From assembly GCA_965203855.1 (NCBI GenBank), contig CBDBDN010000008.1, positions 287,459 through 351,458 on the forward strand: a stretch of 64,000 bases of DNA. The letters run 5' to 3'. The DNA comes from Dehalococcoidia bacterium. GTDB lineage: Bacteria > Chloroflexota > Dehalococcoidia > Lucifugimonadales > UBA3495. Numbering within the stretch: position 1 is the first letter of the stretch; each line of letters starts with the position of its first letter. The notes beneath the pieces are model-generated. The model did no database searches and had not been told where the DNA came from. It saw only the letters and a program-made list of their open reading frames with translations. Below are positions 1 through 64,000 of the stretch, in pieces. A program made the translations under genes and the position numbers.

Positions 1-241
1 CCAGAATGATGGCGTGCGGAAACTCAAACATCCCGGCGCCCCACGACTTGACGAACTTGCCGTCCCGGTCAAAGACCATAATCGGATGCTCCGGGTTGCG
101 GTTAAAGCAGTACACCCGGTCGTCGGCGTCGCCGAACACGGCGGCGGCCGGCATCGGAATGCCGTCGGGCGCCTGAGCCCAGCTGCGGTCAAATTCGTAA
201 GTGTAGGCGCCGCTGCCTACAATGTTGGTCGCCGTAGTCAT
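1..241 (-). CDS. NHL-repeat / beta-propeller-like protein, N-terminal part (gene runs off the left edge)
   Basis: Absent from the ORF track because it has no stop in the window. Reverse translation from the ATG at 241-239 gives MTTATNIVGSGAYTYEFDRSWAQAPDGIPMPAAAVFGDADDRVYCFNRNPEHPIMVFDRDGKFVKSWG. A GAGGAGG Shine-Dalgarno lies at plus 247-253. This replaces the + strand shadow ORF 14..274. Confidence 0.5.
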   Translation of the reverse strand, partial: MTTATNIVGSGAYTYEFDRSWAQAPDGIPMPAAAVFGDADDRVYCFNRNPEHPIMVFDRDGKFVKSWGAGMFEFPHAIIL

Positions 242-526
242 CACAGCCTCCTCAATGATTCGTTGATGCGTTAAATCGTTCAATCAGGCCGCCAATCAGC
301 CAGTCGGTCGGACGGTTGGCCGGTTAAGCAGTCGGGTTGAGCAGTCGGTTCGGTCAATCAGTTGGGGTAGTCGGTCGTCGCAATGCGGCGGGTCGTCGCA
401 CCGGGCGCGCATTGCGCCACAGCATAACACATTGCCCGCCGCGCTGCCGCCGGCGGTATAATCATTCCGGCGTCCGGCAAGGCAAACCGCCGGCGGCATA
501 ATCCATAATCAACCGCGAGCGCAGCA

Positions 527-2290
527 ATGACTACTACCCGCAAACCCGGCAACGCCGCCCTAGCCACCGACGCAATGCGCCGGCGGCTGCTTATCGTCAT
601 CATCGCGCTGACGGCGTTGGCATTGCCGGCCTGCGCCGCGCCCGACGCCGGCAGCGGCAATAACCCCGGCAACGGCAATGCCAACGGCAGCGATGCCGAC
701 AGCCGCAGCGGCGGCGCTTTCCGCCGCATCTGGGCCGACCCGCCTACCCTGGACCCGCATCTGGTGTCCGATACCTTGTCCGCCGGCATCATTAACGAAG
801 TGTTCAGCGGGCTGGTGGCCGTCAATACCGACTTGCGGATTGCGCCCGACCTAGCCGAAAGCTGGGCCATCAGCGATGACGGCAGAACCTATACTTTCAC
901 TATCCGACCCAACGCCCGGTTTCAGGATGGCCGCCCCGTTACGGCGGCGGATTTCGTCTATTCCCTCAACCGGGCCGCCAGCGCCGAACTGGCATCCCCC
1001 GTTGCCGCAACTTATCTGGGCGACATCGTCGGCGCAATGGACGCCATCCAAGGCGACAACCCGGGCGTCAATCCCGGCAGCGGCCCCGGCATCAGCGGCG
1101 TAACCGCGCCCGATGAACGCACGCTGCGGATCGCCATCGACGCCCCCAAGTCTTACTTTATCGCCAAGCTCACTTACCCGGCGGCTTTTGTGATTGACCC
1201 CAACGATGCGGCATCAGAGAATGACACGGCATTAGAGAATAACCCGGCGTCCGGCCCCGACTGGCTCCGCAGCCCCAATGCTACCGGGCCTTTCCGCCTG
1301 GACGAATACCGCCCCGGCCAGCAGCTGACGCTAACGCGCAACGAACATTACCGGCCGCAGCCGCCGCATCTGGACCGGGTAGAAATGAACCTGGCCGGCG
1401 CAGCCGCCGACGCCCTGGCGCTCTACCAAGCCGGGCAGATTGACCTGGCCGATGTGGACCCCGCCGACCTGGAACGCCTCCAGCGCCCGGACGAACCGCT
1501 GTCGCAAGAACTGCATTTCGGGCCGCCCGGCTTCCGGGTGGAATACATCGGGATGAATGTTCACGAACCGCCTTTTGACGACGCCGACTTTCGGCACGCC
1601 ATGAACCTGGCGGTTGACAAGACGGCCATCATCGCGGAGGCATTCGGCGGGCGGCGCGCGCCGGCCTACGGCGTCTTGCCGCCCGGCTTTCCGGCGCACA
1701 ACCCGGACTTGACCGGCCTCCGCTACGACCCGGAACGCGCGCGCCAACTGCTGGCCGGCTCCCGGTACGCCGACCCGGACGGGCGGCCGCCCATTGCGCT
1801 GACCGTGCGCGCGGACGACCCCGGCGCGGCGCCGGCCGAGTACCAGCAGCTGGCCGAGCTGTGGCGGCAGAACTTGGGCGTCAGCGTGGAACTCCGGCCC
1901 CTGGAATGGAACGCCTATGTTGATGCGCTGTACCGCCAGCGTTTTCAGTCCTTTGCGCTGGGCTGGACGGCGGATTACCCGGATCCGCAAAACTTCCTGG
2001 ATGTCCTGTTTCACTCCGGCAGCGACGCCAACTTTACCGGGTACGCCAACCCGGAAGTTGACGCCCTGCTGGAAAAAGCGCGGACGGCCCCCGATTTTGC
2101 GGAACGAACTGCGCTGTATCAGGAGGCGGAACGGCGGATTGTCAACGATGCGCCATGGGTTCCGCTATGGTTCGGGCGCAAGCGGGAAATTTCGGGGGAG
2201 CAAGCCATCCTGCTCAAACCCTATGTGCAGGGCTACACGCTAACCCCGATGCTGCTGCCCAAGCTCCGCTATGTCCACTTCAGCCGGTGA
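527..2290 (+). CDS. ABC transporter substrate-binding protein, family 5 (peptide/nickel type), lipoprotein-like
   Basis: 587-aa ORF with signal/lipobox-like LIVIIALTALALPAC. Its length and motifs (RPNARFQDGRPVTAADFVYS, GWTADYPDPQNFL) are typical of SBP family 5. TATAAT at 457-462 lies upstream. No permease or ATPase genes are adjacent. Confidence 0.8.
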   Translation: MTTTRKPGNAALATDAMRRRLLIVIIALTALALPACAAPDAGSGNNPGNGNANGSDADSRSGGAFRRIWADPPTLDPHLVSDTLSAGIINEVFSGLVAVNTDLRIAPDLAESWAISDDGRTYTFTIRPNARFQDGRPVTAADFVYSLNRAASAELASPVAATYLGDIVGAMDAIQGDNPGVNPGSGPGISGVTAPDERTLRIAIDAPKSYFIAKLTYPAAFVIDPNDAASENDTALENNPASGPDWLRSPNATGPFRLDEYRPGQQLTLTRNEHYRPQPPHLDRVEMNLAGAAADALALYQAGQIDLADVDPADLERLQRPDEPLSQELHFGPPGFRVEYIGMNVHEPPFDDADFRHAMNLAVDKTAIIAEAFGGRRAPAYGVLPPGFPAHNPDLTGLRYDPERARQLLAGSRYADPDGRPPIALTVRADDPGAAPAEYQQLAELWRQNLGVSVELRPLEWNAYVDALYRQRFQSFALGWTADYPDPQNFLDVLFHSGSDANFTGYANPEVDALLEKARTAPDFAERTALYQEAERRIVNDAPWVPLWFGRKREISGEQAILLKPYVQGYTLTPMLLPKLRYVHFSR

Positions 2291-2294
2291 ACCC

Positions 2295-2447
2295 GGATTC
2301 CGGCGCAAGCCGGAATGACGGGGGTAATGGCATGGATAAAGGGGATGATGGGGATTTGGGGAATGGCTTGCGCTATGGATTCCGGCTTGCGCCGGAATGA
2401 CGGTTGGCGGTTCGGAATGACGGTTGGCGGTTCGGAATGACGGTTGC
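2295..2447. repeat. Intergenic repeat cluster: two hairpin units plus 2.6 copies of a 20-nt unit
   Basis: GGATTCCGGC-GCAA-GCCGGAATGACGG at 2295-2322 and GGATTCCGGC-TTGC-GCCGGAATGACGG at 2377-2403. The unit GGAATGACGGTTGGCGGTTC follows, repeated over 2394-2446. The cluster sits between convergent genes. Confidence 0.9.
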
Positions 2448-2458
2448 GGCGCGGGCGG

Positions 2459-3397
2459 TCAGAATGCGCCGATGCCGGGCGTGGTTACGCGGATGCTGTA
2501 AAGCGAATGGCCGGCGGTAAGGAACAGGGTTCGCATATCGGAACCGCCGAAACAGATATTCCGGGTTACTTCCGGCGTCGGCAGGATGCCGGCCAAGGCG
2601 CCGTCGGGTTCTACAATCCAGACGCCCCCGGAGCCGGTGCACCAAACCCGACCGGCGGTATCCACTTTCATCCCGTCGGGAACGCCGGGCGCGTCGGAGC
2701 CCATCTCAATCAGAATGCGGTTGCCGGAAAGGGCGCCGTCGGCTGCTACATCAAAGGCGCGGATGCGGCGGTTGGGGCAGAATTCCCCCTTTTCCTCACG
2801 CTCAAAGTCGGCCGGCTCGGCGCGGCTGATGGCAACATACAGGACAGCCTCATCCGGTGAAAGGGCCAAGCCGTTGGCGTATTCGCATTCGTCGGTCGCC
2901 AACTGCACTGGCGCTACTGCGTCAATGCCGGATGTGCCGATGCCGGACGGGTCAATCCGGTAAATCCCGGCGAAAGGTATCTCCCGCAGTTCCTCGGGAA
3001 AGCGCAGATGCGGGTCCGTAAAGTAGATAGTTCCGTCGCGGCGGCAGATGATGTCGTTAGGCTTGTTGAACCGTTTGCCGTCCCAGCGGTCGGCAATCGC
3101 AGCTACATTGCCGGCGGCGTCCATACGGGTAACGCAGCGATGGTCGGCGCCCTCGCACATCAGCAGGTTGCCCTGCCGATCCAGAGTGCAGCCGTTGCCT
3201 TCCCCCGTGTTTTCGCGGATGACGCTGGTAGTTCCGGTTTGCGGATCCCACTTCAGCAGCTGCTCCCGTTCCAGGTCAACGAAAGTGAGGTAGCCGCCCG
3301 GATGCCACAAAGGGCCTTCGGTGCGTTCCAAAGAACCGTCCAGCAGGGTAAGCTCGGTTTCGGCAAAGAATCGGGACAAAGCATCGGCCATCATCAA
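2459..3397 (-). CDS. SMP-30/gluconolactonase/LRE family protein
   Basis: 312-aa ORF. LLDGSLERTEGPLWHPGGYLTFVDLEREQLLKWDP and NKPNDIICRRDGTIYFTDP are typical of the gluconolactonase beta-propeller family. Confidence 0.8.
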   Translation of the reverse strand: MMMADALSRFFAETELTLLDGSLERTEGPLWHPGGYLTFVDLEREQLLKWDPQTGTTSVIRENTGEGNGCTLDRQGNLLMCEGADHRCVTRMDAAGNVAAIADRWDGKRFNKPNDIICRRDGTIYFTDPHLRFPEELREIPFAGIYRIDPSGIGTSGIDAVAPVQLATDECEYANGLALSPDEAVLYVAISRAEPADFEREEKGEFCPNRRIRAFDVAADGALSGNRILIEMGSDAPGVPDGMKVDTAGRVWCTGSGGVWIVEPDGALAGILPTPEVTRNICFGGSDMRTLFLTAGHSLYSIRVTTPGIGAF

Positions 3398-3469
3398 ACC
3401 TCCAAGGTATCAGGCAGGGTATCAGGCAAAAGTTAGGGCGATTATAGGGCAAAGTTCCCAACTGCGGGT

Positions 3470-3856
3470 TAATTTTTTTCCCGCCATTCCGAACCCCGCA
3501 ACCGTCATTCCCAATCCATCAACCATCATTCCAACCCGCCCGCCGTCCGTCATACCGGCATCCCCAAACCATCATTCCAACCCGCCCGACCATCATACCG
3601 GCATCCCCAAAACCCCCATCCCCGGCCCACAACTGTCATTTCGGCGTCCCCAAACTGCCATCCTAGCCTCCCAACCGTCATTCCGGCATCCCCAAACCCC
3701 CATCCCCGGCCCCCACACCGTCATACCGGCGCCCCCAAACCGCCATCCCAGCACCCTCAACCGTCATTCCGGCGAAAGCCGGAATCTATGCTTGCCGGAT
3801 CCATCACCGTGGTAGTGGAGGATGGCGCTGGATTCCGGCTTGCGCCGGAATGACGG
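3470..3856. repeat. Intergenic mosaic repeat region ending in a 96-nt MITE-like unit (3761-3856)
   Basis: About 14 degenerate ~20-nt units contain (C/A)CGTCAT(T/A)CC. They are followed by CCGTCATTCCGGCGAAAGCCGGAATC, a 44-nt core, and GATTCCGGCTTGCGCCGGAATGACGG. The 164-aa ORF 3321..3815 only translates these repeats. Confidence 0.9.
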
Positions 3857-4095
3857 GTATGCGGGTTGGAATTCCGGCCGGCAGTGCGCCGGCCGTCCGC
3901 GCAATGTGGACATCGGCACAGCGGCCGGCTATGATGGCGGCGTCATACTAACCCATTGACTATGCTGCGCCGCTGCGGCTCCCCGCCCGTCCCCGTCCCT
4001 CTGCCTAACCCACTGTCTAACCAACCGGAGCGACGACGGACGGGGCGTTTGCCTGCCGCCGCCGCCACGCCCCGCCTCGCCGTCGAGCGCGCCCT

Positions 4096-5634
4096 ATGCT
4101 GATTGCCGTCGCTTTCATACTAATGGCCGTAATGTTCTTTGCCGGCCTGTATGTCGCCGGCGCCTTGGGCTCCCTGGCGCTGATACTCTTGCAGGTGTTT
4201 TCGGACAACCCGGTCTGGAACATAATGGGCAACCGGGCTTGGGAAACCAATACCAATGTCAACCTGGTTGCCATCCCGCTGTTCATTCTGATGGGCGAAA
4301 TCGTCCTGCGGAGCGGGTTTGCCGATTTGATGTACCGCGCCCTTTCCCGGTGGGTAGAATTCATCCCCGGCGGGCTGATGCATACCAACATCGCATCGTG
4401 CGCCGTGTTCGCCGCCTGCGCCGGCTCCAGCATCGCTACGGCGGCCACGGTGAGCCGGGTGGCGCTGCCGTCATTCCGCACGCGGGGCTACCAGGAACGG
4501 CTGGTTGTCGGGTCGCTGGCCGCCGGCGGCACCCTGGGCATTCTGATACCGCCCAGCATCCTGCTGGTGCTGTACGGCCTCACCGTCGGCGAATCCATCG
4601 GACGGCTGTTTCTCGCCGGGTTCATCCCCGGCATCCTGCTGGCGCTGGTCTTTATGGTGATGATCGGCATCGCATCGGTAATCTGGCCGGCGGTTGCGCC
4701 GCGCCGGGCATCGGCTGCCCGTTTCTGGAGCTGGACGGGCTGGCTCGAAAGGCTGCTGTTCACGCTGCTGATGATCCCCGTTATGGCGCTGATCTTCATC
4801 GTGCTCGGCAGCATCTACCTGGGCTGGGCCACGCCGTCGGAAGCCGCCGGATTCGGCGTCGCCGGCGCCCTGGCGTTGGCCCTGATTTATAACTTCGTGC
4901 GCCTGTTCGCCGGCAATATCGCCGCATTCCTGTTCACTGCCGGCATCGCCGGCCGCCTCTCCGTTGAGGTTCAAGAGACGCTGTCGGAATGGCGGACGCC
5001 GGCCCGGTTTGACGGGGCGGCTTTGCGCGACTACTGCCGCTTTATGCTGCGAATGTCCCGGGACGCCAGCCTCTCCGCCGCCCGTTCCTCAGCGATGATT
5101 ATGTTCATTCTGATGGCGGCGTTCACCCTGCAATTCGCCTTCGCCTACCTGCGTATCTCGGTAAGCATGGCCGAATGGGTAGCCGGCTTTGAGTTAAGCA
5201 CGGTGCAGCTGGTGCTGTTCCTGGTCGTATTCTACCTGCTGCTGGGGACATTCATGGAAGCCTACTCAATGATGCTGACCACGCTGCCCATCATCGCCCC
5301 GGTGCTGCGCGCCGCCGAAGTTGACCTCCTATGGTTCGGCATCATAATGATCATCCTGCTGGAAGCGGCGCAAATCAGCCCGCCGCAAGGATTAAGCCTC
5401 TATGTGCTGCAAGGCGCGCGCGTTGATGTAGCGCGGCAGTCGGCAACCGCCGCCGGCGCTGCGGCTGCCAATGCTGACAGCCGGGCCGGCCCGCCGGCGC
5501 CAGTCGGCACCATCAACGACGTCTATATCGGAGTGCTCCCCTTTATGGCCTGCATGGCCCTGGTCATCGGCCTGATTATCGCTTTCCCCGAACTAGCCAC
5601 CTGGCTCCCCGACCAAATCAAAGGCGCGCGCTAG
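4096..5634 (+). CDS. TRAP transporter large permease subunit (DctM family)
   Basis: 512-aa polytopic ORF. LFILMGEIVLRSGFADLMYRAL, CAGSSIATAATVSRVALP and GGTLGILIPPSILLVLYG are DctM hallmarks. No DctQ or DctP gene is adjacent. Confidence 0.8.
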   Translation: MLIAVAFILMAVMFFAGLYVAGALGSLALILLQVFSDNPVWNIMGNRAWETNTNVNLVAIPLFILMGEIVLRSGFADLMYRALSRWVEFIPGGLMHTNIASCAVFAACAGSSIATAATVSRVALPSFRTRGYQERLVVGSLAAGGTLGILIPPSILLVLYGLTVGESIGRLFLAGFIPGILLALVFMVMIGIASVIWPAVAPRRASAARFWSWTGWLERLLFTLLMIPVMALIFIVLGSIYLGWATPSEAAGFGVAGALALALIYNFVRLFAGNIAAFLFTAGIAGRLSVEVQETLSEWRTPARFDGAALRDYCRFMLRMSRDASLSAARSSAMIMFILMAAFTLQFAFAYLRISVSMAEWVAGFELSTVQLVLFLVVFYLLLGTFMEAYSMMLTTLPIIAPVLRAAEVDLLWFGIIMIILLEAAQISPPQGLSLYVLQGARVDVARQSATAAGAAAANADSRAGPPAPVGTINDVYIGVLPFMACMALVIGLIIAFPELATWLPDQIKGAR

Positions 5635-5649
5635 GCCGTGTATCTATAT

Positions 5650-5825
5650 CCCCCATCATCCCCAAATCCCTCGTCGTTCCAGCACCCCCAACCGTCATTC
5701 CCATACCCCCCGTCATTCCGGCACTCCCCCAACCGTCATTCCGGCTTTCGCCGGAATCCAGAGTCATCCCCTACTACGGTAACGGAGCCGGCAACCATAG
5801 ATTCCGGCTTTCGCCGGAATGACGG
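5650..5825. repeat. Intergenic mosaic repeat region with a 93-nt MITE-like unit (5733-5825)
   Basis: GTCATTCC half-units are followed by CCGTCATTCCGGCTTTCGCCGGAATC, a core, and GATTCCGGCTTTCGCCGGAATGACGG. The core is the reverse complement of the core at 3787-3830. Confidence 0.9.
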
Positions 5826-5900
5826 TGAATATGCCCACACGCACGGGTTTCCGGCATATACGAACCGAATGAACCGGATTTAGCGAGGCTGATTCAGCGC

Positions 5901-7436
5901 GTGGCGTCAAATTACGATTACCACCTGGCTATCATCGGCGGCGGCGCGGCCGGCTTGACCGCCGCCCGATTCGCCAACCAACTCGGCAAACGGGTAGCCT
6001 TAATTGAAGCCGCCGGACGCACCGGCGGCGACTGCACCTGGACGGGCTGCGTTCCCAGCAAGGCCCTGCTGCGCGCCGCCCAGGCCGCCGCCGCCGTCCG
6101 GGATGCCCGCCAGTACGGGATTACGGTCGGCGCCGGCGCCGGGAATGCTGCGCCGGCAGTTTCGGCGGACTTTGCAGCGGTGATGCAACGCATCCGGGCG
6201 GTAATCAACCGGATTTACGCCGCCGAATCGCCCGCCGCACTGCGCGCCGCCGGCATTGCTGTTGAGGGCATTGATGTTGAGGGCATTGATGTTATCGATG
6301 GCCGGGCCCAGTTCCAAGATGCGCGCACGCTGGCCGTCGGCGCGCGTGTCATCACCGCCAAAGCTTTCCTGATCTGCGCCGGCGCATCGCCCGTCATCCC
6401 GCCAATACCGGGACTGAACGCAACGCCTTATCTAACTTACGAATCGTTCTGGGAACTGGAAACGCTGCCCCAGCGTCTCGTCATCATCGGCGGCGGGCCG
6501 GTAGGCTGCGAACTGGCGCAAGCCGGCCAGCGGCTCGGCGCCCAGGTTGCCCTCATCGAGGCGCAACCCCGCATCTTGCCTGACGCCGACCCCGACGCGG
6601 CAAAACTGGCAGCCGACGCCTTGCGGAATGACGGAGTTGAACTGCGCTTGTCGGCATCGGTGCAGTCCGTGCGCTTGTCCGATGGCGATGGCGGGCGGCC
6701 AGAGATTGCCGTTGCGACAGCCGACGGCGGCGCTGACGATAGCTATACTGATGATAGTCATAATGACAGCGCCGTAGTCGGCGATGCGCTGCTGATCGCC
6801 GTCGGCCGCCGCCCCAACACCGCCGGGCTGGGCCTGGACGCCGCCGGCGTCGCTTGCGACGCCAACGGCATCATCGTCAACAACTATCTGCGTACCAGCG
6901 TCAGGCATATTTACGCCGCCGGCGACTGCATCAGCGGCGGGCCGCAGTTCACGCATTACGCCGGTTATCAGGGCGCGATGGCCGTCCGCAACGCCCTGCT
7001 GCCGGGCAAAACCCGGGCGCATCGGAACCCGCAGCAAATCCCCTGGGCCGTGTTCACCGACCCGGAAATAGCGCAGGCCGGCTACACGGCAGAGCAAGCG
7101 CAGCCGCGCTACGGCAGCCGGATACGAACCACAACGCTGCCCATGGCATCAATAGATCGGGCGGTAATTGACGGACAAACGACCGGGTTCATCAAGGCCG
7201 TCCATCTCTCCAACGGCCGCATTATAGGCGCAACGATAGTAGGGACACGCGCCGCAGAACTCGCCCAGGAATGGATTATCGCCATTGACCACGGCTTGCG
7301 GCTCAAAGATTTAGCGTCAACGCTCCACCCCTACCCATCGTTGGCAACGGGCAGCCAGCAGCTGGCATGGGAGGCGTACCAGGCCGGGATGACGACGGGC
7401 TGGCGCGGCCGGCTTCTGCGGTGGCTGAGCGGCTAG
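5901..7436 (+). CDS. Pyridine nucleotide-disulfide oxidoreductase (dihydrolipoyl dehydrogenase / mercuric reductase-like)
   Basis: GTG start. FAD fold IIGGGAAG, redox-active CxxxxC in GGDCTWTGCVPSK, second Rossmann IIGGGPVGCE, and a C-terminal dimerisation region. It contains an in-frame 15-nt tandem duplication (6261-6290). Confidence 0.8.
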   Translation: MASNYDYHLAIIGGGAAGLTAARFANQLGKRVALIEAAGRTGGDCTWTGCVPSKALLRAAQAAAAVRDARQYGITVGAGAGNAAPAVSADFAAVMQRIRAVINRIYAAESPAALRAAGIAVEGIDVEGIDVIDGRAQFQDARTLAVGARVITAKAFLICAGASPVIPPIPGLNATPYLTYESFWELETLPQRLVIIGGGPVGCELAQAGQRLGAQVALIEAQPRILPDADPDAAKLAADALRNDGVELRLSASVQSVRLSDGDGGRPEIAVATADGGADDSYTDDSHNDSAVVGDALLIAVGRRPNTAGLGLDAAGVACDANGIIVNNYLRTSVRHIYAAGDCISGGPQFTHYAGYQGAMAVRNALLPGKTRAHRNPQQIPWAVFTDPEIAQAGYTAEQAQPRYGSRIRTTTLPMASIDRAVIDGQTTGFIKAVHLSNGRIIGATIVGTRAAELAQEWIIAIDHGLRLKDLASTLHPYPSLATGSQQLAWEAYQAGMTTGWRGRLLRWLSG

Positions 7437-8491
7437 AGTTCCAGTACGCCGGTACGCAGTATCTGCAAAGTGCCGAGGGGAATATCAGAGCGGAAATCGG
7501 AGCGAATGTCCTGGGGCAAATCGGCATAATTCACCAAGAGCCGATGCGCCAGGTCCTCGGGTCCCCACAACCTGATTTGGAAAAAGGATTGCTGTTCGTT
7601 GCGGTCCTGGACGGGTTTGGTGAATCCGCCCAAGCTAACGATCAAGCCGTGTCGGGCGTTGAATGAGACGATGTTGCCTTGCAGGCTGCTGTATTCAGCA
7701 AGACCTACCGGGCTGGTGCGGCCCTTGACTTGTACGCACAAGCTAGGGGCGTCAAAACCCATATCGCCCTTGCCAGCCAGAACATCGATCCCGCCGTCCG
7801 CGCCCTCGCGGGTTATCCGCACATAGTACCCCAAACTCCGCAGGATGCTGGCTACCAGCTCCTCCAGGCGATGGCCGGCAAATTGGCGACGGAGTCGTGC
7901 GATTATGCGGTCAATGACTTCACGGTCAAGGTCGCTTTCGCTGCCGGAATTCTCGCTTGTGGTTTCCTCTGCGTCGCTAATCTCTTCATCGTCCGGGGTT
8001 CTATACCCGATCTCCAGCGTGTCGGACAGAGTATCTCCCAAATACAAACTGACCGCGTGGCCAATCCGGGTTTCGGCGTCGGGCGCACGGGGCTGAGTGA
8101 GGGTTTGCTGCGCTCCGAATGAATTCAGCAAATCCTGGTTGAAATGAGAGCGGGGGATGTCAGTAACTTGCCACTGGACGGGGCGAACGTGCGGAACGCT
8201 TTGCCCTACCGCATCCGGCTGGTAGGCATAGGCGCCGGTAATACGACCTACGGCGACTTCTCCGGAGCGCTTGCGGGGCAGCACTACCAGATCGTCATTT
8301 TCGATCTCGTGGTAGAAACGCCACAACTGGTCGGCGTCGCTACGCCCTTCGGCGCTGGCGCGCAGGGCCTCGCGGTTGTCGAAGTCGGCTATGCTCTGTT
8401 TCAGACCAAATCCGATGGATACCACTCCCTTTTCCAAAAATGCCCCTTCGTATTCGCCGGCCCTGCCGCCTTTGATTACCCAAACCGCCAT
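7433..8491 (-). CDS. Mrr-type restriction endonuclease with an N-terminal reader-like domain
   Basis: 352 aa. The C-terminal Mrr_cat pattern is GADGGIDVLAGKG...LCVQVKGRTSPVG (D...QxK). The N-terminal ~130 aa (VWVIKGGRAGEYEGAFLEKGVVSIGFG...DDLVVLPRKRSGEVAVGRITG) resembles PUA/EVE-like modules; that part is inference. The 3' end overlaps the convergent gene by 4 nt. Confidence 0.7.
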   Translation of the reverse strand: MAVWVIKGGRAGEYEGAFLEKGVVSIGFGLKQSIADFDNREALRASAEGRSDADQLWRFYHEIENDDLVVLPRKRSGEVAVGRITGAYAYQPDAVGQSVPHVRPVQWQVTDIPRSHFNQDLLNSFGAQQTLTQPRAPDAETRIGHAVSLYLGDTLSDTLEIGYRTPDDEEISDAEETTSENSGSESDLDREVIDRIIARLRRQFAGHRLEELVASILRSLGYYVRITREGADGGIDVLAGKGDMGFDAPSLCVQVKGRTSPVGLAEYSSLQGNIVSFNARHGLIVSLGGFTKPVQDRNEQQSFFQIRLWGPEDLAHRLLVNYADLPQDIRSDFRSDIPLGTLQILRTGVLEL

Positions 8492-8629
8492 AGCTTTCGT
8501 CTCCTATCCTATGCAGTGCGCTTGGCATCATCATACCATACCAGTCGTCGCCGGAATAACCGGGATAACGGGAATGAATTCCCGCGCAAGCCGCAATGAC
8601 GCCAACGCCCTACCCCCATCGCCCCAATC

Positions 8630-8638
8630 TGCTATAAT
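8630..8638 (+). promoter_or_regulatory. Extended -10 element TGCTATAAT
   Basis: TGcTATAAT at 8630-8638, about 95 nt upstream of the ATG at 8734. Confidence 0.4.
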
Positions 8639-8733
8639 ACGCGCCGCCGTTAGTGCTTTCTCCGGCCGGCCGTCCCGTACCACCGGGCCGGCGCAGTCGG
8701 ATCCCCTACACCACAGAGGAGCCCCTTCTGAAA

Positions 8734-10602
8734 ATGCCTGAACCCACTACCCGCATCGTTGAATGCGACGTCCTGATTGTTGGCGGCGGTATGTCCGGCT
8801 GCGGCGCCGCCATTGAAGCCCGCTACTGGGGCGGCGACGACCTCCGCATCATTATGGTGGACAAGGCCGCTACCGACCGCAGCGGCGCCGTCGGCGAGGG
8901 CCTCTCCGCCATCAATATGTACATGGGGATGCGCTGGGGCTGGAACCAGCCCGCCGATTACGTGGAATATGTCCGCAACGATATGATGGGCATTTCCCGC
9001 GAGGACCTGGTGTACGATGTCGCCCGCCATGTGGACAGCAGCGTCCATATGTTTGAGGAATGGGGCCTCCCGTTCTGGTACGACGACAACGAACAGTATG
9101 TCCGCGAAGGCCGCTGGCAGGTGATGATCCACGGCGAAGCCTACAAGCCCATCGTGTCCGAAGCCACCAAAAAAGCCTTGGGCGGGCCGGAAAATCACTA
9201 CGAGCGGGTTTTCATCTCCCATCTGTTCACCGACGCCGACGACCCCGGCCGCATCGCCGGCGCCGTCGGGTTCGGCGTGCGCGAGGATGTCATCTATGTG
9301 TTCAAGGCCAACGCCGTAGTCTGCGCCGCCGGCGGCGCCACCGCGCTGTTCCGCCCCCGCAGCGTCGGCGAGGGCATGGGCCGCACCTGGTACTCCATCT
9401 TTGACACCGGCTCCGTGTACGGCCTCATTATCCCCATCGGCGGCGAAATGACCCAGATGGAACACCGCTTCGTCCCCAGCCGTTTCAAGGATTCCTATGG
9501 CCCCGTCGGCGCCTGGTCCCAACTGTTCCGCGCCGACCTGACCAACGCCGCCGGCGACAACTATTTCGTCAACCGCCTGCCGGAACTGAAAAAGTACGAC
9601 CCCTACGGCTCCGCTTTCCCCACACCCACGCCGCTGCGAAACCATCTGCTCTGGACGGAAATCCAGGCCGGCAACGGCCCCATAATGCTGAAAACCCCGG
9701 AGGCCATCAACGCCCTGGCCGCCGGCGATGCCGGCCGCAAGCGGGAAATCATCGCCGAAGCCTGGGAGGATTTCCTGGATATGACCATCTCCCAGGCCAT
9801 CCTCTGGGCGGCCCACAACATCGCCCCTGAGGAACGCCCCAGCGAAGTGGTGCTCGCCGAACCCTACATTATGGGCAGCCACAGCGGGGAATCCGGCGCA
9901 TGGGTCAGCGGCCCCTCCGATGTCGCCCCCGACGGCTACCATTGGGGCTACGGCAAGATGACCACCGTTAGCGGCCTGTTCGCCGCCGGCGACGGCGTCG
10001 GCGCCTGTCCGCACAAATTCTCCTCCGGCTCCTTCACCGAAGGCCGACTGGCCGGCAAATCCGCCGTCGCCTACGCCTTTGACCATCCCGCTATGCCCAA
10101 AGTGGACGACCGCCAAATCGACGGCCTGAAACGCCAGGTGTGGGCGCCTCTGGTTACTTTTGAGGAAAACCAGTACGCCTCCACCAACCCCGAAGTGAAC
10201 CCCAACTACCTGCTGCCCCGCCAGGGCCTGTTCCGGCTGCAAAAGCTGATGGACGAATATGTGGCCGGAGTTTCCGCCGGGTTCACCACCAACGAATCCA
10301 CCATGCTGCGCGGCCTGGAGCTGCTCGGAATGTTCCGCGAGGACTTGCAAAAGCTGGGCGCGCGCAACCGCCACGAACTGCTGCGCTGCCACGAGCTGAT
10401 CCACCGCGCCTGGGTCGGCGAAGCCCATCTGCGGCATATGCTGCACCGCAAGGAAACGCGCTGGCCCGGCTTCTACTACCGCAGCGACTACCCCGAAATG
10501 GACGAAGCCAACTGGCGCGTGTTCGTCAACAGCCGCTACGACGCCGAACACGACAAATGGGATGTATTCACCCGCCCCTGCCCCACGCTGCAAAACGTCT
10601 AA
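8734..10602 (+). CDS. Adenylylsulfate reductase alpha subunit (AprA)-like FAD flavoprotein, orphan
   Basis: CDVLIVGGGMSGCGAAIEA, VDKAATDRSGAVGEGLSAINMY and a C-terminal RKETRWPGFYYRSDYPEMDEANWRVFVNSRYD resemble AprA. I prefer the ATG at 8734 (AGAGGA 14 nt upstream) over the track start at 8653. No aprB is adjacent. Confidence 0.65.
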   Translation: MPEPTTRIVECDVLIVGGGMSGCGAAIEARYWGGDDLRIIMVDKAATDRSGAVGEGLSAINMYMGMRWGWNQPADYVEYVRNDMMGISREDLVYDVARHVDSSVHMFEEWGLPFWYDDNEQYVREGRWQVMIHGEAYKPIVSEATKKALGGPENHYERVFISHLFTDADDPGRIAGAVGFGVREDVIYVFKANAVVCAAGGATALFRPRSVGEGMGRTWYSIFDTGSVYGLIIPIGGEMTQMEHRFVPSRFKDSYGPVGAWSQLFRADLTNAAGDNYFVNRLPELKKYDPYGSAFPTPTPLRNHLLWTEIQAGNGPIMLKTPEAINALAAGDAGRKREIIAEAWEDFLDMTISQAILWAAHNIAPEERPSEVVLAEPYIMGSHSGESGAWVSGPSDVAPDGYHWGYGKMTTVSGLFAAGDGVGACPHKFSSGSFTEGRLAGKSAVAYAFDHPAMPKVDDRQIDGLKRQVWAPLVTFEENQYASTNPEVNPNYLLPRQGLFRLQKLMDEYVAGVSAGFTTNESTMLRGLELLGMFREDLQKLGARNRHELLRCHELIHRAWVGEAHLRHMLHRKETRWPGFYYRSDYPEMDEANWRVFVNSRYDAEHDKWDVFTRPCPTLQNV

Positions 10603-11085
10603 CCATAGCGGCCCATCCGCCGCCGTTTCAACCCGCCATTCCAACACCCCAACCCGCCATTCCAACACCCCAACCCGCCATTCCAACACCCCAACCGTCA
10701 TTCCGGCCCTCTACCGTCATTCCGGCGAAAGCCGGAATCCGGCGGCGTAACCAGCCACCACGGCAATAGAGACGCCGACCGTCATTACAAATACCCCAAC
10801 CGTCATTACAAATACCCCAACCGTCATTACAAATACCCCAACCGTCATTCCGGCCCTCTACCGTCATTCCGGCGCAAGCCGGAATCCGGCGGCGTAATCG
10901 GCCACCACGGCAATAGAGACGCCGACCGTCATTCCAACACCCCAGCCGTCATTCCCACCCAATTCACCGTCATTCCGGCGCAAGCCGGAATCTATGGTCG
11001 TTGCCCCCACTACCGTGGTGGCTGATTATGCCGCTGGATTCCGGCTTTCGCCGGAATGACGGTTGAAGTAAAGGAATGACGGTTA
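10603..11085. repeat. Largest intergenic mosaic repeat array (about 480 nt)
   Basis: Three copies of a 21-nt unit GCCATTCCAACACCCCAACCC (10635-10697). Three copies of a 21-nt unit GTCATTACAAATACCCCAACC (10781-10843). An ~89-nt segment at 10695-10783 is repeated at 10842-10930. Hairpins lie at 10714-10740 and 10861-10887. A 96-nt MITE-like unit sits at 10967-11062. Confidence 0.95.
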
Positions 11086-11187
11086 TACCCCCGGCATCCA
11101 TACGCGCCGCAGCAACCCCCCCATCCACTACGGTGCCGCCCCTACAATGCCGCACGCTATCCCTATCCCGTATCCCCCGGAGGCCCG

Positions 11188-11796
11188 ATGACCGCCGCCG
11201 CTGCCGACTCTATAACGCCCAACCCCGTAGCGCTGCTGGAACAAACTACCGCCCGCACCAAAGCCATAATCGCCGGCGTCCGCCAGTCGCAGCTGGACGA
11301 CCCCACGCCCTGCGCCCAATGGAATGTGCACGGCCTGCTCAACCATCTGATTGGCGGCCTGGAGTTCACCGCCGCCGGCATCGCCGGCATCCCAACCGCC
11401 ATTCGCCCCAGCGAAGCCGAAAGTTCGCAAATTGACGAGCGCAATATGGACAATCTGGCGCAGGCTTATAATGACCGGCTGGCCCACCTGCTGGCGTTAG
11501 CGGCCGAACCCGGCGCGCTGGAACGAACAGCGCAGACCCCATTCGGCGAAATGCCGGTAAGCCAAATTTTCGTCGGCACCGTAATGGATCAGCTCATCCA
11601 CTGCTGGGATCTGGCCAAAGCCACCGGGCAGGATACGACGCTGGACGCCGATTTAGTGGACTTCGCCTTTCCGATGCTGCAATCCGGGTTTGCCGATATG
11701 GGGCGGCAGGCCGGCTTTATCGGCCCGGAGCAAGCCGTCCCGGACGATGCCAGCCAACTGGACAAACTGATTGCCTACATGGGACGGCAGCCCTAA
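11188..11796 (+). CDS. DinB-fold / TIGR03086-like metal-binding protein (mycothiol maleylpyruvate isomerase N-terminal domain type)
   Basis: 202 aa. The PTPCAQWNVHGLLNHLIGG motif and the length fit this family. Confidence 0.7.
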   Translation: MTAAAADSITPNPVALLEQTTARTKAIIAGVRQSQLDDPTPCAQWNVHGLLNHLIGGLEFTAAGIAGIPTAIRPSEAESSQIDERNMDNLAQAYNDRLAHLLALAAEPGALERTAQTPFGEMPVSQIFVGTVMDQLIHCWDLAKATGQDTTLDADLVDFAFPMLQSGFADMGRQAGFIGPEQAVPDDASQLDKLIAYMGRQP

Positions 11797-11898
11797 CCCA
11801 AAACCCCCATCCATCCCCTCCATCCATGCCATAAAACCCATCCCGTCCATCCTGTCCATCGGTGTAAAAATTCCCCTCCCGCCAATGACACCAACCCC

Positions 11899-11926
11899 TT
11901 GCCAACCCGTACAGCCGTGCTATAAT
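11899..11926 (+). promoter_or_regulatory. Near-consensus sigma70 promoter with no obvious cargo
   Basis: TTGCCA (11899-11904), a 16-nt spacer, then TGcTATAAT (11918-11926). About 500 nt of non-coding sequence follows before tRNA-Ser. Confidence 0.5.
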
Positions 11927-12412
11927 CAGATTCGTCAGGCAGCCAATCTCCGAGCCCACTGATTTCCAGGTCGTTACGGTCATTCAGCAATCAAGTCGCA
12001 CCGGCGTCCCTACTCGCCCACGGTCAGACTAACCGAAGGAGTCGGGCACTGCCAAGGCGCCAGACGTAGCGCCCCGTCCTCGGACGAAAATCCAGCCGCG
12101 TGAAAAGCAACGCGCAAAACCTCCGGCCGTAGGGCTGAAACCGACCTGGAAACCTAAAAACTCGGAAACCCGAACCCCGCTAGCAAGTTCAATCAACCGC
12201 CTGACAACCTGCCTGACACCCGCCTGACAACCCCCATCCTGAACCAACGGAGGCACCGCCACCCCAGCAAAATCAACCTAGCGCCGATGCCGCAGCCGGA
12301 CGGGAACCAATCCCGTCCTACCCCTGCCCATCGGCGTCAATACCCCTGCAACCGACATTCCACTGCCGGGACATCCGGTTTGTATCCGGGCGCGCAATGC
12401 GCTATAATAGCT

Positions 12413-12418
12413 CTTGCC
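12413..12418 (+). promoter_or_regulatory. -10 element TATAAT for tRNA-Ser
   Basis: TATAAT lies 13 nt upstream of the mature tRNA 5' end at 12432. Confidence 0.45.
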
Positions 12419-12431
12419 CTGCCGGGCATTG

Positions 12432-12523
12432 GGAGGGATCGCATAGTGGTCTAGTGCGGGCGCCTGCTAAGCGCTTATCCTGAGAAATCGGGATCGTGGG
12501 TTCGAATCCCACTCCCTCCGCCA
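12432..12523 (+). tRNA. tRNA-Ser (anticodon GCU), CCA encoded
   Basis: Hand-folded cloverleaf: acceptor GGAGGGA/TCCCTCC; D arm GCAT-AGTGGTCTA-GTGC; anticodon arm GGCGC-CTGCTAA-GCGCT; long variable arm ATCC..GGAT; T arm GTGGG-TTCGAAT-CCCAC; discriminator G; CCA. Confidence 0.9.
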
Positions 12524-12603
12524 TTCCATATTTTGGCATCTGCCGTTTGCGCCGTGCCATAAGCCCCGCCCGGCTTACCCGCCTTTTGCCGAGAACGAAT
12601 CCA

Positions 12604-13941
12604 ATGCAGACCTACCACATCTGGACTATCGGCTGCCAGATGAATACCGCCGACTCCGAGCGTCTGGGGTCGGCTTTGCAGCAATTGGGCCTGGCGCCGG
12701 CAGTGCGCCCCGCCGACGCCGACGTCGTCGTCCTCAATTCCTGCGTCGTCCGGCAGTCCGCCGAGGACAAAGTGACCGGCGCCCTCAACCTCACGCAGCC
12801 CCTCCGCAAAAAGCGCCCCGACTCCGTCCTGGCCCTGACCGGCTGCATGGTCGGCCCCCGCACCGACGAACTGCGCCGCCGCTTCCCCGATGTCGACCTG
12901 TTCCTCCGCCCCCAGCAGTTTGAGCCTCTGCTGGAACTGGTAGGCGACCGGCTGGGGCTGGACTGGGAAGGTTGCGTCGGCTCCCTGGCCCCCCAGCAAC
13001 CCGATGTTACCACCTATGTCCCCATCATCCACGGCTGCGATTTTATGTGCAGTTTCTGCATCATCCCTTACCGCCGGGGACGCCAGGCCAGCCGCTCCGT
13101 CGCCGACATCGCTAACGAAGTGGAACTGCTGGCGCAGCGCGGCGTCCGCGAAGTTACCGTGCTCGGCCAGACCGTGGACGCCTACGGCCACGACCGCAAT
13201 GACGGGCATGACCTGGCCGACCTCCTGCAACGCCTGAACGCCGTCAACGGCCTGGAACGCATCCGCTTCCTAACTTCCCATCCCTCTTATATGAGCCGCC
13301 GCATCATCCGCGCCGTAGCCGAACTGCCCAAAGTCTGCGAGCATATCAACCTCCCCGTGCAAGCCGGCGATGACGCCGTCCTGCAACGGATGCGCCGCCC
13401 TTATACCGTCTCCGAATACCGGGATCTAATCAGCGAAATCCGCGACGCCATCCCGGATGTAACCGTTAGCACCGACATTATCGTCGGCTTCCCCGGCGAA
13501 ACCGAAGCGCAGTTTGAGAATACCCTCCGGCTGGTATCCGACCTCCGCTTCGACAAAGTTCACGGCGCCATGTATTCCACCCGCCCCGGCACCATTGCAG
13601 CCCGCACAATGGACGACGATGTGCCGCCGGACGAAAAGCAGCGCCGCCTCAAAGCCCTGGAAACCCTACAGGAAAGCATCCTGTCGGAAATCAACGCCCA
13701 ATATCTGGGGCAGACCGTCCCCGTCCTGGCCGAAAACCGCAAACGCGGACGCTGGTCCGGCCGGACGCGCGGCAACAAACTCGTCTATTTCAACGCCCCG
13801 GACCCGACCATCCCCGCCGCCGCTGCCGATACCCCCCATGCCATTGCCGATGCGCCGCCCCGCCCCCTGGCCGGCCAGATAGTGGATGTAGCCGTCAATC
13901 GCACCGGCCCCTGGTCCCTGGCCGGCGTCCTGGCCGACTAA
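12604..13941 (+). CDS. miaB: tRNA-2-methylthio-N6-dimethylallyladenosine synthase
   Basis: MQTYHIWTIGCQMNTADSE (UPF0004 domain), the radical-SAM CDFMCSFCIIPYRRG motif, and a TRAM-like C-terminus. I prefer the start at M37 of track ORF 12496..13941. Confidence 0.9.
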   Translation: MQTYHIWTIGCQMNTADSERLGSALQQLGLAPAVRPADADVVVLNSCVVRQSAEDKVTGALNLTQPLRKKRPDSVLALTGCMVGPRTDELRRRFPDVDLFLRPQQFEPLLELVGDRLGLDWEGCVGSLAPQQPDVTTYVPIIHGCDFMCSFCIIPYRRGRQASRSVADIANEVELLAQRGVREVTVLGQTVDAYGHDRNDGHDLADLLQRLNAVNGLERIRFLTSHPSYMSRRIIRAVAELPKVCEHINLPVQAGDDAVLQRMRRPYTVSEYRDLISEIRDAIPDVTVSTDIIVGFPGETEAQFENTLRLVSDLRFDKVHGAMYSTRPGTIAARTMDDDVPPDEKQRRLKALETLQESILSEINAQYLGQTVPVLAENRKRGRWSGRTRGNKLVYFNAPDPTIPAAAADTPHAIADAPPRPLAGQIVDVAVNRTGPWSLAGVLAD

Positions 13942-14061
13942 CGGCGCCTTGGCCGGCGCCCGACTCAAGGGCGGCGGTACTGCCATTCATTCCGTCAATT
14001 GCCGCGCCCCAGCCAATTGTGAAATTTCGCACACACTGCCATTTACAAGGAGGCCGCTGGT

Positions 14062-15270
14062 ATGGTTACTCAAACGCGGCAACCCACCATCCCCCTTACC
14101 GAAATTGAACACGCCGCCTTTTGCCGCCCGGAGGACGAACTGCCGTCCCGGTCGCTGGCCGAGGAACTGGCGATTAATGTCCGCTGGCAGAAAATCCCCG
14201 GCGAATATCTCGCCTGCTCCCCCGCCGAATTAGACGCGCGCATCGGACGGGCGCGCCGCGCGCTCGGCAACTCCGTTACCATCCTGGGGCATCATTACCA
14301 GCGCGAGGAAATCATCAAGTACGCCGATTTCCAGGGCGACTCATTCCTGTTGAGCCAGGAAGCGGCCTCCCGCCCGGAAGCCGATTACATCGTGTTCTGC
14401 GGCGTCCACTTTATGGCGGAAACCGCCTGCATCCTGGCCGGCCTGCACCAGCAGGTCATCCTCCCCAACATCACCGCCGGCTGCTCCATGGCCGATATGG
14501 CCCCAATTGAGGACGTCGAGGACGGATGGGACGACTTGCAGGATGTCCTCGGCGGACACGGCGGCATCCTGCCCGTTACCTATATGAACTCGGTGGCCGC
14601 TATCAAGGCGCTGTGCGGACGCAACGGCGGGGCGGTGTGCACCTCGTCCAATGCGACTGCCGTACTGGAATGGGCTTTCGGGCAGGCCGACCGCGTGCTG
14701 TTCCTGCCCGACCAGCATCTGGGGCGCAACACTGCCCTGAAACTGGGCATCGGCCTGGACGAAATGGTAGTTTGGAATCCGTTCCGCGCCATGGGCGGCA
14801 ACACCCCGGAGCAGCTGCGCGCCGCCAAAATGGTGCTGTGGCAGGGGCATTGCTCCGTCCATACCCGTTTCACCGTCAAGCAGATTGACGCCGCCCGCCA
14901 GCGTTACCCCAATGTTACCGTGCTGGTACACCCGGAATGCCCCCGCGAAACGGTAGCAGCCGCCGACTTGAACGGCTCTACCGAGCTCATCCGCAAGACA
15001 ATTAACGAAGCCCCGGCCGGCTCCGTATGGGCCGTCGGCACCGAAATCAGCTTGGTGAACCGCCTGGCCCTGCACAACCCGGACAAGACCGTATTCTGCC
15101 TGGATCCGGTAAGCTGCCCCTGCTCCACGATGTACCGCATCCACCCCGCCTACCTGCTCTGGACGCTGGAAAGCCTCGTCGCCGGCCAGGTAGTGAACCG
15201 CATCACCGTGCCGGAGCAAATGCAGCGGGAAGCAACCATAGCCCTGGAACGAATGCTGGCGCTGCGATAG
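14062..15270 (+). CDS. nadA: Quinolinate synthase
   Basis: ILGHHYQREEIIKYADFQGDSFLLSQ, VFCGVHFMAETACIL, and the conserved Cys pattern (CSMADM, CSVH, CSTMY). Confidence 0.85.
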   Translation: MVTQTRQPTIPLTEIEHAAFCRPEDELPSRSLAEELAINVRWQKIPGEYLACSPAELDARIGRARRALGNSVTILGHHYQREEIIKYADFQGDSFLLSQEAASRPEADYIVFCGVHFMAETACILAGLHQQVILPNITAGCSMADMAPIEDVEDGWDDLQDVLGGHGGILPVTYMNSVAAIKALCGRNGGAVCTSSNATAVLEWAFGQADRVLFLPDQHLGRNTALKLGIGLDEMVVWNPFRAMGGNTPEQLRAAKMVLWQGHCSVHTRFTVKQIDAARQRYPNVTVLVHPECPRETVAAADLNGSTELIRKTINEAPAGSVWAVGTEISLVNRLALHNPDKTVFCLDPVSCPCSTMYRIHPAYLLWTLESLVAGQVVNRITVPEQMQREATIALERMLALR

Positions 15271-15300
15271 GCCGGCCCCACCGTTGCCGGGATTGCGCCG

Positions 15301-17058
15301 ATGACAACCGCAATCGGTTCCGCTACGGAACACCCTCTCAACCGCAACCTGTTCATCGCGGACAACCTCAGCCTGCTGCGCCGGCTGGATAACAACAGCA
15401 TTGACCTGATTTGCATTGACCCGCCTTTCGCCAAGAACCAGACTTTCATCGGCAATCTGCGGCCTCCCCTGTCGGCAGAGGAGCAGGCCGGCGAGCAGGC
15501 CATGCTATCCGCCTGGGGCATCAGCAGCGATCGAGATGCCGAAGCCGCCGGCATTTTCTGGCCCAACGGCGGCGATTCGGCCCGCTTCCAGGACATCTGG
15601 CGTTGGGAAAGCGATATTCACGAGGAATGGATTACCGCTATCGACGCCGACCGCACCGGCCTAGCCAAAGTCATCGACGCCACGCGCAACGCCCACAGCG
15701 AACAGCAGGCCGCCTACCTATCCTATATGGCAATCCGTCTGATTGAGATGCGCCGGATTTTGAAACCCACCGGCAGCCTGTATTTCCATTGCGACTTTGA
15801 CGCTAACTCTTATATTCGACTAGCCCTGGACGCCATTTTCGGCCGACAGAATGTCCGCAATGAGATTATCTGGGAACGGCATACTTCAACGCAGCGCGGG
15901 TCGCAGCACCGTCCCCGACGCTGGGGCCGCACTACGGATACCATCCTGTTCTGTTCCAAATCGCAGAATGCCAATTTCAACCCCTTCGTTCCGCCGTCCG
16001 ATACGGATGCAGCGCAGCGGTTCCCCCTAGTCGATGAAAACGGGGAACGCTACTATGATGACAGCGCGCATATCTGGCGCACGCCCGGCATGGGCAGCCG
16101 CCCCAACTTGTGCTACGAATGGCGCGGATTTACGAACCCCACTCCGGCGGGATGGCGTTTGAGCCGGGAACGCCTTGAGGAGGAATACCAGAAAGGCAAC
16201 TTTGTCATCCTGCCCGACGGCCGCCTGCAACGCCGTATGTACCAACGCGACTGGCGCGGCGCAGTGCGCGGCAATCTCTGGAATGATGTGAGCCCGGCGC
16301 TCGGCGGCGAAAGAACCGGCTACCCCACCCAAAAGCCCGTCGCTCTTGCCGAGCGTATCATCCTCGCCAGCACCAGGCCCGGCGATGTCGTGCTGGACTG
16401 CTTCGCCGGCTGCGCTTATGTCCCGGTGGCCGCTGAACGCAATGGCCGCCAGTGGATTGCCTGCGATATATCGCCCCGCGCCCTTACCGTGCTGAAGCGC
16501 CAGTTCGCCAAATTCCGCTACGCGGTGGACGGCGTACAGCAGAGCCAGGCGCCCGCCCTGATTACCGACGCCAATGTCATTACCCGCTCCCCCTTTGACC
16601 TGCCGGAACGCACCGATACCGACCCGGTAGAACGGCGGGACATTGCGGAACTGCCCGAAAGAACCTACAAGGTTCCCGCCAGCATCATCCCGGAAAGGGA
16701 AATGCTGGAATTCCTGCTGGAGCTGTCGGATTACACCGCTTGGTGCTGCGGCTTCGCCAATCGCCGGCCCGACGGCAGCATCATCAGAACTACCCGCAAC
16801 TTTCACCTGGACCACCTTGACCCGAAGTCGTTGCAGGGCAGCAACCAGATTTACAACCGCGCCCCAATGTGTCCGCACCACAACATCCGCAAAAACAACC
16901 GCCGGGTGCATCTGGAGGAATATCGCAAGGAAATCGCCGACGCCGGCGAAATGATGGTTGACACCATAGACGAACTGGTGCATTGGCCGTCAGCATCGGA
17001 TCAGGCGCATCTACGCTGGGCGCAGGCCGTTGCCGCCCCGGCCGCCGGCGGACAATGA
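15301..17058 (+). CDS. Beta-class N6A/N4C DNA methyltransferase fused to a C-terminal HNH nuclease (copy 1)
   Basis: Motif IV comes first (IDLICIDPPFAKN), then SLYFHCD, then motif I (PTQKPVALAERIILASTRPGDVVLDCFAGCAYVPVAA). The C-terminal HNH is HLDHLDPKSLQGSNQIYNRAPMCPHHNIRKNNR. Confidence 0.8.
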   Translation: MTTAIGSATEHPLNRNLFIADNLSLLRRLDNNSIDLICIDPPFAKNQTFIGNLRPPLSAEEQAGEQAMLSAWGISSDRDAEAAGIFWPNGGDSARFQDIWRWESDIHEEWITAIDADRTGLAKVIDATRNAHSEQQAAYLSYMAIRLIEMRRILKPTGSLYFHCDFDANSYIRLALDAIFGRQNVRNEIIWERHTSTQRGSQHRPRRWGRTTDTILFCSKSQNANFNPFVPPSDTDAAQRFPLVDENGERYYDDSAHIWRTPGMGSRPNLCYEWRGFTNPTPAGWRLSRERLEEEYQKGNFVILPDGRLQRRMYQRDWRGAVRGNLWNDVSPALGGERTGYPTQKPVALAERIILASTRPGDVVLDCFAGCAYVPVAAERNGRQWIACDISPRALTVLKRQFAKFRYAVDGVQQSQAPALITDANVITRSPFDLPERTDTDPVERRDIAELPERTYKVPASIIPEREMLEFLLELSDYTAWCCGFANRRPDGSIIRTTRNFHLDHLDPKSLQGSNQIYNRAPMCPHHNIRKNNRRVHLEEYRKEIADAGEMMVDTIDELVHWPSASDQAHLRWAQAVAAPAAGGQ

Positions 17059-17079
17059 CGCGCTGCCGGCTAACGCTAT

Positions 17080-17100
17080 CGGAATAAACGGGCTATTCCG
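17080..17100. terminator. Hairpin between convergent genes
   Basis: CGGAATA-AACGGGC-TATTCCG, a 7-bp stem. It overlaps the stop codon of the first Uma2 gene and has no T tract. Confidence 0.3.
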
Positions 17101-17785
17101 CTGCCTCTGCGTGCAGGTCAAAAATCCGCCGCCGCACCTCAAACACAAACCCCGGCATTACATCCGCTCCGCTGAGCGTCTCCGGGTCGTCCAGAATCTC
17201 AGCCGGAACGCCGGGCCGGTAGATGTGAACCTGCCGCCGATACGGGTCAATCAGCCAGCCCAGCAGCGCCCCGTTGGCAATGTACTGCTCCATTTTGCGC
17301 TGCAACGGCGGCAGCGTGTCCGTCTCCGACACAATCTCAGCAACGAAAGTCGGGCAGACGGTGATGGCGCCCCCGGCGGATACCGGCGGCATCGCGGCCA
17401 CCTGCGCCGGGGAAAGCCACAGCGCATCGGGCCGGATCCGGGAACCATCGGGAAAACGCATATTGGCATTGGCGCCGGCCGCAAAGCCTCCGTTGGCTTC
17501 AGTGTAGTTAAACAGCGTTCCCGCCATCTGAAACTCGGCAGCCAGTCCGTCTAGATTCACCATAGGGCTAATCACCAATTCCCCTTTGTTAGTCAGTTCC
17601 AGGTTGAAACCCCGCTCCTCGTTGGCCTGATACAGGTCGGCCATCCACTGGTCAATCTCCGCGTCGCTGAGCTTGCCGGCAACGGATTTGAGGATGGGGC
17701 TGATGTTGACGCGCAACGGTTGCAGCAGTTCGCAATCGTCCACAGCCGCGGCGGCGTCTTGGGTAATGTTCACGGTGGCAGTCAT
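17093..17785 (-). CDS. Uma2 family (DUF820) endonuclease, paralog 1
   Basis: ELTNKGELVISPM, RIRPDALWL, PTFVAEIVSETD, KMEQYIANGALLGWLIDPYRRQVHIYRPG. Confidence 0.85.
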   Translation of the reverse strand: MTATVNITQDAAAAVDDCELLQPLRVNISPILKSVAGKLSDAEIDQWMADLYQANEERGFNLELTNKGELVISPMVNLDGLAAEFQMAGTLFNYTEANGGFAAGANANMRFPDGSRIRPDALWLSPAQVAAMPPVSAGGAITVCPTFVAEIVSETDTLPPLQRKMEQYIANGALLGWLIDPYRRQVHIYRPGVPAEILDDPETLSGADVMPGFVFEVRRRIFDLHAEAAE

Positions 17786-17808
17786 AGCATCCGTCCTTTT
17801 CGGTTCAT

Positions 17809-18492
17809 CTATTGCAAGTCAAAAATACGCTGGCGCACTGCGAATACGAAACCGGGCAGCACATCATCACCGCTGACGGTTTCCGGGTCGTCCAGAATCG
17901 TAGCCGGAACGCCGGGTCGGTAGATGTGAACCTGCCGCCGATACGGGTCAATCAGCCAGCCCAGCAGCGCCCCGTTGGCAATGTACTGCTCCATTTTGCG
18001 CTGCAACGGCGGCAGCGTGTCCGTCTCCGACACGATCTCGGCAACGAAAGCCGGGCAGACGGTGATGGCGCCCCCGGCGGATACCGGCGGCATCGCGGCC
18101 ACCTGCGCCGGGGAAAGCCACAGCGCATCGGGCCGGATCCGGGAACCATCGGGAAAACGCATATTGGCATTGGGGCCGTGCACTTCGCCGCCGATGTCAT
18201 CGGTTTCGTTCCAATTAAACAGGCCAACAAAGAGTCGGCCCTCGGCCATTCCGCCACCGCGATTTACCATAGGGCTAATCACCAATTCCCCTTTGTTGGT
18301 CAGTTCCAGGTTGAAACCCCGCTCCTCGTTAGCCTGATACAGGTCGGCCATCCACTGGTCAATCTCCGCATCGCTGAGCTTGCCGGCAACGGATTTGAGG
18401 ATGGGGCTGATGTTGACGCGCAACGGTTGCAGCAGTTCGCAATCGTCCGCAACCGCGGCGGCGTCTTGGGTGATGTTCACGGTGGCAGTCAT
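17809..18492 (-). CDS. Uma2 family (DUF820) endonuclease, paralog 2
   Basis: Near-identical to paralog 1 apart from a ~30-aa internal cassette and the C-terminal tail. A 23-nt spacer separates it from paralog 1. Confidence 0.85.
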   Translation of the reverse strand: MTATVNITQDAAAVADDCELLQPLRVNISPILKSVAGKLSDAEIDQWMADLYQANEERGFNLELTNKGELVISPMVNRGGGMAEGRLFVGLFNWNETDDIGGEVHGPNANMRFPDGSRIRPDALWLSPAQVAAMPPVSAGGAITVCPAFVAEIVSETDTLPPLQRKMEQYIANGALLGWLIDPYRRQVHIYRPGVPATILDDPETVSGDDVLPGFVFAVRQRIFDLQ

Positions 18493-18515
18493 AGCATCCG
18501 TCCCTTTCGGTTCAT

Positions 18516-19208
18516 CTATTGCAGGTCAAAAATCCGCCGCCGCACCGCGAATACGAAACCGGGCAGCACATCATCGCCGCTGACGGTTTCCGGGTCGTCC
18601 AAAATCTCAACCGGAGCACCAGGGCGGTAGATGTGAACCTGGCGCAGCAAAGGGTCAATCAGCCAGCCGAGTGCTACGCCGTTGTCCAGCCATTCCTCCA
18701 TTTTGGCCTGCTGGGATTCCAGCGTGTCGGAACGGGAGCGGATTTCGGCCACGAACCGGGGTGCGAAAGGCAGGGCGTGATGCCGCTGTCCGGGTGGAGG
18801 CAGTTCCGCCAGCTGCTCCGGCGCAATCCAGCCGGCGTCAGGAGCGCGGCGGCCCAGCCGGGATATACGCACTAACTCGTTGCCAATCGCTACTTTGCCG
18901 CCCGCGCCGGCGTCAGTCCAGGTTGCCAGGTCGTACTGCAAATTAAACTGGCGTTCCGCCCCGTCTCGGCTCTCTGATGCCATTGCAATCAATCTCCCGT
19001 TGCAGTCAATCTCAAACTGGCAGCCCAGCTGCGCGTTGTCGGCGGTGAAACGGAGGAACCAGTCATCCAGCGCATTATCAGAGAACAGAACCAGTAGAGA
19101 GCGAATGTCCAGCGTGAATTCCGGCGGCTCCGCCTTATCCAACGCAGGTTTGATTGCCGGGTCGAGGGCCGGCTGCCGGACGGGAAAGACTGCCGTTGAG
19201 GTGGTCAT
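18516..19208 (-). CDS. Uma2 family (DUF820) endonuclease, paralog 3
   Basis: RRAPDAGWIAPEQ, PRFVAEIRSRSD, KMEEWLDNGVALGWLIDPLLRQVHIYRPG. Confidence 0.85.
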   Translation of the reverse strand: MTTSTAVFPVRQPALDPAIKPALDKAEPPEFTLDIRSLLVLFSDNALDDWFLRFTADNAQLGCQFEIDCNGRLIAMASESRDGAERQFNLQYDLATWTDAGAGGKVAIGNELVRISRLGRRAPDAGWIAPEQLAELPPPGQRHHALPFAPRFVAEIRSRSDTLESQQAKMEEWLDNGVALGWLIDPLLRQVHIYRPGAPVEILDDPETVSGDDVLPGFVFAVRRRIFDLQ

Positions 19209-19237
19209 CGTGTGTCTCCTTACGCCGGTCCGGTGAA

Positions 19238-19996
19238 TTAGCGCAGGTCAAAAATCCGCCGCCGCACCTCAAACACAAACCCCGGCATTACATCCTCTCC
19301 GCTGACGGCCTCCGGGTCATCCAGCGTTTCAACCGGAACGCCGGGCCGGTAGATGTGAACCTGCCGCAGCAAAGGGTCAATCAGCCAGCCGAGGGCGACG
19401 CCGTTGTCCAGCCATTCCTCCATTTTGGCCTGCTGGGATTCCAGCGTGTCGGAACGGGAGCGGATTTCAGCCACAAAGCGGGGCGCAAAGGGTATGCCGT
19501 GATGCATCCAATCCGGCGGCAGCAATTCGTCATTAATCTGTTCCGGCGCTATCCAGCCGGCGTCCGGGGCGCGCCGCCCGCCGCCCGCAATTCTGACCAA
19601 TGCGTTGCCCGGCAACACCAGCCCGCCGGTTCCGGCATCCGACCAAGTACGCGCATCGTAGTACAAATTCCCCGCGGCGATCCGTCCTGAAAAACTTTCC
19701 GAAGCCATGGCAATCAAATTCCCTTCCCGGTCAATCTCAAACTGGCAGCCCAGATCAACGTTGTCCGCCGTGAACCGCAAGAACCAATCGTCCAAAGCGT
19801 CATTATCGCCCAGCAGATCCAAGACGGAATTGATGTCCAGGACGAAGCCGTTGGGCCGGCCAGTATCAGTAGCCGCGCCGTCGGCCATAGCGTCTGCTGC
19901 CGTCGGCTCCGGCATGACGGCCGGCGGCAAGTCGGCCCCGATGGCGACCGCCGAGGAACGAGAAACGGCAGCGGCGGCTTGCGTAGTCGTAGTCAT
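19238..19996 (-). CDS. Uma2 family (DUF820) endonuclease, paralog 4
   Basis: The C-terminal ~95 aa are near-identical to paralog 3. I prefer the start at MTTTTQ (19996), which matches the MT(A/T)T starts of the paralogs and avoids overlap with hemQ. The track start is 20038. Confidence 0.8.
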   Translation of the reverse strand: MTTTTQAAAAVSRSSAVAIGADLPPAVMPEPTAADAMADGAATDTGRPNGFVLDINSVLDLLGDNDALDDWFLRFTADNVDLGCQFEIDREGNLIAMASESFSGRIAAGNLYYDARTWSDAGTGGLVLPGNALVRIAGGGRRAPDAGWIAPEQINDELLPPDWMHHGIPFAPRFVAEIRSRSDTLESQQAKMEEWLDNGVALGWLIDPLLRQVHIYRPGVPVETLDDPEAVSGEDVMPGFVFEVRRRIFDLR

Positions 19997-20016
19997 CGCA
20001 GTCGTCGGCTCCTCAC

Positions 20017-20715
20017 TTATGCCGCATCGTCCAGGCATTCCCGCAGCGGGCGGTTGATGCAGGAGAAAATCGGCGTGTCTTGCAGGGTATAGGGGCGGGC
20101 TTTGGACTCCCGCAGCGCCATTACCAGGTCCAGGAAACCGCCGGGATCGTCCGTTTCAAATCCCAGTATGAACTCCGGGTCGTCCAGCCCGAAAGAGTAG
20201 GCGGTGGAGATTTTCACTTGCGGATACTGATGCCCGATGACGAAATGCTCGTTCATCATTTCCTGGCGGCGTTCCTGGGGCAGCTGATACCAGTCGTGGG
20301 TTTTCCAGAACGGGTACATAAAGAGGTAGCGGCGGCCGACGATGCGGAGCGACGCCGTGTCCCCCGCGCCGTCCTGCCCCTCGTGCCGGTGGTCATCAAT
20401 GTAAGGCGAGCGGCGGGTCATTCCCAGGTAAGAATGGGGGGTTTCCAGATAGCCGGCCAGCCGGGTGCGGTTCAGCTGCGCCGCCAGTTCGTTGATGGCC
20501 TCCAGCTCCGGGGATACGCCCCACAGCATAAAGTCGGCGTCGCCGCGGGTGCCGGCCAGCGTGTAGGTATTGAGGGCCAGGCGGTCGGCGTATTCGGCGG
20601 CAACGGCGGCGAACTCATCCTTGCCGGCGGCGCGGTCGGCGGCGGGCAAACGGCGCCATTCCGGCTGCACCTTGTAGAATGTATATTTGACGAAATCACG
20701 GCGCGGGTCTGCCAT
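20017..20715 (-). CDS. hemQ: Coproheme decarboxylase / chlorite dismutase family protein
   Basis: MADPRRDFVKYTFYKVQPEWRRL, DFMLWGVSPELEAINEL, YLFMYPFWKTHDWYQL. A minus-strand TGcTATGAT -10 near 20773-20781 supports the ATG at 20715 over 20772. Confidence 0.8.
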   Translation of the reverse strand: MADPRRDFVKYTFYKVQPEWRRLPAADRAAGKDEFAAVAAEYADRLALNTYTLAGTRGDADFMLWGVSPELEAINELAAQLNRTRLAGYLETPHSYLGMTRRSPYIDDHRHEGQDGAGDTASLRIVGRRYLFMYPFWKTHDWYQLPQERRQEMMNEHFVIGHQYPQVKISTAYSFGLDDPEFILGFETDDPGGFLDLVMALRESKARPYTLQDTPIFSCINRPLRECLDDAA

Positions 20716-20923
20716 CAGCAACCTCTCAAATCCGCCGGCTCTGATTGTGCCGGGGCGATGCGGATAGGCCAATCATAGCACAACGGCGCAACAGCGCTGA
20801 ATCTCTGCGACGAATCTCTGTGACCTTTCGGCCCGGCGTCAACCGCCCCGAATAGGTTACAATCTACCTGGGGAAAATCCCGATCCTGTTTATCCTGTGC
20901 ATCGGCGTAAAGAGAGGGTTCTG

Positions 20924-21631
20924 ATGGAAATTCGCATTGGCAGTCTGACGCGGGACGCCCGGGAAGCGCAGGGCGCCGCTCTGGTTATTGATGTGTTTCG
21001 CGCTTTTACTACCGCCGCCATCGCCTTTGACCGGGGGGCGGCGCGCATCACGCTGGTAGCCGAAGTTGACGAGGCGCTGGACCTCCGCCGCCGCAATCCC
21101 GCCATCGCCGACATTCTGATGGGCGAAGTGGACGGCAAACGGCCCGACGGGTTTGACTACGGCAATTCCCCCTACGAGGCGTCAACTGTGGACTTTGCGG
21201 GCAAAAGCGTAGTGCAGTCCACGCGAGCCGGCACGGTAGGCACGGCGGCGGCCGGCGCCGCCGGCTGCGACCCCATCTATGTAACTTCATTCGTAGTGGC
21301 CGGCGCTACCGTCCGCGCCTTGCACGCCGAAAACCCGCCGCCGGAACGCGTAACCATCCTGGCCATGGGCGATCAGGGCGTCAACCGCTCCGACGAGGAC
21401 GAACACTGCGCCCTGTACCTCCGCAACCGGCTGGAAGGCCGCAGCCCCGACCCGGAAGCCGTCCGCAAACTGATCATGGCCGGCGGCGCCACCCAAAAGT
21501 TCTTTGACGAAACCCAACCCCAATACCACCCCCGCGATGTATCCCTAGCCCTGGAAGTTGACCGCTACAACTTCGCAATGCGGGTAACGCGGGAGGACGG
21601 GGGGCTGCTGGTGGCGCAGAGGGTAGTGTGA
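20924..21631 (+). CDS. 2-phosphosulfolactate phosphatase (ComB) family protein
   Basis: ALVIDVFRAFTTAAIAF, GFDYGNSPYE, DEDEHCALYLRNRL. AGAGAGG lies upstream of the ATG at 20924, and TACAAT sits at 20858-20863. Confidence 0.7.
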   Translation: MEIRIGSLTRDAREAQGAALVIDVFRAFTTAAIAFDRGAARITLVAEVDEALDLRRRNPAIADILMGEVDGKRPDGFDYGNSPYEASTVDFAGKSVVQSTRAGTVGTAAAGAAGCDPIYVTSFVVAGATVRALHAENPPPERVTILAMGDQGVNRSDEDEHCALYLRNRLEGRSPDPEAVRKLIMAGGATQKFFDETQPQYHPRDVSLALEVDRYNFAMRVTREDGGLLVAQRVV

Positions 21632-21651
21632 ATCGGAGCACACCATTGGTA

Positions 21652-21930
21652 TTAGGCATTTCGCGACAGACGGTTCAACATCCCTCCAAGGACGCCGAAG
21701 CATTTCACACAGAACTTCGGATTGTTGTGGTATGCCTTTGCCATTTCACGGGCATCATTCATGTCATTGTGGAATCCCAAGTCCTTGTAATGGCGATCGG
21801 ACGGCAAGTCGTTGCAACTGGTGATCTGCTCGTCGTCGCTGGCCTTCGCAACCCCATAAGTAGGGTTGTAAGGGAGGTCCTCGTAGATATGGATTTTGCC
21901 CGAATCGGTATTCAGCGTATATTTCTGCAT
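21652..21930 (-). CDS. Hypothetical 92-aa protein, AT-richer, coupled to the upstream methylase gene
   Basis: The ORF starts 1 nt after the stop of the 997-aa gene. I recognise no motifs (MQKYTLNTDSGKIHIYEDLPYNPTYG...KFCVKCFG). Confidence 0.5.
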   Translation of the reverse strand: MQKYTLNTDSGKIHIYEDLPYNPTYGVAKASDDEQITSCNDLPSDRHYKDLGFHNDMNDAREMAKAYHNNPKFCVKCFGVLGGMLNRLSRNA

Positions 21931-21931
21931 C

Positions 21932-24925
21932 TTAATACTCCCTGATCCCCAACGCCCGCATAATCACACGGTTGCCCCCATGCACCGACGGCTCCCGGCA
22001 CCATTGCTGACGCAGAGCAGCGATTGCGGCGTTGGCCTGCTGATCTTCTCCTAACCCTACCATTGCTAGCGCAACTGCGTCAATCCGATGACGGTTAGCG
22101 TCCTGGAAAGCGTAGGATGCTGGTTGCAACTCCAATGCCGCCAGTTCGTCAATATGCTGTGCTGCGATGGCCCGCGCTTGCACTCCAGCGTCATTGTCTG
22201 CGGTAAAATCGGGGACGGGAAAGCCGTACAACCCGCGTATCTGCAAGCGTGCGCGGCCGCTTTGAGTGGTCTGAGAATAGCAGGTTCTGACCATCAACCC
22301 CAGCGTTGAATTGAGCCAGATTGCCAACGCCGATTTCGTTCCGTCGTCATCCGACAATAATGCCGTCCAGGTACTGCCGCCCATCATTAACTGTTCCGTG
22401 CGCGCCGCCGCCAATGCTTGCGAAGTCAAGCGTAGATTGCGGGATATGAACAGATTGCTGCGCTGCGCCAGCATTTGCCGCAGTCGTCCCTCATCAGCGA
22501 CCGCCGGATAGCCCTCGTGTGTGGGCAAGGTCAAAATGCTGCGCTGCGTTTCGGCTTGGGCAGACCACAATGACGGGTAAGTTGGCAGTTCCCGCGGCGC
22601 AATCGGGTCAAAAGTAAATGCCCCGATTGCTTCGCGGCCTCGTATATGGCCAATCAGATGATGGGTTGGGCCAATGCCAACTACCTGGTCCAGCGTAGTG
22701 GCCGGCAAACTGAAATCCCAACGCTCCCGGCTGGCGGGGAAATAAAGCCGCCCGTCCATCAGCTCGTCGGCAACTGCTGCCAGATTATGGTTCCGCATCC
22801 CGGCGGCGAACCAGGGGAACCCGGCTTGCGGAGTCCGTAAATGTACCCAGCTGCCAACCCGGTTTCTGAACCTGCTGGATATATGGATGGCATCTCCGTG
22901 CAGATTAGTATGGTCAATGTCATTAATGATATTGGCGTACCAATAAGACTGCGCCTCGGACGCTGGCGGAGTTTCCAAATTGACGCACAGGACACCATCC
23001 CGTCCGGCAGCGTCGCTTTCGGTTCGTTTGGCGGCAATCAGCAGCATTTCGTTCATATAGGTATCCGCCGACATCATTGCGCTTTCGTGGGCGGAAAATG
23101 CGATGATGGTTATATCCCGGTATTCGCTTTCAATAGTGCGCCGAAATCCCTCCCACGATTCGGCGTGCGCCGCCGTCAACGGCAGCACCGTCGCGAAAAT
23201 CCCGCCGTCATGCAGCTTGCGGTCGGCCAACGCCGCGAAATCAGCGCCCAAGCCGGCCTGCCCGTCAGTAATTTCGCTGCCGCCGGCGGCCCGCAAGCCG
23301 TTGCGGATATGCGTCAGCCGTTTCACGCTGCGCCGCCGCTGTTTGTCGTCAATACCGCTGACATCAAACAACGCCCGCTCGCCTCGAGCCCGTGAATAAG
23401 GCGGGTTTTGTATCACCAAGTCCATACTGTGATGCGGCACCGGGAGCATGGTCGGAGTTGACTGATTCGCCGTCGCCGTCTGCACCGTCTGCCCGGTTAC
23501 ATCGGTAATCTGCTCCTCCTCAATCAGTTCCAGCGACCCGGTTTTGCCGCCCAGCACGGCTACCGATGCGATGCGCGCCGTGTGGTACTCGGTGGCAATC
23601 TCGGCCGACGACAGGCCCGCCGCCGTCATATGCGACGCCAGGGCGTTGATGTCCAGCCCGGTGATTGACTGCTCCATCATTGTGCGGTGCAAGTTGGCGG
23701 AGCTGCCGCCGGCGGTTTCGTGGCGCTGCCGGATTTGACGATAGGCGGCGCGCAGCAGCGTTCCCGTGCCGCAGGCCAGGTCGGCAATCCGCAGGTTGGC
23801 GGCGGCCGCGGCATCCGACCAGTCGGGCAGATTGATGCGCGACACGGACAGGCGGGCCAACAGTTCCGCCGTTTCCGGCAGCGTGTAGTGGGCGGCGGTT
23901 TCCTCGCGGTCGTCCAGCAGTTTCGGAAAAAGTTCGCCGGCGAAGTCCACATGGTTGCCCAGCCGCAGCGCGGTAATGTTTTCCGCCATCTCGGACAACT
24001 GCTCCATAGCGCGGACGCCCGGCTCAATGGGCATCCGGTCGTCCAGCGCGGTGCGCGCCGTATTGAATATGGAACCGTAGTTGACGGCCAGGATTTTGTC
24101 CCATTCCCGCCGCAAAGCAGTGAGGGACAAGGCGCCCATATTGGCGGCGCGAATCTGGGCGATGGTCTGCAAGCCGGCATTTTGCAGCGATGGGGAATGC
24201 GCCGCCAGCAGGTTGTGCAGCCGCAGCGAAGTCAGCCAGATGCAGCAGGCCATCCGCAGCCCCTGCACATCGTCCCGCTGCCCCAGCGTGCGGGCAATGG
24301 CGCCGGCCACGCCGGGCGGCATACTGCGGTACAGGTAATCGGCCAGGCTGTGGATTTGCGCGGCGACGGCGTCGGCCATAGTGGACACCAGCAGAGGCGG
24401 CGCCGAGGCGTACTCGCACATTACGGCCAGGTCGTCAACGCTGCCGGTTACATCGCCGACTTCAGGCCACACGCTGGCATCCGCATCAGTTCCCGATGGA
24501 CCGGCGTAGAGGACGGCCAGACGCAGTTCAACGCCGTCGGGCTGCGCCAGCCGCTCCCGGAGCCGGTCGATTGACCAGCCTTTGACTTCCTCCGGCGCGC
24601 CTACGGCGATGGCGGCGCGCACCCGGTCGGTAGTGCCGGCAATCAGACGCCCCAGCTTGCGGCGGGCATCGTCAAAAGCCGGCTCGCCAAACTCAACCTC
24701 AATGATGACGGGATAGATGTCGGGCGGCGCCACCAGGATGTCGGGGCGTTCCAAGGCCGCGTCGGCCAGCATCCGCAGCCGCTCGGCAACGACGGAGTTA
24801 GGGTCGCCGCGCCAAAGCTGCCGCCGCTGACGCAAGGCGTCGGCCAACGCTTCATTAAAAGTCTGCTCATGCATCGCCCCGGCCGGAGCGGCAGACAAGC
24901 CGGGCAAGTCAGGCTGGGTAGTCAT
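21932..24925 (-). CDS. Gamma-class N6-adenine DNA methyltransferase, Type IIG/IIL-like single-chain R-M candidate
   Basis: 997 aa. Motif X HYTLPETAELLA, motif I ADLACGTGTLL, motif IV VIQNPPYSRARG. The N-terminus has a PD-(D/E)xK-like ERPDILVAPPDIYPVIIEVEFGE. The ~350-aa C-terminal region could be a TRD. The 3' part is visibly AT-richer. Confidence 0.7.
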   Translation of the reverse strand: MTTQPDLPGLSAAPAGAMHEQTFNEALADALRQRRQLWRGDPNSVVAERLRMLADAALERPDILVAPPDIYPVIIEVEFGEPAFDDARRKLGRLIAGTTDRVRAAIAVGAPEEVKGWSIDRLRERLAQPDGVELRLAVLYAGPSGTDADASVWPEVGDVTGSVDDLAVMCEYASAPPLLVSTMADAVAAQIHSLADYLYRSMPPGVAGAIARTLGQRDDVQGLRMACCIWLTSLRLHNLLAAHSPSLQNAGLQTIAQIRAANMGALSLTALRREWDKILAVNYGSIFNTARTALDDRMPIEPGVRAMEQLSEMAENITALRLGNHVDFAGELFPKLLDDREETAAHYTLPETAELLARLSVSRINLPDWSDAAAAANLRIADLACGTGTLLRAAYRQIRQRHETAGGSSANLHRTMMEQSITGLDINALASHMTAAGLSSAEIATEYHTARIASVAVLGGKTGSLELIEEEQITDVTGQTVQTATANQSTPTMLPVPHHSMDLVIQNPPYSRARGERALFDVSGIDDKQRRRSVKRLTHIRNGLRAAGGSEITDGQAGLGADFAALADRKLHDGGIFATVLPLTAAHAESWEGFRRTIESEYRDITIIAFSAHESAMMSADTYMNEMLLIAAKRTESDAAGRDGVLCVNLETPPASEAQSYWYANIINDIDHTNLHGDAIHISSRFRNRVGSWVHLRTPQAGFPWFAAGMRNHNLAAVADELMDGRLYFPASRERWDFSLPATTLDQVVGIGPTHHLIGHIRGREAIGAFTFDPIAPRELPTYPSLWSAQAETQRSILTLPTHEGYPAVADEGRLRQMLAQRSNLFISRNLRLTSQALAAARTEQLMMGGSTWTALLSDDDGTKSALAIWLNSTLGLMVRTCYSQTTQSGRARLQIRGLYGFPVPDFTADNDAGVQARAIAAQHIDELAALELQPASYAFQDANRHRIDAVALAMVGLGEDQQANAAIAALRQQWCREPSVHGGNRVIMRALGIREY

Positions 24926-25053
24926 AGCCGCCTTTATACCACACCGGCGGTTGGGGGGCGTAGGGCGCGGCGGTCACTATCTTGCTGGCAATTTGCCGCC
25001 TGGCCATCAGCGGAATACTAGTGCCGCGCACCATAAAAATGACAACCGGGGAA

Positions 25054-25082
25054 TTGCAAATCTCCAGTCCCTGCGCTACTAT
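25054..25082 (+). promoter_or_regulatory. Sigma70-like promoter of the GHKL-DUF3883 gene
   Basis: TTGCAA (25054-25059), a 17-nt spacer, then TACTAT (25077-25082). The predicted TSS lies downstream of the ATG at 25081, which supports the ATG at 25117 as the start. Confidence 0.5.
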
Positions 25083-25116
25083 GGCGCCCAATCAGCAGGA
25101 TACTGGCAAGGGCCTT

Positions 25117-28100
25117 ATGAGCGAAATTGCGCTAACCGAATACAGCAGTGCTCGTACACAGCAACTAACTAGGAACGATGCTCGCCGCATCCTAACTCGG
25201 GTTGACGCCGCACGGCAGAATTCGACTTCAGCTAGCCGTCGCTGGCCGTTTGAGCTGATCCAAAACGCCCATGACGCCGGTCCGCGGACCGGCGACGAGC
25301 GCGTTGAAATCGTTTTCCGATTTCAGAACGGCGATTTGGCTGTATCCCACACTGGCAAGCCTTTCACCGCGCAAGAGCTGGCTGCTCTGCTCTCTGGCGG
25401 TTCCAGCAAGGAATTCGATGACCAGGAAACCACGGGGCGTTTTGGCACCGGATTTCTTGCTACGCACGCGTTATCCACCCGGGTCGATGTGGAGGGCATC
25501 ATAGAAACTCACGAAGGCTTTGAGCGGTTTGTAATTGAGCTCGACCGGGACGGCAACGAGGATTCAATCACCGCGAATATCGAACAAGCCAACAAGTCAG
25601 TTAGCGCGGCCACACGGATTACCGGCGCATCGCTTGGCGACCTACCTACTGCGTCGTTCACTTACTACGACGCAGACGATTCAGTAGTAAATGACGGGCT
25701 TGAAAGGTTGCAGGAAGCGTTGCCATACCTTTACGGCACCTGCCCGCAGTTGGGCAAGGTCACTATTGAATCATTAGAAATGACCGCGCGATTTGACCGT
25801 GGACATACATCCGTAATTCATCATGACGGCATTGTCATTGAGATAACGAAAATCAACATTACGGATTCTGATCAACCTACACAGATGGCAGTAATGCGTA
25901 CAATCAAAGACGACAGCAGCGCATCGTTGTTAGCTGTATTCAAAACCACGGACGGTACGACTCCGAAATTCGTAGCTCCGTCCGAAAGGTTTCCCAGATT
26001 GTTCGTACAATTCCCGCTCGGAGAAACCAGCGGATTGCCCCTCAATGTGGTTATTAATGGCCGCTTCACACCCCAGCAAGAGCGTGATGGCATTGCGCTG
26101 AACGCCGAGGATAAGAAGTTGATTGCCGACGCACTGGATACCCTGCCTGCACTAGTATCTCACGCCATTCAGGGCGGGCAGGAAAACGCGCATCAACTTG
26201 CTAGTGTCGGTGTTCCAGCACAACCTCTTGGCGGTGAAAATGCCACTAATGAAATAATATGGTGGAAAGAAATTCTCCTGAAAGTTGCTGAGTCGTTGGC
26301 TAGACAGCCCATTATTCACACAGCGGTCGGGGTGTTGCCCGCAGTATCTCACGGTGGGGATTTTGTATCATTCCTTGTCCCTGCAATCAACAACGCCAGT
26401 CACGAATCAGTTGACTACAACCGAATCCACGAAATTGTGTCTGCTATTACCGAACTCCACGCGCCGACCATAGAAATCGCGCAAGATTGGGCTACAATCG
26501 CTAGGCAATGGCAGGACATCGGTGTTCCGGTAGAACGACTGGGATTTCACGAATTTACCGATTGGATCAAGGGGAGGGCGAAAACAGTTGACGACATCCC
26601 CGTAAGCGCAGACGCGTACCAATGGCTGGCGCAGCTGTTCCTATTGGGGGCGGAGTTGCATGACCGCAATGTAGAGGATATGGTCAATGGGCTTTTGCCC
26701 AACCAGCGCGGAGAATTCCGCAATACGAAAACCGAATATCTTTACGGCGATGCTGGAATATCCGAGGAGGTAAAATCTATAGCGGATATGGTCGAAATCG
26801 ACCTGAAATCGGAGCTTTTGCACGGCCTGATGGCAGACGCACTGAACGCTCCGGGATTTGAATCCGCAAAGGATCTCGTCTGGGGTTCACTGGACAAACA
26901 AGATGATGATAAAGATTATTCAGAGCACCATGCATTGGAGAAAATATTGGACAGTCTGAACAGTGCCTTGCAAGACGACGCCGTGTTCAACCAAAGTACC
27001 GCATTTCTCCCTTTGCGCGCATCTGCCCGTCTAGCTCAGCACCTTTGGGAATCCGGTTTGGAACAGCATCTCCGGCGATGCCCGTTGCTAACTTCCGAAG
27101 GCAAGGTAGTACACCTTACCGGCAATCAGCAGATTTTAGCTCCGGTTTCGCACTGGCCAGACTCAGCGCAACCGTATGCTTGCCTGTACACAGAGAGGCG
27201 CATACTATCCGACTGCTACTGTGATGACAGCACGGTAAGCGGCGCGCTCGCTCCAATGATTGCCGCCGGGCTGGTCATTGAATCGCCTCTGTACAGAGCA
27301 TCCCGTCATGAGATCGATGACCTCAATTTGCTGAATGCTATGGCAAGCGAAAAATTCACTGAAACCCGCGTGGCAGTACGCAACGAAACTTTCGGGCAGA
27401 TTGCGTTTCTAGCAACAGATTTGGTACAGCGTTGCGGTCAAGACAGCGAACTTGCCAAAACCCTGCTTGATTTTGTGCTTAATGTTGCTGCAACAGAGGA
27501 CGATAGCTGGCGCGAGATTAAGCAAATCTCCGGATATAGTTCAGGGCAGCGCATCCCTCTGTCTTTGTATGGTGCGACCTGGCCGTTTGAGCTCAAGGTG
27601 CGGTCGTGGGTTCCTGTCCAGATCCCGGACGAAGAAGGTTTCCAGCCGATGCCGGCAAATGAATCTAATTTACGGGAGATGCTGGATCATACATGGCTTC
27701 GCAATAATCCTGCTGCCGTGCATTTGCTACACCAAGTTTTTGGGTTTAGGCAACTTACATTACTGACCGACAGCTTGGACGCCGAGGTTGAGAATGATTT
27801 GGTTGAACTGTTGCAAGATCCCGCGTTGCTACACTCTGCGGTATCAAATCCTGAAGCAGTTAAATTCGCTTCGGAACTAGCCTCAACCGCGGTCCAACTG
27901 GATTCTGTACGGTCATTCGTGCAGGATGTCGAAAATGACCAAGATCTCCTCGAGCATCTTGCTGAGCGGCGCAAGCAAAGGGAGAGGGTCCACGAGAACC
28001 AAAACCTCGGTTACCATGTGGAAGATTTGGTGCGGGAAAATTTAGAGAGTGCTGGGTTTGCCGTTAAACGCACTGGCGTCGGATCAGATTTTGAGATTTC

Positions 28101-28536
28101 AGCCGAATTAGGTGACGTCGCTAATTTGGAACTAACTCTGGGCAACCAAAGTTGGCTAGTAGAGGTCAAGTCAACGCGTGATCAGCGAGTCCGAATGACC
28201 GATACTCAAGCCAAAACGGCGGTGCAGGAAGGCGACGCGTTTCTGCTGTGTGTGGTGCCTGTATCTACAATAGCGGGTATGCCGGAGCGGGATGAAGTTA
28301 AGGACGCTATGCGCTTCGTCCAAAATTGCGGGTATCGTTTGGAACAATTGTGCAATAATTTGGGTGAATTTGAAGATCAGCGGGATGCCATCACCGCGGA
28401 AGAATCTGCGGGCGTTCAACTAGAAATTACATCAGGCCAAGCGCGAGTTCGGGTTGCCAGTTCGGTATGGGAAGAAGACGGTTTCCCACTTGACGAGCTT
28501 GCCGATAGGTTAGCGTCAGCCATCGCAGTACCCTAA
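25117..28536 (+). CDS. Sacsin/NO VEIN-type GHKL ATPase fused to a C-terminal DUF3883 (restriction endonuclease-fold) domain
   Basis: Bergerat N-box RRWPFELIQNAHDAG, then HTGKPF and GRFGTGFLATH. The C-terminus reads DFEISAELGD...WLVEVKSTRDQRVRMTDTQAKTAV..AFLLCVVPV. The track ORF begins at 24982, so the start is uncertain. Sampled lines are about 47% GC. Confidence 0.75.
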   Translation: MSEIALTEYSSARTQQLTRNDARRILTRVDAARQNSTSASRRWPFELIQNAHDAGPRTGDERVEIVFRFQNGDLAVSHTGKPFTAQELAALLSGGSSKEFDDQETTGRFGTGFLATHALSTRVDVEGIIETHEGFERFVIELDRDGNEDSITANIEQANKSVSAATRITGASLGDLPTASFTYYDADDSVVNDGLERLQEALPYLYGTCPQLGKVTIESLEMTARFDRGHTSVIHHDGIVIEITKINITDSDQPTQMAVMRTIKDDSSASLLAVFKTTDGTTPKFVAPSERFPRLFVQFPLGETSGLPLNVVINGRFTPQQERDGIALNAEDKKLIADALDTLPALVSHAIQGGQENAHQLASVGVPAQPLGGENATNEIIWWKEILLKVAESLARQPIIHTAVGVLPAVSHGGDFVSFLVPAINNASHESVDYNRIHEIVSAITELHAPTIEIAQDWATIARQWQDIGVPVERLGFHEFTDWIKGRAKTVDDIPVSADAYQWLAQLFLLGAELHDRNVEDMVNGLLPNQRGEFRNTKTEYLYGDAGISEEVKSIADMVEIDLKSELLHGLMADALNAPGFESAKDLVWGSLDKQDDDKDYSEHHALEKILDSLNSALQDDAVFNQSTAFLPLRASARLAQHLWESGLEQHLRRCPLLTSEGKVVHLTGNQQILAPVSHWPDSAQPYACLYTERRILSDCYCDDSTVSGALAPMIAAGLVIESPLYRASRHEIDDLNLLNAMASEKFTETRVAVRNETFGQIAFLATDLVQRCGQDSELAKTLLDFVLNVAATEDDSWREIKQISGYSSGQRIPLSLYGATWPFELKVRSWVPVQIPDEEGFQPMPANESNLREMLDHTWLRNNPAAVHLLHQVFGFRQLTLLTDSLDAEVENDLVELLQDPALLHSAVSNPEAVKFASELASTAVQLDSVRSFVQDVENDQDLLEHLAERRKQRERVHENQNLGYHVEDLVRENLESAGFAVKRTGVGSDFEISAELGDVANLELTLGNQSWLVEVKSTRDQRVRMTDTQAKTAVQEGDAFLLCVVPVSTIAGMPERDEVKDAMRFVQNCGYRLEQLCNNLGEFEDQRDAITAEESAGVQLEITSGQARVRVASSVWEEDGFPLDELADRLASAIAVP

Positions 28537-29405
28537 AACCCCTGCATCCACCGCGTAAAACGCTCTATTTGCGCCAGCGGTTGCTCGCCGGCCAGCCATA
28601 ACTGCTTGCCGTACAGCGTTTTGTCGGATACATCCAGCCGGCCGTAAGCCAGCAGCAGGTAGGTGTTGGCGAAAGTGTCCACCAAGAGGTCGAAGTTGGC
28701 GGCATCGGTATAAGCGGGCGGGCCGGTGGTAACTTCCGCGCTTTCCGGGCCGGCCTCGACATGGATGGATTCGGCGTCGTACATTCGGAACCAGATGCGC
28801 CGGACGGTAGCGGGCGGGTCGGCGCCGGGGTTGTAGGCTGATCGCAGCCAGCGTTCCGACATTCCCAGCAGGACGGGAATGGCGTCAGGATGCAGTTGAG
28901 CGTCGGCGTCAAAGGCGCTGCGGATGTCCCAGTCGTGGACGGCCAGTTCCTGGATGCGCTGGCTGACATACTCGCGCGCCGTCATCGCGCCGCGCCGGGG
29001 ATGCCAGCATGGCTGCTGCCATTCATCGCCGCTGAACCCGTCCAGCAGTGCGGACAGCTCGGCATAGAGCCGGCGGAACTCGGGCAGCAATTGGCCGCCC
29101 AGGCTTTGGGCGTAGGCAATATCGGCATCAGCGTTGGCCGCCGACATCTCCATATTGCTGGCGGCGGGCGTGAAGCCGGCCGGAGGAGCGGAGTCGCCGG
29201 CGCGTCCGCGGGTCATACTGGCAATCTGGCGTTCTGCGCGGTTGGTCAGATGGCCGGCCACGTCGCGCACGGTCCAAGCGTGGCAAGCCGACTGCCGATT
29301 GAGGTCGGCATCCGAGCAGCCGGACAGAAAGTCGTGCAGTTCCTGCCACAGGGTGCTGATTACGGCGATTTCCTGCCGTATTTCCGTCTCATCGTAAGAA
29401 GTCAT
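28533..29405 (-). CDS. DinB-fold, mycothiol-dependent maleylpyruvate isomerase family protein (paralog A)
   Basis: CHAWTVRDVAGHLTN, WDIRSAFD. The start is taken at M11 (29405), which follows AAAGGAGAG. The stop overlaps the convergent GHKL gene stop. Confidence 0.7.
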   Translation of the reverse strand: MTSYDETEIRQEIAVISTLWQELHDFLSGCSDADLNRQSACHAWTVRDVAGHLTNRAERQIASMTRGRAGDSAPPAGFTPAASNMEMSAANADADIAYAQSLGGQLLPEFRRLYAELSALLDGFSGDEWQQPCWHPRRGAMTAREYVSQRIQELAVHDWDIRSAFDADAQLHPDAIPVLLGMSERWLRSAYNPGADPPATVRRIWFRMYDAESIHVEAGPESAEVTTGPPAYTDAANFDLLVDTFANTYLLLAYGRLDVSDKTLYGKQLWLAGEQPLAQIERFTRWMQGF

Positions 29406-29490
29406 TGCCTTTTGCTCTCCTTTCATCGCCATCAATCAGCGAAAATCCGGTTCATCCGGCTTGGCGGTTCGCAACCCGCATCCGTTACCG

Positions 29491-30366
29491 CTACAGCCCG
29501 CCGAACCAGCGGCTCAGGTTCCGCAGCGCGACGTGGGCGATGGTATCGGCGTCCTGGGATACGCGGATGCGGCCGGCGCGCTTGGCGGCGTTCCAATCCA
29601 TCCGGTTGTACAGACAAAGCAGGTAGGTATTGGCGTCGCAGCGGATGGTGAGCTGGGGCTTGCGCGCTGCGGAGGGCGGCGCTACGGAGTAGGCATCGCC
29701 GGTTACCGTTACATCGTGCCGCAGGGTTGCGGCGGCGGCGCTGCCATCGCCATTGTCGCCGCTGCTGCCTACCTCAAAGCGATAGACGGCGGGGGTGGTG
29801 AGAGGCGCGGTAGGCCGGAAGCAGAGCTGATACCACATTTCCGACGCCGGCAGCAGCGCAACGATGCCATCGGCGTCCAGAACGCCGTCTCCAGTGCCGC
29901 CGGAACGCATATCCCAGTCGTGGATAACCAGTTCCTGGATACGCAAGTCAACATAGCTGCTTGCGGTAATCGTGCCGCGCCGCCGGTGCCAGCAGCCGAT
30001 TGACCAGTCAGACCAGCCTTGCAGCAGGGCGTCCAGTTCCTGGTAGTTGCGCTGGAAATTGTCCAGCAGGGCGGCGCCCAAGTCGGCGCGCATTTGGGCG
30101 TTGTTGACGGCGTTGGCCTGTTGCACCTGGTCGGGGGTGGCCAGGCCGGTTTCGCCGTCGGGCGGCCCGCTTTGGCCGGCCTGGCCGCGGAGCATGGCAT
30201 CGCGCTGGCGGACGGCGCCGCCGGCCAGATGCGCCGCTACGGTGGCTACATCCCATTCGGAGCAGGCCGTCGGCCCGTCCAAGGCGGATGCCGGCCCGTC
30301 CGACAGGCGGCGGTGAATATCGCCCGACAAGCGTCGGATCAGCGCAATTTTGGCTGCTTCGTCCAT
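29491..30366 (-). CDS. DinB-fold, mycothiol-dependent maleylpyruvate isomerase family protein (paralog B)
   Basis: CSEWDVATVAAHLAGG, HDWDMRSGG. GGAGG lies 9 nt upstream of the ATG at 30366. The track start is 30402. Confidence 0.7.
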   Translation of the reverse strand: MDEAAKIALIRRLSGDIHRRLSDGPASALDGPTACSEWDVATVAAHLAGGAVRQRDAMLRGQAGQSGPPDGETGLATPDQVQQANAVNNAQMRADLGAALLDNFQRNYQELDALLQGWSDWSIGCWHRRRGTITASSYVDLRIQELVIHDWDMRSGGTGDGVLDADGIVALLPASEMWYQLCFRPTAPLTTPAVYRFEVGSSGDNGDGSAAAATLRHDVTVTGDAYSVAPPSAARKPQLTIRCDANTYLLCLYNRMDWNAAKRAGRIRVSQDADTIAHVALRNLSRWFGGL

Positions 30367-30574
30367 AGCAATCGCCTCCATAAAATAGTTGGTATCCGGC
30401 AAGCAGCGGCCCTAGTGTACCAGAGATGCCGGCGGGACTGCGCGTTTTGCGGCTCCCGGTGTATAATATGCTTGGTTTCCTGATTTTTTCGCCGCCGCCA
30501 GCGGAGGGGAACGCTATGCCCGACAAGTCGCAGTCGCACGCCGGCCGTTTGGACGCGCTGCGCCGGTTGCGCTG

Positions 30575-30805
30575 ATGGAACGCTACGGATGCCTGGTCAT
30601 CGGGGTAGTCATCGCCCTGGTCATTCTGGTGGTAACCGTCTATTACTGGTCGGGCTGGCTCAACCGCCCGGTGGGTCATAGCCCGACCCCTGCCTTGACC
30701 CTCACGCTGGAGGAAAGGGAGTTGGGGCGGCTTTACGCCGCTGGAATGGATGGACGGGATCTTGGATTGGGCTGGTGGGATGGATTCCGGCTTGCGCCGG
30801 AATGA
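30575..30805 (+). CDS. Possible small membrane protein (76 aa) preceded by a 19-codon leader ORF (30516-30575)
   Basis: GGAGGGG SD, then MPDKSQSHAGRLDALRRLR, a TGATG overlap, then MERYGCLVIGVVIALVILVVTVYYWSGW (one TM helix). The C-terminus and stop come from the repeat hairpin (GFRLAPE*). Confidence 0.25.
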   Translation: MERYGCLVIGVVIALVILVVTVYYWSGWLNRPVGHSPTPALTLTLEERELGRLYAAGMDGRDLGLGWWDGFRLAPE

Positions 30806-30808
30806 CGG
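30782..30808. repeat. Solo repeat hairpin
   Basis: GGATTCCGGC-TTGC-GCCGGAATGACGG, followed by degenerate GGATGACGG and GGAATGACGG units up to about 30850. Confidence 0.9.
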
Positions 30809-30989
30809 TTGGGGGGACGGATGACGGTTTGGGGACTGGAATGACGGTACGGTGGGGGAGTGGGGGGCTATTGCGCGTTGGGGCTTTGTCTGCGACAATT
30901 GTCGGGGTGTTAGCGGGCTATTTTTTGACGCCGGGCCGGTTTTGCCGGCGGCGCTGCGCCCGTATCAGTGCATGGAATCAGTTTTTGAT

Positions 30990-31403
30990 ATGAGCAGCGG
31001 AAGTCAGCATCCGATACGCGTCCTGGTGGCCAAGCCCGGTTTGGACGGGCATGACCGGGGGGCCAAGGTGATTGCCCGCGCGCTGCGGGACGCCGGAATG
31101 GAGGTTATCTATACCGGCATCCGGCAGACGCCGCAGATGGTGGTGCAGGCCGCCGCGCAAGAGGATGTAGCGGTGCTGGGGTTGAGCATTCTGTCGGGGG
31201 CGCATATGGAGCTGATGCCCGAGATTATGCGGCTGCTGCGGGAGCAGGATATGGACGATGTAATGGTTGTACTGGGGGGGATTGTACCTGAGGAGGATCG
31301 GGAGCCGCTGGCGGCGATGGGAGTGTCCGCCGTGTTCGGCCCCGGCACATCGACCAACGACATCATCGCCTATATTTCCGACAACGCCGCGCCGGCCGTA
31401 TGA
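30990..31403 (+). CDS. Cobalamin B12-binding domain protein (methylmalonyl-CoA mutase small/C-terminal domain type)
   Basis: [35 protein letters not shown] contains the DxHxxG motif, followed by [12 protein letters not shown] prefer the start at MSSGSQH. No catalytic mutase subunit is adjacent. Confidence 0.8.
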
Positions 31404-31477
31404 CTTTAACTCTAACGCTGGCGGCACGGGTATAAAACGGCATTGTACAAAAATCGGGGAATTGCGCTGTCCGTTGC

Positions 31478-31506
31478 TTGCGGACAACATAATGTCCGAC
31501 TATAAT
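31478..31506 (+). promoter_or_regulatory. Sigma70-like promoter of the yceD-rpmF operon
   Basis: TTGCGG (31478-31483), a 17-nt spacer, then TATAAT (31501-31506). Confidence 0.5.
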
Positions 31507-31566
31507 CTTGCCCAATTTCGGCTGCCGGCGTCCGTGGCCGCAGCATCCGCTATTAACCACTTCGCT

Positions 31567-32121
31567 ATGAACTACAATGTGGCGCAGCTGCTGAAGGAAC
31601 CCGTTGGCGCCCAGCGCAGTTTTTCGTTTGAGGAGACTTACACCGAGTTTGACGCTGCGGGGTTGCCGGATGCGGACAATCCGGACGCGGACAATCCGAT
31701 AGAATACGCCGCCGGTTCCGGCCTGATGGTGCGGACGCATCAGGGTATTTGGGTGCGGGCGGCGGCCCGCGTTGCGGTGCGGCAGGAATGCAGCCGCTGC
31801 CTGAACGCTTTCGGACGGTCGCTGTCTCTGGAACTGGATGAGGAGTATCTGCCGCTGGTTGACATCAGAACGGGACGCCGCACTGAACCGCCGGACGACT
31901 GGCTGGGCTTGAGCATTGACGATGACCATATTCTCAAACTGGACGAAGCGATTCGGCAGTCGGCGATGACGGAACTGCCGCTGAAGCCGCTGTGCCGTCC
32001 CGACTGCGGCGGCATTTGCGACCGTTGCGGGGCCGACTTGAATCTGGCGCAATGCGACTGCGATGACAATGACGGCGATCCGCGATGGGCTGCGCTGCGT
32101 TCTCTGATTGCCGCCGAGTAG
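31567..32121 (+). CDS. yceD: YceD/DUF177 family protein (23S rRNA accumulation protein)
   Basis: MNYNVAQLLKEPVGAQRSFSFEE and a C-terminal CRPDCGGICDRCGADLNLAQCDC. It lies upstream of rpmF, as is usual. The start is placed after the promoter at 31501. Confidence 0.8.
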   Translation: MNYNVAQLLKEPVGAQRSFSFEETYTEFDAAGLPDADNPDADNPIEYAAGSGLMVRTHQGIWVRAAARVAVRQECSRCLNAFGRSLSLELDEEYLPLVDIRTGRRTEPPDDWLGLSIDDDHILKLDEAIRQSAMTELPLKPLCRPDCGGICDRCGADLNLAQCDCDDNDGDPRWAALRSLIAAE

Positions 32122-32243
32122 GCAACTCTGAATCCGACATTCTTTCAACAAAGATCCGCAAACAACAGACTCCGACATTTTACGCACGGCGCGACGGCGG
32201 CATCCTGGCGGATTGGCCCGGCGCGTCGGCCAGAGAGATTACT

Positions 32244-32423
32244 ATGGGCGCACTGCCGAACAAAAAACTGACCCGAGCCCGGCGCGGCCGGCGCGTATCA
32301 TCCCCCGCCTATCGTCTGCGTACCCTGAATCCGGCGCGCTGCCCGCGCTGCCGCACGGCCAAGCGTCCTCATGCGGCCTGTCCGGGTTGCGGTTACTATC
32401 GGGGGCGGCAGGTAACGGTGTAG
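32244..32423 (+). CDS. rpmF: 50S ribosomal protein L32
   Basis: MGALPNKKLTRARRGRR...CPRCRTAKRPHAACPGCGYYRGRQV (zinc ribbon), 59 aa. It is an internal start of track ORF 32085..32423. Confidence 0.9.
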   Translation: MGALPNKKLTRARRGRRVSSPAYRLRTLNPARCPRCRTAKRPHAACPGCGYYRGRQVTV

Positions 32424-32476
32424 GGCGACGCTGTCCATCTGCTGCGCCGCCGCAAGGCCCGTCGGAGCGTATTCTG

Positions 32477-33427
32477 ATGACTGACCACGCAACTGCTCCC
32501 GTCTATTCCTACATCTTTCCGGGGCAAGGGGCCCAGAAAGTGGGGATGGGGCGCAGCTTATACGAAACTTCGCCGGCGGCGCGCGCCGTCTTTGAGGAGG
32601 CGGACGACAGCCTGGGAATGGGCTTGTCGCGGCTGATACTGGCGGGGCCGGCCGACGAATTGCAAGATACGGCGCACGCTCAACCGGCCATAATGGCGGT
32701 AAGCATTGCGGTATGGCGGGCGTGGCAGGAGTATCTGGGCGCGGACGATGCGCGGTCGCCGGCCAGCGTTGCCGGCCACAGCCTGGGCGAATATACCGCT
32801 ATGGTGGCGGGCGGCGTAATGGATTTCAGCGACGGGATCCGGCTGGTGCGGGAACGGGGGCGGCTGATGCACGAGGCGGGCGCAGCGCAGCCGGGCGCAA
32901 TGGCGGCGATCATCGGGCTGGACGAGGGCGTCGTAGCGGGCATTGCCGAATGCGCCGGCGTAGAGCTGGCCAATATCAATTCGGACGACCAAATTGTGAT
33001 CAGCGGGGCGGCGGCGGCGTTGGCAGACGCTATGGCGGCGGCTACCGCGCAGGGGGCGAAAAAAGTGATACCGCTGGCGGTTAGCGGCGCTTTTCACTCC
33101 CGGCTGATGAACGACGCGCAAGAGGGGCTGGCCGAGGCGATTGACGCGGTGGAGCTGCGCGCGCCGCAGTGTCCGGTCATCGCCAACTCTACCGGCCGGC
33201 CGATTGCCACTGCCGCGGCGGCGCGGGCGGAGCTGCTGGCCGGGCTGTGCCACTGCGTATTGTGGAAGCATTCGGTGCAGTTTATGGCGGGAACGGGCGT
33301 CAACCGGTTCATAGAGTTCGGGCCGGCGCGGGTATTGTCCAGCCTGGTCAAGCGGATTGACGCGGGGGTAGCGGCGCATACGGTGTCGGATCCCGATTCC
33401 ATTCGCAAAGCGGCCGCGGGCGACTGA
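32477..33427 (+). CDS. fabD: Malonyl CoA-acyl carrier protein transacylase
   Basis: YIFPGQGAQKVGMG, the active site GHSLGEYTA, and AFHSRLM. The start is at M89 of track ORF 32213. Confidence 0.9.
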   Translation: MTDHATAPVYSYIFPGQGAQKVGMGRSLYETSPAARAVFEEADDSLGMGLSRLILAGPADELQDTAHAQPAIMAVSIAVWRAWQEYLGADDARSPASVAGHSLGEYTAMVAGGVMDFSDGIRLVRERGRLMHEAGAAQPGAMAAIIGLDEGVVAGIAECAGVELANINSDDQIVISGAAAALADAMAAATAQGAKKVIPLAVSGAFHSRLMNDAQEGLAEAIDAVELRAPQCPVIANSTGRPIATAAAARAELLAGLCHCVLWKHSVQFMAGTGVNRFIEFGPARVLSSLVKRIDAGVAAHTVSDPDSIRKAAAGD

Positions 33428-33498
33428 TTGGCGGCCGGCCGTACTGTGCGCGGGCCGCAGGCTGTCGACTTTTCACGGCGCAAACAAAGCGGGCAAAC

Positions 33499-34068
33499 TT
33501 GGCTACGCAATCACGCATACGCACCGCGCCATCCCGTTCCGCGGGCGTGCGCGCTGGGCCGGTGGGTCGGCAGGCGCGGATTCTGGCGTTGCAGGCGCTG
33601 TTCGCCGCCGATGTGCGGGGAGTGGCGCCGGATGACAATGTGATGGACTGGCTATGCGCCGAGGAACCGGCCAAGGCGTCGGTGCGCCGGAATGCGGAGC
33701 GCATCGCCGCCGCCGTAGCGTCCGGCGGGGCCGAGCTGGACGGGGTGGTACAGCGGTTTGCGCCGGTGATTCCGGTGCCTCTGCTATCTATCGTTGACCG
33801 CAACATACTGCGTATGGCAATCTATGAGCTGAGCAACCGGGAAACCGTGCCGCGTCAGGTAATGGTGAAGGAAGCGGTAGAATTGGCATCAATGTTCGGC
33901 AGCGCCAGCAGCGCGCGTTTCGTCAACGGCGTGCTGGGGGCGTTTCTGCACCAGCGGGACGGCGTTTCCGGCGCAACGGAGACCGCGGCGGATGCGGCGC
34001 CGGCCGCGCCGGAAACGCATCCGGCAACGCATTCAACTTATGACAACCCGTTCCATCCTGCGACCTGA
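33499..34068 (+). CDS. nusB: Transcription antitermination factor NusB
   Basis: RQARILALQALFAADV, VDRNILRMAIYEL, EAVELASMFGSASSARFVNGVLG. TTG start with an Ala-rich C-terminal tail. Confidence 0.85.
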   Translation: MATQSRIRTAPSRSAGVRAGPVGRQARILALQALFAADVRGVAPDDNVMDWLCAEEPAKASVRRNAERIAAAVASGGAELDGVVQRFAPVIPVPLLSIVDRNILRMAIYELSNRETVPRQVMVKEAVELASMFGSASSARFVNGVLGAFLHQRDGVSGATETAADAAPAAPETHPATHSTYDNPFHPAT

Positions 34069-34139
34069 CTTTTCGCAGACTGACCCCTTAACCGACACTT
34101 ACCCATCGGCATTGCGCCGATGCCTACGGAGATGAACCC

Positions 34140-34400
34140 TTGAGTACCGTTTTTGAGCGCGTCACCGAAATCGTAGTTGACAAACTGAACGTCGATGCCG
34201 GGGACGTAACCGAAGAAGCCTCCTTTCAGGACGACTTGGGGGCGGATTCTCTGGACTTGGTGGAGCTGATTATGGCCTTTGAGGAGGAGTTCAGTTCCGA
34301 TGGCAACCAGATTGAGATACCGGACGAGGACGCCGGGGAGATACGGACGATTGGCGATGCCGTAACTTACCTGAAAGGGAAGGGCATAGCCGACGAGTAG
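34140..34400 (+). CDS. acpP: Acyl carrier protein
   Basis: The phosphopantetheine site is [19 protein letters not shown]. 86 aa, TTG start. Confidence 0.9.
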
Positions 34401-34522
34401 GCCGGTTCATCCCGGCCGGCGGCGCCGGCATCCGTCATCTGCCTGCTATTCCGCAGCGTCCGACATCCGATGCGATTGCGACAGCGACTGCGACTGCAAG
34501 GGCCTACGGGCGGCATATTGCT

Positions 34523-35362
34523 ATGGACACGCTGGCCGACATCGCCCGGCTGGTCCGGGAATGCACCGACTGCCCCTTGCATCAGGGGCGGACGCAGGCG
34601 GTGCCCGGCGAGGGGCCGGATGACGCCGAACTGCTGTTGATCGGGGAAGGCCCCGGAGTGCAGGAAGATCGGCAGGGGCGGCCTTTTGTGGGGCCGGCGG
34701 GCGGTTTTCTGGAGGAGCTGTTGCAGTCGGTCGGTATGTCCCGCGACCAGGTGTACATTGCGAATATGGTGAAGTGCCGTCCGCCCAACAATCGGGATCC
34801 GGCGCCGGGCGAAATTGCGGCGTGCGCCAAGTATCTGGATCGGCAGATTGAACTGCTCAACCCGCGACTGATAGTTACGCTGGGCCGTTTTGCCATGTCC
34901 CGGTTTCTGCCGGGGCAAAGCATCAGCCGGGCGCGGGGACGGCTGCGCGCGGTGAACGGGCGGCAGATTTACCCGATTATGCATCCGGCGGCCGGGCTGC
35001 GCCGCCAGGAAATGAAGGATGCTATCGTAGAGGATTTTCAGCGGCTGGGCGGCCTGCTGGAAGTGCTGCGAATGGATGTTGAACCGCCGGCCGCCGCTGG
35101 GCCGCCGGCGCATTCGGCAAGCGATGGAGATGTTATACAGGAGGACGCGATGGAGTACGCCGCAACTGCGTCAGCAGCGCCGCCGGAAGCGGAGCCGGCA
35201 TTGTCATTTTGGGGTACGCCGGCGGCGGCTATGGACGCTGCTGCCGATACCGGCGGCGGTATTGACGACAATGGACCGGATGTTGACGGGGATGGTGAAC
35301 TTGACCGGCCGCCGGCGCCCTCTTACGACAACCCGCCGCCGGGGCAGCAGAAGCTGTTTTAG
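34523..35362 (+). CDS. Uracil-DNA glycosylase, family 4, with a low-complexity C-terminal extension
   Basis: CTDCPLHQGRTQAVPGEG, LLLIGEGPGVQEDRQGRPFVGPAG, and HPAAGLR. Confidence 0.85.
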   Translation: MDTLADIARLVRECTDCPLHQGRTQAVPGEGPDDAELLLIGEGPGVQEDRQGRPFVGPAGGFLEELLQSVGMSRDQVYIANMVKCRPPNNRDPAPGEIAACAKYLDRQIELLNPRLIVTLGRFAMSRFLPGQSISRARGRLRAVNGRQIYPIMHPAAGLRRQEMKDAIVEDFQRLGGLLEVLRMDVEPPAAAGPPAHSASDGDVIQEDAMEYAATASAAPPEAEPALSFWGTPAAAMDAAADTGGGIDDNGPDVDGDGELDRPPAPSYDNPPPGQQKLF

Positions 35363-35398
35363 GGCGTGCGGCTATGTTCGCCGTCGTTACTCAATTCG

Positions 35399-35464
35399 CC
35401 GTCATTCCCTAATTCACCGTCATTCCGGCTTTCGCCGGAATGACGGTGAATTAGGGAATGACGG
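35399..35464. repeat. Perfect 66-nt palindrome built from the repeat family (31-bp arms, 4-nt loop)
   Basis: CCGTCATTCCCTAATTCACCGTCATTCCGGC-TTTC-GCCGGAATGACGGTGAATTAGGGAATGACGG, lying between udg and rnj. More GGAATGACG units follow up to about 35500. Confidence 0.95.
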
Positions 35465-35533
35465 ATGGCAGTAGCCGGAATGACGAATGACGGTATAGGA
35501 TGACGGCGTGAAAGACGGACTTAGGAGATTGGA

Positions 35534-37225
35534 TTGACTGCTGCTTACTATGATGATGCTGCCGATGTGGCGCCGGCGCTGCGGGTGATACCGCTGGGCG
35601 GGCTGGGCGAAATCGGCAAGAATATGCTGGCGCTGGAGTGCGGCGACGACATTGTCGTTGTGGACTGCGGCATTCAGTTTCCTACGGAGGATATGCCGGG
35701 CGTTGACCTGATTATCCCGGATGCGTCTTATCTGGCCGCCAATGCGGAGCGCGTGCGGGGCATTCTGATTACGCACGGGCATGAGGATCATATCGGCGCG
35801 CTGCCGTATGTGCTGCCGGAGCTGCCGGCGCCCGTGCCGGTGTATGCGCCGCGTCTGGCGCACGGGCTGATTACCGTCAAGCTGAATGAACGGCGGCGGA
35901 CGCGGGATGCGGAAGTGTACGCCGTTGAACCGGAGCAGCCGGTTGACTTCGGCAGCAGTTTCCGGGCTACCTGGTTTCGGGTCTGCCACAGCATACCGGA
36001 CGCAATGGGCATTTGCATTGAAACGCCGCGGGGCCGCGTCATACACACCGGGGATTTCAAGATTGACCATACTCCGGTTGACGGGCAGACCATTGACTTG
36101 ACGGCGCTGGCGGAACGGGGGGCGGCCGGCATCCTGCTGCTGTTTTCCGACTCTACATATGCCGAGCTGCCGGGCTATACGCCATCCGAGCAGGTAATGA
36201 CCGAGGCGCTGGATCGGGCGATTGGGGACGCGCCGGGGCGGGCGATTGTAGCCACTTTCGCATCGCTAATCAGCCGCATCCAACAGGTGGTCAACGCCGC
36301 GGAAAAGCACGGGCGGCGGATGGCTTTCGTGGGGCGCAGTATGGTAGCCAATGTGCAGATGGCGCGGGAAATGGGCTATCTGGAGGCCGCGCCTGAAACC
36401 ATTGTATCCGTGCGGGAGGCGGCGGAACTGCCGCCGGAGCAAGTGGTATTGATGACAACCGGCAGCCAGGGGGAACCGACTTCGGCGCTGGTGCGTATCG
36501 CCAACGGCGAAAGCCGGGATGTAGAACTGCTGGCCGGCGATACGGTCATCATCTCGGCGACGCCCATACCCGGCAACGAGCGGGCGGTCAGCCAGACGAT
36601 TGACAACCTGCTGCGACAGGGGGCGATGGTGCTGTATGACCGGGTGGCGCGCGTCCATGTGCACGGCCATGCCAGCCAGGAGGAGCTAAAGTTGATGCTC
36701 AACCTGACGAAACCGCGCTATTTCGTGCCGGTACATGGCGAATATCGGCATCTGCGCGCCCATGCTCAACTCGCCTGGGAACTGGGGGCCGCGCCGGACG
36801 GCATTTTTGTGCTGGAGGACGGCGACATTTTGCAGATTGACGATGCCGGGGCCAGCGTAGTGGAGTCAATACCGGCCGGTCATATCTATCTGGACGGGCC
36901 GACGGCGTTGGAAACCGACAGCCAGATACTGCGGGAACGCCGGTCCTTGGCCAAGGACGGGGTAGTAGTAATCTGCGCGGGCGCCGACGGGGACGGGATT
37001 ATCGCCGGGCCGTTTCAGGTTGCCGCCAGCGGGGTTATGGAAGCTGCCGATGCGGGCGACGCTTACCGACGTCTGGCCGAAACCCTGGACTTGGAACTTA
37101 CCGGGGAGCCGGTAGGCACCAACCCGGAGCCGGCGCAGGCGAAAATTAGAAAAGTTGCCCGGCAGTTTCTACGCAACGACCTTAACAAACGCCCTATGAT
37201 TATTCCGGTAATCCTGGACGGGTAG
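35534..37225 (+). CDS. rnj: Ribonuclease J
   Basis: LRVIPLGGLGEIGKNMLALE, ITHGHEDHIGALPY (MBL motif), a beta-CASP region and a C-terminal domain. 563 aa. Confidence 0.9.
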   Translation: MTAAYYDDAADVAPALRVIPLGGLGEIGKNMLALECGDDIVVVDCGIQFPTEDMPGVDLIIPDASYLAANAERVRGILITHGHEDHIGALPYVLPELPAPVPVYAPRLAHGLITVKLNERRRTRDAEVYAVEPEQPVDFGSSFRATWFRVCHSIPDAMGICIETPRGRVIHTGDFKIDHTPVDGQTIDLTALAERGAAGILLLFSDSTYAELPGYTPSEQVMTEALDRAIGDAPGRAIVATFASLISRIQQVVNAAEKHGRRMAFVGRSMVANVQMAREMGYLEAAPETIVSVREAAELPPEQVVLMTTGSQGEPTSALVRIANGESRDVELLAGDTVIISATPIPGNERAVSQTIDNLLRQGAMVLYDRVARVHVHGHASQEELKLMLNLTKPRYFVPVHGEYRHLRAHAQLAWELGAAPDGIFVLEDGDILQIDDAGASVVESIPAGHIYLDGPTALETDSQILRERRSLAKDGVVVICAGADGDGIIAGPFQVAASGVMEAADAGDAYRRLAETLDLELTGEPVGTNPEPAQAKIRKVARQFLRNDLNKRPMIIPVILDG

Positions 37226-37264
37226 CCGGCCGGCCAGTCGGGCGGCGCGCCCGCATTTGCGATT

Positions 37265-39482
37265 TTGGGGAGCAGCGCTATGGCCACCGCCACCGTATCG
37301 GATGACCGGAAAGGCACAGATCGGATCGACGCCGACCGGAGAGATGCCGGCGGCGTCAATTGGATACGGGTCGGCATTGAGGCCGGCGTCCTGCTGCTGG
37401 CGGGCATCGGGCTGGCCGCAACATTGGCGCTGGCGCCCGATTTGCGGGAAGGGCTGGCGGCGCTGCTGGGCTACGGCTGGGCGGCGGTTGGCGTATTCGG
37501 CATCGCAACGCTGCTGCTGCTGGCGCGCCGGCCGGCGGCGCTGCTGCGGGGCTGGCGCTGGTGGCTGGCGGCCGGCATCGCAACCGTCGGCGTCATCATT
37601 GCCCTGTCCGTAGTTCCCGGCGCAAACGGCGCGCAGTACGATGGAATGGCCGGGCAAGTGGGCTGGATTATCACCGGCAATATCCCGGTCATCGCCATAA
37701 TTGAGGGGATACTGGGCTTGGCATTGATTGGCCTGCTGGTGCTGCCGGGCGCATCCCGCAAGTATTGGGCAGCGGTGAAGTATTCCGGCATCGGGCTGTG
37801 GAAAGCGCTTTGGGGCGTTGGCATCAGTATCGTTTGGGCAATGCGGATGCTGCTGGCCGCCGTGGTTGCAGTGGGGCGTGGCATCAGGCGGCTGGCCGGG
37901 CGGCGGCGCAGCGCCGGGCCGGCAGATGCGCCGGTTGTCGCAATGCCGCCGGCGGCGGAACCGGATTTTGTGGTGGACGATGCGCCGGCGGCGGCGTACC
38001 CGGAGCCGTCCGCAGCAATGCCGACTCCGCGGTCGGTTAATTCCCGCGGCAACGGCTGGCAGCTGCCGCCCTTGGAGATTCTGGCGCCGGCCGAACCGCA
38101 TCGGATTGACAACGCCGCCATCAGCGCAATGTCCGAGGAAATCAAGGAAGCGTTGGCCGAGCATAATGTCTATGTTGCGGTTGAGGATGTAAAAGCGGGG
38201 CCGCGCGTCATCCGGTTCGGCCTGGTGCCGGGCTATGTGCCGCAGCGGCCGGGCAAGGACGGCGAAGTCGCCAAACAGCGGCCCAGCCGGGTACGGGTCG
38301 GCGACATCGCCAAGCGGCAGAAAGACCTGGCGTTGGCGCTGAAAAGCCCCTATATCCGCATCATCGAGACGCCGGAGCCGGGCGAAGGGCTGGTAGGGCT
38401 GGAAGTGCCCAACCCGTCGCCGGGCAAAGTGCTGATGCGTTCCATTGTGGAGCATCCGGCATTCGGCAAAATCGTCAGCAAGGGCGGGCTGGCCTTTGCG
38501 CTGGGCGAGGACGCCGGCGGCGCGTCGCTGGTACTGGATCTGGCGGCGATGCCGCATATCCTGATTGCCGGGGCTACCGGGTCGGGCAAAAGCGTGTGCA
38601 TCAATTCGCTGGTGGCATCGCTGCTGATGACGCGCCCGCCGGACGAGCTGCGGATGATAATGGTTGACCCGAAGCGGGTAGAACTGACGCCGTTCAACGG
38701 CATACCGCATCTGGTTACGCCGGTCATCGTAGAACCGGACGAAGTGCAGCCGGCTCTGCGGGGACTGATTAACGAGATGACGCGCCGCTACAAGATGATG
38801 GAGGAGCTGGGCGTCCGCAACATAGCCGGCTACAACGGCAAAGCGCCGGAGCCGATGTCGTTCCTGGTGCTGATTGTGGACGAACTGGCTGATTTGATGA
38901 TGACCGGCGGGCTGGAAGTGGAGCAGCAATTGGTGCGGCTGGCGCAGCTGGGCCGGGCCGCCGGCATCCATATGGTGCTGGCGACGCAGCGTCCGTCGGT
39001 GAAAGTAGTAACCGGGCTGCTGAAGGCCAATGTGCCGGCGCGGGTAGCCTTTGCGGTAGCGTCGCAGGTGGACTCGCGGGTGATACTGGATTCCGGCGGG
39101 GCCCGAAGGATTGATGGGCAAAGGGGACTTGCTGCTGCTGAACAACGACTTTCCGAAAGCGCGGCGCGGGCAGGGTACGCTGGTCTATGACGAGGAAATG
39201 GATGCGCTGATTGACTTCTGGCGCAACCAGCAAGGCCCGCCGCTGCCGCGCATCAGCCTGGATGACGCTGACGAACCGTCCGGCGGTGAATCCGGCGGGT
39301 CGGACGGCGGCGGCGGCGATGACGCTTACGGCGGCAACATCCTGGACCAGGCGCGCGAGCTGGCGCTGCGGAACCCCCGCCTCACTTCGGCAATGGTGGA
39401 ACGGCGGTTTAAGATACGCAAATCGCAGGCGGACGAGGTTATAGAGGAGCTGCGGGATGAGGGGCTGGTGATTGGGGGGTGA
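37265..39482 (+). pseudogene. ftsK: DNA translocase FtsK/SpoIIIE, disrupted as sequenced by a +1 frameshift near 39101-39104
   Basis: N-terminal TM helices, Walker A GATGSGKS, and LVLIVDELADLMM. The frame changes between ILDSGGA (ORF 37265..39190) and GLMGKGDLLLL...gamma domain (ORF 39111..39482). Deleting one C of GCCCG restores DSGGAEGLMGKGDLL. Confidence 0.85.
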
Positions 39483-39682
39483 TGGCGGCAAAACGCGCGC
39501 GGCGCATTAGCGCAAAGGGGCGCCGGCATCTGCCGGCGCCCCTCTTATTTTCGGCACGGTTGGCCGACGCCGGCGCAATAATGACCGCTGCGTCTTGCCC
39601 GCCGCATTCGCCAACTGCTAGACTGCCGCACCGATTGACTGGCCGCTTGCCGCCCGGCCTAACTGATAAGCCGCCGCCCGGT

Positions 39683-41182
39683 ATGGAGATGCCCCCGATG
39701 CCCAGCGCTTGCAATGTACCGAGCCGCACCATCTTTACCGGCGATAATCTGGACATCCTCCGGGGCATCAATTCGGAGTGCGTTGACCTGATTTATCTGG
39801 ATCCGCCGTTCAATTCCAACCGCAGCTATGCCGCCCCGTTGGACAGCGAAGCGCGCGGCGCCGAATTCGACGACGTCTGGACGCTCAGCGATATGAAAGA
39901 GGAGTGGGTTGACGAAATTGAGTACCGCCGTCCGTCGCTGTATCACCTGATTAACGGGGCGAAACTGGCGCACAGCGAAAGCATGGCCGGCTACCTGACT
40001 TTTATGAGTGTGCGGTTGCTGGAGCTGCATCGCATCCTGAAACCGGCGGGGAGCATTTACCTGCATTGCGACCCTACGGCGTCGCATTATCTGAAAGGCA
40101 TTATGGACGCCTTGTTTGCGCCCGATAATTTCCAGAATGAGATCGTCTGGAAACGAACCGGATCGCATGGCGGCGCCCGACGGTGGGGTCCGATCCACGA
40201 TGTACTCCTGTTCTATTCCGGGTCGGGGCGGCATCTCTGGAATCGGGTCTATCAGCCGTACTCTGACGATTATCTCAGGAATTACTACCGTTACGAGGAT
40301 AAACGCGGTCGGTATCGACTGGTGACGCTCACCGGCGCCGGAACCACATCAGGCGATTCGGGCGCTGAATGGCGCGGCGTCAATCCCACTGATTCGGGCC
40401 GGCATTGGGCGGTGCCGCGCCAGGCTCTTGCCGAAGCCTATCCCAACCGCAGCGATTTGGACCGGCTTACTACGCAGGAGAAACTTGACCTGCTGGATCA
40501 AGCCGGGCTAGTGTACTGGCCGCCGCGCGGGCGCATCCCGCAGCAGAAGCGTTATGCCGATCAAGGCGCCGGCGTTCCGATACAGGATATAGTCACCGAC
40601 ATCGGGCCGATTGGTTCTCATGCTCTGGAACGGACGGAATGGCGCACCCAAAAACCGCTAGCCTTATTGGAGCGCATCATCGGCGCATCGTCTAATCCCG
40701 GCGATTTGGTGCTGGATCCGTTTTGCGGCTGCGCTACCGCTTGCATCGCCGCCGAAAAACTGCATCGCCAATGGATTGGCATTGATATTCTGCCGCAGGC
40801 GGCGGCAGTGCTCAACGACCGCGCCAAACGCGAGTTGCAGATACCGATGAACGGGGACGATGAACCGGAGTGGGCGGACTGGAGCCCGCTGATAATGCAG
40901 GAACCGCCCAAGCGTACCGATCTTGCGCTGTCCGCCCCCGTCAATCCGCAATCCGACCGGGAACTGCTGTACGCCAGCCAGGATCGCCGCTGCGCCGGCT
41001 GCCGCTATGAACTGCCGCTGCACGTGCTTACCATTGACCACATTCATCCGCAGTCGCTGGGCGGCGTGGATACTTTGGGCAACTTGCAGCTGATGTGCCA
41101 TACCTGCAACGCCATCAAGGGCAACCGCAGCATGGAATACCTGCGGGAACAGTTGCACCGGCGGGGGATATTGGCGATGTGA
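39683..41182 (+). CDS. Beta-class N6A/N4C DNA methyltransferase fused to a C-terminal HNH nuclease (copy 2)
   Basis: VDLIYLDPPFNSN, SIYLHCD, TQKPLALLERIIGASSNPGDLVLDPFCGCATACIAA. The HNH region is CAGCRYELPLHVLTIDHIHPQSLGGVDTLGNLQLMCHTCNAIKGNR. I prefer the start at M69 of track ORF 39479. Confidence 0.8.
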   Translation: MEMPPMPSACNVPSRTIFTGDNLDILRGINSECVDLIYLDPPFNSNRSYAAPLDSEARGAEFDDVWTLSDMKEEWVDEIEYRRPSLYHLINGAKLAHSESMAGYLTFMSVRLLELHRILKPAGSIYLHCDPTASHYLKGIMDALFAPDNFQNEIVWKRTGSHGGARRWGPIHDVLLFYSGSGRHLWNRVYQPYSDDYLRNYYRYEDKRGRYRLVTLTGAGTTSGDSGAEWRGVNPTDSGRHWAVPRQALAEAYPNRSDLDRLTTQEKLDLLDQAGLVYWPPRGRIPQQKRYADQGAGVPIQDIVTDIGPIGSHALERTEWRTQKPLALLERIIGASSNPGDLVLDPFCGCATACIAAEKLHRQWIGIDILPQAAAVLNDRAKRELQIPMNGDDEPEWADWSPLIMQEPPKRTDLALSAPVNPQSDRELLYASQDRRCAGCRYELPLHVLTIDHIHPQSLGGVDTLGNLQLMCHTCNAIKGNRSMEYLREQLHRRGILAM

Positions 41183-41201
41183 GCGACGGCAACGGGTTTG
41201 G

Positions 41202-42353
41202 TTACAGCAGCGGCATCTGAAAGGCGCGGTCGGCGGCGGCGGCGTTTTGCCCCAGATGGATGGCGGCATAACCCAGCTGCCGCAGCCGTTCCGCTAAGTC
41301 GGGAAAGCCAAAGACGGTAAAAACTCTGCGGGGTTGGACGGACTCGACATAGGCGAGCAGATCGTTAAAATCGGCGTGGTCGCTATAAGGTATGCTGGCG
41401 TCGCCGGGCCGGCCGCCGCCCCAGGGTCGCCGCCCCTTGCCGGCGGCCCACCCGGTCATTTCCAGATAACGCACCGGGCGTTGGTCGGGGCGGTTGGCGG
41501 CGATGTACTCCCGGCTCTTGCGGCCGGGCGCAAACAGCAGAACTTCGTCATCGGCAACGCCGTTTCCGTCATGGATGCGATAATCGCCGGGGAACCGGAC
41601 GCCGGCGTCCTCATACCGACGCGCTACATCGTAAATCTCGGCGGCGCAGGCAACCCGGAAACCGGCCGCCAGCAGGTGATACAACGCTTCCTGCGCCTTG
41701 CCCAGCCGCCAGCCCAGCGTTACCGGCAGAGCGCCCTGTTGCAGCCACTGCCGGATGACCCGCACTGCGTTGGCTACCGCTTCCTCCTGCGGCGGGAAAG
41801 TATATTCCGGCTTGCCGTAGGTGGCTTCAATTACCAGCGTATCGCAGGCCACCGGTTCCAGATGCCGGTTGATGGGCGAGGGCTGGGCGCGGAAATCGCC
41901 GGTGTAGAGCAGGCGATGCCCGTCCGACTGCCTGGTAACCAGCGTTTGCGCCGAGCCGAGGCAATGCCCGGCGGGGTGCAGCGTGATGGCGTAATGCGGG
42001 GTTTCCAGCGGCTCCCCGTATTCCAGAGGGACGCACTCCGAGCGGCGCAGATAGTCCCGCAGCAGCAGCTCCGTGCCGGGCGTGAGGACGGTACGGCGAT
42101 GGCGCGCTATATGGTCGGAATGGGCATGGGATATGACCGAAAAGTCCTGCTTACGCAGCGCGTCCAGCCAGAGCTCCAGTTCCGGCAGATAGATGCCGCG
42201 GTCAAAAACAACTTCCACTTTAATGGCCGCATTCCGTTTTAATGGTTGAATTCCGTAGCCGGGAAGGTCAAATCCGCCGCCGAGTATAGCACGCCGTCGG
42301 GTCGGTTTTAGGCTATAATGCGGCAAATCCCGCCGGGCGGGCGCCGGGTTCAA
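41202..42353 (-). CDS. MBL-fold beta-CASP-like exonuclease (resembles ligase-associated DNA damage response exonuclease)
   Basis: VISHAHSDHIARH, ITLHPAGHCLGSAQTLV, YTGDFRAQPS, LVIEATYGKPEYTFPP, LGKAQEALYHLL. No ligase gene is adjacent. Confidence 0.6.
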   Translation of the reverse strand: MNPAPARRDLPHYSLKPTRRRAILGGGFDLPGYGIQPLKRNAAIKVEVVFDRGIYLPELELWLDALRKQDFSVISHAHSDHIARHRRTVLTPGTELLLRDYLRRSECVPLEYGEPLETPHYAITLHPAGHCLGSAQTLVTRQSDGHRLLYTGDFRAQPSPINRHLEPVACDTLVIEATYGKPEYTFPPQEEAVANAVRVIRQWLQQGALPVTLGWRLGKAQEALYHLLAAGFRVACAAEIYDVARRYEDAGVRFPGDYRIHDGNGVADDEVLLFAPGRKSREYIAANRPDQRPVRYLEMTGWAAGKGRRPWGGGRPGDASIPYSDHADFNDLLAYVESVQPRRVFTVFGFPDLAERLRQLGYAAIHLGQNAAAADRAFQMPLL

Positions 42354-42388
42354 CCGGCGTTCCCGGTCGGCGTTTTGAGGAGAATACG

Positions 42389-42853
42389 ATGCCCGGCCAG
42401 ATTGGCGACATCGCCGCCGATTTCACTCTGCCGTCGCCGCATCACGGCGACATCACGCTCAGCAGCTATCGCGGCAGCCATGCTGTTGTCCTGTCCTTCC
42501 ATGTGCTGGACTTTACCGGCGGTTGAACCGACCAGGCTACCTCGTTCCGCCGCTATAACGCGCAGTTCGAGGAACAGAATGCCCAGGTGCTGGGCATCAG
42601 CTGTGACCATGTTGCCGCACACCGCGCCTGGACTACCGCAATGGGCGGCCTGCCCTACCCGGAGCTGTCGGACTGGCACCCCAAAGGCCGGGTTACGGAG
42701 GCTTATGACCTCTGGAACGAGGAACGCGGCGCCGGCACCAGAGCGGTAGTCATCGTTGACCGGGCGGGCGTGATTCGCTACCGGCAAACCTATCAGCCCG
42801 GCACTTTGCCCGACCCGGCTGAAATACTCCAGGCAGTAGCAGCACTCAACTAA
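42389..42853 (+). CDS. Peroxiredoxin (BCP/PrxQ-like) with an in-frame TGA at the peroxidatic Cys position: selenocysteine candidate
   Basis: GAGGAG SD, then MPGQIGDIAADFTLPSPHHGDITLSSYRGSHAVVLSFHVLDFTGG[TGA 42524-42526]TDQATSFRRYNAQFEEQNAQVLGISCDHVAAHRAW...LSDWHPKG. The TGA aligns with the C of the Prx motif DxTPxCTxE. The track shows only the 3' fragment 42587..42853. Confidence 0.65.
42540..42572 (+). promoter_or_regulatory. Candidate SECIS-like stem-loop downstream of the in-frame TGA
   Basis: CCUCG (42540-42544) pairs with CGAGG (42568-42572). Inner pairs are G49-C63, C50-G62, G52-C61 and C53-G60, with apical loop UAUAAC about 27 nt after the UGA. Hand-folded and not validated. The loop lacks the G that is often seen. 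Confidence 0.25.
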
Positions 42854-42900
42854 CGGGATTCGCCGGCCCCGAAATCCGAAACCGAACCCTGTATGGCGGC

Positions 42901-42926
42901 GGCCCGACTGATTTGCCAGTCGGGCC
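42901..42926. terminator. Bidirectional hairpin terminator candidate
   Basis: GGCCCGACTG-ATTTGC-CAGTCGGGCC, a perfect 10-bp stem between convergent prx and the greA-like gene. Confidence 0.5.
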
Positions 42927-42948
42927 GTTGCCTTCCTGCCGCAGTTGC

Positions 42949-43764
42949 TTACCCGCCAATGCCGTCAATGCGGTATTGGACGGAGCCGCGCGGGGTGCTG
43001 ATCGTTACCTGCTCGCCGGCGGTTTTCCCCATCAGAGCCTGGCCGATGGGGGAGACGGTGGATATTTTGCCGGCGCCGGCGTCTGCTTCGCGGACGTCCA
43101 CCAGCGTAAAGATGCGCTGCTGCTGCCGTTCCAAGTCGTGGAGCGTAACCCGAGAGCCGATGCTGACGCGCTCGGTATCCCGGTTGGCGTTCACTATTTC
43201 AACCCGCGCCAGGTCGTTCTCCAATTGCCGGATGCGGCGTTCTACCAGCTGCTGCTGCTCACGGGCGGCGTCCAGCGGGGCGTTTTCCCTGATGTCGCCG
43301 TCGCTGCGGGCCAGCCGCACGGCTTCCCGGATGCGGGGCATTTCGTCGTGCAGCCGTTGCAGCTCGGCCTGTAGTTCGTCATGGCGTTCCTGGCTCAAAC
43401 GCGCAGTAGGGGAACTGCCGCCGGAACCGGTCAGGCCGACCGCGGATGCCCGCCGTCGTTGCCGGCGCGGCGCGGCGGCATAGCGCGCCAGGCTGATTGC
43501 GGTCAATTTGCGGCGGTTGGCAAAGGTAAGGAACTTTTTCACCGGATCCAGGCGAGTGGCGGCGTCCTCAACATTCTCGGTAGTCCACTTGGCGTATTCG
43601 CCGACATCAATGGCGTGCAGCTCGGCAATCGGCTTGTCGCGCCCGATGCGCGCCTGGAACCGCAAAAGTTCCTGCTGTCCCGGTATCAGCTGCTTGCTGT
43701 CCCTCAAATGCTCAACAAACAGGTCAATGGCTTGCGCGATGGAAATGTCGTGGCTGTTGGTCAA
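42949..43764 (-). CDS. GreA-family transcript cleavage factor with a ~120-aa N-terminal extension
   Basis: The C-terminal ~150 aa form a complete GreA: LQAELQRLHDEMPRIREAVRLARSDGDIRENAPLDAAREQQ, then GSRVTL...VDVREADAGAGKISTVSPIGQALMGK. I do not recognise the N-terminal domain with confidence. Confidence 0.7.
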   Translation of the reverse strand: MTNSHDISIAQAIDLFVEHLRDSKQLIPGQQELLRFQARIGRDKPIAELHAIDVGEYAKWTTENVEDAATRLDPVKKFLTFANRRKLTAISLARYAAAPRRQRRRASAVGLTGSGGSSPTARLSQERHDELQAELQRLHDEMPRIREAVRLARSDGDIRENAPLDAAREQQQLVERRIRQLENDLARVEIVNANRDTERVSIGSRVTLHDLERQQQRIFTLVDVREADAGAGKISTVSPIGQALMGKTAGEQVTISTPRGSVQYRIDGIGG

Positions 43765-44006
43765 CTGATTGCCTCCGGTTGCGGCGCCGTCGCGGGTTGC
43801 AGATTAGTTGGCAATGATAGCATTACCGCCGGATTGGGGCAAATCGCTGCGGCGCGCCCGACCGACAGCGGTCTGCGCGCGGCGGCGGATTAGACGGGCC
43901 CTATCCCGTCCATAGCGGCGCCGGGACGGCTGCCGATTTGAGGGCATAAAAATAGCGACGGCCTGCATCAGGCCGCCGCCAATTCGGGCGAGGCACTCCG
44001 CAATGG

Positions 44007-44177
44007 TTATGCGGTCGGAGTGGCGCCGATGCGGAACTTCTTGGTGCCGCAGACTACACAAAAACCCTGCGTGGCCGGGCGGCCGTTTTTCATCGTAATG
44101 GCCTGGACATCCCGGGAGTCGGTCTTGGTCTTGCACTTGACGCAGTAAATCTGTACTGCGGCGGTGGTGGTGGTCAT
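44007..44177 (-). CDS. DUF5679-like small zinc-ribbon protein
   Basis: MTTTTAAVQIYCVKCKTKTDSRDVQAITMKNGRPATQGFCVVCGTKKFRIG carries two CxxC pairs. Confidence 0.6.
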   Translation of the reverse strand: MTTTTAAVQIYCVKCKTKTDSRDVQAITMKNGRPATQGFCVVCGTKKFRIGATPTA

Positions 44178-44503
44178 TTTCGCCTCCATGTCAACCTTGC
44201 TGGGTATTCCGTCGTTTGTAATACACTACCGGGCGACATTGCGTCAAGCACGGGCCGGGCAGTTTTGCCCCAATCGCCGCCGATTTCCTAAAATTCGTAC
44301 AAGTTGACGCATTGCGCGGGCCGCCGCCGCAGTTCGGACGGCAGTATAGCGACGCCCGCGCGCCGTATGGCGGCAGGGCGGATGCCGTAGTACAATCGTA
44401 GCGCCGACGCCGTCAAGCAACCTGCCGATCAGTCAAGGCGCGGCAATCATGGCGCAGAAGCGCACAATAGCACGGCAAACTGTCCCGGCTGAGGAGGCTC
44501 ACT

Positions 44504-45922
44504 ATGAGGATGTACATTTGCGGAGAATGGGTTGACCGCGGCGCCAAAATGCCCGTCATCAACCCCTTTGACCAGCTGCCCTTTGACACGGTGCCGCGGG
44601 CCTCGGCTGCCGATGTAGCCGCCGCCGTTTCCAGCGCAGCGCGCGGCGCCGCCGTGATGGGCCAGCTGCCGGCCCACCGCCGTTACGCCATCTTAAAGCG
44701 GGCCGCCGACCTGATGACGGAGCGCGCCGACGACCTGGCCGAAACGATTACCCGCGAGGAAGGCAAAGTCATCGCCGAGGGCCGCGCCGAAGTGCAGCGC
44801 GCCGTACAGACGATTACCCTGTCGGCAGAGGAAGCCAAGCGGATCCACGGCGAAACCGTGCCACTGGACGCGATGCCGGGCGTGGTTAGCCAGTTCGGGT
44901 TCACCATCCGGGTGCCGGTGGGCATCGTGGCCGCCATTGCGCCGTTCAACTTTCCGCTCAATTTGGTTTGCCACAAGGTAGGGCCGGCGCTGGCCGGCGG
45001 CAACGCCGTAGTACTGAAGCCGGCCGGAGATACGCCGCTGTCGGCGCTGAAACTGACCGAAATTCTGCTGGAAGCCGGACTGCCGGAGGAAGCGATTCAG
45101 ACCGTTACCGGCTCCGGCGGCGAAATCGGCAATGTCATCACCGGCGACCCGCGCGTCCGCAAAATCACTTTCACCGGCAGTATGGAAGTGGGCGAGCAGA
45201 TTTGCCGCAACGCCGGCATCAAGAAAGTTACGATGGAGCTGGGTTCCAACAGCCCGCTTATCATTATGTCGGATGCCGATATTGAGAAAGTGGCGGCGGC
45301 TACGGTAGCCAGCGGGTTCGCCAATGCCGGGCAGGTTTGCATCTCCACGCAGCGGGTATTTGCGGCGCGCACGATTTACGCCGACCTGCTGGACGCTTTG
45401 GTGCAGCCGACGCAGGAATTCAGCGCCGGCAACCCGTTTGACGAGGATGTCAGGATGGGGCCGATGATTCGGCAGACCGATGCGGAGCGGGTAGAGAGCT
45501 GGATTGCGGAAGCCGTAGGACAGGGCGCGCGGGTCATCGCCGGCGGCGGCCGGGACGGCACGCTGCATACCGCTACGGTAGTGGCCGACGCGCGCCCGGA
45601 GATGCTGATTTCCCGCGAGGAGCTGTTCGGCCCGGCGGTTGCCGTCAGCGCTTTTGAGGACATTAACGACGCCATCGCCAAAGCCAACGATACCCGTTTC
45701 GGGCTGTCGGCCGGCATCTTTACGCAGAATGTGGACTGGGCGATGCGGTTCGCGCAGGAAGTGCATTCCGGCAATCTGCACATCAACTCGTCGCCGCAGT
45801 GGCGCGCCGACGTAATGCCCTACGGCGGCCTCAAAGACAGCGGTATGGGCAAGGAAGGCCCGGCCTACGCCATTGAGGAGATGACGGAGCTCAAGATGGT
45901 GGTGTTCCATACCGGCGGCTAA
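44504..45922 (+). CDS. NAD(P)-dependent aldehyde dehydrogenase
   Basis: 472 aa. FNFPLNL, VLKPAGDTP, the catalytic region ELGSNSP and GQVCISTQR, and a C-terminal EELFGPV-like EELFGPAVAV. Confidence 0.85.
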   Translation: MRMYICGEWVDRGAKMPVINPFDQLPFDTVPRASAADVAAAVSSAARGAAVMGQLPAHRRYAILKRAADLMTERADDLAETITREEGKVIAEGRAEVQRAVQTITLSAEEAKRIHGETVPLDAMPGVVSQFGFTIRVPVGIVAAIAPFNFPLNLVCHKVGPALAGGNAVVLKPAGDTPLSALKLTEILLEAGLPEEAIQTVTGSGGEIGNVITGDPRVRKITFTGSMEVGEQICRNAGIKKVTMELGSNSPLIIMSDADIEKVAAATVASGFANAGQVCISTQRVFAARTIYADLLDALVQPTQEFSAGNPFDEDVRMGPMIRQTDAERVESWIAEAVGQGARVIAGGGRDGTLHTATVVADARPEMLISREELFGPAVAVSAFEDINDAIAKANDTRFGLSAGIFTQNVDWAMRFAQEVHSGNLHINSSPQWRADVMPYGGLKDSGMGKEGPAYAIEEMTELKMVVFHTGG

Positions 45923-45928
45923 TCGCTT

Positions 45929-45994
45929 GCGGCCGTATTACGGCCGCAGCGTCTGAAATCAGGCCGGGGCCGGGCGTTTGCGCGCCGGCCCCGG
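45929..45994 (+). terminator. Two consecutive GC-rich hairpins after the aldehyde dehydrogenase gene
   Basis: GCGGCCGT-ATT-ACGGCCGC (45929-45947) and CCGGGGCCGG-GCGTTTGCGCG-CCGGCCCCGG (45964-45994). Confidence 0.45.
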
Positions 45995-46017
45995 CTGAAT
46001 TGAATGGAGGATTCGTA

Positions 46018-46830
46018 ATGACCAGCAGGCCGCACGGCATAGATGGATGGGGCTTTCCCAATCAGGAATATGCGCCGGAGCCGAAACTGCTCACCGCGCC
46101 CCCGGACAGCGCGCTGGTAGTTACGCCGCATCCCGATGACGCCGAGGGCGGATGCGGCGCTACGATGGCGAAATGGATTGCCGAAGCGGGCACCCGCGTC
46201 GTCATACTGATGTCCACCAACGGCAATAAAGGCACGGGCGACCGCTCTTACACGCCGGAGTCGCTGGCGGCAACGCGTGAGGTTGAGCAGCAGAACGCCG
46301 CCGCCGTGCTGGGCGTGTCCGAAGTGGTATTCCTGCGTCATGGCGACGGCGAGCTGGAGGATACCTACGCTTACCGGGGCGAAGTAGTGCGGCAGATCCG
46401 GCGGCATCGCCCGGAAGTGATTTTCGGCATTGACCCCTATCGCGTTACTTCACACACGCACCGCGACCATCGCCACAGCGGGCAGGCGGCCCTGGACGCC
46501 GCCTTTTCCTACGCCTGGAGCCGGCTGGATTTCCCGGAGCAGATTGAGGATGAGGGACTGCAACCCCATCGCGTCCGGGAAGCGCTGCTGTGGGGTTCGG
46601 AGCGCCCCGATGCGTTTGTTGAGATAACCGAGCATCACATTAGGGCCAAAGCCGCCGCATTGGGCGAACACGCTTCGCAAGTCAGCGCCCGCACTGCGGC
46701 CCAGCGTCTGGAACGGATGACGGAAGGCTGCCGACAGCAGGGCGCGCGCTGCGGCGTCCCCTATGCGGAGGGGTTCCGCCGCATTGAGTTCAACCTGGGC
46801 AGCGACGAATGGTGGCTGCTGAATCGGTAG
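46018..46830 (+). CDS. PIG-L/LmbE family deacetylase
   Basis: LVVTPHPDDAEGGCGATMAKW and HRDHRHSGQA. GGAGGA lies before the ATG at 46018. Confidence 0.8.
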   Translation: MTSRPHGIDGWGFPNQEYAPEPKLLTAPPDSALVVTPHPDDAEGGCGATMAKWIAEAGTRVVILMSTNGNKGTGDRSYTPESLAATREVEQQNAAAVLGVSEVVFLRHGDGELEDTYAYRGEVVRQIRRHRPEVIFGIDPYRVTSHTHRDHRHSGQAALDAAFSYAWSRLDFPEQIEDEGLQPHRVREALLWGSERPDAFVEITEHHIRAKAAALGEHASQVSARTAAQRLERMTEGCRQQGARCGVPYAEGFRRIEFNLGSDEWWLLNR

Positions 46831-46910
46831 GCCGCCGGACTGTGACCCGTTAGGCCGTTGCTTCGGCAACCGGGGGGCGGGTGTATAATAAGCTGTCAAG
46901 AGGGGATGCA

Positions 46911-47639
46911 ATGGTTACTATTCACACTACCGACGATTTTCTACGGGCTATGGATGAAAACCCGCGGTGGAAAGAGGCGGTGCGCCGCGCAATCCTAACC
47001 GAGGAGCTGATCAACCTGCCGTCCCGCTTCGACGAGTTCGTGGAGGAACAGCGGGAATTCAACGCCGAACAGCGTCAAATCAACGCCGAACAGCGGCAGT
47101 TCAACGCTGAACAGCGTCAAATCAACGCCGAACAACGGGAAACTAACGCTAACCTAACGGCGTCAATTGCGCGTCTTGAGAACAGGGTTGTTCGCTTGGG
47201 CAATGACATCGGAACCATGAAAGCCTTTTTCGCGCGTAGCCAAACCGCCCGTTATGCTGGCTGTATCGTTGCCGAAATGGGTTTTCAACAGGTTCGCATC
47301 CTTTCGCAGGACGATTTGCTGGCGTTGGACCGTACCGGCGACACTGCCGATCTATCTGCCGGCGAACTGAGCAGCTACCGACGCGCCGACCTAGTGGTAG
47401 AAGCAACTGACGCTGACCACGCGGTCCATTATATTGTCGTGGAAGTATCTTTTACTGCCGATGAACGCGATACTGGGCGCGCCCTGCGTAACGCTCGGTT
47501 GCTAACCCGCTTCACCGGCCATCCGGCTCACGCCGCCATCGCCAGCGTCCGCAATGTAAATGAAATCCAGCATCTTATCGACAGCGGCCAAGTCTATTGG
47601 TACGGACTGGACGACCGCAGCCCGCCGGAGGAGGACTGA
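46911..47639 (+). CDS. Hypothetical protein: heptad-repeat coiled coil plus a PD-(D/E)xK-like C-terminal domain
   Basis: TGTATAAT at 46882-46889 and an AGGGGA SD. 21-nt tandem repeats encode FNAEQRQINAEQRQFNAEQRQINAEQRE. The C-terminus reads RRADLVVEATDADHAVHYIVVEVSFTADERD. Confidence 0.6.
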   Translation: MVTIHTTDDFLRAMDENPRWKEAVRRAILTEELINLPSRFDEFVEEQREFNAEQRQINAEQRQFNAEQRQINAEQRETNANLTASIARLENRVVRLGNDIGTMKAFFARSQTARYAGCIVAEMGFQQVRILSQDDLLALDRTGDTADLSAGELSSYRRADLVVEATDADHAVHYIVVEVSFTADERDTGRALRNARLLTRFTGHPAHAAIASVRNVNEIQHLIDSGQVYWYGLDDRSPPEED

Positions 47640-47776
47640 CCCGGTATCGGTTTCAGCGATAACCCGATATTCAACCCGGCTGCGGAAACTCCGCCCCGCC
47701 CGCACTCCAACGCACCCCGTGCGCTCGCATCCTTGCCGGCCCGGGCGTTGCCGCACCGCGCCCACCATAACGTGCG

Positions 47777-48799
47777 CTACTGCTCCTGCAACTCGCGGAC
47801 GATGCGGCGCAGCTGCGTCTGTTCCGCATCAGTAGGCGTCTGGATGGAGAAATGCATCTCGTCCACCAGGCCGCCGTAGCGCTCTTTGAACTTGCCGGGT
47901 ATCTCGTCATACTCGCCGATAATGGCGAAAGCGTCCAGCATCTCGTCGGATACCAGGCCGCTCATTTCATCCCATTTGCCTTCTAGCGAAAGGCGATGCA
48001 GCCGCTGCCCGATTTCCTCAAAGCCGTGGCATTCCAGCACGGGGAAATAGGTGCGGGTAGATGAATAGAAAGCGATGCGGCGGCGCGTTTCGGCGTCCAT
48101 CTGCCGGATGGCATCCCGGTTAGGGCCGGTAACGATAAAGCCGCCGCCCATTACGGATATGTCGCCGGCGCTGCGGCCGGCCCGGCGCGCGCCCTCGGCG
48201 ATGTTGGGCTGGACTACCTGGCGCACATATTCGGGCGAAACCAGGCTGTGCAACATCAAGCCGTCGCTGACTTCGCCGGCCACCAGGCAGTTGTAGGCGT
48301 TGACGGCGGCGGTGTACACCGGCGGCGGGTTGTAGTCGCTGGGGCCGGGGCTGAAAAAAGGCGTCATCAGCGAAAACTGGTAGAAATCGCCGGCGTATTC
48401 CAGACTGCTGCCGGTGTCCCAGCAGTTCCAGATGGCGCGCAGCGACTGCACATATTCCCGCAGGCGCGGCCCGGCGGAGCCGGTCCAGCGAGTAGAAAAG
48501 CGGCGCTCGTTATGGCCCTTGACTTGCGTCCCCAAGCCCAGCCGGAACCGCCCGGCGCTGCCGTCCTGCAAGTCGCGGGCAGTGTAGGCCACCACCATCG
48601 GCGAACGGGGGAAAGCGATGGCAACATGGGTTTCCAGGGTAACGCGGCCGGTGCTGGTGGCGGCCACGGCCAGGGGCAGGAAAGGGTCGTGCGCCGTTTC
48701 GTTGGTAGCAACGCCATCATAGCCGATGCTTTCGGCCCAGGCGGCTTCGGCGGCGACAGCGTTGAGGTCGCGGGATTTGAGGGAATAGACGACACGCAT
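47777..48799 (-). CDS. F420-dependent LLM-class (luciferase-like) oxidoreductase
   Basis: 340 aa. ESIGYDGVATNETAHDPFLPLAVAA and RFRLGLGTQVKGHNERRF. Confidence 0.75.
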   Translation of the reverse strand: MRVVYSLKSRDLNAVAAEAAWAESIGYDGVATNETAHDPFLPLAVAATSTGRVTLETHVAIAFPRSPMVVAYTARDLQDGSAGRFRLGLGTQVKGHNERRFSTRWTGSAGPRLREYVQSLRAIWNCWDTGSSLEYAGDFYQFSLMTPFFSPGPSDYNPPPVYTAAVNAYNCLVAGEVSDGLMLHSLVSPEYVRQVVQPNIAEGARRAGRSAGDISVMGGGFIVTGPNRDAIRQMDAETRRRIAFYSSTRTYFPVLECHGFEEIGQRLHRLSLEGKWDEMSGLVSDEMLDAFAIIGEYDEIPGKFKERYGGLVDEMHFSIQTPTDAEQTQLRRIVRELQEQ

Positions 48800-48843
48800 T
48801 TTGGGTTGGCTCCTTGGGGGTATCAGTCATTTGAGGGTATCAG

Positions 48844-49830
48844 TCATTCGTCGTCGGCGAATTCCTGGAGGAGAGGCGGGAATATGCGGGCAAACTTTTC
48901 CAGAGCATTCGCCATCCATTCAACCTGGTTCGCCCAGTCGGATTCATCATTCGGGTCGACGCTGTCATTGCCCAAAATCAGAACGCTGCCTTTGCCGCCG
49001 CTAGTAGGACGTCGCTGGAGCGGTTCCACAAATTCGCTCTGGGTGCCCTGCTGCAACCGGACGCTGTTATCATCATGTCCATCGCCGGACAGCGTCATTT
49101 TGATATGGATATTTTGCTGTGGTGCAAATTTAGTAGCTATTCGGAATGCCTCCACCTCAAGCCCCGACTTCCTGATACTGGTTTTGATATAGTGCCGGCC
49201 CTGGTGGAAATGGGGGCCTTGCATTCCGATTTTTACCGGGCTGTTTTGCGCCGTTAGATAGGCGTCAAGCTGTTCCCAGAACCGTTGGTTCTGCAAGTTG
49301 GCGTCGGTTAAGATGCCGTTGCCGCTTTTGGCAGCCTGACTAGTGGCACGAGTCCATTCGTTGGGTTTGGCAATGATGTTGAATTTGGGGGCGGCCGGCG
49401 ATTCGCCGATGCGCCAGAGTTCAATCTCCAGTCCGAAAAATCGGAACCGTTCATCGGTGATTTCGTTCAGCCAGTCCAGCGCGGCGCGGTGTTCGTCGGT
49501 AAAGGTTTGGGCTACCCAGATGATGGTTGCGGTTCGCAGGCCGGCGGCATAGGTAAGCAGCTGGCCCAGATGGTTGTGGTCGGTGCGTTCCAGCTGGTTT
49601 TCAATCAGCACCAGGGAATCATCCTGCATATCACGGCACAGGATGTCCGCGCGGAAAGGGCCGACGCGTTCCTCTTGCCCCTCAGTTTCCAGTTCCATGT
49701 TGAGGGCGTCGGACAGCACCGCCAAATTCTCCGGCTGCGCCAGCCACGGCGTAAAGTCCTGCGCTTCGGTAGTCCATACCGTCCGCAGGTCAACCCGTGC
49801 CAGGCGCGCCAGTTCGTTTGCAGTAGTCAT
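48844..49830 (-). CDS. DUF4268-like protein with an N-terminal PD-(D/E)xK nuclease-like module
   Basis: MTTANELARLARVDLRTVW..FTPWLAQPENL..GPFRADILCRD..LVLIENQLERTDHNHLGQLLTYAAGL. Its start ATG overlaps the upstream stop (ATGA). Confidence 0.6.
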   Translation of the reverse strand: MTTANELARLARVDLRTVWTTEAQDFTPWLAQPENLAVLSDALNMELETEGQEERVGPFRADILCRDMQDDSLVLIENQLERTDHNHLGQLLTYAAGLRTATIIWVAQTFTDEHRAALDWLNEITDERFRFFGLEIELWRIGESPAAPKFNIIAKPNEWTRATSQAAKSGNGILTDANLQNQRFWEQLDAYLTAQNSPVKIGMQGPHFHQGRHYIKTSIRKSGLEVEAFRIATKFAPQQNIHIKMTLSGDGHDDNSVRLQQGTQSEFVEPLQRRPTSGGKGSVLILGNDSVDPNDESDWANQVEWMANALEKFARIFPPLLQEFADDE

Positions 49831-50306
49831 ACTGCCATCCCCTTTGCCGGCGGCGCGGCCGGCATTGCATCCGCCGCATTGTACTCCATTCCGACCGTGC
49901 TGTAAGGCTCCAGGAACCAGAGATCGGAGACGCGCAGCATAGCCTGGCCCAGCCGGAACATGGCTGCCGCCAGCTCGTCGGGGCGGGCGCATTTCGTAAT
50001 CAGCTCGCCCTGGCGGTAGGTTACTGCCGACGCCGGATTGCAGACTTTGCCCAGCAGATACCGCTGCTTTGCCGAAAGTTCGCTGCCCCCGGTGCGCTGC
50101 CACAGGCAGCCCAGCGTCTCGCCGCCGTCGGTAAGGACATACTGCCCGTCATTTAGCGAGACGAAAATAACCCCCATCGTGCCATCGTCAAACATAAAAG
50201 GAGTGAACAGACGCGCGCCGCCGTCCGGCATCGGTTCCGGGTCAATCTCAAAAAGCGAGGCCAGCCCGGCGCACAGCGCAGATTGCAGGTCGGCAGTAAT
50301 CATCAA
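49827..50306 (-). CDS. DUF1828-like hypothetical protein
   Basis: 159 aa. RLFTPFMFDDGTMGVIFVSLNDGQYVLTDGGETLG resembles the DUF1828 pattern. AAGGAG lies 9 nt upstream of the start. Confidence 0.45.
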   Translation of the reverse strand: MMITADLQSALCAGLASLFEIDPEPMPDGGARLFTPFMFDDGTMGVIFVSLNDGQYVLTDGGETLGCLWQRTGGSELSAKQRYLLGKVCNPASAVTYRQGELITKCARPDELAAAMFRLGQAMLRVSDLWFLEPYSTVGMEYNAADAMPAAPPAKGMAV

Positions 50307-50321
50307 AGATGCTCCTTTTCG

Positions 50322-50756
50322 TTAACCCGGCGAGTGCATTACGCCGCGATGTTCAATGCGGGCTTCGGCGCAGAACTGCCGCCATACCGCAACCGGACGA
50401 TGCCAGGGTTCCGTAATATCGGCAGGATTATAGGCCATCCGGTCAGCATTTTCCGCAGTCCAATAGTGCTTGTGCTTTACGCCAACCCGCTCGCCCGTCG
50501 TCGGATTGGTATGCGGATGCCCAAAGTTGATAGCGTAAATTCGTCCCGCTGGCCGATGTACCAAAGTATAGGCCAACGCGAAACGCTGCGGACGATACCA
50601 GCCGGCTACGAAAAGCGGATAGCCGCCATCCGAAGCAACTTCAGCTCGAAACTCTACTGCGCCGATGTGCTGCGGGTTTGGTGCCCACGCTATGTTGCCC
50701 TCAATCCGCTTGCCGAAGTCGGCCAGGATGTCATCAAATTCCTGCTGCGTGAGCAT
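50322..50756 (-). CDS. Hypothetical 144-aa protein, translationally coupled to the MNT gene
   Basis: TAATG stop/start overlap at 50754-50758. I recognise no motifs (…GHPHTNPTTGERVGVKHKHYW…). Confidence 0.45.
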   Translation of the reverse strand: MLTQQEFDDILADFGKRIEGNIAWAPNPQHIGAVEFRAEVASDGGYPLFVAGWYRPQRFALAYTLVHRPAGRIYAINFGHPHTNPTTGERVGVKHKHYWTAENADRMAYNPADITEPWHRPVAVWRQFCAEARIEHRGVMHSPG

Positions 50757-51107
50757 TAGCCGACCGTCCTGTCATCCGAATCGGCCGACGACTGCCCGGC
50801 GCTGGCTGATTTGCGGTAGATGACCATTCCCCATTCGTCAATATGCTGCCGCAGCGGGGCGTAGCGAATGCTTTCATAAGCCTTGACATCGCAGCTCTGC
50901 GGTATGTCCAGATCCTCCAGATCCAGCGCCAGGCGCCCCAGCCGGTAATCGTCGACGATGCCGTGGGTTGCCAGGTCGTAGTCGGAGCGCGGCGTTGCTT
51001 TCCCGGTAGCGCGGGAGCCGAACAGCGTTACCGCCGTCAGCTCCGGGTAGGCGGCGAAAATCCGCCGCATTCGCTCCCAAGTTGCCGGCGGGATGTGGGG
51101 TTGTCAT
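50756..51107 (-). pseudogene. MNT-type nucleotidyltransferase (HI0073-like antitoxin), N-terminus frameshifted as sequenced
   Basis: LFGSRATGKATPRSDYDLA. In-frame sequence upstream of the track start reads QPHIPPATWER back to the HEPN stop. The ATG at 51107-51105 (an ATGA overlap) is +1 out of frame. Deleting one G of GGGG (51097-51100) gives MTTHIPPATWERMRRIF. Confidence 0.7.
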
Positions 51108-51520
51108 AATTCCAACAACTCCGCCCCCAGGCGGCGATACAACTCGCCCAGAACTGCCAGATAGCGACTGCTGATGTTGGCGATAACCGCCTCAAATTTG
51201 GCGAAATCGTAGGTATGCGCCGTCAGGTTGCGGTCAACCAGCATATCCGTTCAGACTTCGGCAGCGTCGATTAGCCGGGCGGCGTAGGCTTCGCGGATGA
51301 CACTGCGCGGCGTAACCTCGTCGAGCACAATGCCGCCGTATTCCAGCCGGTCTTTGAGCGTCAGCCAGGCCAGCCGAAAGGTGTACTGAAACCGCTGGAT
51401 GGCGCCTTCGCGTTCTAGTTCATTCAGTTCTGCAACTCCCGACTCCACCGCATCGCTGAGCAAAATGTAGGCGCGGGAAAAGTTGCGAAAGCGGTAATGC
51501 CAGCGCGCTGTTTCGGTCAT
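51104..51520 (-). pseudogene. HI0074-family nucleotidyltransferase substrate-binding (HEPN) protein with an in-frame TGA
   Basis: MTETARWHYRFRNFSRAY...GAIQRFQYTFRLAWLTLKDRL...LIDAAEV[TGA 51251-51253]TDMLVDRNLTAHTYDF. The stop sits where the family has a conserved Trp before the RNxxxHxY HEPN motif. Confidence 0.7.
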
Positions 51521-51546
51521 CGCAGCATCCTCCCGACGCCCGCGCT

Positions 51547-51909
51547 TTATGCTTCCGCCGGCGCGTGTTCGGCGTACAGCTGGTCGGTTTTGGCGGCCAT
51601 CACGAAGTCGTTGCGGTGCAGGTTGCGGATTTTGTGCGTCCACCAGGTAACGCCGACCCGGCCCCACTCAGTGGTTAGGCGGGGATGGTGCCCCTCCGAT
51701 TCGGCCAGCTCACCCAGCGCGCTGGTGAACTCCAGCGCCTGCACAAAGTTGCGGAACTGGAACTGCCGATCCAGCTTGGGGATGCCGGCTTCGTCCACCA
51801 GCGCCCAGTCATTCACGGCGGGATGCAGCGCGGCGATTTCGGCGTCGGTTACATGGGGCGAATCACGGCGGCAGGCGGTGCATTTTTCGCGGTACAGTTG
51901 CTCGGACAT
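51547..51909 (-). CDS. 4a-hydroxytetrahydrobiopterin dehydratase (PCD/DCoH)
   Basis: FRNFVQALEFTSALGELAESEGHHPRLTTEWGRVGVTWWTH. I prefer the start at MSEQLY. Confidence 0.8.
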   Translation of the reverse strand: MSEQLYREKCTACRRDSPHVTDAEIAALHPAVNDWALVDEAGIPKLDRQFQFRNFVQALEFTSALGELAESEGHHPRLTTEWGRVGVTWWTHKIRNLHRNDFVMAAKTDQLYAEHAPAEA

Positions 51910-52106
51910 TGCGGGGATACCTCCCGGGTTGCCTGGACGGCGGGTTGACGCCATTCTAGCATAGCGCCGCGCACCCGGCAGTTAGCAGCCGGCGGTTGAG
52001 CATTGCGCCCGCCTGCGGTATAGTTGCGGTGCGCCGCCCGGCGGCGTACCTGATACGGCGTATCCGATCTGGCGCGCCTGCCGATCTGGCGCACCCGGAG
52101 GACATA

Positions 52107-52922
52107 ATGATTTTCGGCGCAATCAGCAATTCCTGGCGCAATCAGCTGGACGCTAACGGGCTGGGCGACTTGATTGACGAGGCGCGCCGCCGGGGCTCCC
52201 GGCATATTGAGCTGCGCCAGACTTGCCTGGGCAATGCCGAATCGGGCGCGGGCGATGCTTGGCGCCCCAACCTGCCGGAGCTGTCCGACATCGTGGCCCG
52301 CTTTCCCGATTTGACCTTTGACCTGGCCGTTGCGCTGCCCTGCATCACCACCGATATTGACCCGGACGGCGATTTGTACCAGGCGCAGCTGGAGGCGGCC
52401 ATTCTGGTAGGCGGCGACCGGCCCCATTTGCGGACGGTTGACCCGGCGGCATCCGACGTGCCATGGGAAACGCCGGCTGATGTGGCCGAACCGGCCGCCC
52501 GCATTGCGCCGCTGGCCCGCGCCGCCGCCCGCCGGGGCGTCATATTCTCAATGGAAAACTCCGGGCAGCCGCTGCGTTCTATGGCGCTGCTGGTACAGGC
52601 CGCGCGCGCCCAGATGAATGACGATGATGCGCCCTATCTGGGCCTCTGCCCGGACCCGGCCAACCAGCTGCGCCGCCATCCCGACAGCCATCCCCTGGAC
52701 GAACTGGCGAACCTGCCGGCCGACTACATCAAAATCGTCCATTTCAAGCAGGCGCGCGACGGCATTGCTCTGGACAGCGTAGCCGACGGCGATTTGGACT
52801 GCCGCGCCATGCTGCGTATCCTGCAAGGCAAGGCTTACGATGGCCCGGCCATTATGGAAATCCCGTCATCCGACGCCGTTTTTGATAACCTGGCCGCCAG
52901 TTTCGCTTACCTCCAAGCATAG
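52107..52922 (+). CDS. Sugar phosphate isomerase/epimerase (xylose isomerase-like TIM barrel)
   Basis: GGAGGA SD, then MIFGAISNSWRNQL. HIELRQ, FSMENSG, IVHFKQ and IMEIPS match the usual metal-ligand strand pattern. Confidence 0.65.
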   Translation: MIFGAISNSWRNQLDANGLGDLIDEARRRGSRHIELRQTCLGNAESGAGDAWRPNLPELSDIVARFPDLTFDLAVALPCITTDIDPDGDLYQAQLEAAILVGGDRPHLRTVDPAASDVPWETPADVAEPAARIAPLARAAARRGVIFSMENSGQPLRSMALLVQAARAQMNDDDAPYLGLCPDPANQLRRHPDSHPLDELANLPADYIKIVHFKQARDGIALDSVADGDLDCRAMLRILQGKAYDGPAIMEIPSSDAVFDNLAASFAYLQA

Positions 52923-53000
52923 CCCACAGGAGATAGTCCACAAGGGATAGTCCACAGGGCGGCATCAATCGTTGCCCCGGCTCCGCTACAATACGATGCG

Positions 53001-54374
53001 ATGAACGACCACCGCGACTATACCGTATCCCTACACTACGACCGGCGGCTGTATCGGCAGGACATCGCCGGCTCCAAAGCCCACGCCGCAATGCTGGCGC
53101 AGCAGGGCATCATCTCGGCGGATGACGCCGAAAGCATCGCCGCCGGCCTGGACGCGGTGCAGGCGGAGATTGAACAGGGCGTCTTTCCGTGGGACGCCGC
53201 CTTGGAAGATCTGCATATGAACATTGAGCGCCGCCTTACCGAGCTGATTGGGCCGGCGGGCGCGCGGCTGCATACCGGCCGTTCCCGCAACGACCAGATT
53301 GCCTTGGATCTGCGGCTCTACACGCGGGAAGTCATTGCCGATACCATCGCCGGCCTGCGCCAAGTGCAGCGGGCATTGACCCAGCTGGCGGAACGCTACG
53401 CCGATGCGCTGATGCCCGGCTATACGCACTTGCAGCGCGCGCAGCCCGTCTTGTTCGCCCATCATCTGCTGGCCTATTTTGAGATGTTGCAGCGCGATGT
53501 CGGACGTTTCCAGGACTGCGCCGCCCGTATGGAGGTGCTGCCGCTGGGCAGCGGCGCCCTGGCCGGCGTACCGTATCCCACCGACCGCCGCGCCGTAGCG
53601 GATCTGCTGGGCTTTGCGGAAATCAGCGCCAACAGTATGGACGCCGTGGCCGACCGGGACTTTCTGGCCGAATACCACGCCGCCGCCGCCATCACGATGA
53701 TGCACTTTTCCCGCCTGTCCGAGGAAATCATCCTGTGGGCCAGCCGGGAGTTTGACTTCATTCGGCTGGCCGACGAGTTCACTACCGGCAGCAGCATTAT
53801 GCCGCAGAAGCGCAATCCCGATTTTGCCGAAATCGCCCGGGGCAAGACCGGGCGCGTGTACGGCCATCTGATGGGCATTTTGACGGTGCTGAAAGGGCTG
53901 CCGCTGACCTACAATCGGGATTTGCAAGAGGACAAAGAGGGGTTCTTTGACACCGTGGACACGTTGCGGGCTACGCTGGCGGTGTTCGCCGATCTGCTGG
54001 CCGGCATCACGCTGAACGCGGAACGCACCGCCGCGCTGGCCGGCGAAAGCTATATGCTGGCTACCGACCTGGCCGATTATCTGGTCGGCAAGGGCCTGCC
54101 GTTCCGGGAAGCGCACGGCATAATGCGCCGCCTGTGTCGGATTTGTGAGGAAACCGGCCAGTCGCTGGCGGAGCTGCCGCTGGCATCCTACCGGGAGTTT
54201 TCGCCGCACTTTGACGATGAGGTGTACGCCATCACCGCCGCCGCATCCGTGGCCGCGCGGGACAACCCCGGCGGCACCGCGCCTAACCGGGTAGCCGCAG
54301 CATTAGCCCGCGCCCGGCGTATCTTATCCGAAGCCGCGGCAAAGTCCGAAGCCGCGTCAAAGGACGGTTGCTGA
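53001..54374 (+). CDS. argH: Argininosuccinate lyase
   Basis: TGRSRNDQIALDLRLY, MPGYTHLQRAQP, and the signature GSSIMPQKRNPD. Confidence 0.95.
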   Translation: MNDHRDYTVSLHYDRRLYRQDIAGSKAHAAMLAQQGIISADDAESIAAGLDAVQAEIEQGVFPWDAALEDLHMNIERRLTELIGPAGARLHTGRSRNDQIALDLRLYTREVIADTIAGLRQVQRALTQLAERYADALMPGYTHLQRAQPVLFAHHLLAYFEMLQRDVGRFQDCAARMEVLPLGSGALAGVPYPTDRRAVADLLGFAEISANSMDAVADRDFLAEYHAAAAITMMHFSRLSEEIILWASREFDFIRLADEFTTGSSIMPQKRNPDFAEIARGKTGRVYGHLMGILTVLKGLPLTYNRDLQEDKEGFFDTVDTLRATLAVFADLLAGITLNAERTAALAGESYMLATDLADYLVGKGLPFREAHGIMRRLCRICEETGQSLAELPLASYREFSPHFDDEVYAITAAASVAARDNPGGTAPNRVAAALARARRILSEAAAKSEAASKDGC

Positions 54375-55099
54375 TGACGGGTATCGCTCCGGCGTCGGTA
54401 CAGATTGCGCCGTCGGTATTGGCGGCGGATTTCGGAATACTGGCCCGGCAGGTGCAGGAAGCCGAAGCCGCCGGCGCCGACCTGATCCATGTTGATGTGA
54501 TGGACGGCCGGTTCGTGCCTAATATCTCTTTTGGCGAAGTCGTGGTTGACGCCATCCGCAGCGCTACGGCATTGCCGCTGAACCTGCATCTGATGGTCCG
54601 CGAACCGGACCGGCTGCTGCCCGGCCTGGTCAAGGCGGCGTCCGACCAGGTGCTGGTGCACGCCGAAGCCTGTACGCATCTGCATCGCACGATCGGCCTG
54701 ATTAAAGAGATGGGCAGTCAGGCGGGCGTCGCCATTAATCCGGCGACGCCGATTGCGGCGGTAGAGGAAGCGCTGCCCGACCTGGACATTGTGATGGTAA
54801 TGACGGTGAACCCCGGTTTCGCCGGCCAGCCCTTTATCCCGTCAATGCTGGACAAATTGCGCCGCCTGCATCGGCTAATCGCTGAAAAGGGCTATCGGAC
54901 GCGGCTGGAAGTGGACGGCGGCATCAAGGCGGACGCCACGGCGCGCGATTCCGCCGCCGCCGGCGCCGACATACTGGTTGCGGGAACGGCAGTATTCAAC
55001 CGGGAGCGGACGGTTGCCGAAGCAATGGCGGCGCTGCGGGCCAGCATCGCCTTATCCGGTGCCAGCAGCGGTTCTGCCGCAGTTCCTATCGCAAATTGA
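54368..55099 (+). CDS. rpe: Ribulose-phosphate 3-epimerase
   Basis: IAPSVLAADF, IHVDVMDGRFVPNISFG, MTVNPGFAGQPF, EVDGGI. It overlaps the argH stop. Confidence 0.9.
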   Translation: MLMTGIAPASVQIAPSVLAADFGILARQVQEAEAAGADLIHVDVMDGRFVPNISFGEVVVDAIRSATALPLNLHLMVREPDRLLPGLVKAASDQVLVHAEACTHLHRTIGLIKEMGSQAGVAINPATPIAAVEEALPDLDIVMVMTVNPGFAGQPFIPSMLDKLRRLHRLIAEKGYRTRLEVDGGIKADATARDSAAAGADILVAGTAVFNRERTVAEAMAALRASIALSGASSGSAAVPIAN

Positions 55100-55103
55100 C
55101 CCG

Positions 55104-55125
55104 GCGCCGGCGCATTGGCCGGCGC
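55104..55125. terminator. Bidirectional hairpin between rpe and rpmB
   Basis: GCGCCGGC-GCATTG-GCCGGCGC, a perfect 8-bp GC stem. Confidence 0.4.
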
Positions 55126-55141
55126 GCTATGCTGCCGGCGC

Positions 55142-55357
55142 TTACCCGGCAGCGGCAATGGCGCGCGCTTTGCGGCCGCGCGGCGGCTTGTACATCGTCC
55201 GCAGGCAGCGGGAGCAAATCTTGACCCGCGTCGGCTTGCCGTCAATCGCCAAGGTCTGTTTATGGACATTGGCCTTCCAGCGGGTTTTGGTTTTCCGGTT
55301 GGAATGGCTGACATTGTTGCCGGTCATTCCGGCCTTTTTGCAAATCTGGCACTGCAT
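55142..55357 (-). CDS. rpmB: 50S ribosomal protein L28
   Basis: CQICKKAGMTGNNVSHSNRKTKTRWKANV, 71 aa. A minus-strand TGCTATAAT sits at 55390-55398. Confidence 0.9.
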   Translation of the reverse strand: MQCQICKKAGMTGNNVSHSNRKTKTRWKANVHKQTLAIDGKPTRVKICSRCLRTMYKPPRGRKARAIAAAG

Positions 55358-55522
55358 AATTCCGGTCTCGCACGGGTAGGTTGGACGGCATTATAGCATA
55401 CTGGACGGGATGGCGGTTGCGCCGGCGTTGGGGCTGCGGCATAATGCCGTCAAATCCGCCGCCGGGCGCGCCGCCGCCGCGTATTCGGAGCCCGCGCATC
55501 CCGGAGCCAAGAGGTTGATGCT

Positions 55523-56476
55523 ATGCCGCAAGCCGGAATACCGTCGGAACAGGAAGTGCTGGGCTGGTTTGACAGCCTGTCCAACTGGGGACGCTGGGGC
55601 GATGACGACGAGCTGGGCACCCCCAACCTGATTACCCCGCAGAAAACGCGCGCCGCCCTGAACACCGTAGAGGACGGCGTCTGCGTGTCGCTGTCGCGCA
55701 GCGTTACCTGGGAACCCGCCGCCGATGTACCCGCCCCGCCGGTGCATTATATGGTGGAAAGCGGCGAAGGCTGGGCTACCGGCGACAAAGTGTCGTCGCG
55801 GCCCTCCGCAGTAGCCACGGATTACATCGGGATGATTTTTCACGGCGTCTCCGTTACCCATGTGGACAGCCTGGCCCATTTTTTCTGGAACGGCAAAACT
55901 TACAACGGCAAGCCGGCGCATTTCGTCTCCACTAGCCTAGGCGCTACCGTCTGCTCCGTTGAGCAGGCGCACAAAGGCTTTATCACGCGCGGCGTCCTGG
56001 TAGATGTGCCCCTGGTGCGCGGCATCGACTGGGTGGAACGCGGCGAGGGCGTGATGCCCGACGACATTCGGGCCGCCGAGGCGCGCTGCGGCTTTCGGAT
56101 TGAGCCGGGCGATGCGCTGCTGGTGCGTACCGGGCAACTGCGCCGCCGCAATATAGAGGGGCCGATGCCGCGGGAAGCCGGCTCTACGGCTTGCCAGGCC
56201 GCTTGCCTGCCGCTGTTCAAAGAGCGCGACATTGCCGTCCTCGGCTCCGACACCGGCAACGACGTCAGCCCGCCCCAGTACGGCGGCCCGTTGACCAACC
56301 CCATACACCAGGTTTCCATCACGGCGATGGGGCTGTGGATTCTGGACAACGCCAACCTGGAGGATGTGGCCGCGGAATGCCGCCGGCGCAATCGCTGGAC
56401 TTTTATGGTCAGCATCAACCCGCTGCGCCTGCACAATACCACCGGGTCGCCAGTGAACCCGGTAGCCGTGTTTTAG
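55523..56476 (+). CDS. Cyclase family protein (kynurenine formamidase-like fold)
   Basis: 317 aa. HGVSVTHVDSLAHFFWNGKTYNG and GVLVDVP. Confidence 0.6.
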   Translation: MPQAGIPSEQEVLGWFDSLSNWGRWGDDDELGTPNLITPQKTRAALNTVEDGVCVSLSRSVTWEPAADVPAPPVHYMVESGEGWATGDKVSSRPSAVATDYIGMIFHGVSVTHVDSLAHFFWNGKTYNGKPAHFVSTSLGATVCSVEQAHKGFITRGVLVDVPLVRGIDWVERGEGVMPDDIRAAEARCGFRIEPGDALLVRTGQLRRRNIEGPMPREAGSTACQAACLPLFKERDIAVLGSDTGNDVSPPQYGGPLTNPIHQVSITAMGLWILDNANLEDVAAECRRRNRWTFMVSINPLRLHNTTGSPVNPVAVF

Positions 56477-56532
56477 TGGGTCTGAATTTTAGCGGGCCTA
56501 AAGACGGTGGGCCGAAAGATGACGGTGGCTTG

Positions 56533-58591
56533 ATGCTTGCGCTTCGGTTGCGGGGAGCCGCCGCCGGCATACGGGGCCGGTTCCCCTGGTACTGCGCCGC
56601 CGCCGTATGCCTGATTATCGTAGCGGCGGCGCTGCGGTTTTATGGATTGACTTACGACCTGGTCAACATTGATGAAGCGGTAGTCAGCGTCAACTCGCAG
56701 GGGTCTTTTACTGAAACTATCGCCAAAACGCGCACGAATAATTCTTCGCCGATACTGTATCCGGCGATGCTTTATGCGCTGCAAAAGATTGACAACTCGC
56801 CGTTTGCGATCCGCTTTATGCCGGCGCTGTCCGGCGTATTAACCGTTGCCGCAATTCTGCTGCTGCTGCCGCGAGCCGGCGTCCGCCGTGAAGCCGCGCT
56901 GCTGGCGGCGCTGTTGGCGACATTTGCCCCCGCCGCCATTATAGAAGCGCAGGGCGCAAGGGAATACGGCGTTGACGCGTTGTTGGCCGTCCTGCTGATT
57001 GCCGGGTTGCTGTGGTATCGTCGCAATGGACGCAAAGTTCTGCTGTGCGCCGCCCTGTTCATCGCGCCGCTGCTGCAATACGGGTTGGTTCTGTTCGGCG
57101 CCGCAGTAATCGGCGCCGGCCTGATTCTGCCCCCCCCCCCCCCCCCCCCCGACTTTGCCCTCCGGAAACCCGCCAGCCGCGCCGGAAACGGCTGGAAATG
57201 GCCGGAAATGGATTAAGGATTGGCTGCGCCGGCGCATCAGCATGGCCGGGCCGGCGGCGTTTTTCCTGGCCGGATGCGTAGCAAGTTATTTGATTACCGT
57301 GCGTCGCCAGCTGGAACTGGGCGGCTGGGGATGGGTGAATTACGGCTACGGGGGCGCCTATTATGCGGAGAATGAATATACCGTTGCGCTGCTGCTGGAG
57401 TTCGCATTTACGGCGCTGCGGAACCTGATTGACATACATTTGCCGCACATTGCGGCGTTGGCGATTCTGGGAGCGCTGGCATTGCTGCTGGCGCTGGCGG
57501 CGGCGCGGCGCTTGGGCTGGCGCGTTGACGAAACGGAAACGGAGCGCGGCGCAGCGGCATGGCGCGCGACGGCAATTCTGCTGGGTTTGGCGTTGGCGGC
57601 GGCCCTTCTAGCCGGAGCGCTCGCTTTGTATCCCGCCGATGTCCACCGGCTTACCTCATATATGTCCCCGATAATTCATATATTCGGGGGCTGCGTGCTG
57701 TACGCCGCCGCCTGTAGCGTGGCGGCGCCGCTGCGTTGGCGCCGGCCGGCGGCGCTCCGGACGCTAATTTGTGCTTTGTCTATATTGCTTGTAGTGGTTG
57801 GAGCCGCAGCGGTTAAGCCCAGCGTAATGTACAAGTATAGCGGGTATCAGGACAATTCGGTTACCGCCGCCAGTTTTAGAAAATTTCTAGCCGAATCTAC
57901 TGCTGCGGATGATGTCGTTTATACGCCGGGCAGCCTTGCGGCGATCAACGATTTCTATGACCGGCATCACCGGACGGGAAAGCCGGACAACCACATTTAC
58001 GGCAACGAACTATGCTGGGCTGAGGGTGATATTGGAAACTGTTTCCGGGAGCTGTCCAATGTGATAACGACGCGTGGTGATAATCCGGGCAATGTATGGC
58101 TGCTGCATTTCAGTCAAACGCTGTCCGAACCGCTGCTGCGTTGGAGCGAACCGGACGATATAGGCCATGTTGTGAACCGTCCCTTCGTGAATCTGTACCG
58201 CCTGGAATACGACGGGCTGATGACGAATATCCGACGGGAATGGCTGGCCGAATATCAGCCGCTGCTGGCGGGCGGGCCGGCAGCGCACGGGCCTTTTGAG
58301 GTCTATCTTAATGACGGCCAGCTTGCCTACGACCGGGCGCCGTGCCGGCCGGCGGATGCGAACCCGACCTTCTTGCTGCACATTTTCCCGGTTGATCCAA
58401 ATGCGCTGCCGGAGCAATGGCGATCCGATGGGTACGAAAACCGGGATTTCAACTTTTTGGAGCAGGGCGGCGCGCTGCTGGAAAATCGCTGCCTGGTATC
58501 GGTCGCCTTGCCAGATTACGACATCGCCAGCATCCACACCGGGCAATACAGCAACGCCGGCCGGATTTGGGCAGTGGAGTTTGCGCCATAG
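56533..58591 (+). CDS. GT-C fold membrane glycosyltransferase (GT39/ArnT-like), split into two ORFs by a poly-C tract
   Basis: RFYGLTYDLVNIDEAVVSVNS has the first-loop DE motif, and multiple TM helices follow. ORF 56191..57216 (likely start 56533) and ORF 57155..58591 differ by one frame across the C21 tract. With C20 or C23 they fuse into about 686 aa. Confidence 0.6.
57130..57150 (+). repeat. Homopolymeric C21 tract inside the coding sequence
   Basis: 21 consecutive C residues, read as PPPPPPP in the upstream frame. Confidence 0.99.
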
Positions 58592-58595
58592 GGGT

Positions 58596-58622
58596 GGATT
58601 CCGGCTTTCGCCGGAATGACGG
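58596..58622. repeat. Solo repeat hairpin just after the glycosyltransferase stop
   Basis: GGATTCCGGC-TTTC-GCCGGAATGACGG. Confidence 0.9.
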
Positions 58623-58802
58623 AAAATAAACTACCCAATTGGAAACATTGCCGGGATGCCGCCGGCCGGTTGCCCATTGCGGCGTCTTGCCCTAAACTTA
58701 CGCTGGACGGATTGGCGACGGGATGGAGTCGATTCCATCTCGCCGCAAGTCGGCATCACGCCGCAGCGCGAACACAAACTTATCGCAACAGGAGGCTTGC
58801 CG

Positions 58803-60129
58803 ATGCCCCTGCCAACGCCATTGCAAGGTATCCGCGTCGTTGATTTCACCTGGGTGCGAGCCGGCCCCTGGGCCGCCCGCTGGATGGGCACCCTGGGCGC
58901 CGATGTCATCAAAGTGGAATGGCCGCTGAACCTGGACACCCTCCGCCAGAACCGCTTTACGGTGCCGCCCGGCGTCGAGCCCGGCCCCAATTCTACCGGC
59001 CAGTTCGCCGACACCAACGCCAACAAGCGCGGCATCAGCGTCAACACCCGCACCGCCGCCGGCCTGGAGCTGGTCAAACGGCTGATTTCGGTGTCCGACA
59101 TCGTCATTGAGAACTTCAGCAGCCGCATTATGCGCCGCTGGGGGCTGGGCTATGACGAGCTGCGGAAAATCCGCCCCGACATTATCTATGTCTCTATGGC
59201 CGGTTTCGGGCAGACGGGACGGCATCACTGGTACGGCACGATGGGGCCGGCGGCGCAGGCGTTGAGCGGCCTTACCCATCTGTCCGGGCTGCCCGGCAAG
59301 CCGCCGGCCGGCTGGGGTTGGTCTTACCTGGACGATACCGGCGGAATGTACGGCGCAATGTGCGCGCTGACCGCCCTGCGCCACCGCTCGGCCACCGGCC
59401 AGGGGCAGCACGTCGACCTGTCGCAGATGATTACCGGCATCACGCTTACCGGCCCGGCGCTGCTGGACAAAACCGTCAACGGGCGGGCGGCGCGCCGGGA
59501 AGGTTTCCCGCCGGGCAACCCGCACCGTGTGGCCCGGCGCTGAGGTAGTCAACAACTATCGCGGCCCCATCGCCGCGCCGCACAACGCTTATCGCACCGC
59601 GCCCGGCGGCTACAACGACTGGATTGTCATTGCCTGCCTCTCCGACGACGAATGGCTGAACCTGCGCGGCCTGATGGGCCGTCCCGCCTGGGCCGACGCG
59701 CGGTTTGACACTATCGCCGGGCGGCTGGAGCATCAGGACGAAATGGACGCCGGCATCGAGGAATGGACGCTAACTCTGGACAAGTACGAACTTACCAAAC
59801 GGTGCCAGATGTGCGAAATCCGGGCGATGGCGGTGCAAAGCAGCCAGGATCGGGTAGATAACGACCCCCAACTGCGCCATCGCGAAATGTATGTTCCGAT
59901 GGAGCATCCCATGCTGGGCCCCTGGAAGTTCCAGAACGCCCCGTTCCAGATGTCCAAATCGCCGGCCCGTATGTCCGGCCCGCCGCCAATGATTGGGCAG
60001 CACAACCGGGAAGTGCTGGAGGATTTGCTGGGCGTAACCCACGACGATCTGTTGGACGGCTACGAAAACGGCGTTTTCTGGCCCAACACAATGGACAAGT
60101 TCCCCTATATTGAGGAGGCGCTGGTATGA
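58803..60129 (+). pseudogene. Family III CoA-transferase (CaiB/BaiF), disrupted as sequenced by a +1 frameshift near 59519-59521
   Basis: AGGAGG SD, then MPLPTPLQGIRVVDFTWVRAGPWAARWMGTLGADVIKVE. The frame changes between ...REGFPPGN (ORF 58656..59543) and TVWPGAEVVNNYRGPIAAPHNAY (ORF 59527..60129). Deleting one C of AACCCG restores the family GNR motif (PPGNRTVWPG). Confidence 0.8.
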
Positions 60130-61472
60130 CAACTGCCGCCAACAATGGCATTAACAGCGCCGGCGCCGCCGGCCAACTGCCGGAGGACGGAGTTGACCGC
60201 GGCGGCGCGCGTCCCGCCGATTACAGCCGCCCCGGGCCGCTCAACGGGCTGCGCGTCCTGGAAATCTGCGACGAAAAAGGCCAGTTCTGCGGCAAGCTGC
60301 TGGCCGACCTGGGTGCCGACCTCATCAAAATTGAACCGCCCGGCGGCGAACCCTGCCGCAGTTTCGGCCCCTTCCTGGACGACATCCCCCACCGGGAGCG
60401 CAGCCTCTCGTTCTGGCACTACAACACCTCCAAGCGGGGCATTACGCTGAACCTGGAAACGACGCAAGGGCAGGACATAATGCGCCGCCTGGCGGCCACT
60501 GCGGACATCGTGCTGGAAAGCCGGCCGCCCGGCTATCTGGAGTCGCTGAGGCTGGACTACGCGCCGCTCTCCGCCGACCACCCCGGCCTGATTATGTGCT
60601 CGTTGACGCCATACGGACAGACCGGCCCCTGGCGCGACTACATCAGCAGCGACATTACGCAGCTGGCCGGCGGCGGGCAGATGGCGTCGTCGGGCTACGA
60701 CGAAATTGATGTCCCCAATGCGCCGCCCATTGCGCCCGGCGGCGGCAACGCCTGGCACATCGGCGCCCATTACGCCTACATCGGAATGATGGCCGCGCTG
60801 CACTACCGCTTTCTGTCCGGCGCGGGCCAGTACATTGACGCATCCATCCATGAGGCGTGCGCCTTGACTACCGAAGGCGCCATCGCTATTTATCTGTCCA
60901 CCGGGGAAGTAGTGCAGCGGCACACCGGACGCCACGCCGCCCCCGATATGTCGCCGGCCATCCAGTTCCCCACCGGAGACGGCGGCTGGCTGAACACCAC
61001 CCGTTCCGGCACCAACCTGACGCCGCAGCGTCTCAAGATGCTGGCCGAATGGTTTGAACAGTCGGGAATGGCCGACGACCTTGCCGATGCGCGCTACCAG
61101 AATCCGGAAGTCATCGCCGCCGAAAACGACCACATCGTCCAGGTGATGAAAGACTTCTTTATGAGTTCCACGCTGGATGACGCCTTTCACGGCGGCCAGC
61201 AGCGTGATTTCCCATGGGGCGCCATTCGCAGTATGGACGAAATCGTCGGGGATGCCCACCTGCAAGACCGGGGATTCTTTACGGAAGTAGCCCATCCCGA
61301 ACTGGGGCGGACTTTCACCTACCCCGGCGGCGCCGCCATCTACAACGGGTCGCCCTGGCGCATCAGCCGCCGCGCCCCCCTGATTGGCGAACACAACACG
61401 GAGATACTGCAAGGCGAGCTGGGCCTGACCAACGGCGCAATGCTCCTGCTGGCCGAGGGCGGGGTGATTTAG
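60126..61472 (+). CDS. Family III CoA-transferase (CaiB/BaiF), paralog
   Basis: LNGLRVLEICDEKGQFCGKLLADLGADLIKIEPPGG, 448 aa. It overlaps the upstream stop (ATGA). Confidence 0.8.
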   Translation: MTTAANNGINSAGAAGQLPEDGVDRGGARPADYSRPGPLNGLRVLEICDEKGQFCGKLLADLGADLIKIEPPGGEPCRSFGPFLDDIPHRERSLSFWHYNTSKRGITLNLETTQGQDIMRRLAATADIVLESRPPGYLESLRLDYAPLSADHPGLIMCSLTPYGQTGPWRDYISSDITQLAGGGQMASSGYDEIDVPNAPPIAPGGGNAWHIGAHYAYIGMMAALHYRFLSGAGQYIDASIHEACALTTEGAIAIYLSTGEVVQRHTGRHAAPDMSPAIQFPTGDGGWLNTTRSGTNLTPQRLKMLAEWFEQSGMADDLADARYQNPEVIAAENDHIVQVMKDFFMSSTLDDAFHGGQQRDFPWGAIRSMDEIVGDAHLQDRGFFTEVAHPELGRTFTYPGGAAIYNGSPWRISRRAPLIGEHNTEILQGELGLTNGAMLLLAEGGVI

Positions 61473-62060
61473 ATGGCCGACGCGCGATACACGCCGCTTT
61501 ACTCAATACCGGAGTGCGCCCGGTATCTGGGTTTGCCCGCGTCCACGCTGCGGCGCTGGGTCACGGCCGGCCCGTCCAGCTCCGACTGCGTCGCCAACGC
61601 CCCGGAGCCGCTGATCTGCCCAGCCGGCAAGCCGCCGGCGGCGTTATCTTTCATCAATCTGGCCGAGTTGCACATCTTGTCGAGCTTGCGCCGGAACCGC
61701 AAACTTCCGTTGCGGGAAGTGCTAACGGAGATAGACCATATCGACCCACAACGGAAATACCGTAACCCGCTAGCGTGGTCCCAATTCGGGTATGTAAGCC
61801 CCGAAGCGCGATTGGAGTATGATAAGGACGGCTTTGCACAGCGGTTTTACCCGCCCATTCGCGGCCTGCCCGACTCCAGAATCGTCGTGATTGACCCTGC
61901 TGTTGCCTTCGGGCGTCCCGTTATCGCCGGTTCCGGTGTGCGGACTGCCGTAATCGCCAGCCGCATTAATGCCGGAGAGTCACTATACGATGTGGCAGAC
62001 GACTACCTGCTGCAACCGCACCAGGTACAAGATGCCTTACACTACGAACTGGCCGCTTGA
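61473..62060 (+). CDS. DUF433 antitoxin-like protein with an N-terminal HTH (VapB45-like)
   Basis: YSIPECARYLGLPASTLRRWV forms the HTH. The C-terminal DUF433 region is IDPAVAFGRPVIAGSGVRTAVIASRINAGESLYDVADDYLLQPHQVQDALHYE. Confidence 0.7.
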   Translation: MADARYTPLYSIPECARYLGLPASTLRRWVTAGPSSSDCVANAPEPLICPAGKPPAALSFINLAELHILSSLRRNRKLPLREVLTEIDHIDPQRKYRNPLAWSQFGYVSPEARLEYDKDGFAQRFYPPIRGLPDSRIVVIDPAVAFGRPVIAGSGVRTAVIASRINAGESLYDVADDYLLQPHQVQDALHYELAA

Positions 62061-62496
62061 CATCGTATTTTTCTCCGATGAGAACTTGGGGCGGCAAGCT
62101 TTCCCATCGCCGTTGCTGGACGCCGGCGTGCCGTTGCACGTTTTCCACACCATCTTTGCCAGTGGCATTGCGGACACTGATTGGATCCCGATAGTTGCTC
62201 AACGCGGATGGATTGCGCTTACTACCGATGCGCGGCTGCGGTATAAGCCAAGTGAGCGGGACGCTATAATGGAGGCTAATCTGGGTGTCATTGTACTGGT
62301 CAGCGGAAACACGCATCTGGAAAAAGCCACAATTTTCCTGCAATCGCGCAACCGCATCATCAGTTTCATCCGCTACCACGAATCGCCCTTTATCGCCCGT
62401 TTATACCATATGAGTACGAGTTTGCTTACATCAACGGCGCGCTGGAGGCTCGGAATGCAGCCGGATTTCCGCCGATTCCGGGGTTCCCCAAGCTGA
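62032..62496 (+). CDS. DUF5615-type PIN-like toxin candidate (VapC45-like)
   Basis: LDIVFFSDENLGRQAFPSPLLDAGVPLHVF...DWIPIVAQRGWIALTTDARL. The ATG at 62032 overlaps the antitoxin 3' end. The last ~30 codons overlap coding-looking sequence in another frame, so the 3' end is uncertain. Confidence 0.55.
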   Translation: MPYTTNWPLDIVFFSDENLGRQAFPSPLLDAGVPLHVFHTIFASGIADTDWIPIVAQRGWIALTTDARLRYKPSERDAIMEANLGVIVLVSGNTHLEKATIFLQSRNRIISFIRYHESPFIARLYHMSTSLLTSTARWRLGMQPDFRRFRGSPS

Positions 62497-62543
62497 CGCA
62501 GCAATACCGCTCCTGCCGGCTGTTTCCCCTGTTTCAGAACCGG

Positions 62544-63077
62544 GTGATGAATCGCAGCCGGCCCGACCGGGCGGAATATCTACGGCGTTTGGGATTGCCA
62601 GGGGACGCCGATGCCATATCAGAGCTGGCGGCGTCCGGCGGGCCGCGGCGCACGGATACTTACCAGGTGTTTCCCGCCATCATTCCCGACGCCGGCGACG
62701 GCCGGTTCATCTATCGCTGCCTGCTGCACGGCTTGCGCCATGCCGGCCCCGATGCCGTTAAGCGCAGCAAAACATTGCAGCAGGGGGAATCCCTCTACTT
62801 GGCGTCCGACTTGGGTAATCCGACGGCGGAGCTGGCGGTCAAGGTAGCAACCGGGGATGGCCAGCATATCGGCTGGATACCGCGCTACCTCGTTGATGAT
62901 TTGCGGCAGGACGGGAAATGGTTAGTTGCGGACGCCGAGGCTACGGTAGTACAAGTCAACCTGAACGGGCCATTAAGCCACCGCCTGCTGATCGACTTCA
63001 GCGGCAAACTCCCGCTCGACTTCAGCATGGAAAACTTGCCGCAGTACCGGCCCATCGCTACGCCGGCGGGCTACTGA
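62544..63077 (+). CDS. HIRAN domain protein, apparently 5'-truncated or frameshifted
   Basis: The HIRAN pattern is GESLYLASDLGNPTAELAVKVATGDGQHIGWIPRYLVDDL. Protein-like sequence continues upstream in frame from about 62409 without any start codon. Confidence 0.55.
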   Translation: MMNRSRPDRAEYLRRLGLPGDADAISELAASGGPRRTDTYQVFPAIIPDAGDGRFIYRCLLHGLRHAGPDAVKRSKTLQQGESLYLASDLGNPTAELAVKVATGDGQHIGWIPRYLVDDLRQDGKWLVADAEATVVQVNLNGPLSHRLLIDFSGKLPLDFSMENLPQYRPIATPAGY

Positions 63078-63112
63078 TTGAGACGACTGATTGATTGGGC
63101 GCAAGCTGCCCG

Positions 63113-63625
63113 CTACCCCGCCGGCGCCTCATGCGCCCAGCTAAAACCCTCCGCCGGTTCGTCAATCAGGCGCCATTGGGGCAGCATAAAGCCCTCCTCT
63201 ACCGGCTGGAAGGCCACCTCCACCCGCTTGCCGATGCCGACTTTCTCCTCTTGCTCCATATTGAAATCGCCGTCCACCAGGTTGCCGGTGATGCGTAGGC
63301 CATCGTGTTCGCCGGGCTCCCCGCGCTGCTCGTCCAGCTCTACCAGCACGATGGCGAAAGGCGTCAGGTCCCGGAAGCTGGGAATGACGGTATGCGCCAC
63401 TATCTGATAAGAGTAGATGATGCCTTTGCCGGAAACCTGCTGCCACTCCCAGTTAAGGGAAGCGCACCAGGGACAGCCCGGCCCCGGCTCGCCGCGCAGC
63501 CGCCCGCAGTCAACGCACTTTTTCACCACCAGCCGACCCTCGCCCGCCGCCTCAAAGTAGCCCTTGTACTCCGAATCGTTGTCCGGGATGCTCAAAGTGA
63601 TGCCCCGGTAGGTATAGTTTGCCAT
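63113..63625 (-). CDS. DUF35 OB-fold/zinc-ribbon protein (thiolase-associated)
   Basis: MANYTYRG...KKCVDCGRLRGEPGPGCPWC (rubredoxin-like zinc ribbon), then the OB fold GKGIIYSYQIV. It lies downstream of a thiolase-like gene, the usual pairing. The track start 63733 lies inside repeats. Confidence 0.7.
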   Translation of the reverse strand: MANYTYRGITLSIPDNDSEYKGYFEAAGEGRLVVKKCVDCGRLRGEPGPGCPWCASLNWEWQQVSGKGIIYSYQIVAHTVIPSFRDLTPFAIVLVELDEQRGEPGEHDGLRITGNLVDGDFNMEQEEKVGIGKRVEVAFQPVEEGFMLPQWRLIDEPAEGFSWAHEAPAG

Positions 63626-63643
63626 CGTCGCTGCTCCACGGCC

Positions 63644-63810
63644 GGATTCCGGCTTGCGCCGGAATGACGCAAAGGTAATTTGGAATGACGCAAGGGGAAT
63701 TGGAATGACGCAAGGGGAATTGGAATGACGCAAGGGGAATTGGAATGACGCAAGGGGAATTGGAATAACGCCGGAGAGATTGGAATGACGCCAGCGGAAT
63801 CGGAATGACC
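63644..63810. repeat. Repeat hairpin plus four perfect and three degenerate copies of a 20-nt unit
   Basis: GGATTCCGGC-TTGC-GCCGGAATGACG (63644-63669). TGGAATGACGCAAGGGGAAT occurs four times (63681-63760), followed by degenerate copies up to about 63810. Confidence 0.95.
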
Positions 63811-63827
63811 CCTGAGAAATAGGGCGG

Positions 63828-64000
63828 TCAGCTCAGCACACTCCCCATAATCAGAGAACTGCCCACTGCCGGCGTTCCCCAGCCCATGTTCATGCTGATT
63901 TTCGCGTCGCGCACCTGGCGGCAGCCCCCCTCGCTGTAATCGTAGCTATGCTCCCCATCGGCGGCGCCGGGACAGTAGTCGTCCACCGTCCCCCGCAGCT
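63828..64000 (-). CDS. Thiolase-like protein, C-terminal end (gene runs off the right edge)
   Basis: Reverse translation ends ...ISMNMGWGTPAVGSSLIMGSVLS* with the stop at 63828-63830. The adjacent DUF35 partner supports a thiolase/SCP-x-type call. Confidence 0.5.
   Translation of the reverse strand, partial: LRGTVDDYCPGAADGEHSYDYSEGGCRQVRDAKISMNMGWGTPAVGSSLIMGSVLS

Follow-up and report, generated by a model that had tools for sequence, protein, structure and literature searches.

A recombining tandem array of Uma2 genes behind hemQ in a Dehalococcoidia genome, with one variable helix as a candidate specificity determinant

The stretch of DNA analyzed here (the window) comprises 64,000 nucleotides of a Dehalococcoidia (Chloroflexota) metagenome-assembled genome. 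On its minus strand, four intact, co-oriented Uma2 genes (PF05685/COG4636) are inserted directly behind the housekeeping gene hemQ, sharing its orientation and tightly spaced. All four ORFs match the Pfam Uma2 family (E 1e-25 to 1e-29). A first, sequence-only reading of this DNA had described four co-oriented Uma2 ORFs with spacers of 23, 23, and 29 nt, beginning 20 nt past the hemQ/chdC stop, and near-identical 23-nt spacers before its paralogs 1 and 2 (here U1 and U2). The ORF list, the Pfam matches, and the positions of the hemQ stop (20017) and U4 start (19996) bear this out, and the two 23-nt spacers differ by a single base. The genes and spacers are as follows.

15301..17058, plus strand: MTase-HNH, an N6/N4 DNA methyltransferase with an HNH-like C-terminus (PF01555 E 3.3e-34; PADLOC MTase_II E 1e-48)
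17093..17785, minus strand: U1, Uma2 of the U1/U2 subtype, 230 aa, patch type A (PF05685 E 6.3e-27)
17786..17808, minus strand: U2-U1 spacer, 23 nt
17809..18492, minus strand: U2, Uma2 of the U1/U2 subtype, 227 aa, patch type B (PF05685 E 9.6e-28)
18493..18515, minus strand: U3-U2 spacer, 23 nt, one base apart from the U2-U1 spacer
18516..19208, minus strand: U3, Uma2 of the U3/U4 subtype, 230 aa, with a 3' end of the U2 type (PF05685 E 6.6e-29)
19209..19237, minus strand: U4-U3 spacer, 29 nt by the ORF coordinates
19238..19996, minus strand: U4, Uma2 of the U3/U4 subtype, 252 aa, PD-EXR-K site variant (PF05685 E 2.7e-25)
19997..20016, minus strand: hemQ-U4 spacer, 20 nt, with a GAGGAG ribosome-binding site read from the sequence
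20017..20715, minus strand: hemQ/chdC-like housekeeping gene of the chlorite dismutase family, immediately upstream of the array (PF06778 E 2.6e-54)

The U4 start is set at the ATG at 19996, which is preceded by the GAGGAG site; a longer ORF reaching 20038 would overlap hemQ, and the U4 ortholog in the relative L011 is likewise 252 aa long. The hemQ ATG at 20715 agrees with a 232-aa gene call in L011, and the encoded protein is 94% identical to its L001 homolog (dS versus L011, 0.063). The hemQ-U4 spacer holds no promoter-like site, and terminator-like sites between 16800 and 21200 are no commoner than in shuffled sequence. Given the short spacing and the lack of such signals, it is plausible that the array is read from the hemQ transcript. 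The adjacency of hemQ and Uma2 genes recurs in relatives, as an insertion site of one clade and not as a general association. The Uma2 genes presumably have no role in haem synthesis and would be “solo” nuclease modules of a selfish or defence-like kind.

[quoted passage not shown] The AlphaFold2 model of U1 (pLDDT 87) has its best PDB match in TT1808 of Thermus thermophilus HB8 (1wdj), which was the first Uma2/COG4636 structure to be solved, with a TM-score of 0.88 normalized to the target and a Foldseek E of 2e-18; a sequence profile match to 1wdj (E 3.6e-26) covers residues 58-216. D120, E150, and K164 (or their equivalents) match the PD-EXX-K site as defined in PMC551604, are invariant in alignments A1, A2, and A3, and are intact in all four copies. 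Fold and motif thus suggest that Uma2 proteins are nucleases. TT1808 and the window proteins share the fold and the PD...E-x-x/R...K arrangement, and both lack the His that most family members have ahead of helix alpha1. They differ in a conserved N-terminal module of ∼50 residues (strand 24-27, helices 29-34 and 41-54), which TT1808 lacks, and in E84, invariant in the subfamily but without a Glu at the equivalent position of TT1808.

The U1 and U2 proteins are 88% identical, and their divergence is sharply localized rather than spread evenly along the genes, as evidenced by regional nucleotide identities (N-terminal region 96.6%, patch 48.3%, core 98.4%, C-terminal region 79.4%). Alignment supports the earlier observations that the first 77 residues differ at two positions and that distinct internal segments of ∼30 aa lie between identical flanks; the divergent DNA block occupies 17470-17554 in U1 and 18171-18261 in U2 (∼85 nt with indels inside, flanks 97-100% identical). 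The structure model places this patch on the exposed faces of the core helix alpha1 of the TT1808-like fold. The reported near-identity of paralogs 1 and 2 over the C-terminal ∼120 aa extends to about residue 195 and fails beyond it. The N-terminal halves of paralogs 3 and 4, which had been called unrelated, prove otherwise: U3 and U4 share 75% identity over 208 aa, and alignment fails only in the first ∼25-45 residues. The variable and recombinant segments are as follows.

17114..17216, minus strand: U1 3' tract, U4-like; 17163-17114 matches the U4 3' end at 100% identity
17471..17551, minus strand: U1 patch, type A, residues 79-105, DGLAAEFQMAGTLFNYTEANGGFAAGA; modeled as helix H78-98 and strand 101-104
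17809..17890, minus strand: U2 3' tract, resembling U3 and not U1; the likeness runs on through the downstream spacer into the U1 start
18172..18258, minus strand: U2 patch, type B, residues 79-107, GGGMAEGRLFVGLFNWNETDDIGGEVHGP; 48% nucleotide identity to the U1 patch

The crosswise pairing of the extreme C-termini, 1 with 4 and 2 with 3, that had been seen by eye is backed by supported breakpoints in both genes. Maximum chi-square and triplet analysis places the U2 breakpoint at 17895/17881 (chi-square 182, permutation p = 2e-4), and maximum chi-square places that of U1 at ∼17238/17216 (permutation p = 2e-4). Over its last 147 nt, U2 has 100% identity with the 3' end of the L011 U3 gene.

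The same four genes occur in L011, a relative at 94% nucleotide identity, and comparison with this genome separates the history of the patch from that of its surroundings. In the catalytic core, paralogs within one genome are more alike than orthologs between the window genome and L011, and the 3' ends are permuted. U1 and its L011 ortholog share 94.4% of nucleotides in the N-terminal region, 98.8% in the patch, 91.4% in the core, and 88.2% in the C-terminal region; the U2 patches are 98.9% identical between the two genomes, and ortholog cores 90-91%. Four-sequence site patterns point the same way: the patch has over 50 paralog-specific sites, and the core has 21 that are genome-specific yet common to both paralogs. 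Between paralogs, dS is saturated in the patch (1.2-1.6) and 0.05-0.14 in the flanks, whereas ortholog cores have a dS of 0.29-0.37 against a housekeeping background of 0.06-0.09. The flank dN/dS of 0.05-0.11 indicates that the scaffold is under purifying selection. In the patch dN/dS is 0.4-0.6, not above 1, a test with little power because synonymous sites are saturated, and these ratios do not demonstrate positive selection.

Copy number and order also vary among relatives. Arrays behind hemQ have three, four, or five genes, and in some of them the order of patches A and B is swapped relative to a fixed terminal tail (in the window, U1 is the final gene and ends in HAEAAE). A second type of locus has one, two, or five Uma2 copies behind malate synthase, which lies 3 nt upstream. 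Breakpoints, shared core sites, and copy number support the recurrent duplication and gene conversion that had been proposed. They show that unequal crossing-over and gene conversion shape the array and homogenize the core and N-terminal module of adjacent copies within each genome and reshuffle 3' ends and copy order between close relatives. One segment of 27-29 residues, consisting of the non-buried faces of alpha1 and the next strand, escapes this homogenization. The localized segment replacement suggested at first is better described as retention of the segment (∼99% conserved between genomes, paralog dS 1.2-1.6), and it is the flanks that have been overwritten.

Related arrays come mostly from metagenome assemblies, and as the longest exact repeat between U1 and U2 is 122 nt, part of the fine-scale permutation could be mis-phasing. 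As a check against artefact, four further independent assemblies were found to contain the same array. The pattern also occurs at a locus with 782 nt of exact identity at a 701-nt offset, a perfect tandem repeat of ∼1.5 kb that is unlikely to survive short-read assembly.

Across the family, mean identity is 49% in the patch versus 78% in the flanks, and entropy peaks in the patch. At least 24 discrete patch types are found, and in 54 protein pairs the flanks are ≥93% identical while the patches are <60% identical. Conversely, type A is unchanged even where the flanks of the proteins share only 81% identity, and type B recurs in P0006, P0008, P0010, P0012, and L012-L014; no second copy or donor of the U1 patch was found in the window. 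These comparisons show discrete, old types, each strongly conserved across genomes and differing between adjacent copies. An A83-E84 pair is invariant inside the patch. Variable positions hold mostly F, L, I, V, G, and A, with few K, R, N, or Q except at 82 and 86, and swaps compensate for size (85/92 as F-G or G-F, 85/88 as G-F or F-A). Indels of 2 aa are tolerated, and P0047 and P0054 carry a PG-rich insertion of 40-55 aa at the C-terminal end of the helix, so at least that end must be freely exposed. Variability is more dispersed in the U3/U4 subfamily, and the concentrated patch may thus be limited to one subfamily.

Several readings of the patch compete. It is improbable that the genes are ordinary recent tandem duplicates with a loosely constrained, fast-drifting surface element of no functional meaning, even though the segment lies on the protein surface, tolerates indels and a low-complexity insertion at its end, and has a dN/dS below 1. 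Each patch type is more conserved between genomes than the rest of the gene, type A persists where flanks have diverged, and the divergence is discrete rather than graded. Moreover, patch dS between paralogs is ∼10-25 times flank dS (1.2 versus 0.05-0.14), which argues for a difference of age and not of rate. The original proposal, that the patch reads a nucleic-acid target and the array is a battery of restriction-like nucleases with different sequence or modification specificities, deserves more weight, although it too is less than probable. In the PD-(D/E)xK fold, alpha1 is one of the core helices and begins beside the active-site region, the invariant A83-E84 lies within the patch, the region is rich in defence genes, and cargo surveys count COG4636 as a restriction endonuclease. 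However, a surface that reads DNA would not usually have the residue composition of the variable positions, no cognate methyltransferase accompanies the genes consistently, and no DNA-bound Uma2 structure is among the PDB matches. A little less credible is an arms-race surface that binds a putative phage-encoded inhibitor or trigger, with several types per array widening coverage. Allele-like hypervariability within an otherwise strongly constrained protein would fit such a role, as would weak PADLOC matches of related proteins to the candidate system PDC-S03 (E 1e-5) and the location of the array in a hotspot of defence-gene turnover (MTase-HNH versus a HEC-01-like pair, with a Tiamat TmtA homolog and methyltransferase-like genes nearby). 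Patch types are nevertheless stable across genomes 6-20% apart and do not show quick turnover.

Least likely is that the array and MTase-HNH form one restriction-modification-like unit in which the methylase shields the host from the Uma2 nucleases. The two are convergent with 34 nt between them in the window, L012 and L014 have the same MTase at the same place, and L002 has a 35%-identical MTase-HNH 3.4 kb from a Uma2 gene. The cases in L012 and L014 reflect synteny among close relatives and are not independent evidence. The slot that the gene fills, with the array on one side and nadA on the other, is variable; in L011 the identical four-gene array has a HEC-01-like ATPase pair in that slot, in L001 the array adjoins housekeeping genes (aminotransferase, CorC, TsaD) and MTase-HNH is absent, as it is from L003 and L004, and it is missing from most same-subfamily arrays located behind malate synthase. 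An independent insertion is suggested by the HNH-like nuclease domain that the MTase itself contains and by its location 30 nt behind nadA. MTase-HNH was rejected as part of the array system, and the functional link once thought conceivable finds no support.

Tandem Uma2 cassettes and operon-embedded Uma2 genes have been described before. In the available portions of two studies, COG4636 is treated as a selfish element that proliferates and undergoes tandem duplication (Feder & Bujnicki 2005, PMC551604) and Uma2 as a likely solo toxin forming paralog cassettes (Makarova et al. 2009, PMC2701414). The cyanobacterial and Thermus cassettes in these portions, including four consecutive genes in Crocosphaera watsonii, are tandem and co-oriented like the window array, although the present host is a member of the Dehalococcoidia and not a cyanobacterium; the same portions cover arrangement only, with no account of a scaffold evolving in concert or of an allele-like alpha1 segment exempt from recombination. 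In Synechocystis, sll1222 (Uma2/DUF820) lies inside hoxEFUYH (PMC4963859), and a Uma2 gene lies inside the Microcystis cmr operon (PMC11855584). As in these cases, the Uma2 genes here sit in or right behind another transcription unit with minimal spacing (hemQ or, in a second clade, malate synthase), but the hox and cmr cases are single genes, and here arrays of one to five copies vary in number. The recombination-resistant, allele-like helix appears to be new to the literature.

The explanation considered most probable, with some reservation, is that of a recombining Uma2 array in which conserved flanks are overwritten between copies, the patch types are kept distinct, and the patch acts as a specificity determinant. 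Type I restriction hsdS systems are recombining specificity genes with swapped target-recognition domains. By analogy, conserved stretches of the Uma2 array would serve as recombination substrate while the variable recognition segment of each copy stays different from the others. Unlike hsdS, no inverted repeats were found at the array and no recombinase was noticed, all copies are complete and presumably expressed rather than silent half-genes, and it is a helix of 27 residues within the catalytic domain that varies.

As to what the specificity concerns, the preferred reading is that the variable hydrophobic face of alpha1 (85, 88, 89, 92) would be a protein-protein surface, most likely a homodimer interface, judging from which residues occur there, how they covary among phylogenetically related types, and what two-hybrid screening of distant homologs has found. 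In Synechocystis, yeast two-hybrid screening detected nine self-interacting DUF820 proteins as well as paralog heterodimers (PMC2779905). A variable homodimer interface would lead co-expressed paralogs to pair with themselves and not with each other. A close alternative to the dimer interface is that the patch recognizes a nucleic-acid target, or else a trigger or inhibitor derived from phage.

If the patch is indeed the specificity determinant, with selection holding different types side by side, the array would amount to a small repertoire of nuclease isoforms on one scaffold. That flanks are overwritten while the helix stays different in each copy marks this helix as the part that probably determines specificity in a large protein family.

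Five closely packed genes on the minus strand, hemQ followed by the Uma2 paralogs U4, U3, U2 and U1, are separated from hemQ downward by 20, 29, 23 and 23 nt.

Genes of the hemQ-Uma2 array (window positions)
17093-20715, minus strand: the five closely packed genes, hemQ then U4-U3-U2-U1
20017-20715, minus strand: hemQ/chdC-like gene, chlorite-dismutase family (PF06778, E 2.6e-54)
19238-19996, minus strand: U4, with its ATG at 19996 preceded by a GAGGAG ribosome-binding site
18516-19208, minus strand: U3 (Pfam Uma2)
17809-18492, minus strand: U2 (Pfam Uma2)
17093-17785, minus strand: U1 (Pfam Uma2)

A consensus scan of 16800-21200 detects no promoter-like sites, and terminator-like sites in this interval are no more frequent than in shuffled sequence, which makes a single predicted transcription unit, with expression of U4-U1 driven from hemQ, plausible. 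By tblastn there is no further Uma2 gene within the 64-kb window. Related loci place the host in Dehalococcoidia (Chloroflexota), as a metagenome-assembled genome. Rfam and ARAGORN scans give no match in or near the array; their sole match in the 64-kb window is a tRNA-Ser (anticodon GCT) at 12432-12523 on the plus strand, just upstream of miaB.

Membership in the Uma2 family is supported by both sequence and modeled structure. All four open reading frames match the Pfam Uma2 profile (PF05685) with E values of 1e-25 to 1e-29 and scores of 89-101 bits against a cut-off of 27, each covering the profile from positions 3-13 to 171 of 172. An AlphaFold2 model, built for U1 only from 116 aligned sequences (mean pLDDT 87), superimposes on the Thermus thermophilus Uma2 structure TT1808 (1wdj) with a target-normalised TM-score of 0.88; 1wdj is also found by sequence profile (E 3.6e-26). 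The model further matches the three other solved Uma2 structures, 3ot2 (Ava_3926), 6okh and 9y1l; across the four structures the target-normalised TM-score ranges from 0.76 to 0.88, and U1 is thus predicted to have the restriction-endonuclease-like fold of 1wdj and 3ot2.

The Uma2 active site has been defined as PD-EXX-K, with the Lys relocated to the following helix and the Asp and Glu invariant (PMC551604). U1 and U2 carry P119-D120, E150-I-V and K164, and the equivalents in U3 and U4 are D124, E155-I-R and K169, a PD-EXR-K variant. Every alignment made shows little or no variation at these residues. Most Uma2 members have a His preceding the first core helix (H43 in all3650), which is substituted in a sizeable subgroup (PMC551604). 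The stretch between the SP/AS motif and this helix contains no His in any of the four copies, and TT1808 lacks the residue as well. Outside the variable segment described below, dN/dS is 0.05-0.11, evidence of strong purifying selection by which all four copies look functional. Literature searches found no biochemical characterisation or demonstrated activity of any Uma2 protein.

The sequence-only reading had described U1 and U2 as a mosaic within this array, and alignment bears this out: the two proteins show 2 differences over their first 77 residues and then carry unalignable segments of about 30 residues, termed here the patch (residues 79-105 of U1, type A; residues 79-107 of U2, type B). 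At the DNA level, U1 and U2 share 97-100% identity between the upstream spacer and 17555, diverge and carry indels over 17554-17470, return to about 99% identity over 17469-17200, and diverge once more at the 3' end. The C-terminal near-identity proposed for this pair extends to about residue 195 and stops there. Beyond that point, the U2 3' end follows U3, with similarity running on through the downstream spacer, and the U1 3' end follows U4, with a 100% match to the U4 3' end over 17163-17114. Maximum chi-square analysis places the switch points at 17895/17881 in U2 and near 17238/17216 in U1 (permutation p = 2e-4 each). The N-terminal halves of U3 and U4, initially taken as unrelated, are diverged copies, as these two proteins are 75% identical over 208 residues.

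The array was compared with that of a close relative, L011. This contig comes from another sample, is 94% identical in nucleotide sequence across the array, and has the same gene order as the window (a 994-aa gene, a small ORF, comB, hemQ, U4, U3, U2, U1 and, later, nadA and miaB).

Nucleotide identity (%) by gene region
Comparison: N-terminal; patch; core; C-terminal
U1 vs U2, same genome: 96.6; 48.3; 98.4; 79.4
U1 vs L011 U1, orthologs: 94.4; 98.8; 91.4; 88.2
U2 vs L011 U2, orthologs: 98.3; 98.9; 90.2; 78.4

Site patterns among the four sequences follow the same division. More than 50 sites within the patch are paralog-specific, whereas 21 core sites have a state common to both paralogs of one genome and absent from both of the other. 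Between paralogs, dS is 1.2-1.6 (saturated) in the patch and 0.05-0.14 in the flanks. Between orthologs, dS in the patch is 0-0.05, in agreement with the housekeeping background (hemQ 0.063, nadA 0.088, miaB 0.090), and dS in the core is 0.29-0.37. Because core dS lies far from this background and patch dS lies at it, we conclude that the core has been overwritten after the two genomes split and that the patch has been spared. Patch dN/dS is 0.4-0.6 (Nei-Gojobori), but with dS saturated a test for positive selection is uninformative.

The 3' ends, too, have been permuted between window and L011. The final 147 nt of U2 match the L011 U3 3' end at 100%, and the U4 3' end matches L011 U1 and U2 at 97-98% over the last 87 nt and 80-82% over the first 60 nt. 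A single unequal crossover might explain the pairing of C termini (U2 with U3, U1 with U4), but one event is insufficient, since the arrangement of the ends differs once more between two genomes with 94% identity. Taken together, the region-wise identities, the dS contrast and the L011 comparison support and extend the earlier proposal of gene conversion and duplication: unequal crossing-over and gene conversion are recurrent in the array.

Two other sources of patch diversity were considered. Targets of diversity-generating retroelements (DGRs) lie near a template repeat and differ from it only at template adenines. The 64-kb window holds no second copy of either variable segment, and the differences affect all bases and include indels, so a DGR target is rejected for this window. 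A silent donor cassette in this window is likewise rejected, as blastn-short searches with both variable segments returned only themselves.

The patch maps to a defined structural element. In the U1 model it comprises a long helix (residues 78-98) and a strand (101-104), corresponding to the first helix of the PD-(D/E)xK core (alpha1) and the next strand. Entropy across 114 U1/U2-subfamily homologs is highest in the disordered N-terminal tail (residues 4-19) and at positions 81, 82, 85-90, 92, 93, 95-98, 102 and 103. Conserved amid these variable positions are A83, E84, L91, W94, G99, G100 and G104; the conserved positions lie on one helical face, which probably packs on the sheet, and the other faces vary.

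Patch variation is structured rather than diffuse. Mean pairwise identity at the family level is 49% in the patch versus 78% in the flanks, and at least 24 discrete patch clusters can be distinguished. In 54 protein pairs the flanks are at least 93% identical and the patches less than 60%, and type A is unchanged among proteins whose flanks are only 81% identical. The patch types are thus discrete, old and conserved, and a merely unconstrained loop is ruled out. This finding applies to the U1/U2 subfamily; in the U3/U4 subfamily variability is more dispersed, with no equally concentrated patch. Two homologs, P0047 and P0054, have a Pro/Gly-rich low-complexity insertion of 40-55 residues exactly at the C-terminal end of the variable helix, the position at which U2 has a 2-residue insertion. 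A third, P0011, was considered as a natural Uma2 fusion and is instead a read-through of two adjacent genes.

Related loci differ in the number and order of patch types.

Patch types in gene order behind hemQ
L014, three genes: U4', B, B'
Window and L011, four genes: U4, U3, B, A
L013, five genes: U4', U3, A, C, B
L012, cut contig: ..., U3, A, B

Whichever patch it has, the terminal gene always bears the tail LH(A/T)EAAE, and patch and gene position are therefore uncoupled. The chromosome-level Dehalococcoidia assembly that contains L001 (3.8 Mb, OZ241860.1) has hemQ-U4-U3 and then an inverted pair of U1/U2-type genes; inversion of this pair (L001 6932-9989) relative to hemQ-U4-U3 makes the array convergent within itself. 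A separate three-gene Uma2 array on the same chromosome lies in L007. In a second clade, genes of the same subfamily follow malate synthase at a distance of 3 nt and precede a 5'-3' exonuclease gene.

Uma2 copies in the malate synthase slot
L003, 5822-9342: 5 copies
L004, 6944-8346: 2 copies
L002, 6971-7669: 1 copy

Two of the five L003 copies are 100% identical, and a third differs from them mainly in the patch (60% identity, versus 92-98% in the flanks). An exact-identity run of 782 nt at a 701-nt offset forms a perfect tandem repeat of about 1.5 kb, which argues against an assembly artefact because a repeat of this kind would probably be lost in short-read assembly. These loci show that Uma2 genes settle behind housekeeping genes and there expand or contract.

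A methyltransferase-HNH fusion gene (MTase-HNH; 15301-17058, plus strand), encoding an N6/N4 methyltransferase with an HNH-like C terminus, is convergent with the array and starts 30 nt past the nadA stop, mirroring the placement of the array behind hemQ. A functional link between the two had been suggested, and the comparison with relatives leaves it unsupported. The slot between array and nadA holds the same MTase-HNH in the window, L012 and L014. In L011 the slot (8766-10653) instead holds a HEC-01A/B-like ATPase pair (E 4e-52 and 5e-7), in L001 that side of the array has housekeeping genes and no MTase-HNH, and the L003 and L004 arrays also lack it. MTase-HNH is thus no consistent partner of the array, and a type II restriction-modification system is rejected because nuclease and methyltransferase are not co-inherited in these four loci. 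Such variation in slot content among relatives marks the hemQ-nadA zone as a hotspot of defence-type gene turnover.

The other flank contains comB and two larger genes.

21932-24925, minus strand: 997-aa methyltransferase-like protein, with weak methyltransferase, mad2 and PglX-like matches
24982-28536, plus strand: TmtA (Tiamat) homolog, 1184 aa, E 3.6e-130 over almost its full length

These two genes are mutually divergent and both are kept in L011; the 997-aa gene evolves fast between the two genomes (dS 0.35, dN 0.079). Between it and comB lies a 92-aa ORF (21652-21930, minus strand), replaced in L011 (3883-4161) by an unrelated ORF of equal length (dN about 1.2, dS saturated) between orthologous flanking genes; neither ORF has a Pfam or PADLOC match. 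In L014 the gene directly upstream of hemQ encodes an AAA_14/DUF4143 ATPase (900-2408), while in the window this place is taken by comB, on the opposite strand; this too indicates that genes turn over around the locus. PADLOC PDC-S03 gives partial matches (E 1.5e-5 to 2e-4, 50-125 residues covered). A type II toxin-antitoxin pair is rejected, as the 20-29-nt spacers hold no ORF and all array genes are full-length Uma2; the lack of an adjacent antitoxin ORF agrees with the description of Uma2 as a 'solo toxin' (PMC2701414).

Several roles have been considered for the patch. Because its two flanks are near-identical, conversion across it could mechanically occur, but the types have persisted, suggesting that selection keeps different types within one array and that the patch may be a specificity determinant. 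One way it could act is as a homodimer interface that prevents mixing of co-expressed paralogs. Close rivals hold that it is a target-recognition surface or a phage-facing surface shaped by an arms race. Covariation computed among related sequences bears on this choice. The variable positions are largely hydrophobic, and positions 85 and 92 are F-G in 22 and G-F in 21 of 95 patch variants but F-F in only 5. Positions 85 and 88 show a similar size-compensating swap (G-F or F-A). An antiparallel helix pair with its centre at residues 88/89 would be consistent with the 85-92 pairing. Moreover, yeast two-hybrid data from Synechocystis include nine self-interacting DUF820 proteins and some paralog heterodimers (PMC2779905). 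Together these observations speak for a packed interface more than for a surface that reads DNA, and on balance the predicted homodimer interface is favoured.

A broader proposal is that the exposed faces of alpha1 form a swappable specificity module of a large nuclease family. Arrays would then be repertoires in which conversion renews the scaffold and balancing selection keeps the types, each type having its own target or partner (a DNA site, a modification or a phage protein). We hold this only tentatively and consider it rather unlikely in full; if true, it would represent innate, allele-based discrimination undescribed for PD-(D/E)xK enzymes.

The tandem and operon-embedded arrangement itself is not new, because both features are already published. 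COG4636 tandem duplications, and one four-gene run in Crocosphaera, were reported in a family called selfish, proliferating elements that accounts for up to 2% of genes in some cyanobacteria (PMC551604), and 114 COG4636-COG4636 neighbour pairs have been counted (PMC2701414). Uma2 genes are embedded in the hox operon of Synechocystis (PMC4963859) and the cmr operon of Microcystis (PMC11855584). The array is a Chloroflexota-specific case of this known class of Uma2 paralog cassettes. In our literature searches we found no account of a scaffold that evolves in concert while an allele-like alpha1 surface is exempt from recombination.

There are thousands of Uma2/COG4636 proteins, which abound in Chloroflexota and Deinococcus-Thermus, and no function has been assigned to any of them. 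The present locus, together with its relatives, constitutes a natural experiment in which recombination erases differences save at one 27-residue helix surface of discrete, conserved types. The experiment points to the residues that carry specificity in a large uncharacterised family, making Uma2 function experimentally addressable.

Follow-up and report, generated by a model that had tools for sequence, protein, structure and literature searches.

Does the in-frame TGA of a peroxiredoxin gene (prx) in a Dehalococcoidia genome encode selenocysteine (Sec), or does it end or disable the gene? We addressed this question in a stretch of 64,000 nucleotides, hereafter the window. The gene lies on the forward strand at 42389-42853 and comprises 154 codons from the ATG to a TAA stop at 42851-42853, and a Shine-Dalgarno-like GAGGAG, read directly from the forward strand at 42377-42382, is placed 6 nt 5' of the ATG. 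Codon 46 (42524-42526, forward strand) is the sole in-frame TGA and is embedded in the context HVLDFTGG-TGA-TDQATSF, in which the motif T43-G-G-U46 would put Sec at the peroxidatic (C_P) position. A preliminary description of the locus had given the GAGGAG, the ATG at 42389, the 154-codon frame, the single TGA and the TAA, and all of them were verified in the sequence and its translation. It had further stated that the full gene was absent from the ORF track; the program-made ORF list indeed showed only a 3' fragment (42587-42853) and an out-of-frame ORF (42318-42749).

The family of the product was determined from the translation with Cys put for the stop. This protein matched the Pfam AhpC-TSA profile (PF00578) over profile positions 1-123 of 124 (E = 5.5e-33; 114 bits vs a cutoff of 26), and the Redoxin profile was matched as well. 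A sequence search of solved structures returned AhpE of Mycobacterium tuberculosis (Rv2238c), a 1-Cys peroxiredoxin, as the closest protein (E = 2.4e-28, residues 5-153); AhpE entries ranged from 2.4e-28 to 3e-26, the next subfamily followed at 4e-16 and BCP entries at about 1e-9. When the AlphaFold model of P0008, the closest Cys-containing ortholog (62% identical; pLDDT 89.4), was submitted to Foldseek, the top 11 matches were all AhpE chains (TM 0.92-0.93, rmsd 1.5-1.8 Å). The product is therefore nearest to AhpE in both sequence and fold, and it shares the AhpE-like length of about 150 aa and the lack of a C-terminal extension. The BCP/PrxQ type originally proposed for this gene had to be given up, since BCP structures ranked far below AhpE and the corresponding NCBIfam equivalog cutoffs were missed (Bcp NF006960, 46.5 bits vs 140; PrxQ NF053650, 43.5 bits vs 260). 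No cutoff was reached for any NCBIfam equivalog, including PrxU (NF040737, 55.2 bits vs 270) and Prx-SUH (NF045827, 27.8 bits vs 298), and orthology to PrxU was rejected on its score. The ranking of solved structures, the structural matches and the unreached NCBIfam cutoffs together identify the protein as AhpE-like and not as a PrxU ortholog.

The active site was read from the printed alignment, in which UGA46 stands opposite Cys45 of AhpE, Thr43 opposite Thr42 and Arg118 opposite Arg116. The TGA had been assigned to the column of the catalytic Cys, and an alignment with Cys-containing orthologs had been recommended; the column was confirmed as a Sec/Cys pair, facing AhpE Cys45 as well as the Cys of P0008, P0011-13, P0081 and P0118. 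In the P0008 model, the catalytic residue is predicted to occupy the first turn of helix alpha2. The Thr43 codon of the TxxU motif (42515-42517, forward strand) is part of an FT pair found in all 85 Sec-form translations described below, and the codon of Arg118, the conserved peroxiredoxin active-site arginine (42740-42742, forward strand), falls in a nearly invariant column; PDB 4xih is the R116A mutant of AhpE. Thus Thr43, U46 and Arg118 of the PxxxTxxC/U + Arg signature are all in place, and its Pro column is occupied by Val39. Across the whole clade, in Sec and Cys forms alike, this Val, preceded by His, stands in for a Pro that is universal in other PxxxTxxC motifs. A candidate resolving cysteine, Cys72 in the sequence GISCD (42602-42604, forward strand), would lie directly after strand beta4 according to the Cys-ortholog model. 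It is present in 80 of the 85 Sec forms, and Val takes its place in L081-L085 and in AhpE, so Cys72 is not essential.

How the gene appears in public databases was examined in the best 120 protein hits. Full-length entries numbered only 15, and nearly all of the remaining 105 were 3' fragments of 87-127 aa, a pattern that gene callers halting at a Sec codon would produce; two of the incomplete entries (P0020 and P0109) were frame-disrupted calls. Among the full-length entries, the critical column was occupied by W in 8, C in 6 and L in 1. At the DNA level, the 'W' entry checked (P0004) proved to be TGA, the six C forms were TGC or TGT, and the 'L' form was TTA in a 696-bp contig (L091). Public gene calls thus split or shorten prx almost everywhere, and they do so routinely in marine and sponge Dehalococcoidia genomes. 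Taken at face value, such annotations (a 45-aa and a 70-aa ORF in L095 and L096, fragments of 87-104 aa elsewhere) would speak for UGA46 as a true stop that separates two products, a peptide of the 45 N-terminal residues and a C-terminal fragment with its own internal start. However, neither fragment includes a complete thioredoxin fold or the catalytic residue, whereas the joined parts align without gaps to full-length AhpE. There is also no conserved internal start, because the annotated fragments differ in length (70, 87-94 or 103-104 aa). We consider a pair of separate products very improbable.

The surroundings of prx were inspected both in the window and at the related loci. The gene stands alone, divergent from a beta-CASP/metallo-beta-lactamase gene (41202-42353, reverse strand) and convergent with greA (42949-43764, reverse strand). 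At the related loci, greA was the convergent neighbour in 77 and the metallo-beta-lactamase gene lay upstream in 54, and the Cys form L087 has the same prx-greA synteny. Between prx and greA, a perfect 16-bp hairpin at 42895-42932 (MFE -35.3 kcal/mol, z -7.05) is likely a bidirectional transcription terminator without a T-run; scans for consensus terminators and promoters called nothing, this hairpin included. As a separate observation, a BshB1-like deacetylase scoring below the curated cutoff is encoded 3 kb downstream of prx, and a protein of the TIGR03086/mycothiol-dependent-enzyme family is also encoded in the window; these two genes at most hint at a low-molecular-weight thiol system.

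Genes for Sec incorporation were sought first in the window itself. Neither selA, selB, selD nor tRNA-Sec was found within the 64 kb, where the only tRNA is Ser-GCU, and ARAGORN detected no tRNA-Sec in the window and 60 related loci. A scan of the window for other genes with an in-frame TGA gave no second credible candidate. The invisibility of sel genes in this stretch would suit a pseudogene, the alternative named in the preliminary description, in which a nonsense mutation converted the TGY codon of a Cys-peroxiredoxin into TGA. A single base is enough to turn TGC or TGT into TGA, and Cys-form homologs do exist. A look for the same TGA in related genomes had been advised for this gene.

The survey of related genomes covered one genome per species and 80 loci, all matching residues 1-154, mostly from Dehalococcoidia, SAR202 and Chloroflexota MAGs, many of them from sponges, together with two Entotheonella. 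Five further species of a more distant subclade carried the TGA in an otherwise open frame (5/5). In total, TGA was found at codon 46 in 85/85 of the related species genomes fetched, with the frame open on both sides and no other disruption. The five loci of the more distant subclade came from a genome-contig search seeded with the Cys homolog P0012, in which every Prx locus retrieved had TGA. Conservation of UGA46 to this extent is far beyond chance.

Selection was measured on either side of the codon by comparing the window gene with its relatives. The pN/pS ratio was 0.215 for codons 1-45 (pS about 0.70) and 0.161 for codons 47-150 (pS about 0.66), and on either side of the UGA about 96% of third positions vs about 40% of second positions were variable. 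These values indicate that both halves are translated in frame and selected as protein. UGA46 has outlasted near-saturating synonymous divergence. Variation at the strain level pointed the same way: in near-identical strains represented by three independent metagenome assemblies from different samples (L095-L097), all with the TGA, two assemblies differed from the window by 4 substitutions each, all synonymous, and the third by 13, of which 11 were synonymous. With TGA in every species and purifying selection on both sides of a codon whose synonymous sites are near saturation, the pseudogene alternative was refuted; relatives with TGY together with additional lesions in the window copy, which would speak for it, were not observed. 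Its probability is, in our view, extremely low.

A sequencing or assembly error, with A called for C or T, was weighed against the same data. The TTA in the 696-bp metagenome contig L091 illustrates that a single base of this codon can vary or be miscalled. Yet the TGA recurs in the independently assembled L095-L097, from different samples, and in 85 other genomes, and the chance of an error here is practically nil. General reassignment of UGA was also rejected, since about 19 of the 55 genes in the window end in UGA, among them some with products that match a Pfam profile over its full length. The species survey, the selection analysis, the independent assemblies and the UGA stops together exclude a pseudogene, a sequencing error and a changed genetic code.

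The 90 nt starting at the UGA were aligned for 81 sequences, without gaps, and analysed with RNAalifold and explicit pair counting. Two conserved hairpins were found 3' of the UGA, H1 in columns 17-49 and H2 in columns 56-74. In the window, H1 (42540-42572, forward strand) consists of a lower stem CCUCG/CGAGG, a UU/UU internal loop, an upper stem and the loop UAUAAC, with 27 nt between UGA and loop, and it is the minimum-free-energy structure (-12.7 kcal/mol, z -2.76). H2 (42579-42597, forward strand), a conserved mRNA structure, has an 8-bp stem AUGCCCAG/CUGGGCAU with the loop GUG (MFE -12.3 kcal/mol, z -3.08) and overlaps the N-A-Q-V-L-G-I codons.

Both hairpins showed compensatory changes. 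In the 81 sequences, H1 pair 18/48 exchanged CG and UA (n = 15) and pair 27/39 exchanged CG and GC (n = 25) or changed to AU (n = 3); pairs 21/45 and 28/38 covaried too. Column 27 is the synonymous wobble base of an Arg codon, and the base with which it covaries is also at a third codon position, in a codon that varies. In H2, 100% of cells were paired across 70 distinct sequences, and pairs 58/72 and 63/67 covaried. None of 500 shuffles reached the observed covariation, and pairing dropped from 85% to 27-45% when the partners were slid by 1-3 columns. Under a synonymous-codon null that kept the protein sequences, the number of pairs formed still exceeded expectation, with 8.49 vs 6.28 of 11 pairs for H1 and 7.99 vs 5.96 of 8 pairs for H2.

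Under the bSECIS model (PMC13188914), the loop must measure 3-9 nt and carry a G within its first two nucleotides, the upper stem must have 4-16 bp, the UGA and the loop must be 16-37 nt apart, and the MFE must be -7.5 or lower. H1 fits in spacing (25-27 nt), size and MFE (-8.5 to -20 kcal/mol), but its loop G is found in only 17-18 of 70 distinct members and is absent from the window and from about 75% of members. H2 fits through its GUN loop, present in all members, and its 8-bp stem, but at 59-60 nt from the UGA it lies outside the 16-37 nt range. The stem-loop folded by hand at 42540-42572 in the preliminary description accordingly coincides with the MFE structure, contains the covarying pairs and is spaced within the bSECIS range, and its loop UAUAAC, which had been called non-canonical, does lack the required G. 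The fold and model comparison suggested there thus came out in favour of H1 in structure, spacing, size and energy, and against it under the loop-G rule. According to BSepDB, about 13% of bacterial selenoprotein genes are without a canonical SECIS (PMC13326102), so the non-canonical loop of H1 is not exceptional. An Rfam scan at the gathering threshold and at E <= 10 gave nothing relevant in 42380-42960.

Cys-form genes served as a thin control, with DNA for six sequences only: in these, 8, 4, 5, 4, 6 and 7 of the 11 H1 pairs and 8, 7, 7, 6, 8 and 7 of the 8 H2 pairs could form. H1 has decayed in most Cys forms, although the nearest of them, L087, retains it and may have exchanged Sec for Cys only recently. 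Since H2 and, less so, H1 persist in some Cys-form genes, neither can be called strictly specific for Sec. On account of its position and its looser retention in Cys forms, we read H1 as the most likely SECIS, with a non-canonical loop. A bolder possibility is a non-canonical two-hairpin SECIS in the prx genes of Dehalococcoidia and Entotheonella, with H1, which mostly lacks the loop G that SelB contacts, as a structured spacer at the mRNA entrance, H2 as the SelB site, or both needed. We regard this as unlikely; if true, it would constitute a bacterial SECIS class outside the 16-37-nt consensus.

The imperfect match of the hairpins to the canonical SECIS model also bears on which amino acid is inserted, Sec being the residue predicted from sequence. 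UGA46 might be read through as Cys, for example by Sec machinery charged with sulfur for want of selenium, or near-cognate suppression might insert Trp; the product would then be a thiol enzyme or an inactive one. In other systems, Cys is known to be inserted at Sec codons when selenium is limiting. However, a genome in need of plain Cys would encode it by TGY, like the Cys-form homologs, and an enzyme with Trp at the catalytic position would be inactive; moreover, UGA is a genuine stop in the source genome. Since the UGA and its downstream structure have been kept across 85 species, a benefit specific to recoding is implied. Components for Sec recoding have been reported for carriers of the gene: for SAR202 bin87 and bin22, Slaby et al. 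2017 (PMC5649159, Table S4) give 3 and 2 hits for SelA, 1 and 1 for SelB and 1 and 1 for SelD, and these two bins are the genomes of the TGA-ortholog loci L029 (MPNC01) and L074 (MPMM01). Dehalococcoidia MAGs with 46-49 selenoprotein genes are also recorded in BSepDB (PMC13326102). Read-through with an amino acid other than Sec is accordingly improbable.

The gene is thus very probably that of a 154-residue AhpE-like peroxiredoxin with selenocysteine U46 in place of the peroxidatic cysteine. The initial view of the locus as a Sec peroxiredoxin overlooked by ORF calling is backed by the UGA in 85/85 species, the purifying selection on both sides of it, the Cys homologs and the covarying stem-loop.

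A working scheme can be drawn from established bacterial Sec insertion and Prx chemistry. With UGA46 in the A site, a stem-loop just outside the mRNA entry channel would recruit SelB-GTP-Sec-tRNA(Sec), and Sec would be inserted instead of termination taking place. H1 is the likely recruiting element, and H2 may assist. By analogy with other peroxiredoxins, the selenolate of U46, at the N-terminus of helix alpha2, would be positioned and activated by Thr43 and Arg118, attack a hydroperoxide and be converted to selenenic acid. Reduction of the latter might then involve a selenenylsulfide to Cys72; alternatively, a redoxin or a low-molecular-weight thiol might reduce it directly. In this scheme the hairpin that binds SelB, the substrate and the reductant are our inferences from the known systems.

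For annotation, these results mean that prx should be entered as one 154-residue selenoprotein. They also mean that the AhpE-type branch of the peroxiredoxins has a widespread, predicted Sec form among the Dehalococcoidia/SAR202 of sponges and marine habitats. Bacterial SECIS models can be tested cleanly on the 85-species alignment, since it contains a conserved hairpin in the canonical position that is usually without the canonical loop G.

The biology itself is not new. Prx, with PF00578 and the TxxU motif, is well established among the selenoprotein families of prokaryotes (Zhang & Gladyshev catalogues; PMC1794560, PMC2398784, PMC9312934, PMC13188914), and its 253 selenoprotein sequences in the GOS marine data gave it the sixth place by sequence number. 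Catalogues have included TxxU Sec peroxiredoxins since 2005-2008, these proteins are common in marine metagenomes, and Dehalococcoidia already count among the bacteria listed as selenoprotein-rich. Like the catalogued family, the window gene encodes an AhpC/TSA domain with a predicted peroxidatic Sec in T-x-x-U and has many Cys homologs. It differs in three respects: the catalogued example stands under COG1225 (Bcp), whereas the window protein is nearest to AhpE; the Pro of PxxxTxxU in the catalogued family is Val here; and the loop-G rule of the consensus bSECIS is not satisfied by the downstream hairpin of the window gene or of about three quarters of its relatives. The AhpE subfamily assignment, the Val-for-Pro exchange and the SECIS peculiarities are modest additions to this picture. 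In a literature search for AhpE and selenocysteine, none of the titles or abstracts of the papers listed described a Sec-containing AhpE-type enzyme.

AhpE itself (PDB 1XXU, 1XVW, 4X0X, 5C04) has 153 aa vs 154 aa in the window protein, and the two are collinear over residues 5-153 with an identity of about 36%. The Thr, C_P and Arg positions are equivalent in both, with Cys45 in AhpE where the window gene has UGA/Sec46. Phe37 and Pro38 of AhpE contrast with His38 and Val39 in the window prx family, and the position of the usual Cys72 of this family is occupied by Val in AhpE. Reduction by mycoredoxin/mycothiol, as in AhpE, is not established for Dehalococcoidia. A second point of reference is PrxU of Eubacterium (Peptoclostridium) acidaminophilum, reportedly demonstrated by experiment to be a bacterial Sec peroxiredoxin (Sohling et al. 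2001). PrxU represents another subfamily and exceeds the 154-aa window protein in length (its NF040737 profile has 233 positions), but the two would share the essential feature of Sec as the peroxidatic residue, which in the window protein is predicted.

Public annotations of prx, the gene for the AhpE-like peroxiredoxin with a predicted selenocysteine (Sec) at an in-frame TGA, were systematically wrong across the family, as seen in the protein match table and at L095-L096:3412-3876 in near-identical strains. The miscalled forms comprised 3' fragments of 87-104 aa, pairs of 45-aa and 70-aa products, and full-length proteins with Trp at the Sec codon. A single homolog carried TTA (Leu) at this codon (L091:104-565, protein match P0001), and it lies on a contig of only 696 bp. 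Its product is identical to that of the TGA-bearing gene at locus L061 except at the Sec codon. The TTA is an inactivating variant or else an error of sequencing or assembly. A Cys-form ortholog with a TGC codon was found at L087:3001-3462 (P0008; ENA ERZ23496604 scaffold_106), where the prx-greA synteny of the window is shared. This locus retained 8 of the 11 pairs of H1, the hairpin that is most likely the SECIS element, and all 8 pairs of the GU-loop hairpin H2. L087 may represent a recent Sec-to-Cys conversion with a fossil SECIS.

A perfect 16-bp GC-rich hairpin (42895-42932; -35.3 kcal/mol, z -7) separates prx from the convergent greA gene. The hairpin is probably a bidirectional terminator without a T-run; it was not called in the consensus terminator scan. 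On the other side of prx, a DNA methylase-HNH nuclease fusion (39479-41182, plus strand) is located between ftsK and the divergent beta-CASP/metallo-beta-lactamase (MBL) gene. No tblastn matches to this fusion were obtained in any of the related loci. In the near-identical strains (L095-L097), small DUF433 genes adjoin the MBL gene instead of the fusion, and a small PIN-type gene stands beside it in one of them. The ftsK-MBL interval appears to be a slot whose defence or toxin-antitoxin genes vary between strains. Elsewhere the window encodes a second methylase (15301-17058) and an Mrr-type endonuclease (7433-8491, minus strand). At 58656-60129 on the plus strand, two overlapping ORFs in different frames together make up one family-III CoA-transferase, with 58656-59543 covering profile positions 1-221 and 59527-60129 covering positions 222-366. 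Possible readings of this split are an assembly error, a frameshift or a pseudogene. An intact paralog follows at 60126-61472.

Two further plus-strand genes give a hint of a low-molecular-weight thiol system, which might serve to recycle the AhpE-like enzyme: a PIG-L family deacetylase (46000-46830), most like bacillithiol BshB1 with a score of 95.7 bits that falls short of the 182.5 cutoff, and a TIGR03086 protein of the mycothiol-dependent enzyme family (11188-11796), at 142 bits, above its cutoff. Within the active site, the whole clade has Val (Val39, codon 42503-42505) in place of the Pro that is universal in the PxxxTxxC motif of peroxiredoxins, in Sec and Cys forms alike. The top PDB match of the window protein was 5C04, the F37H mutant of Mycobacterium tuberculosis AhpE, and the residue just before Val39, His38 (codon 42500-42502), is the same as that engineered in this mutant.

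Follow-up and report, generated by a model that had tools for sequence, protein, structure and literature searches.

The window analysed here is a 64-kb stretch of DNA with a G+C content of 61.9%. It carries a membrane-protein gene that is broken by 21 uninterrupted C residues, bordered by ...GATTCTG on the left and GACTTTGCC... on the right (Table 1). Homopolymers of 6 nt (22 runs) and 7 nt (three runs) were found across the window, and the C21 tract was the only longer one; about 3e-6 runs of 21 C were expected from base composition. As in contingency loci, the repeat is intragenic, over the length threshold and enriched against its background, the maximum elsewhere in the 64 kb being 7 nt.

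The upstream ORF (56191..57216), for which the family match and the start of an orthologue both indicated the ATG at 56533, reads the tract as PPPPPPP and terminates after another 21 codons. The gene is resumed by the downstream ORF in the +1 frame. In silico, tract lengths of C20 and C23 resulted in proteins of 685 and 686 aa, whereas C18, C21, and C24 yielded 226-228 aa and C19 and C22 248-249 aa. Tract length alone, as in known contingency loci, toggles the product between 685/686 aa (C20/C23) and 227 aa (C21). The initial annotation had described the 21 C, the two ORFs with the start at 56533, and a fusion of both halves to ~686 aa by 20 or 23 C, in agreement with the sequence, the ORF list, the family match, and these in silico lengths.

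Table 1. Features at the interrupted gene, in window coordinates
Feature	Position	Strand	Remarks
Predicted GT-C-fold membrane glycosyltransferase gene, frameshifted at the tract	56533..58591	+	Family HMM, orthologue P0001, AF2, Foldseek
Upstream fragment as assembled, 227 codons then TAA	56533..57216	+	First membrane helices and invariant D47-E48 loop motif
C21 homopolymer	57130..57150	+	Proposed slipped-strand switch; codes for poly-Pro in a low-confidence loop
Downstream fragment, +1 frame	57155..58591	+	Remaining membrane helices and soluble C-terminal domain of ~240 aa
10-nt tandem repeat GCCGGAAATG, 3.1 copies	57181..57211	+	TRF; same loop-coding stretch as the tract

The gene contains no stops other than those caused by the tract, and each half aligns along its full length with the family profile (positions 1-202 in frame 0, 56533-57141; positions 198-661 in frame +1, 57155-58582). 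The tandem repeat next to the tract is a second slippage-prone element with a unit length that is no multiple of 3. Homologues have only PP or PPS at the tract position, and a pure CCC codon run this long is a DNA-level feature; protein-level selection for polyproline was therefore rejected as the sole cause of the tract.

More than 100 homologues were single proteins covering 95-100% of the fused query, and the orthologue P0001 is a single protein of 681 aa with 90% identity across 100% of it. The methionine opening the called downstream product (57242) is unconserved among homologues, so the downstream fragment is no evolved separate gene. On these two grounds we ruled out two genuinely separate genes, a possibility that the initial annotation had wanted checked in orthologues; its description of one gene split by the tract stands. 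Compared with two orthologues (L001 and L002), dN/dS was 0.19-0.22 for the upstream half and 0.39-0.43 for the downstream half, each without an internal stop, which points to purifying selection on both halves. Exact-sequence look-ups of P0002 and P0234 found neither on record. Several public cluster representatives begin directly after the tract.

Predicted fold and family of the encoded protein

The AF2 model of the fused protein reached a pLDDT of 74 and a pTM of 0.70. Residues 208-221, which form the tract loop, had pLDDT values <50 and no secondary structure. The final membrane helix finishes near residue 436 in the model; the soluble C-terminal part thus comprises ~240 aa, rather than the ~330 aa initially annotated. 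It closes with one 'FLLHxxPxD...C...TGQY...W' module, and the soluble 'TGQY' repeat modules at the C-terminus number 1-4 copies in the family.

A Foldseek search against the PDB returned 13 matches at E<=1e-3, all of them GT-C enzymes (probability 1.00, E 1e-5 to 1e-3, TM-score 0.4-0.6 normalised to the target). ArnT ranked first, and the top matches further included ALG12, STT3, Pmt4, DPY19, AglB, ALG9, and AftB. The acidic pair D47-E48 corresponds to the conserved first-loop acidic motif of GT-C enzymes. It lies within the 'NIDEA' sequence, correctly singled out as a first-loop motif in the initial annotation, and did not vary across 20 aligned family sequences, which share 37-90% identity with the query. 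Judged from the model, the window protein adopts a GT-C fold, with a polytopic membrane domain matching solved GT-C enzymes.

Sequence profiles gave no family assignment at their thresholds: the protein scored 20.4 bits versus 22.7 for PMT (PF02366), 17.1 versus 26.1 for PMT_2 (PF13231), and 24.5 versus 126 for NCBIfam TIGR03663, and a PDB sequence search with the family profile had zero matches. The earlier description as an ArnT/GT39-like enzyme holds for the fold. The protein shares the multi-helix membrane fold of ArnT (GT83; PDB 5f15/5ezm), PMT (GT39; Pmt4 9i5k), AftB (9dlh), and STT3/AglB, here with an invariant first-loop acidic pair. Unlike in ArnT or PMT, the C-terminal part consists of 'TGQY' modules that are not theirs, and sequence similarity to both stays below family thresholds. 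It probably resembles PMT/ArnT enzymes in its working, but we would not classify it under PMT, PMT_2, ArnT/GT83, or GT39 proper. The model would be consistent with a polyprenyl-phosphate-linked sugar donor and transfer at the outer face of the membrane.

Tract length in relatives and across the gene family

The orthologous site was found in three states, CCGCCCC, C21, and C10-A-C20, among relatives with 91-96% identical DNA. In L001 (DNA ~95% identical to the window), the site reads CCGCCCC and the gene is in frame, while L002 contains C10-A-C20 and is out of frame and split. The tract is thus polymorphic in length between closely related strains, as contingency loci are, and the comparison of relatives suggested in the initial annotation uncovered both a gene lacking the long tract and one with it. 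L002 has one 10-nt repeat unit fewer and a tract that is 10 nt longer, which keeps its net frame equal to that of the window. In the sponge metagenomes X3 and X4, the contigs of related strains break off at the tract.

Among 95 distinct copies of the gene family, the longest C run at the tract site measured 0-7 nt in 83 and 9-21 nt in 12, the latter all at the same loop codon position. Their flanks always had the form TTCT(A/G)-Cn-GA(C/G)TTT. The copies originate from MAGs labelled with at least six phyla, and the tract site itself from MAGs labelled Dehalococcoidia, Latescibacteria, Entotheonella, Gemmatimonadota, and Bryobacterales; the nearest family matches of the window gene came from MAGs labelled Dehalococcoidia. 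The family was found here almost only in host-associated MAGs, the association with sponges being limited to the window's own lineage. The 267 kb of family DNA contained 25 G/C runs of at least 9 nt, compared with 4 such runs in the 368 kb flanking it (p=1e-6). A JGI metagenome scan with the fused protein found no relative, and one with the family alignment only 14 distant relatives of the N-domain, none with tracts.

Nine copies are broken at the tract: the window gene, L002, L004, two copies in L075, L031, L094, L095, and L096. Adding or removing one C restored a long ORF (519-874 aa) in all nine, and in seven the restored ORF spans the whole family profile. Further damage was present in two: L031 matches the family profile only up to position 537, and the match of the second L075 copy is gapped before the C-terminal module; in the remaining seven the tract is the sole lesion. 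That every out-of-frame (OFF) copy is one step from an in-frame (ON) length was dismissed as evidence, being true by arithmetic for any out-of-frame length, so that only the absence of other lesions is informative. Five copies with C9-C14 were in frame. L094, from an independent metagenome scaffold, is OFF with a C10 tract, and OFF states are therefore not confined to lengths that are hard to sequence.

A mixture of lengths was observed at L056, a paralogous tract in another genome (C14, ON). Contigs of four runs from one host sample contained C13, C14, and C15 with perfect flanks in all variants, C13 and C15 being OFF lengths. Their depths in X11 were 67, 43, and 18, respectively, and the contig reaching the unique right flank had C15 in X13 and C14 in X19. 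The summed depth of the variants exceeds the locus depth, so copies or strains sharing the short flanks may contribute to this heterogeneity. Taken with the length differences in close relatives and the recurrence at one site in 12 of 95 copies, the C13/C14/C15 variants support the view of the tract as a hot spot for slippage.

Accuracy of the tract count and competing explanations

The run data consisted of assembled contigs (Logan) of public runs. One read-derived contig, from X1, spanned the window tract (2,364 nt, 56259-58622, depth 2.7); it contained exactly 21 C and had no differences from the window. In the higher-depth run X2, the contigs broke at the tract and one ran into a spurious G21. 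Many paralogues contribute k-mers to the window tract, where the depth rises to about 1000, and gapped 31-mers are absent from the output. Relative to contigs of X1, X2, X3, and X4, the window has an extra C at 59519 (CCC versus CC), 2.4 kb from the tract, which falsely splits a neighbouring CoA-transferase gene. This is a proven 1-nt assembly error, so the count of 21 C is not certain, and the caution of the initial annotation about homopolymer indels in the assembly was justified.

A real tract mis-called by 1 nt, in a gene that is in frame (20 or 23 C) and constitutive in most cells, would make the split a consensus artefact. We regard this as unlikely. The error at 59519 and the failure of X2, X3, and X4 contigs at the tract would fit, as would the unbiased set, in which tracts of at least 15 nt were OFF in 6/6 copies and C9-C14 tracts ON in 5/5, a pattern also expected if long tracts were simply mis-measured. 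However, the indel at 59519 was the sole difference between the window and read-derived contigs in 20 kb, the X1 contig agrees on 21 C, and the C21 of L004 was reproduced in separate runs by k-mer contigs holding both flanks. The long-tract copies need a correction of -1 in three cases and of +1 in three, and corrections of both signs argue against a systematic bias. Furthermore, OFF states occur at C10 and C14 as well, in a separate metagenome scaffold and a long-contig assembly. An in-frame modal length would still leave the strain-to-strain differences and the mixture at L056 as signs of a slipping tract.

The same OFF state of all six long-tract copies would also be expected of a non-adaptive mutational hot spot, in which a Pro-Pro-Pro codon run was expanded by slippage and a redundant paralogue lost for good, the window gene being a young pseudogene. 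Genomes indeed carry multiple loci of the family (up to five or more, some in tandem), the L002 tract is interrupted by an A, as expected of a decaying repeat, and truly decayed copies with several frameshifts exist (e.g., L037 363-1281). Given these and the additional damage in two of the nine broken copies, some tract frameshifts may be dead ends. For the window gene, permanent loss seems quite improbable in view of the tract being the sole lesion in most broken copies, and of dN/dS well <1 and the lack of stops in the two halves of each split gene, that of the window and that of L002. Moreover, many lineages have long uninterrupted tracts at this one site, with next to none in flanking DNA, and in-frame and out-of-frame lengths stand side by side at L056. 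Constraint on out-of-frame copies would equally fit a frame restored in decoding, either by RNA polymerase slippage on the homopolymer or by ribosomal frameshifting, which would leave the gene leaky rather than switched. Slippage of RNA polymerase sets in when its RNA-DNA hybrid consists of a homopolymer throughout; this has been demonstrated on long A/T runs of bacteria and endosymbionts, and 21 nt far exceed the length of this hybrid. We give such rescue little credence as the explanation: it leaves the DNA length differences between strains and within a sample unexplained, and a search for RNA runs yielded only two runs of unknown kind. It can nevertheless coexist with switching at the DNA level.

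A putative contingency locus and its relation to known systems

We consider it probable that the C21 tract is a real, hypermutable repeat in a single gene for a GT-C-fold glycosyltransferase of the polyprenyl-phosphate-sugar type, that is, a slipped-strand contingency locus which is OFF in this assembly. Judging by the sequence, the most likely role of the tract is to turn a cell-surface sugar modification ON and OFF at random. Slipped-strand mispairing at replication would add or remove C residues. Lengths of 3k+2 (20, 23) would give the full enzyme of 685/686 aa (ON), and with other lengths translation would stop 21 or 43 codons past the tract (OFF). The tract would lie in a variable loop, probably on the cytoplasmic side, where poly-Pro of any length is tolerated. 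With 21 C as assembled, the gene would be OFF and one step away from ON, and the cells of a population would differ at random in making the envelope glycan modification. High-rate, reversible length change at the window locus is presumed in this scheme, and the substrate of the enzyme as well as selection on the switch by phage or host recognition are putative. The initial annotation's reading as ON/OFF switching is thus supported in part.

Whether the switch extends to the family is a more tentative matter, and we would place a family-wide system slightly below an even chance. It would be a contingency system crossing phyla, in which the members of a multi-copy GT-C family have up to three fixed loop positions with hypermutable G/C tracts (poly-G at the N-terminus, poly-C following the 'QYGLVLFG...LLPP' helix, and poly-G close to profile position 380), with similar tracts in neighbouring envelope-glycan genes and populations with randomly varied surface glycans. 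The pressure would perhaps be exerted by phage or by host uptake of bacteria. The tract site would either have moved together with the gene in horizontal transfers or have originated repeatedly from a CCC-CCT-CCG proline run.

Repeat-tract phase variation counts as a hallmark of pathogens adapted to a host. The tracts of Campylobacter, a low-GC pathogen, are usually about 8-11 nt long and lie in genes for soluble enzymes. In Campylobacter jejuni, intragenic poly-G/C contingency loci are known from LOS, capsule, and flagellin glycosylation genes (PMC8355987, PMC3068675). Similarly, the window features a G/C homopolymer within the coding region of a predicted glycan-modifying gene, slippage by ±1 nt would shift the frame, and several such genes occur per genome. 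Unlike in Campylobacter, the tract is 21 nt long (up to 31 nt in a relative), the bacterium is uncultured, comes from sponge metagenomes and has 62% G+C, the enzyme is a predicted polytopic GT-C membrane protein, and the switching is putative.

Glycosyltransferases that are phase-variable through poly-G/poly-C are also encoded by the Neisseria lgt genes and by futA/futB of Helicobacter pylori, the latter with poly-C. Another is Neisseria pgtA (PMC2193922). As in these genes, the homopolymer lies in the 5' half of a glycosyltransferase ORF, and in-frame C runs code for poly-Pro; ON/OFF variation alters the surface glycan in both pathogens. In contrast to the window protein, their enzymes are cytoplasmic, have a GT-A or GT-B fold, belong to host-restricted pathogens, and bear no sequence relationship to it. 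The tracts of Bordetella and the Mycobacterium tuberculosis complex are mostly shorter than the window tract, at about 7 to 15 nt. Homopolymer phase variation at high G+C is on record for Bordetella pertussis (PMC1891110) and the M. tuberculosis complex (PMC10334774), and the initial annotation, whose author had not seen such switching described for this kind of high-GC organism, overstated its case. G/C homopolymer slippage toggles genes there in high-GC genomes as well, but different ones, and those reports include no multi-copy GT-C family common to phyla.

The O-antigen glucosylation by Salmonella gtrABC is phase-variable through an epigenetic switch (Dam methylation and OxyR at the promoter). 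As with GtrC there, the predicted function at the window locus is ON/OFF expression of a membrane glycosyltransferase acting on an envelope glycan at the external face of the membrane; unlike that promoter switch, the repeat here lies in the coding region. In insect endosymbionts, poly(A) tracts are reportedly rescued by polymerase infidelity, as Tamas and co-workers are said to have found in 2008. There too, long homopolymers break otherwise intact, still-selected genes. Those are A/T tracts in AT-rich reduced genomes with rescue at the transcript level, whereas here the DNA lengths differ between strains.

The mechanism is classical, unlike its setting in sponge-associated bacteria and a GT-C family: our literature search found no paper tying sponge symbionts or Chloroflexi to phase variation, contingency loci, or the window gene family. 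A real switch would mean that sponge-associated bacteria of several phyla, uncultured and presumably mutualistic, apply this trick to a membrane glycosyltransferase family of their own, and it would provide a testable handle on symbiont surface variation versus phage and a bacteria-feeding host. In MAGs, genes interrupted by such tracts will appear in annotations as split genes or pseudogenes, and the state of a tract could be used as a population marker.

The divided gene and its product

The run of 21 cytosines and the two open reading frames described in the initial annotation were found again in the window, where the tract is uninterrupted and is translated by the upstream frame as seven prolines. 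The window has a G+C content of 61.9%, the chance expectation for a C21 run in it is about 3e-6, and the other homopolymers in the 64 kb reach at most 7 nt (three of 7 nt, 22 of 6 nt). When the tract length alone was varied in silico, C20 resulted in 685 and C23 in 686 aa, reproducing the previously proposed fusion of ~686 aa; every other length tried gave 226–249 aa. A tandem repeat with a 10-nt unit (GCCGGAAATG, 3.1 copies) lies 30 nt 3' of the poly-C, within the stretch coding for the same loop, and could be a second frame-changing element.

A search of 5.8 billion proteins revealed 246 relatives of the fused protein, most of them single proteins of 620–1000 aa covering 95–100% of the query. 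The closest, P0001, is a continuous protein of 681 aa with 90% identity. At the tract position, homologues carry LLPP(S/A), after which their sequences vary. As the homologues are single proteins and do not conserve the Met with which the called downstream product begins, two separate genes were ruled out, and the proposal of one split gene stood.

Matches of the fused protein to the Pfam families PMT and PMT_2 and to NCBIfam Agl23 remained below threshold, which places it outside these curated families; a PDB sequence search with the family profile gave no match. For an AlphaFold2 model based on a 20-sequence alignment (pLDDT 74, pTM 0.70), all 13 Foldseek matches in the PDB with E ≤ 1e-3 were GT-C glycosyltransferases, with ArnT on top, followed by ALG12, ALG9, STT3, AglB, Pmt4, DPY19, and AftB. 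The initial ArnT/GT39-like assignment is therefore retained for the fold and not for the curated families. Based on these matches and on the first-loop residues D47-E48, invariant in the family alignment, the protein is predicted to act like an ArnT/PMT-type enzyme with a lipid-linked sugar donor; the substrate and the selective agent are putative. Residues ~199–222, encoded by the tract and the sequence just after it, form a loop without secondary structure in the model (pLDDT <50), and the Arg/Lys-rich stretch that follows suggests a cytoplasmic location. The soluble C-terminal part comprises ~240 aa in the model, not the ~330 aa estimated initially. It ends in the module FLLHxxPxD...C...TGQY...W, present in up to four copies in other family members. 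In Foldseek, the fold of this module weakly resembled those of CrdA and the soluble domain of PmoD (probability 0.8–0.97).

The tract site in relatives

The contig of P0001 (L001; 94–96% DNA identity to the window) reads CTG-CCGCCCC-GACTTT at the site and is in frame. The related locus L002 (91–94% identity) carries C10-A-C20 and is split as in the window; the 10 nt by which its tract is longer are exactly compensated by the absence of one unit of the 10-nt repeat, so that the net frame is the same. In two sponge metagenome runs with a strain of ~95% identity, X3 and X4, the contigs end at the tract.

At E ≤ 1e-30, 975 cluster representatives from a library of 1.84 billion proteins belonged to the family. 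Its complete members came from metagenome-assembled genomes (MAGs) only, whose labels span at least 10 bacterial lineages, and JGI metagenomes yielded distant N-domain relatives only. Scanning one genome per GTDB species gave 77 loci, all from MAGs, labelled Dehalococcoidia, Caldilineaceae, Latescibacteria, Entotheonella, Gemmatimonadota, Nitrospirales, Gammaproteobacteria/Pseudomonadales, Spirochaetia, Bryobacterales, and Marinacidobacterium. Copies nearest to the window gene were in Dehalococcoidia-labelled MAGs; many genomes were multi-copy, with up to five or more loci, some in tandem.

With the conserved motif QYGLVLFG as anchor, the site was located in 95 distinct copies, in 83 of which the longest C run measured 0–7 nt; the other 12 carry a longer run at the same site. 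The long runs listed are 9, 9, 11, 13, 14, 15, 18, 18, 20 (the C20 part of L002), 21, and 21 nt, invariably in the context TTCT(A/G)-Cn-GA(C/G)TTT. Runs of G or C of at least 9 nt numbered 25 per 267 kb of family DNA vs. 4 per 368 kb of flanks (p=1e-6).

Frame analysis of tract-bearing copies by the family HMM showed the gene split exactly at the tract in the window, L002, L004 (C21), two copies in L075 (C18), and L031 (C15), and in frame in L056 (C14), L035 (C13), L041 (C11), L074 (C9), and L032 (C9). Several cluster representatives start directly after the tract position, and three traced to DNA were further split copies: L094 (C10, independent metagenome scaffold), L095 (C14), and L096 (C18), the latter two in long-contig assemblies. 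Adding or removing one C restored a long ORF in all nine split copies and one spanning the whole family profile in seven. The family match is incomplete toward the C-terminus in L031 and the second L075 copy, which may therefore carry further damage.

Reliability of the count and rival explanations

X1 and X2 are runs from the sample holding the window sequence, and their contigs differ from window positions 44001–64000 once in 20 kb. At 59517–59519 the window reads AACCCGCACC (CCC), and X1–X4 contigs and L002 read AACCGCACC (CC). Because of the extra C, a family III CoA-transferase gene that is undivided in L002 (441 aa) is wrongly broken in two in the window. The assembly thus contains a homopolymer indel error, but such errors are rare. 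A 2,364-nt X1 contig (56259–58622) equals the window exactly, including 21 C, at a depth of only 2.7. In X2 (depth 33) contigs break at the tract; an 892-nt left-flank contig continues after GATTCTG (57129/57130) with 21 G instead of 21 C, probably a sequencing or graph artefact. For L004, separate runs yielded short contigs containing TTCTA-C21-GA with both flanks.

In L056, a 31-mer can span the C14 tract and reach into both flanks. Four runs of one host sample held contigs, otherwise perfectly matching, with C13 (depths 67, 39, 23, 62), C14 (43, 24, 16, 29), and C15 (18, 15, 6, 0), of which C14 is ON and C13 and C15 are OFF; the contig reaching the unique right flank had C15 in run X13 and C14 in X19. 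The summed depth of the variants exceeds that of the locus, so copies or strains with the same short flanks may contribute. The heterogeneity, in a paralogue of another genome, is supportive and not proof.

The window tract is probably a slipped-strand contingency locus of the classical kind, in the OFF phase. That the count is wrong by 1 nt and the tract really in frame is unlikely: its main support is that, in the unbiased set, tracts of at least 15 nt were OFF in 6/6 and shorter ones ON in 5/5, but six of six OFF has a probability of ~9% under random phase, the corrections needed run in both directions, and OFF alleles occur at C10 and C14 too. A non-adaptive hot spot that gave a young pseudogene appears slightly less likely still. 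Among the window, L001, and L002, dN/dS was 0.19–0.22 before and 0.39–0.43 after the tract, ranges that include the comparison between two split alleles (window vs. L002), and internal stops were absent from both gene parts; such constraint does not fit a long-dead pseudogene. Rescue at decoding by polymerase or ribosome slippage is the least probable reading, and is compatible with switching at the DNA level.

Slipped-strand switching at this locus would share its mechanism with the intragenic G/C tracts in glycosyltransferase genes of Campylobacter, Neisseria, and Helicobacter (PMC8355987, PMC2193922). It differs in the enzyme, which belongs to a polytopic GT-C family lacking a curated name, in tract length (21–31 nt), and in the organisms, uncultured bacteria from sponge and other host-labelled samples; the sponge association concerns the window's lineage only (X3–X6, labelled sponge metagenome). 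The novelty initially claimed for high-GC organisms was not upheld, since homopolymer switching is documented there (PMC1891110, PMC10334774); a literature search retrieved no report of phase variation in sponge symbionts and none on the family. Possibly, the window tract is one instance of a family-wide, phylum-crossing system.

Additional tracts and repeats

Coordinates of the features, by sequence
Feature	Sequence	Positions	Remarks
Upstream ORF	Window	56533–57216	+ strand; ATG to stop; family match and orthologue start at 56533
Poly-C tract	Window	57130–57150	C21
Downstream ORF	Window	57155–58591	+ strand; +1 frame
10-nt tandem repeat	Window	57181–57211	
CoA-transferase fragments	Window	58656–59543, 59527–60129	split by extra C at 59519
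Intergenic arrays	Window	2393–2446, 3481–3774, 5650–5745, 10629–10954, 30798–30848, 35377–35489, 58596–58630, 63661–63809	
tRNA	Window	12432–12520	sole Rfam match
Low-G+C segment	Window	26001–28000	51.5% vs. ~62% elsewhere
Second poly-G tract	L011	2948–2956	
Second poly-G tract	L015	2974–2985	
Second poly-G tract	L024	2971–2981	
Second poly-G tract	L026	2913–2921	
Second poly-G tract	L027	2949–2957	
Second poly-G tract	L028	2973–2981	
Second poly-G tract	L039	3426–3434	
Second poly-G tract	L052	2966–2974	
Second poly-G tract	L064	745–757	
Third-position poly-G	L036	4064–4074	G11; MAG label Latescibacteria
Third-position poly-G	L040	4114–4136	G23; MAG label Spirochaetia
Membrane protein gene	L054	547–2570	C17 at 1226–1242
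G24 tract	L045	7420–7443	C24 on minus strand
C12 tract	L035, L037	1868–1879 in each	

Dehalococcoidia-labelled paralogues carry a second tract, (A/G)GTAC-G9..G13-TAT, directly after the conserved N-terminal peptide RRALxARYQNIST. In L011, L026, and L028 the peptide shares the frame of the remaining gene; in L027, L039, and L052 it is out of frame or left without a start codon. The tract may be coding or 5'-leader, depending on the copy. A third, poly-G position lies in a variable loop near profile position 380, and a local frame change appears around the L040 tract.

Long tracts were also found in other envelope genes adjoining family copies. L054 encodes a different polytopic membrane protein without a Pfam match, which has the same C-terminal TGQY module and is split by its tract (C18 gives 674 aa). 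Judged by eye, the minus-strand ORF ending at the L045 run resembles the terminal part of a Wzx-type polysaccharide flippase. The identical C12 tracts (…GCATATGTA-C12-GCAAAATC…) both occur in one Entotheonella-labelled MAG; each lies outside any family match and ~1.1 kb upstream of a different family copy.

The many intergenic arrays of the window share a ~20-nt core (CCGTCATTCCGGC / GCCGGAATGACGG); some are hairpins, and one lies directly 3' of the glycosyltransferase stop codon. With k-mer depths above 1000 in X1 and X2, and contigs connecting copies 5–10 kb apart, they look like a very abundant REP-like repeat.
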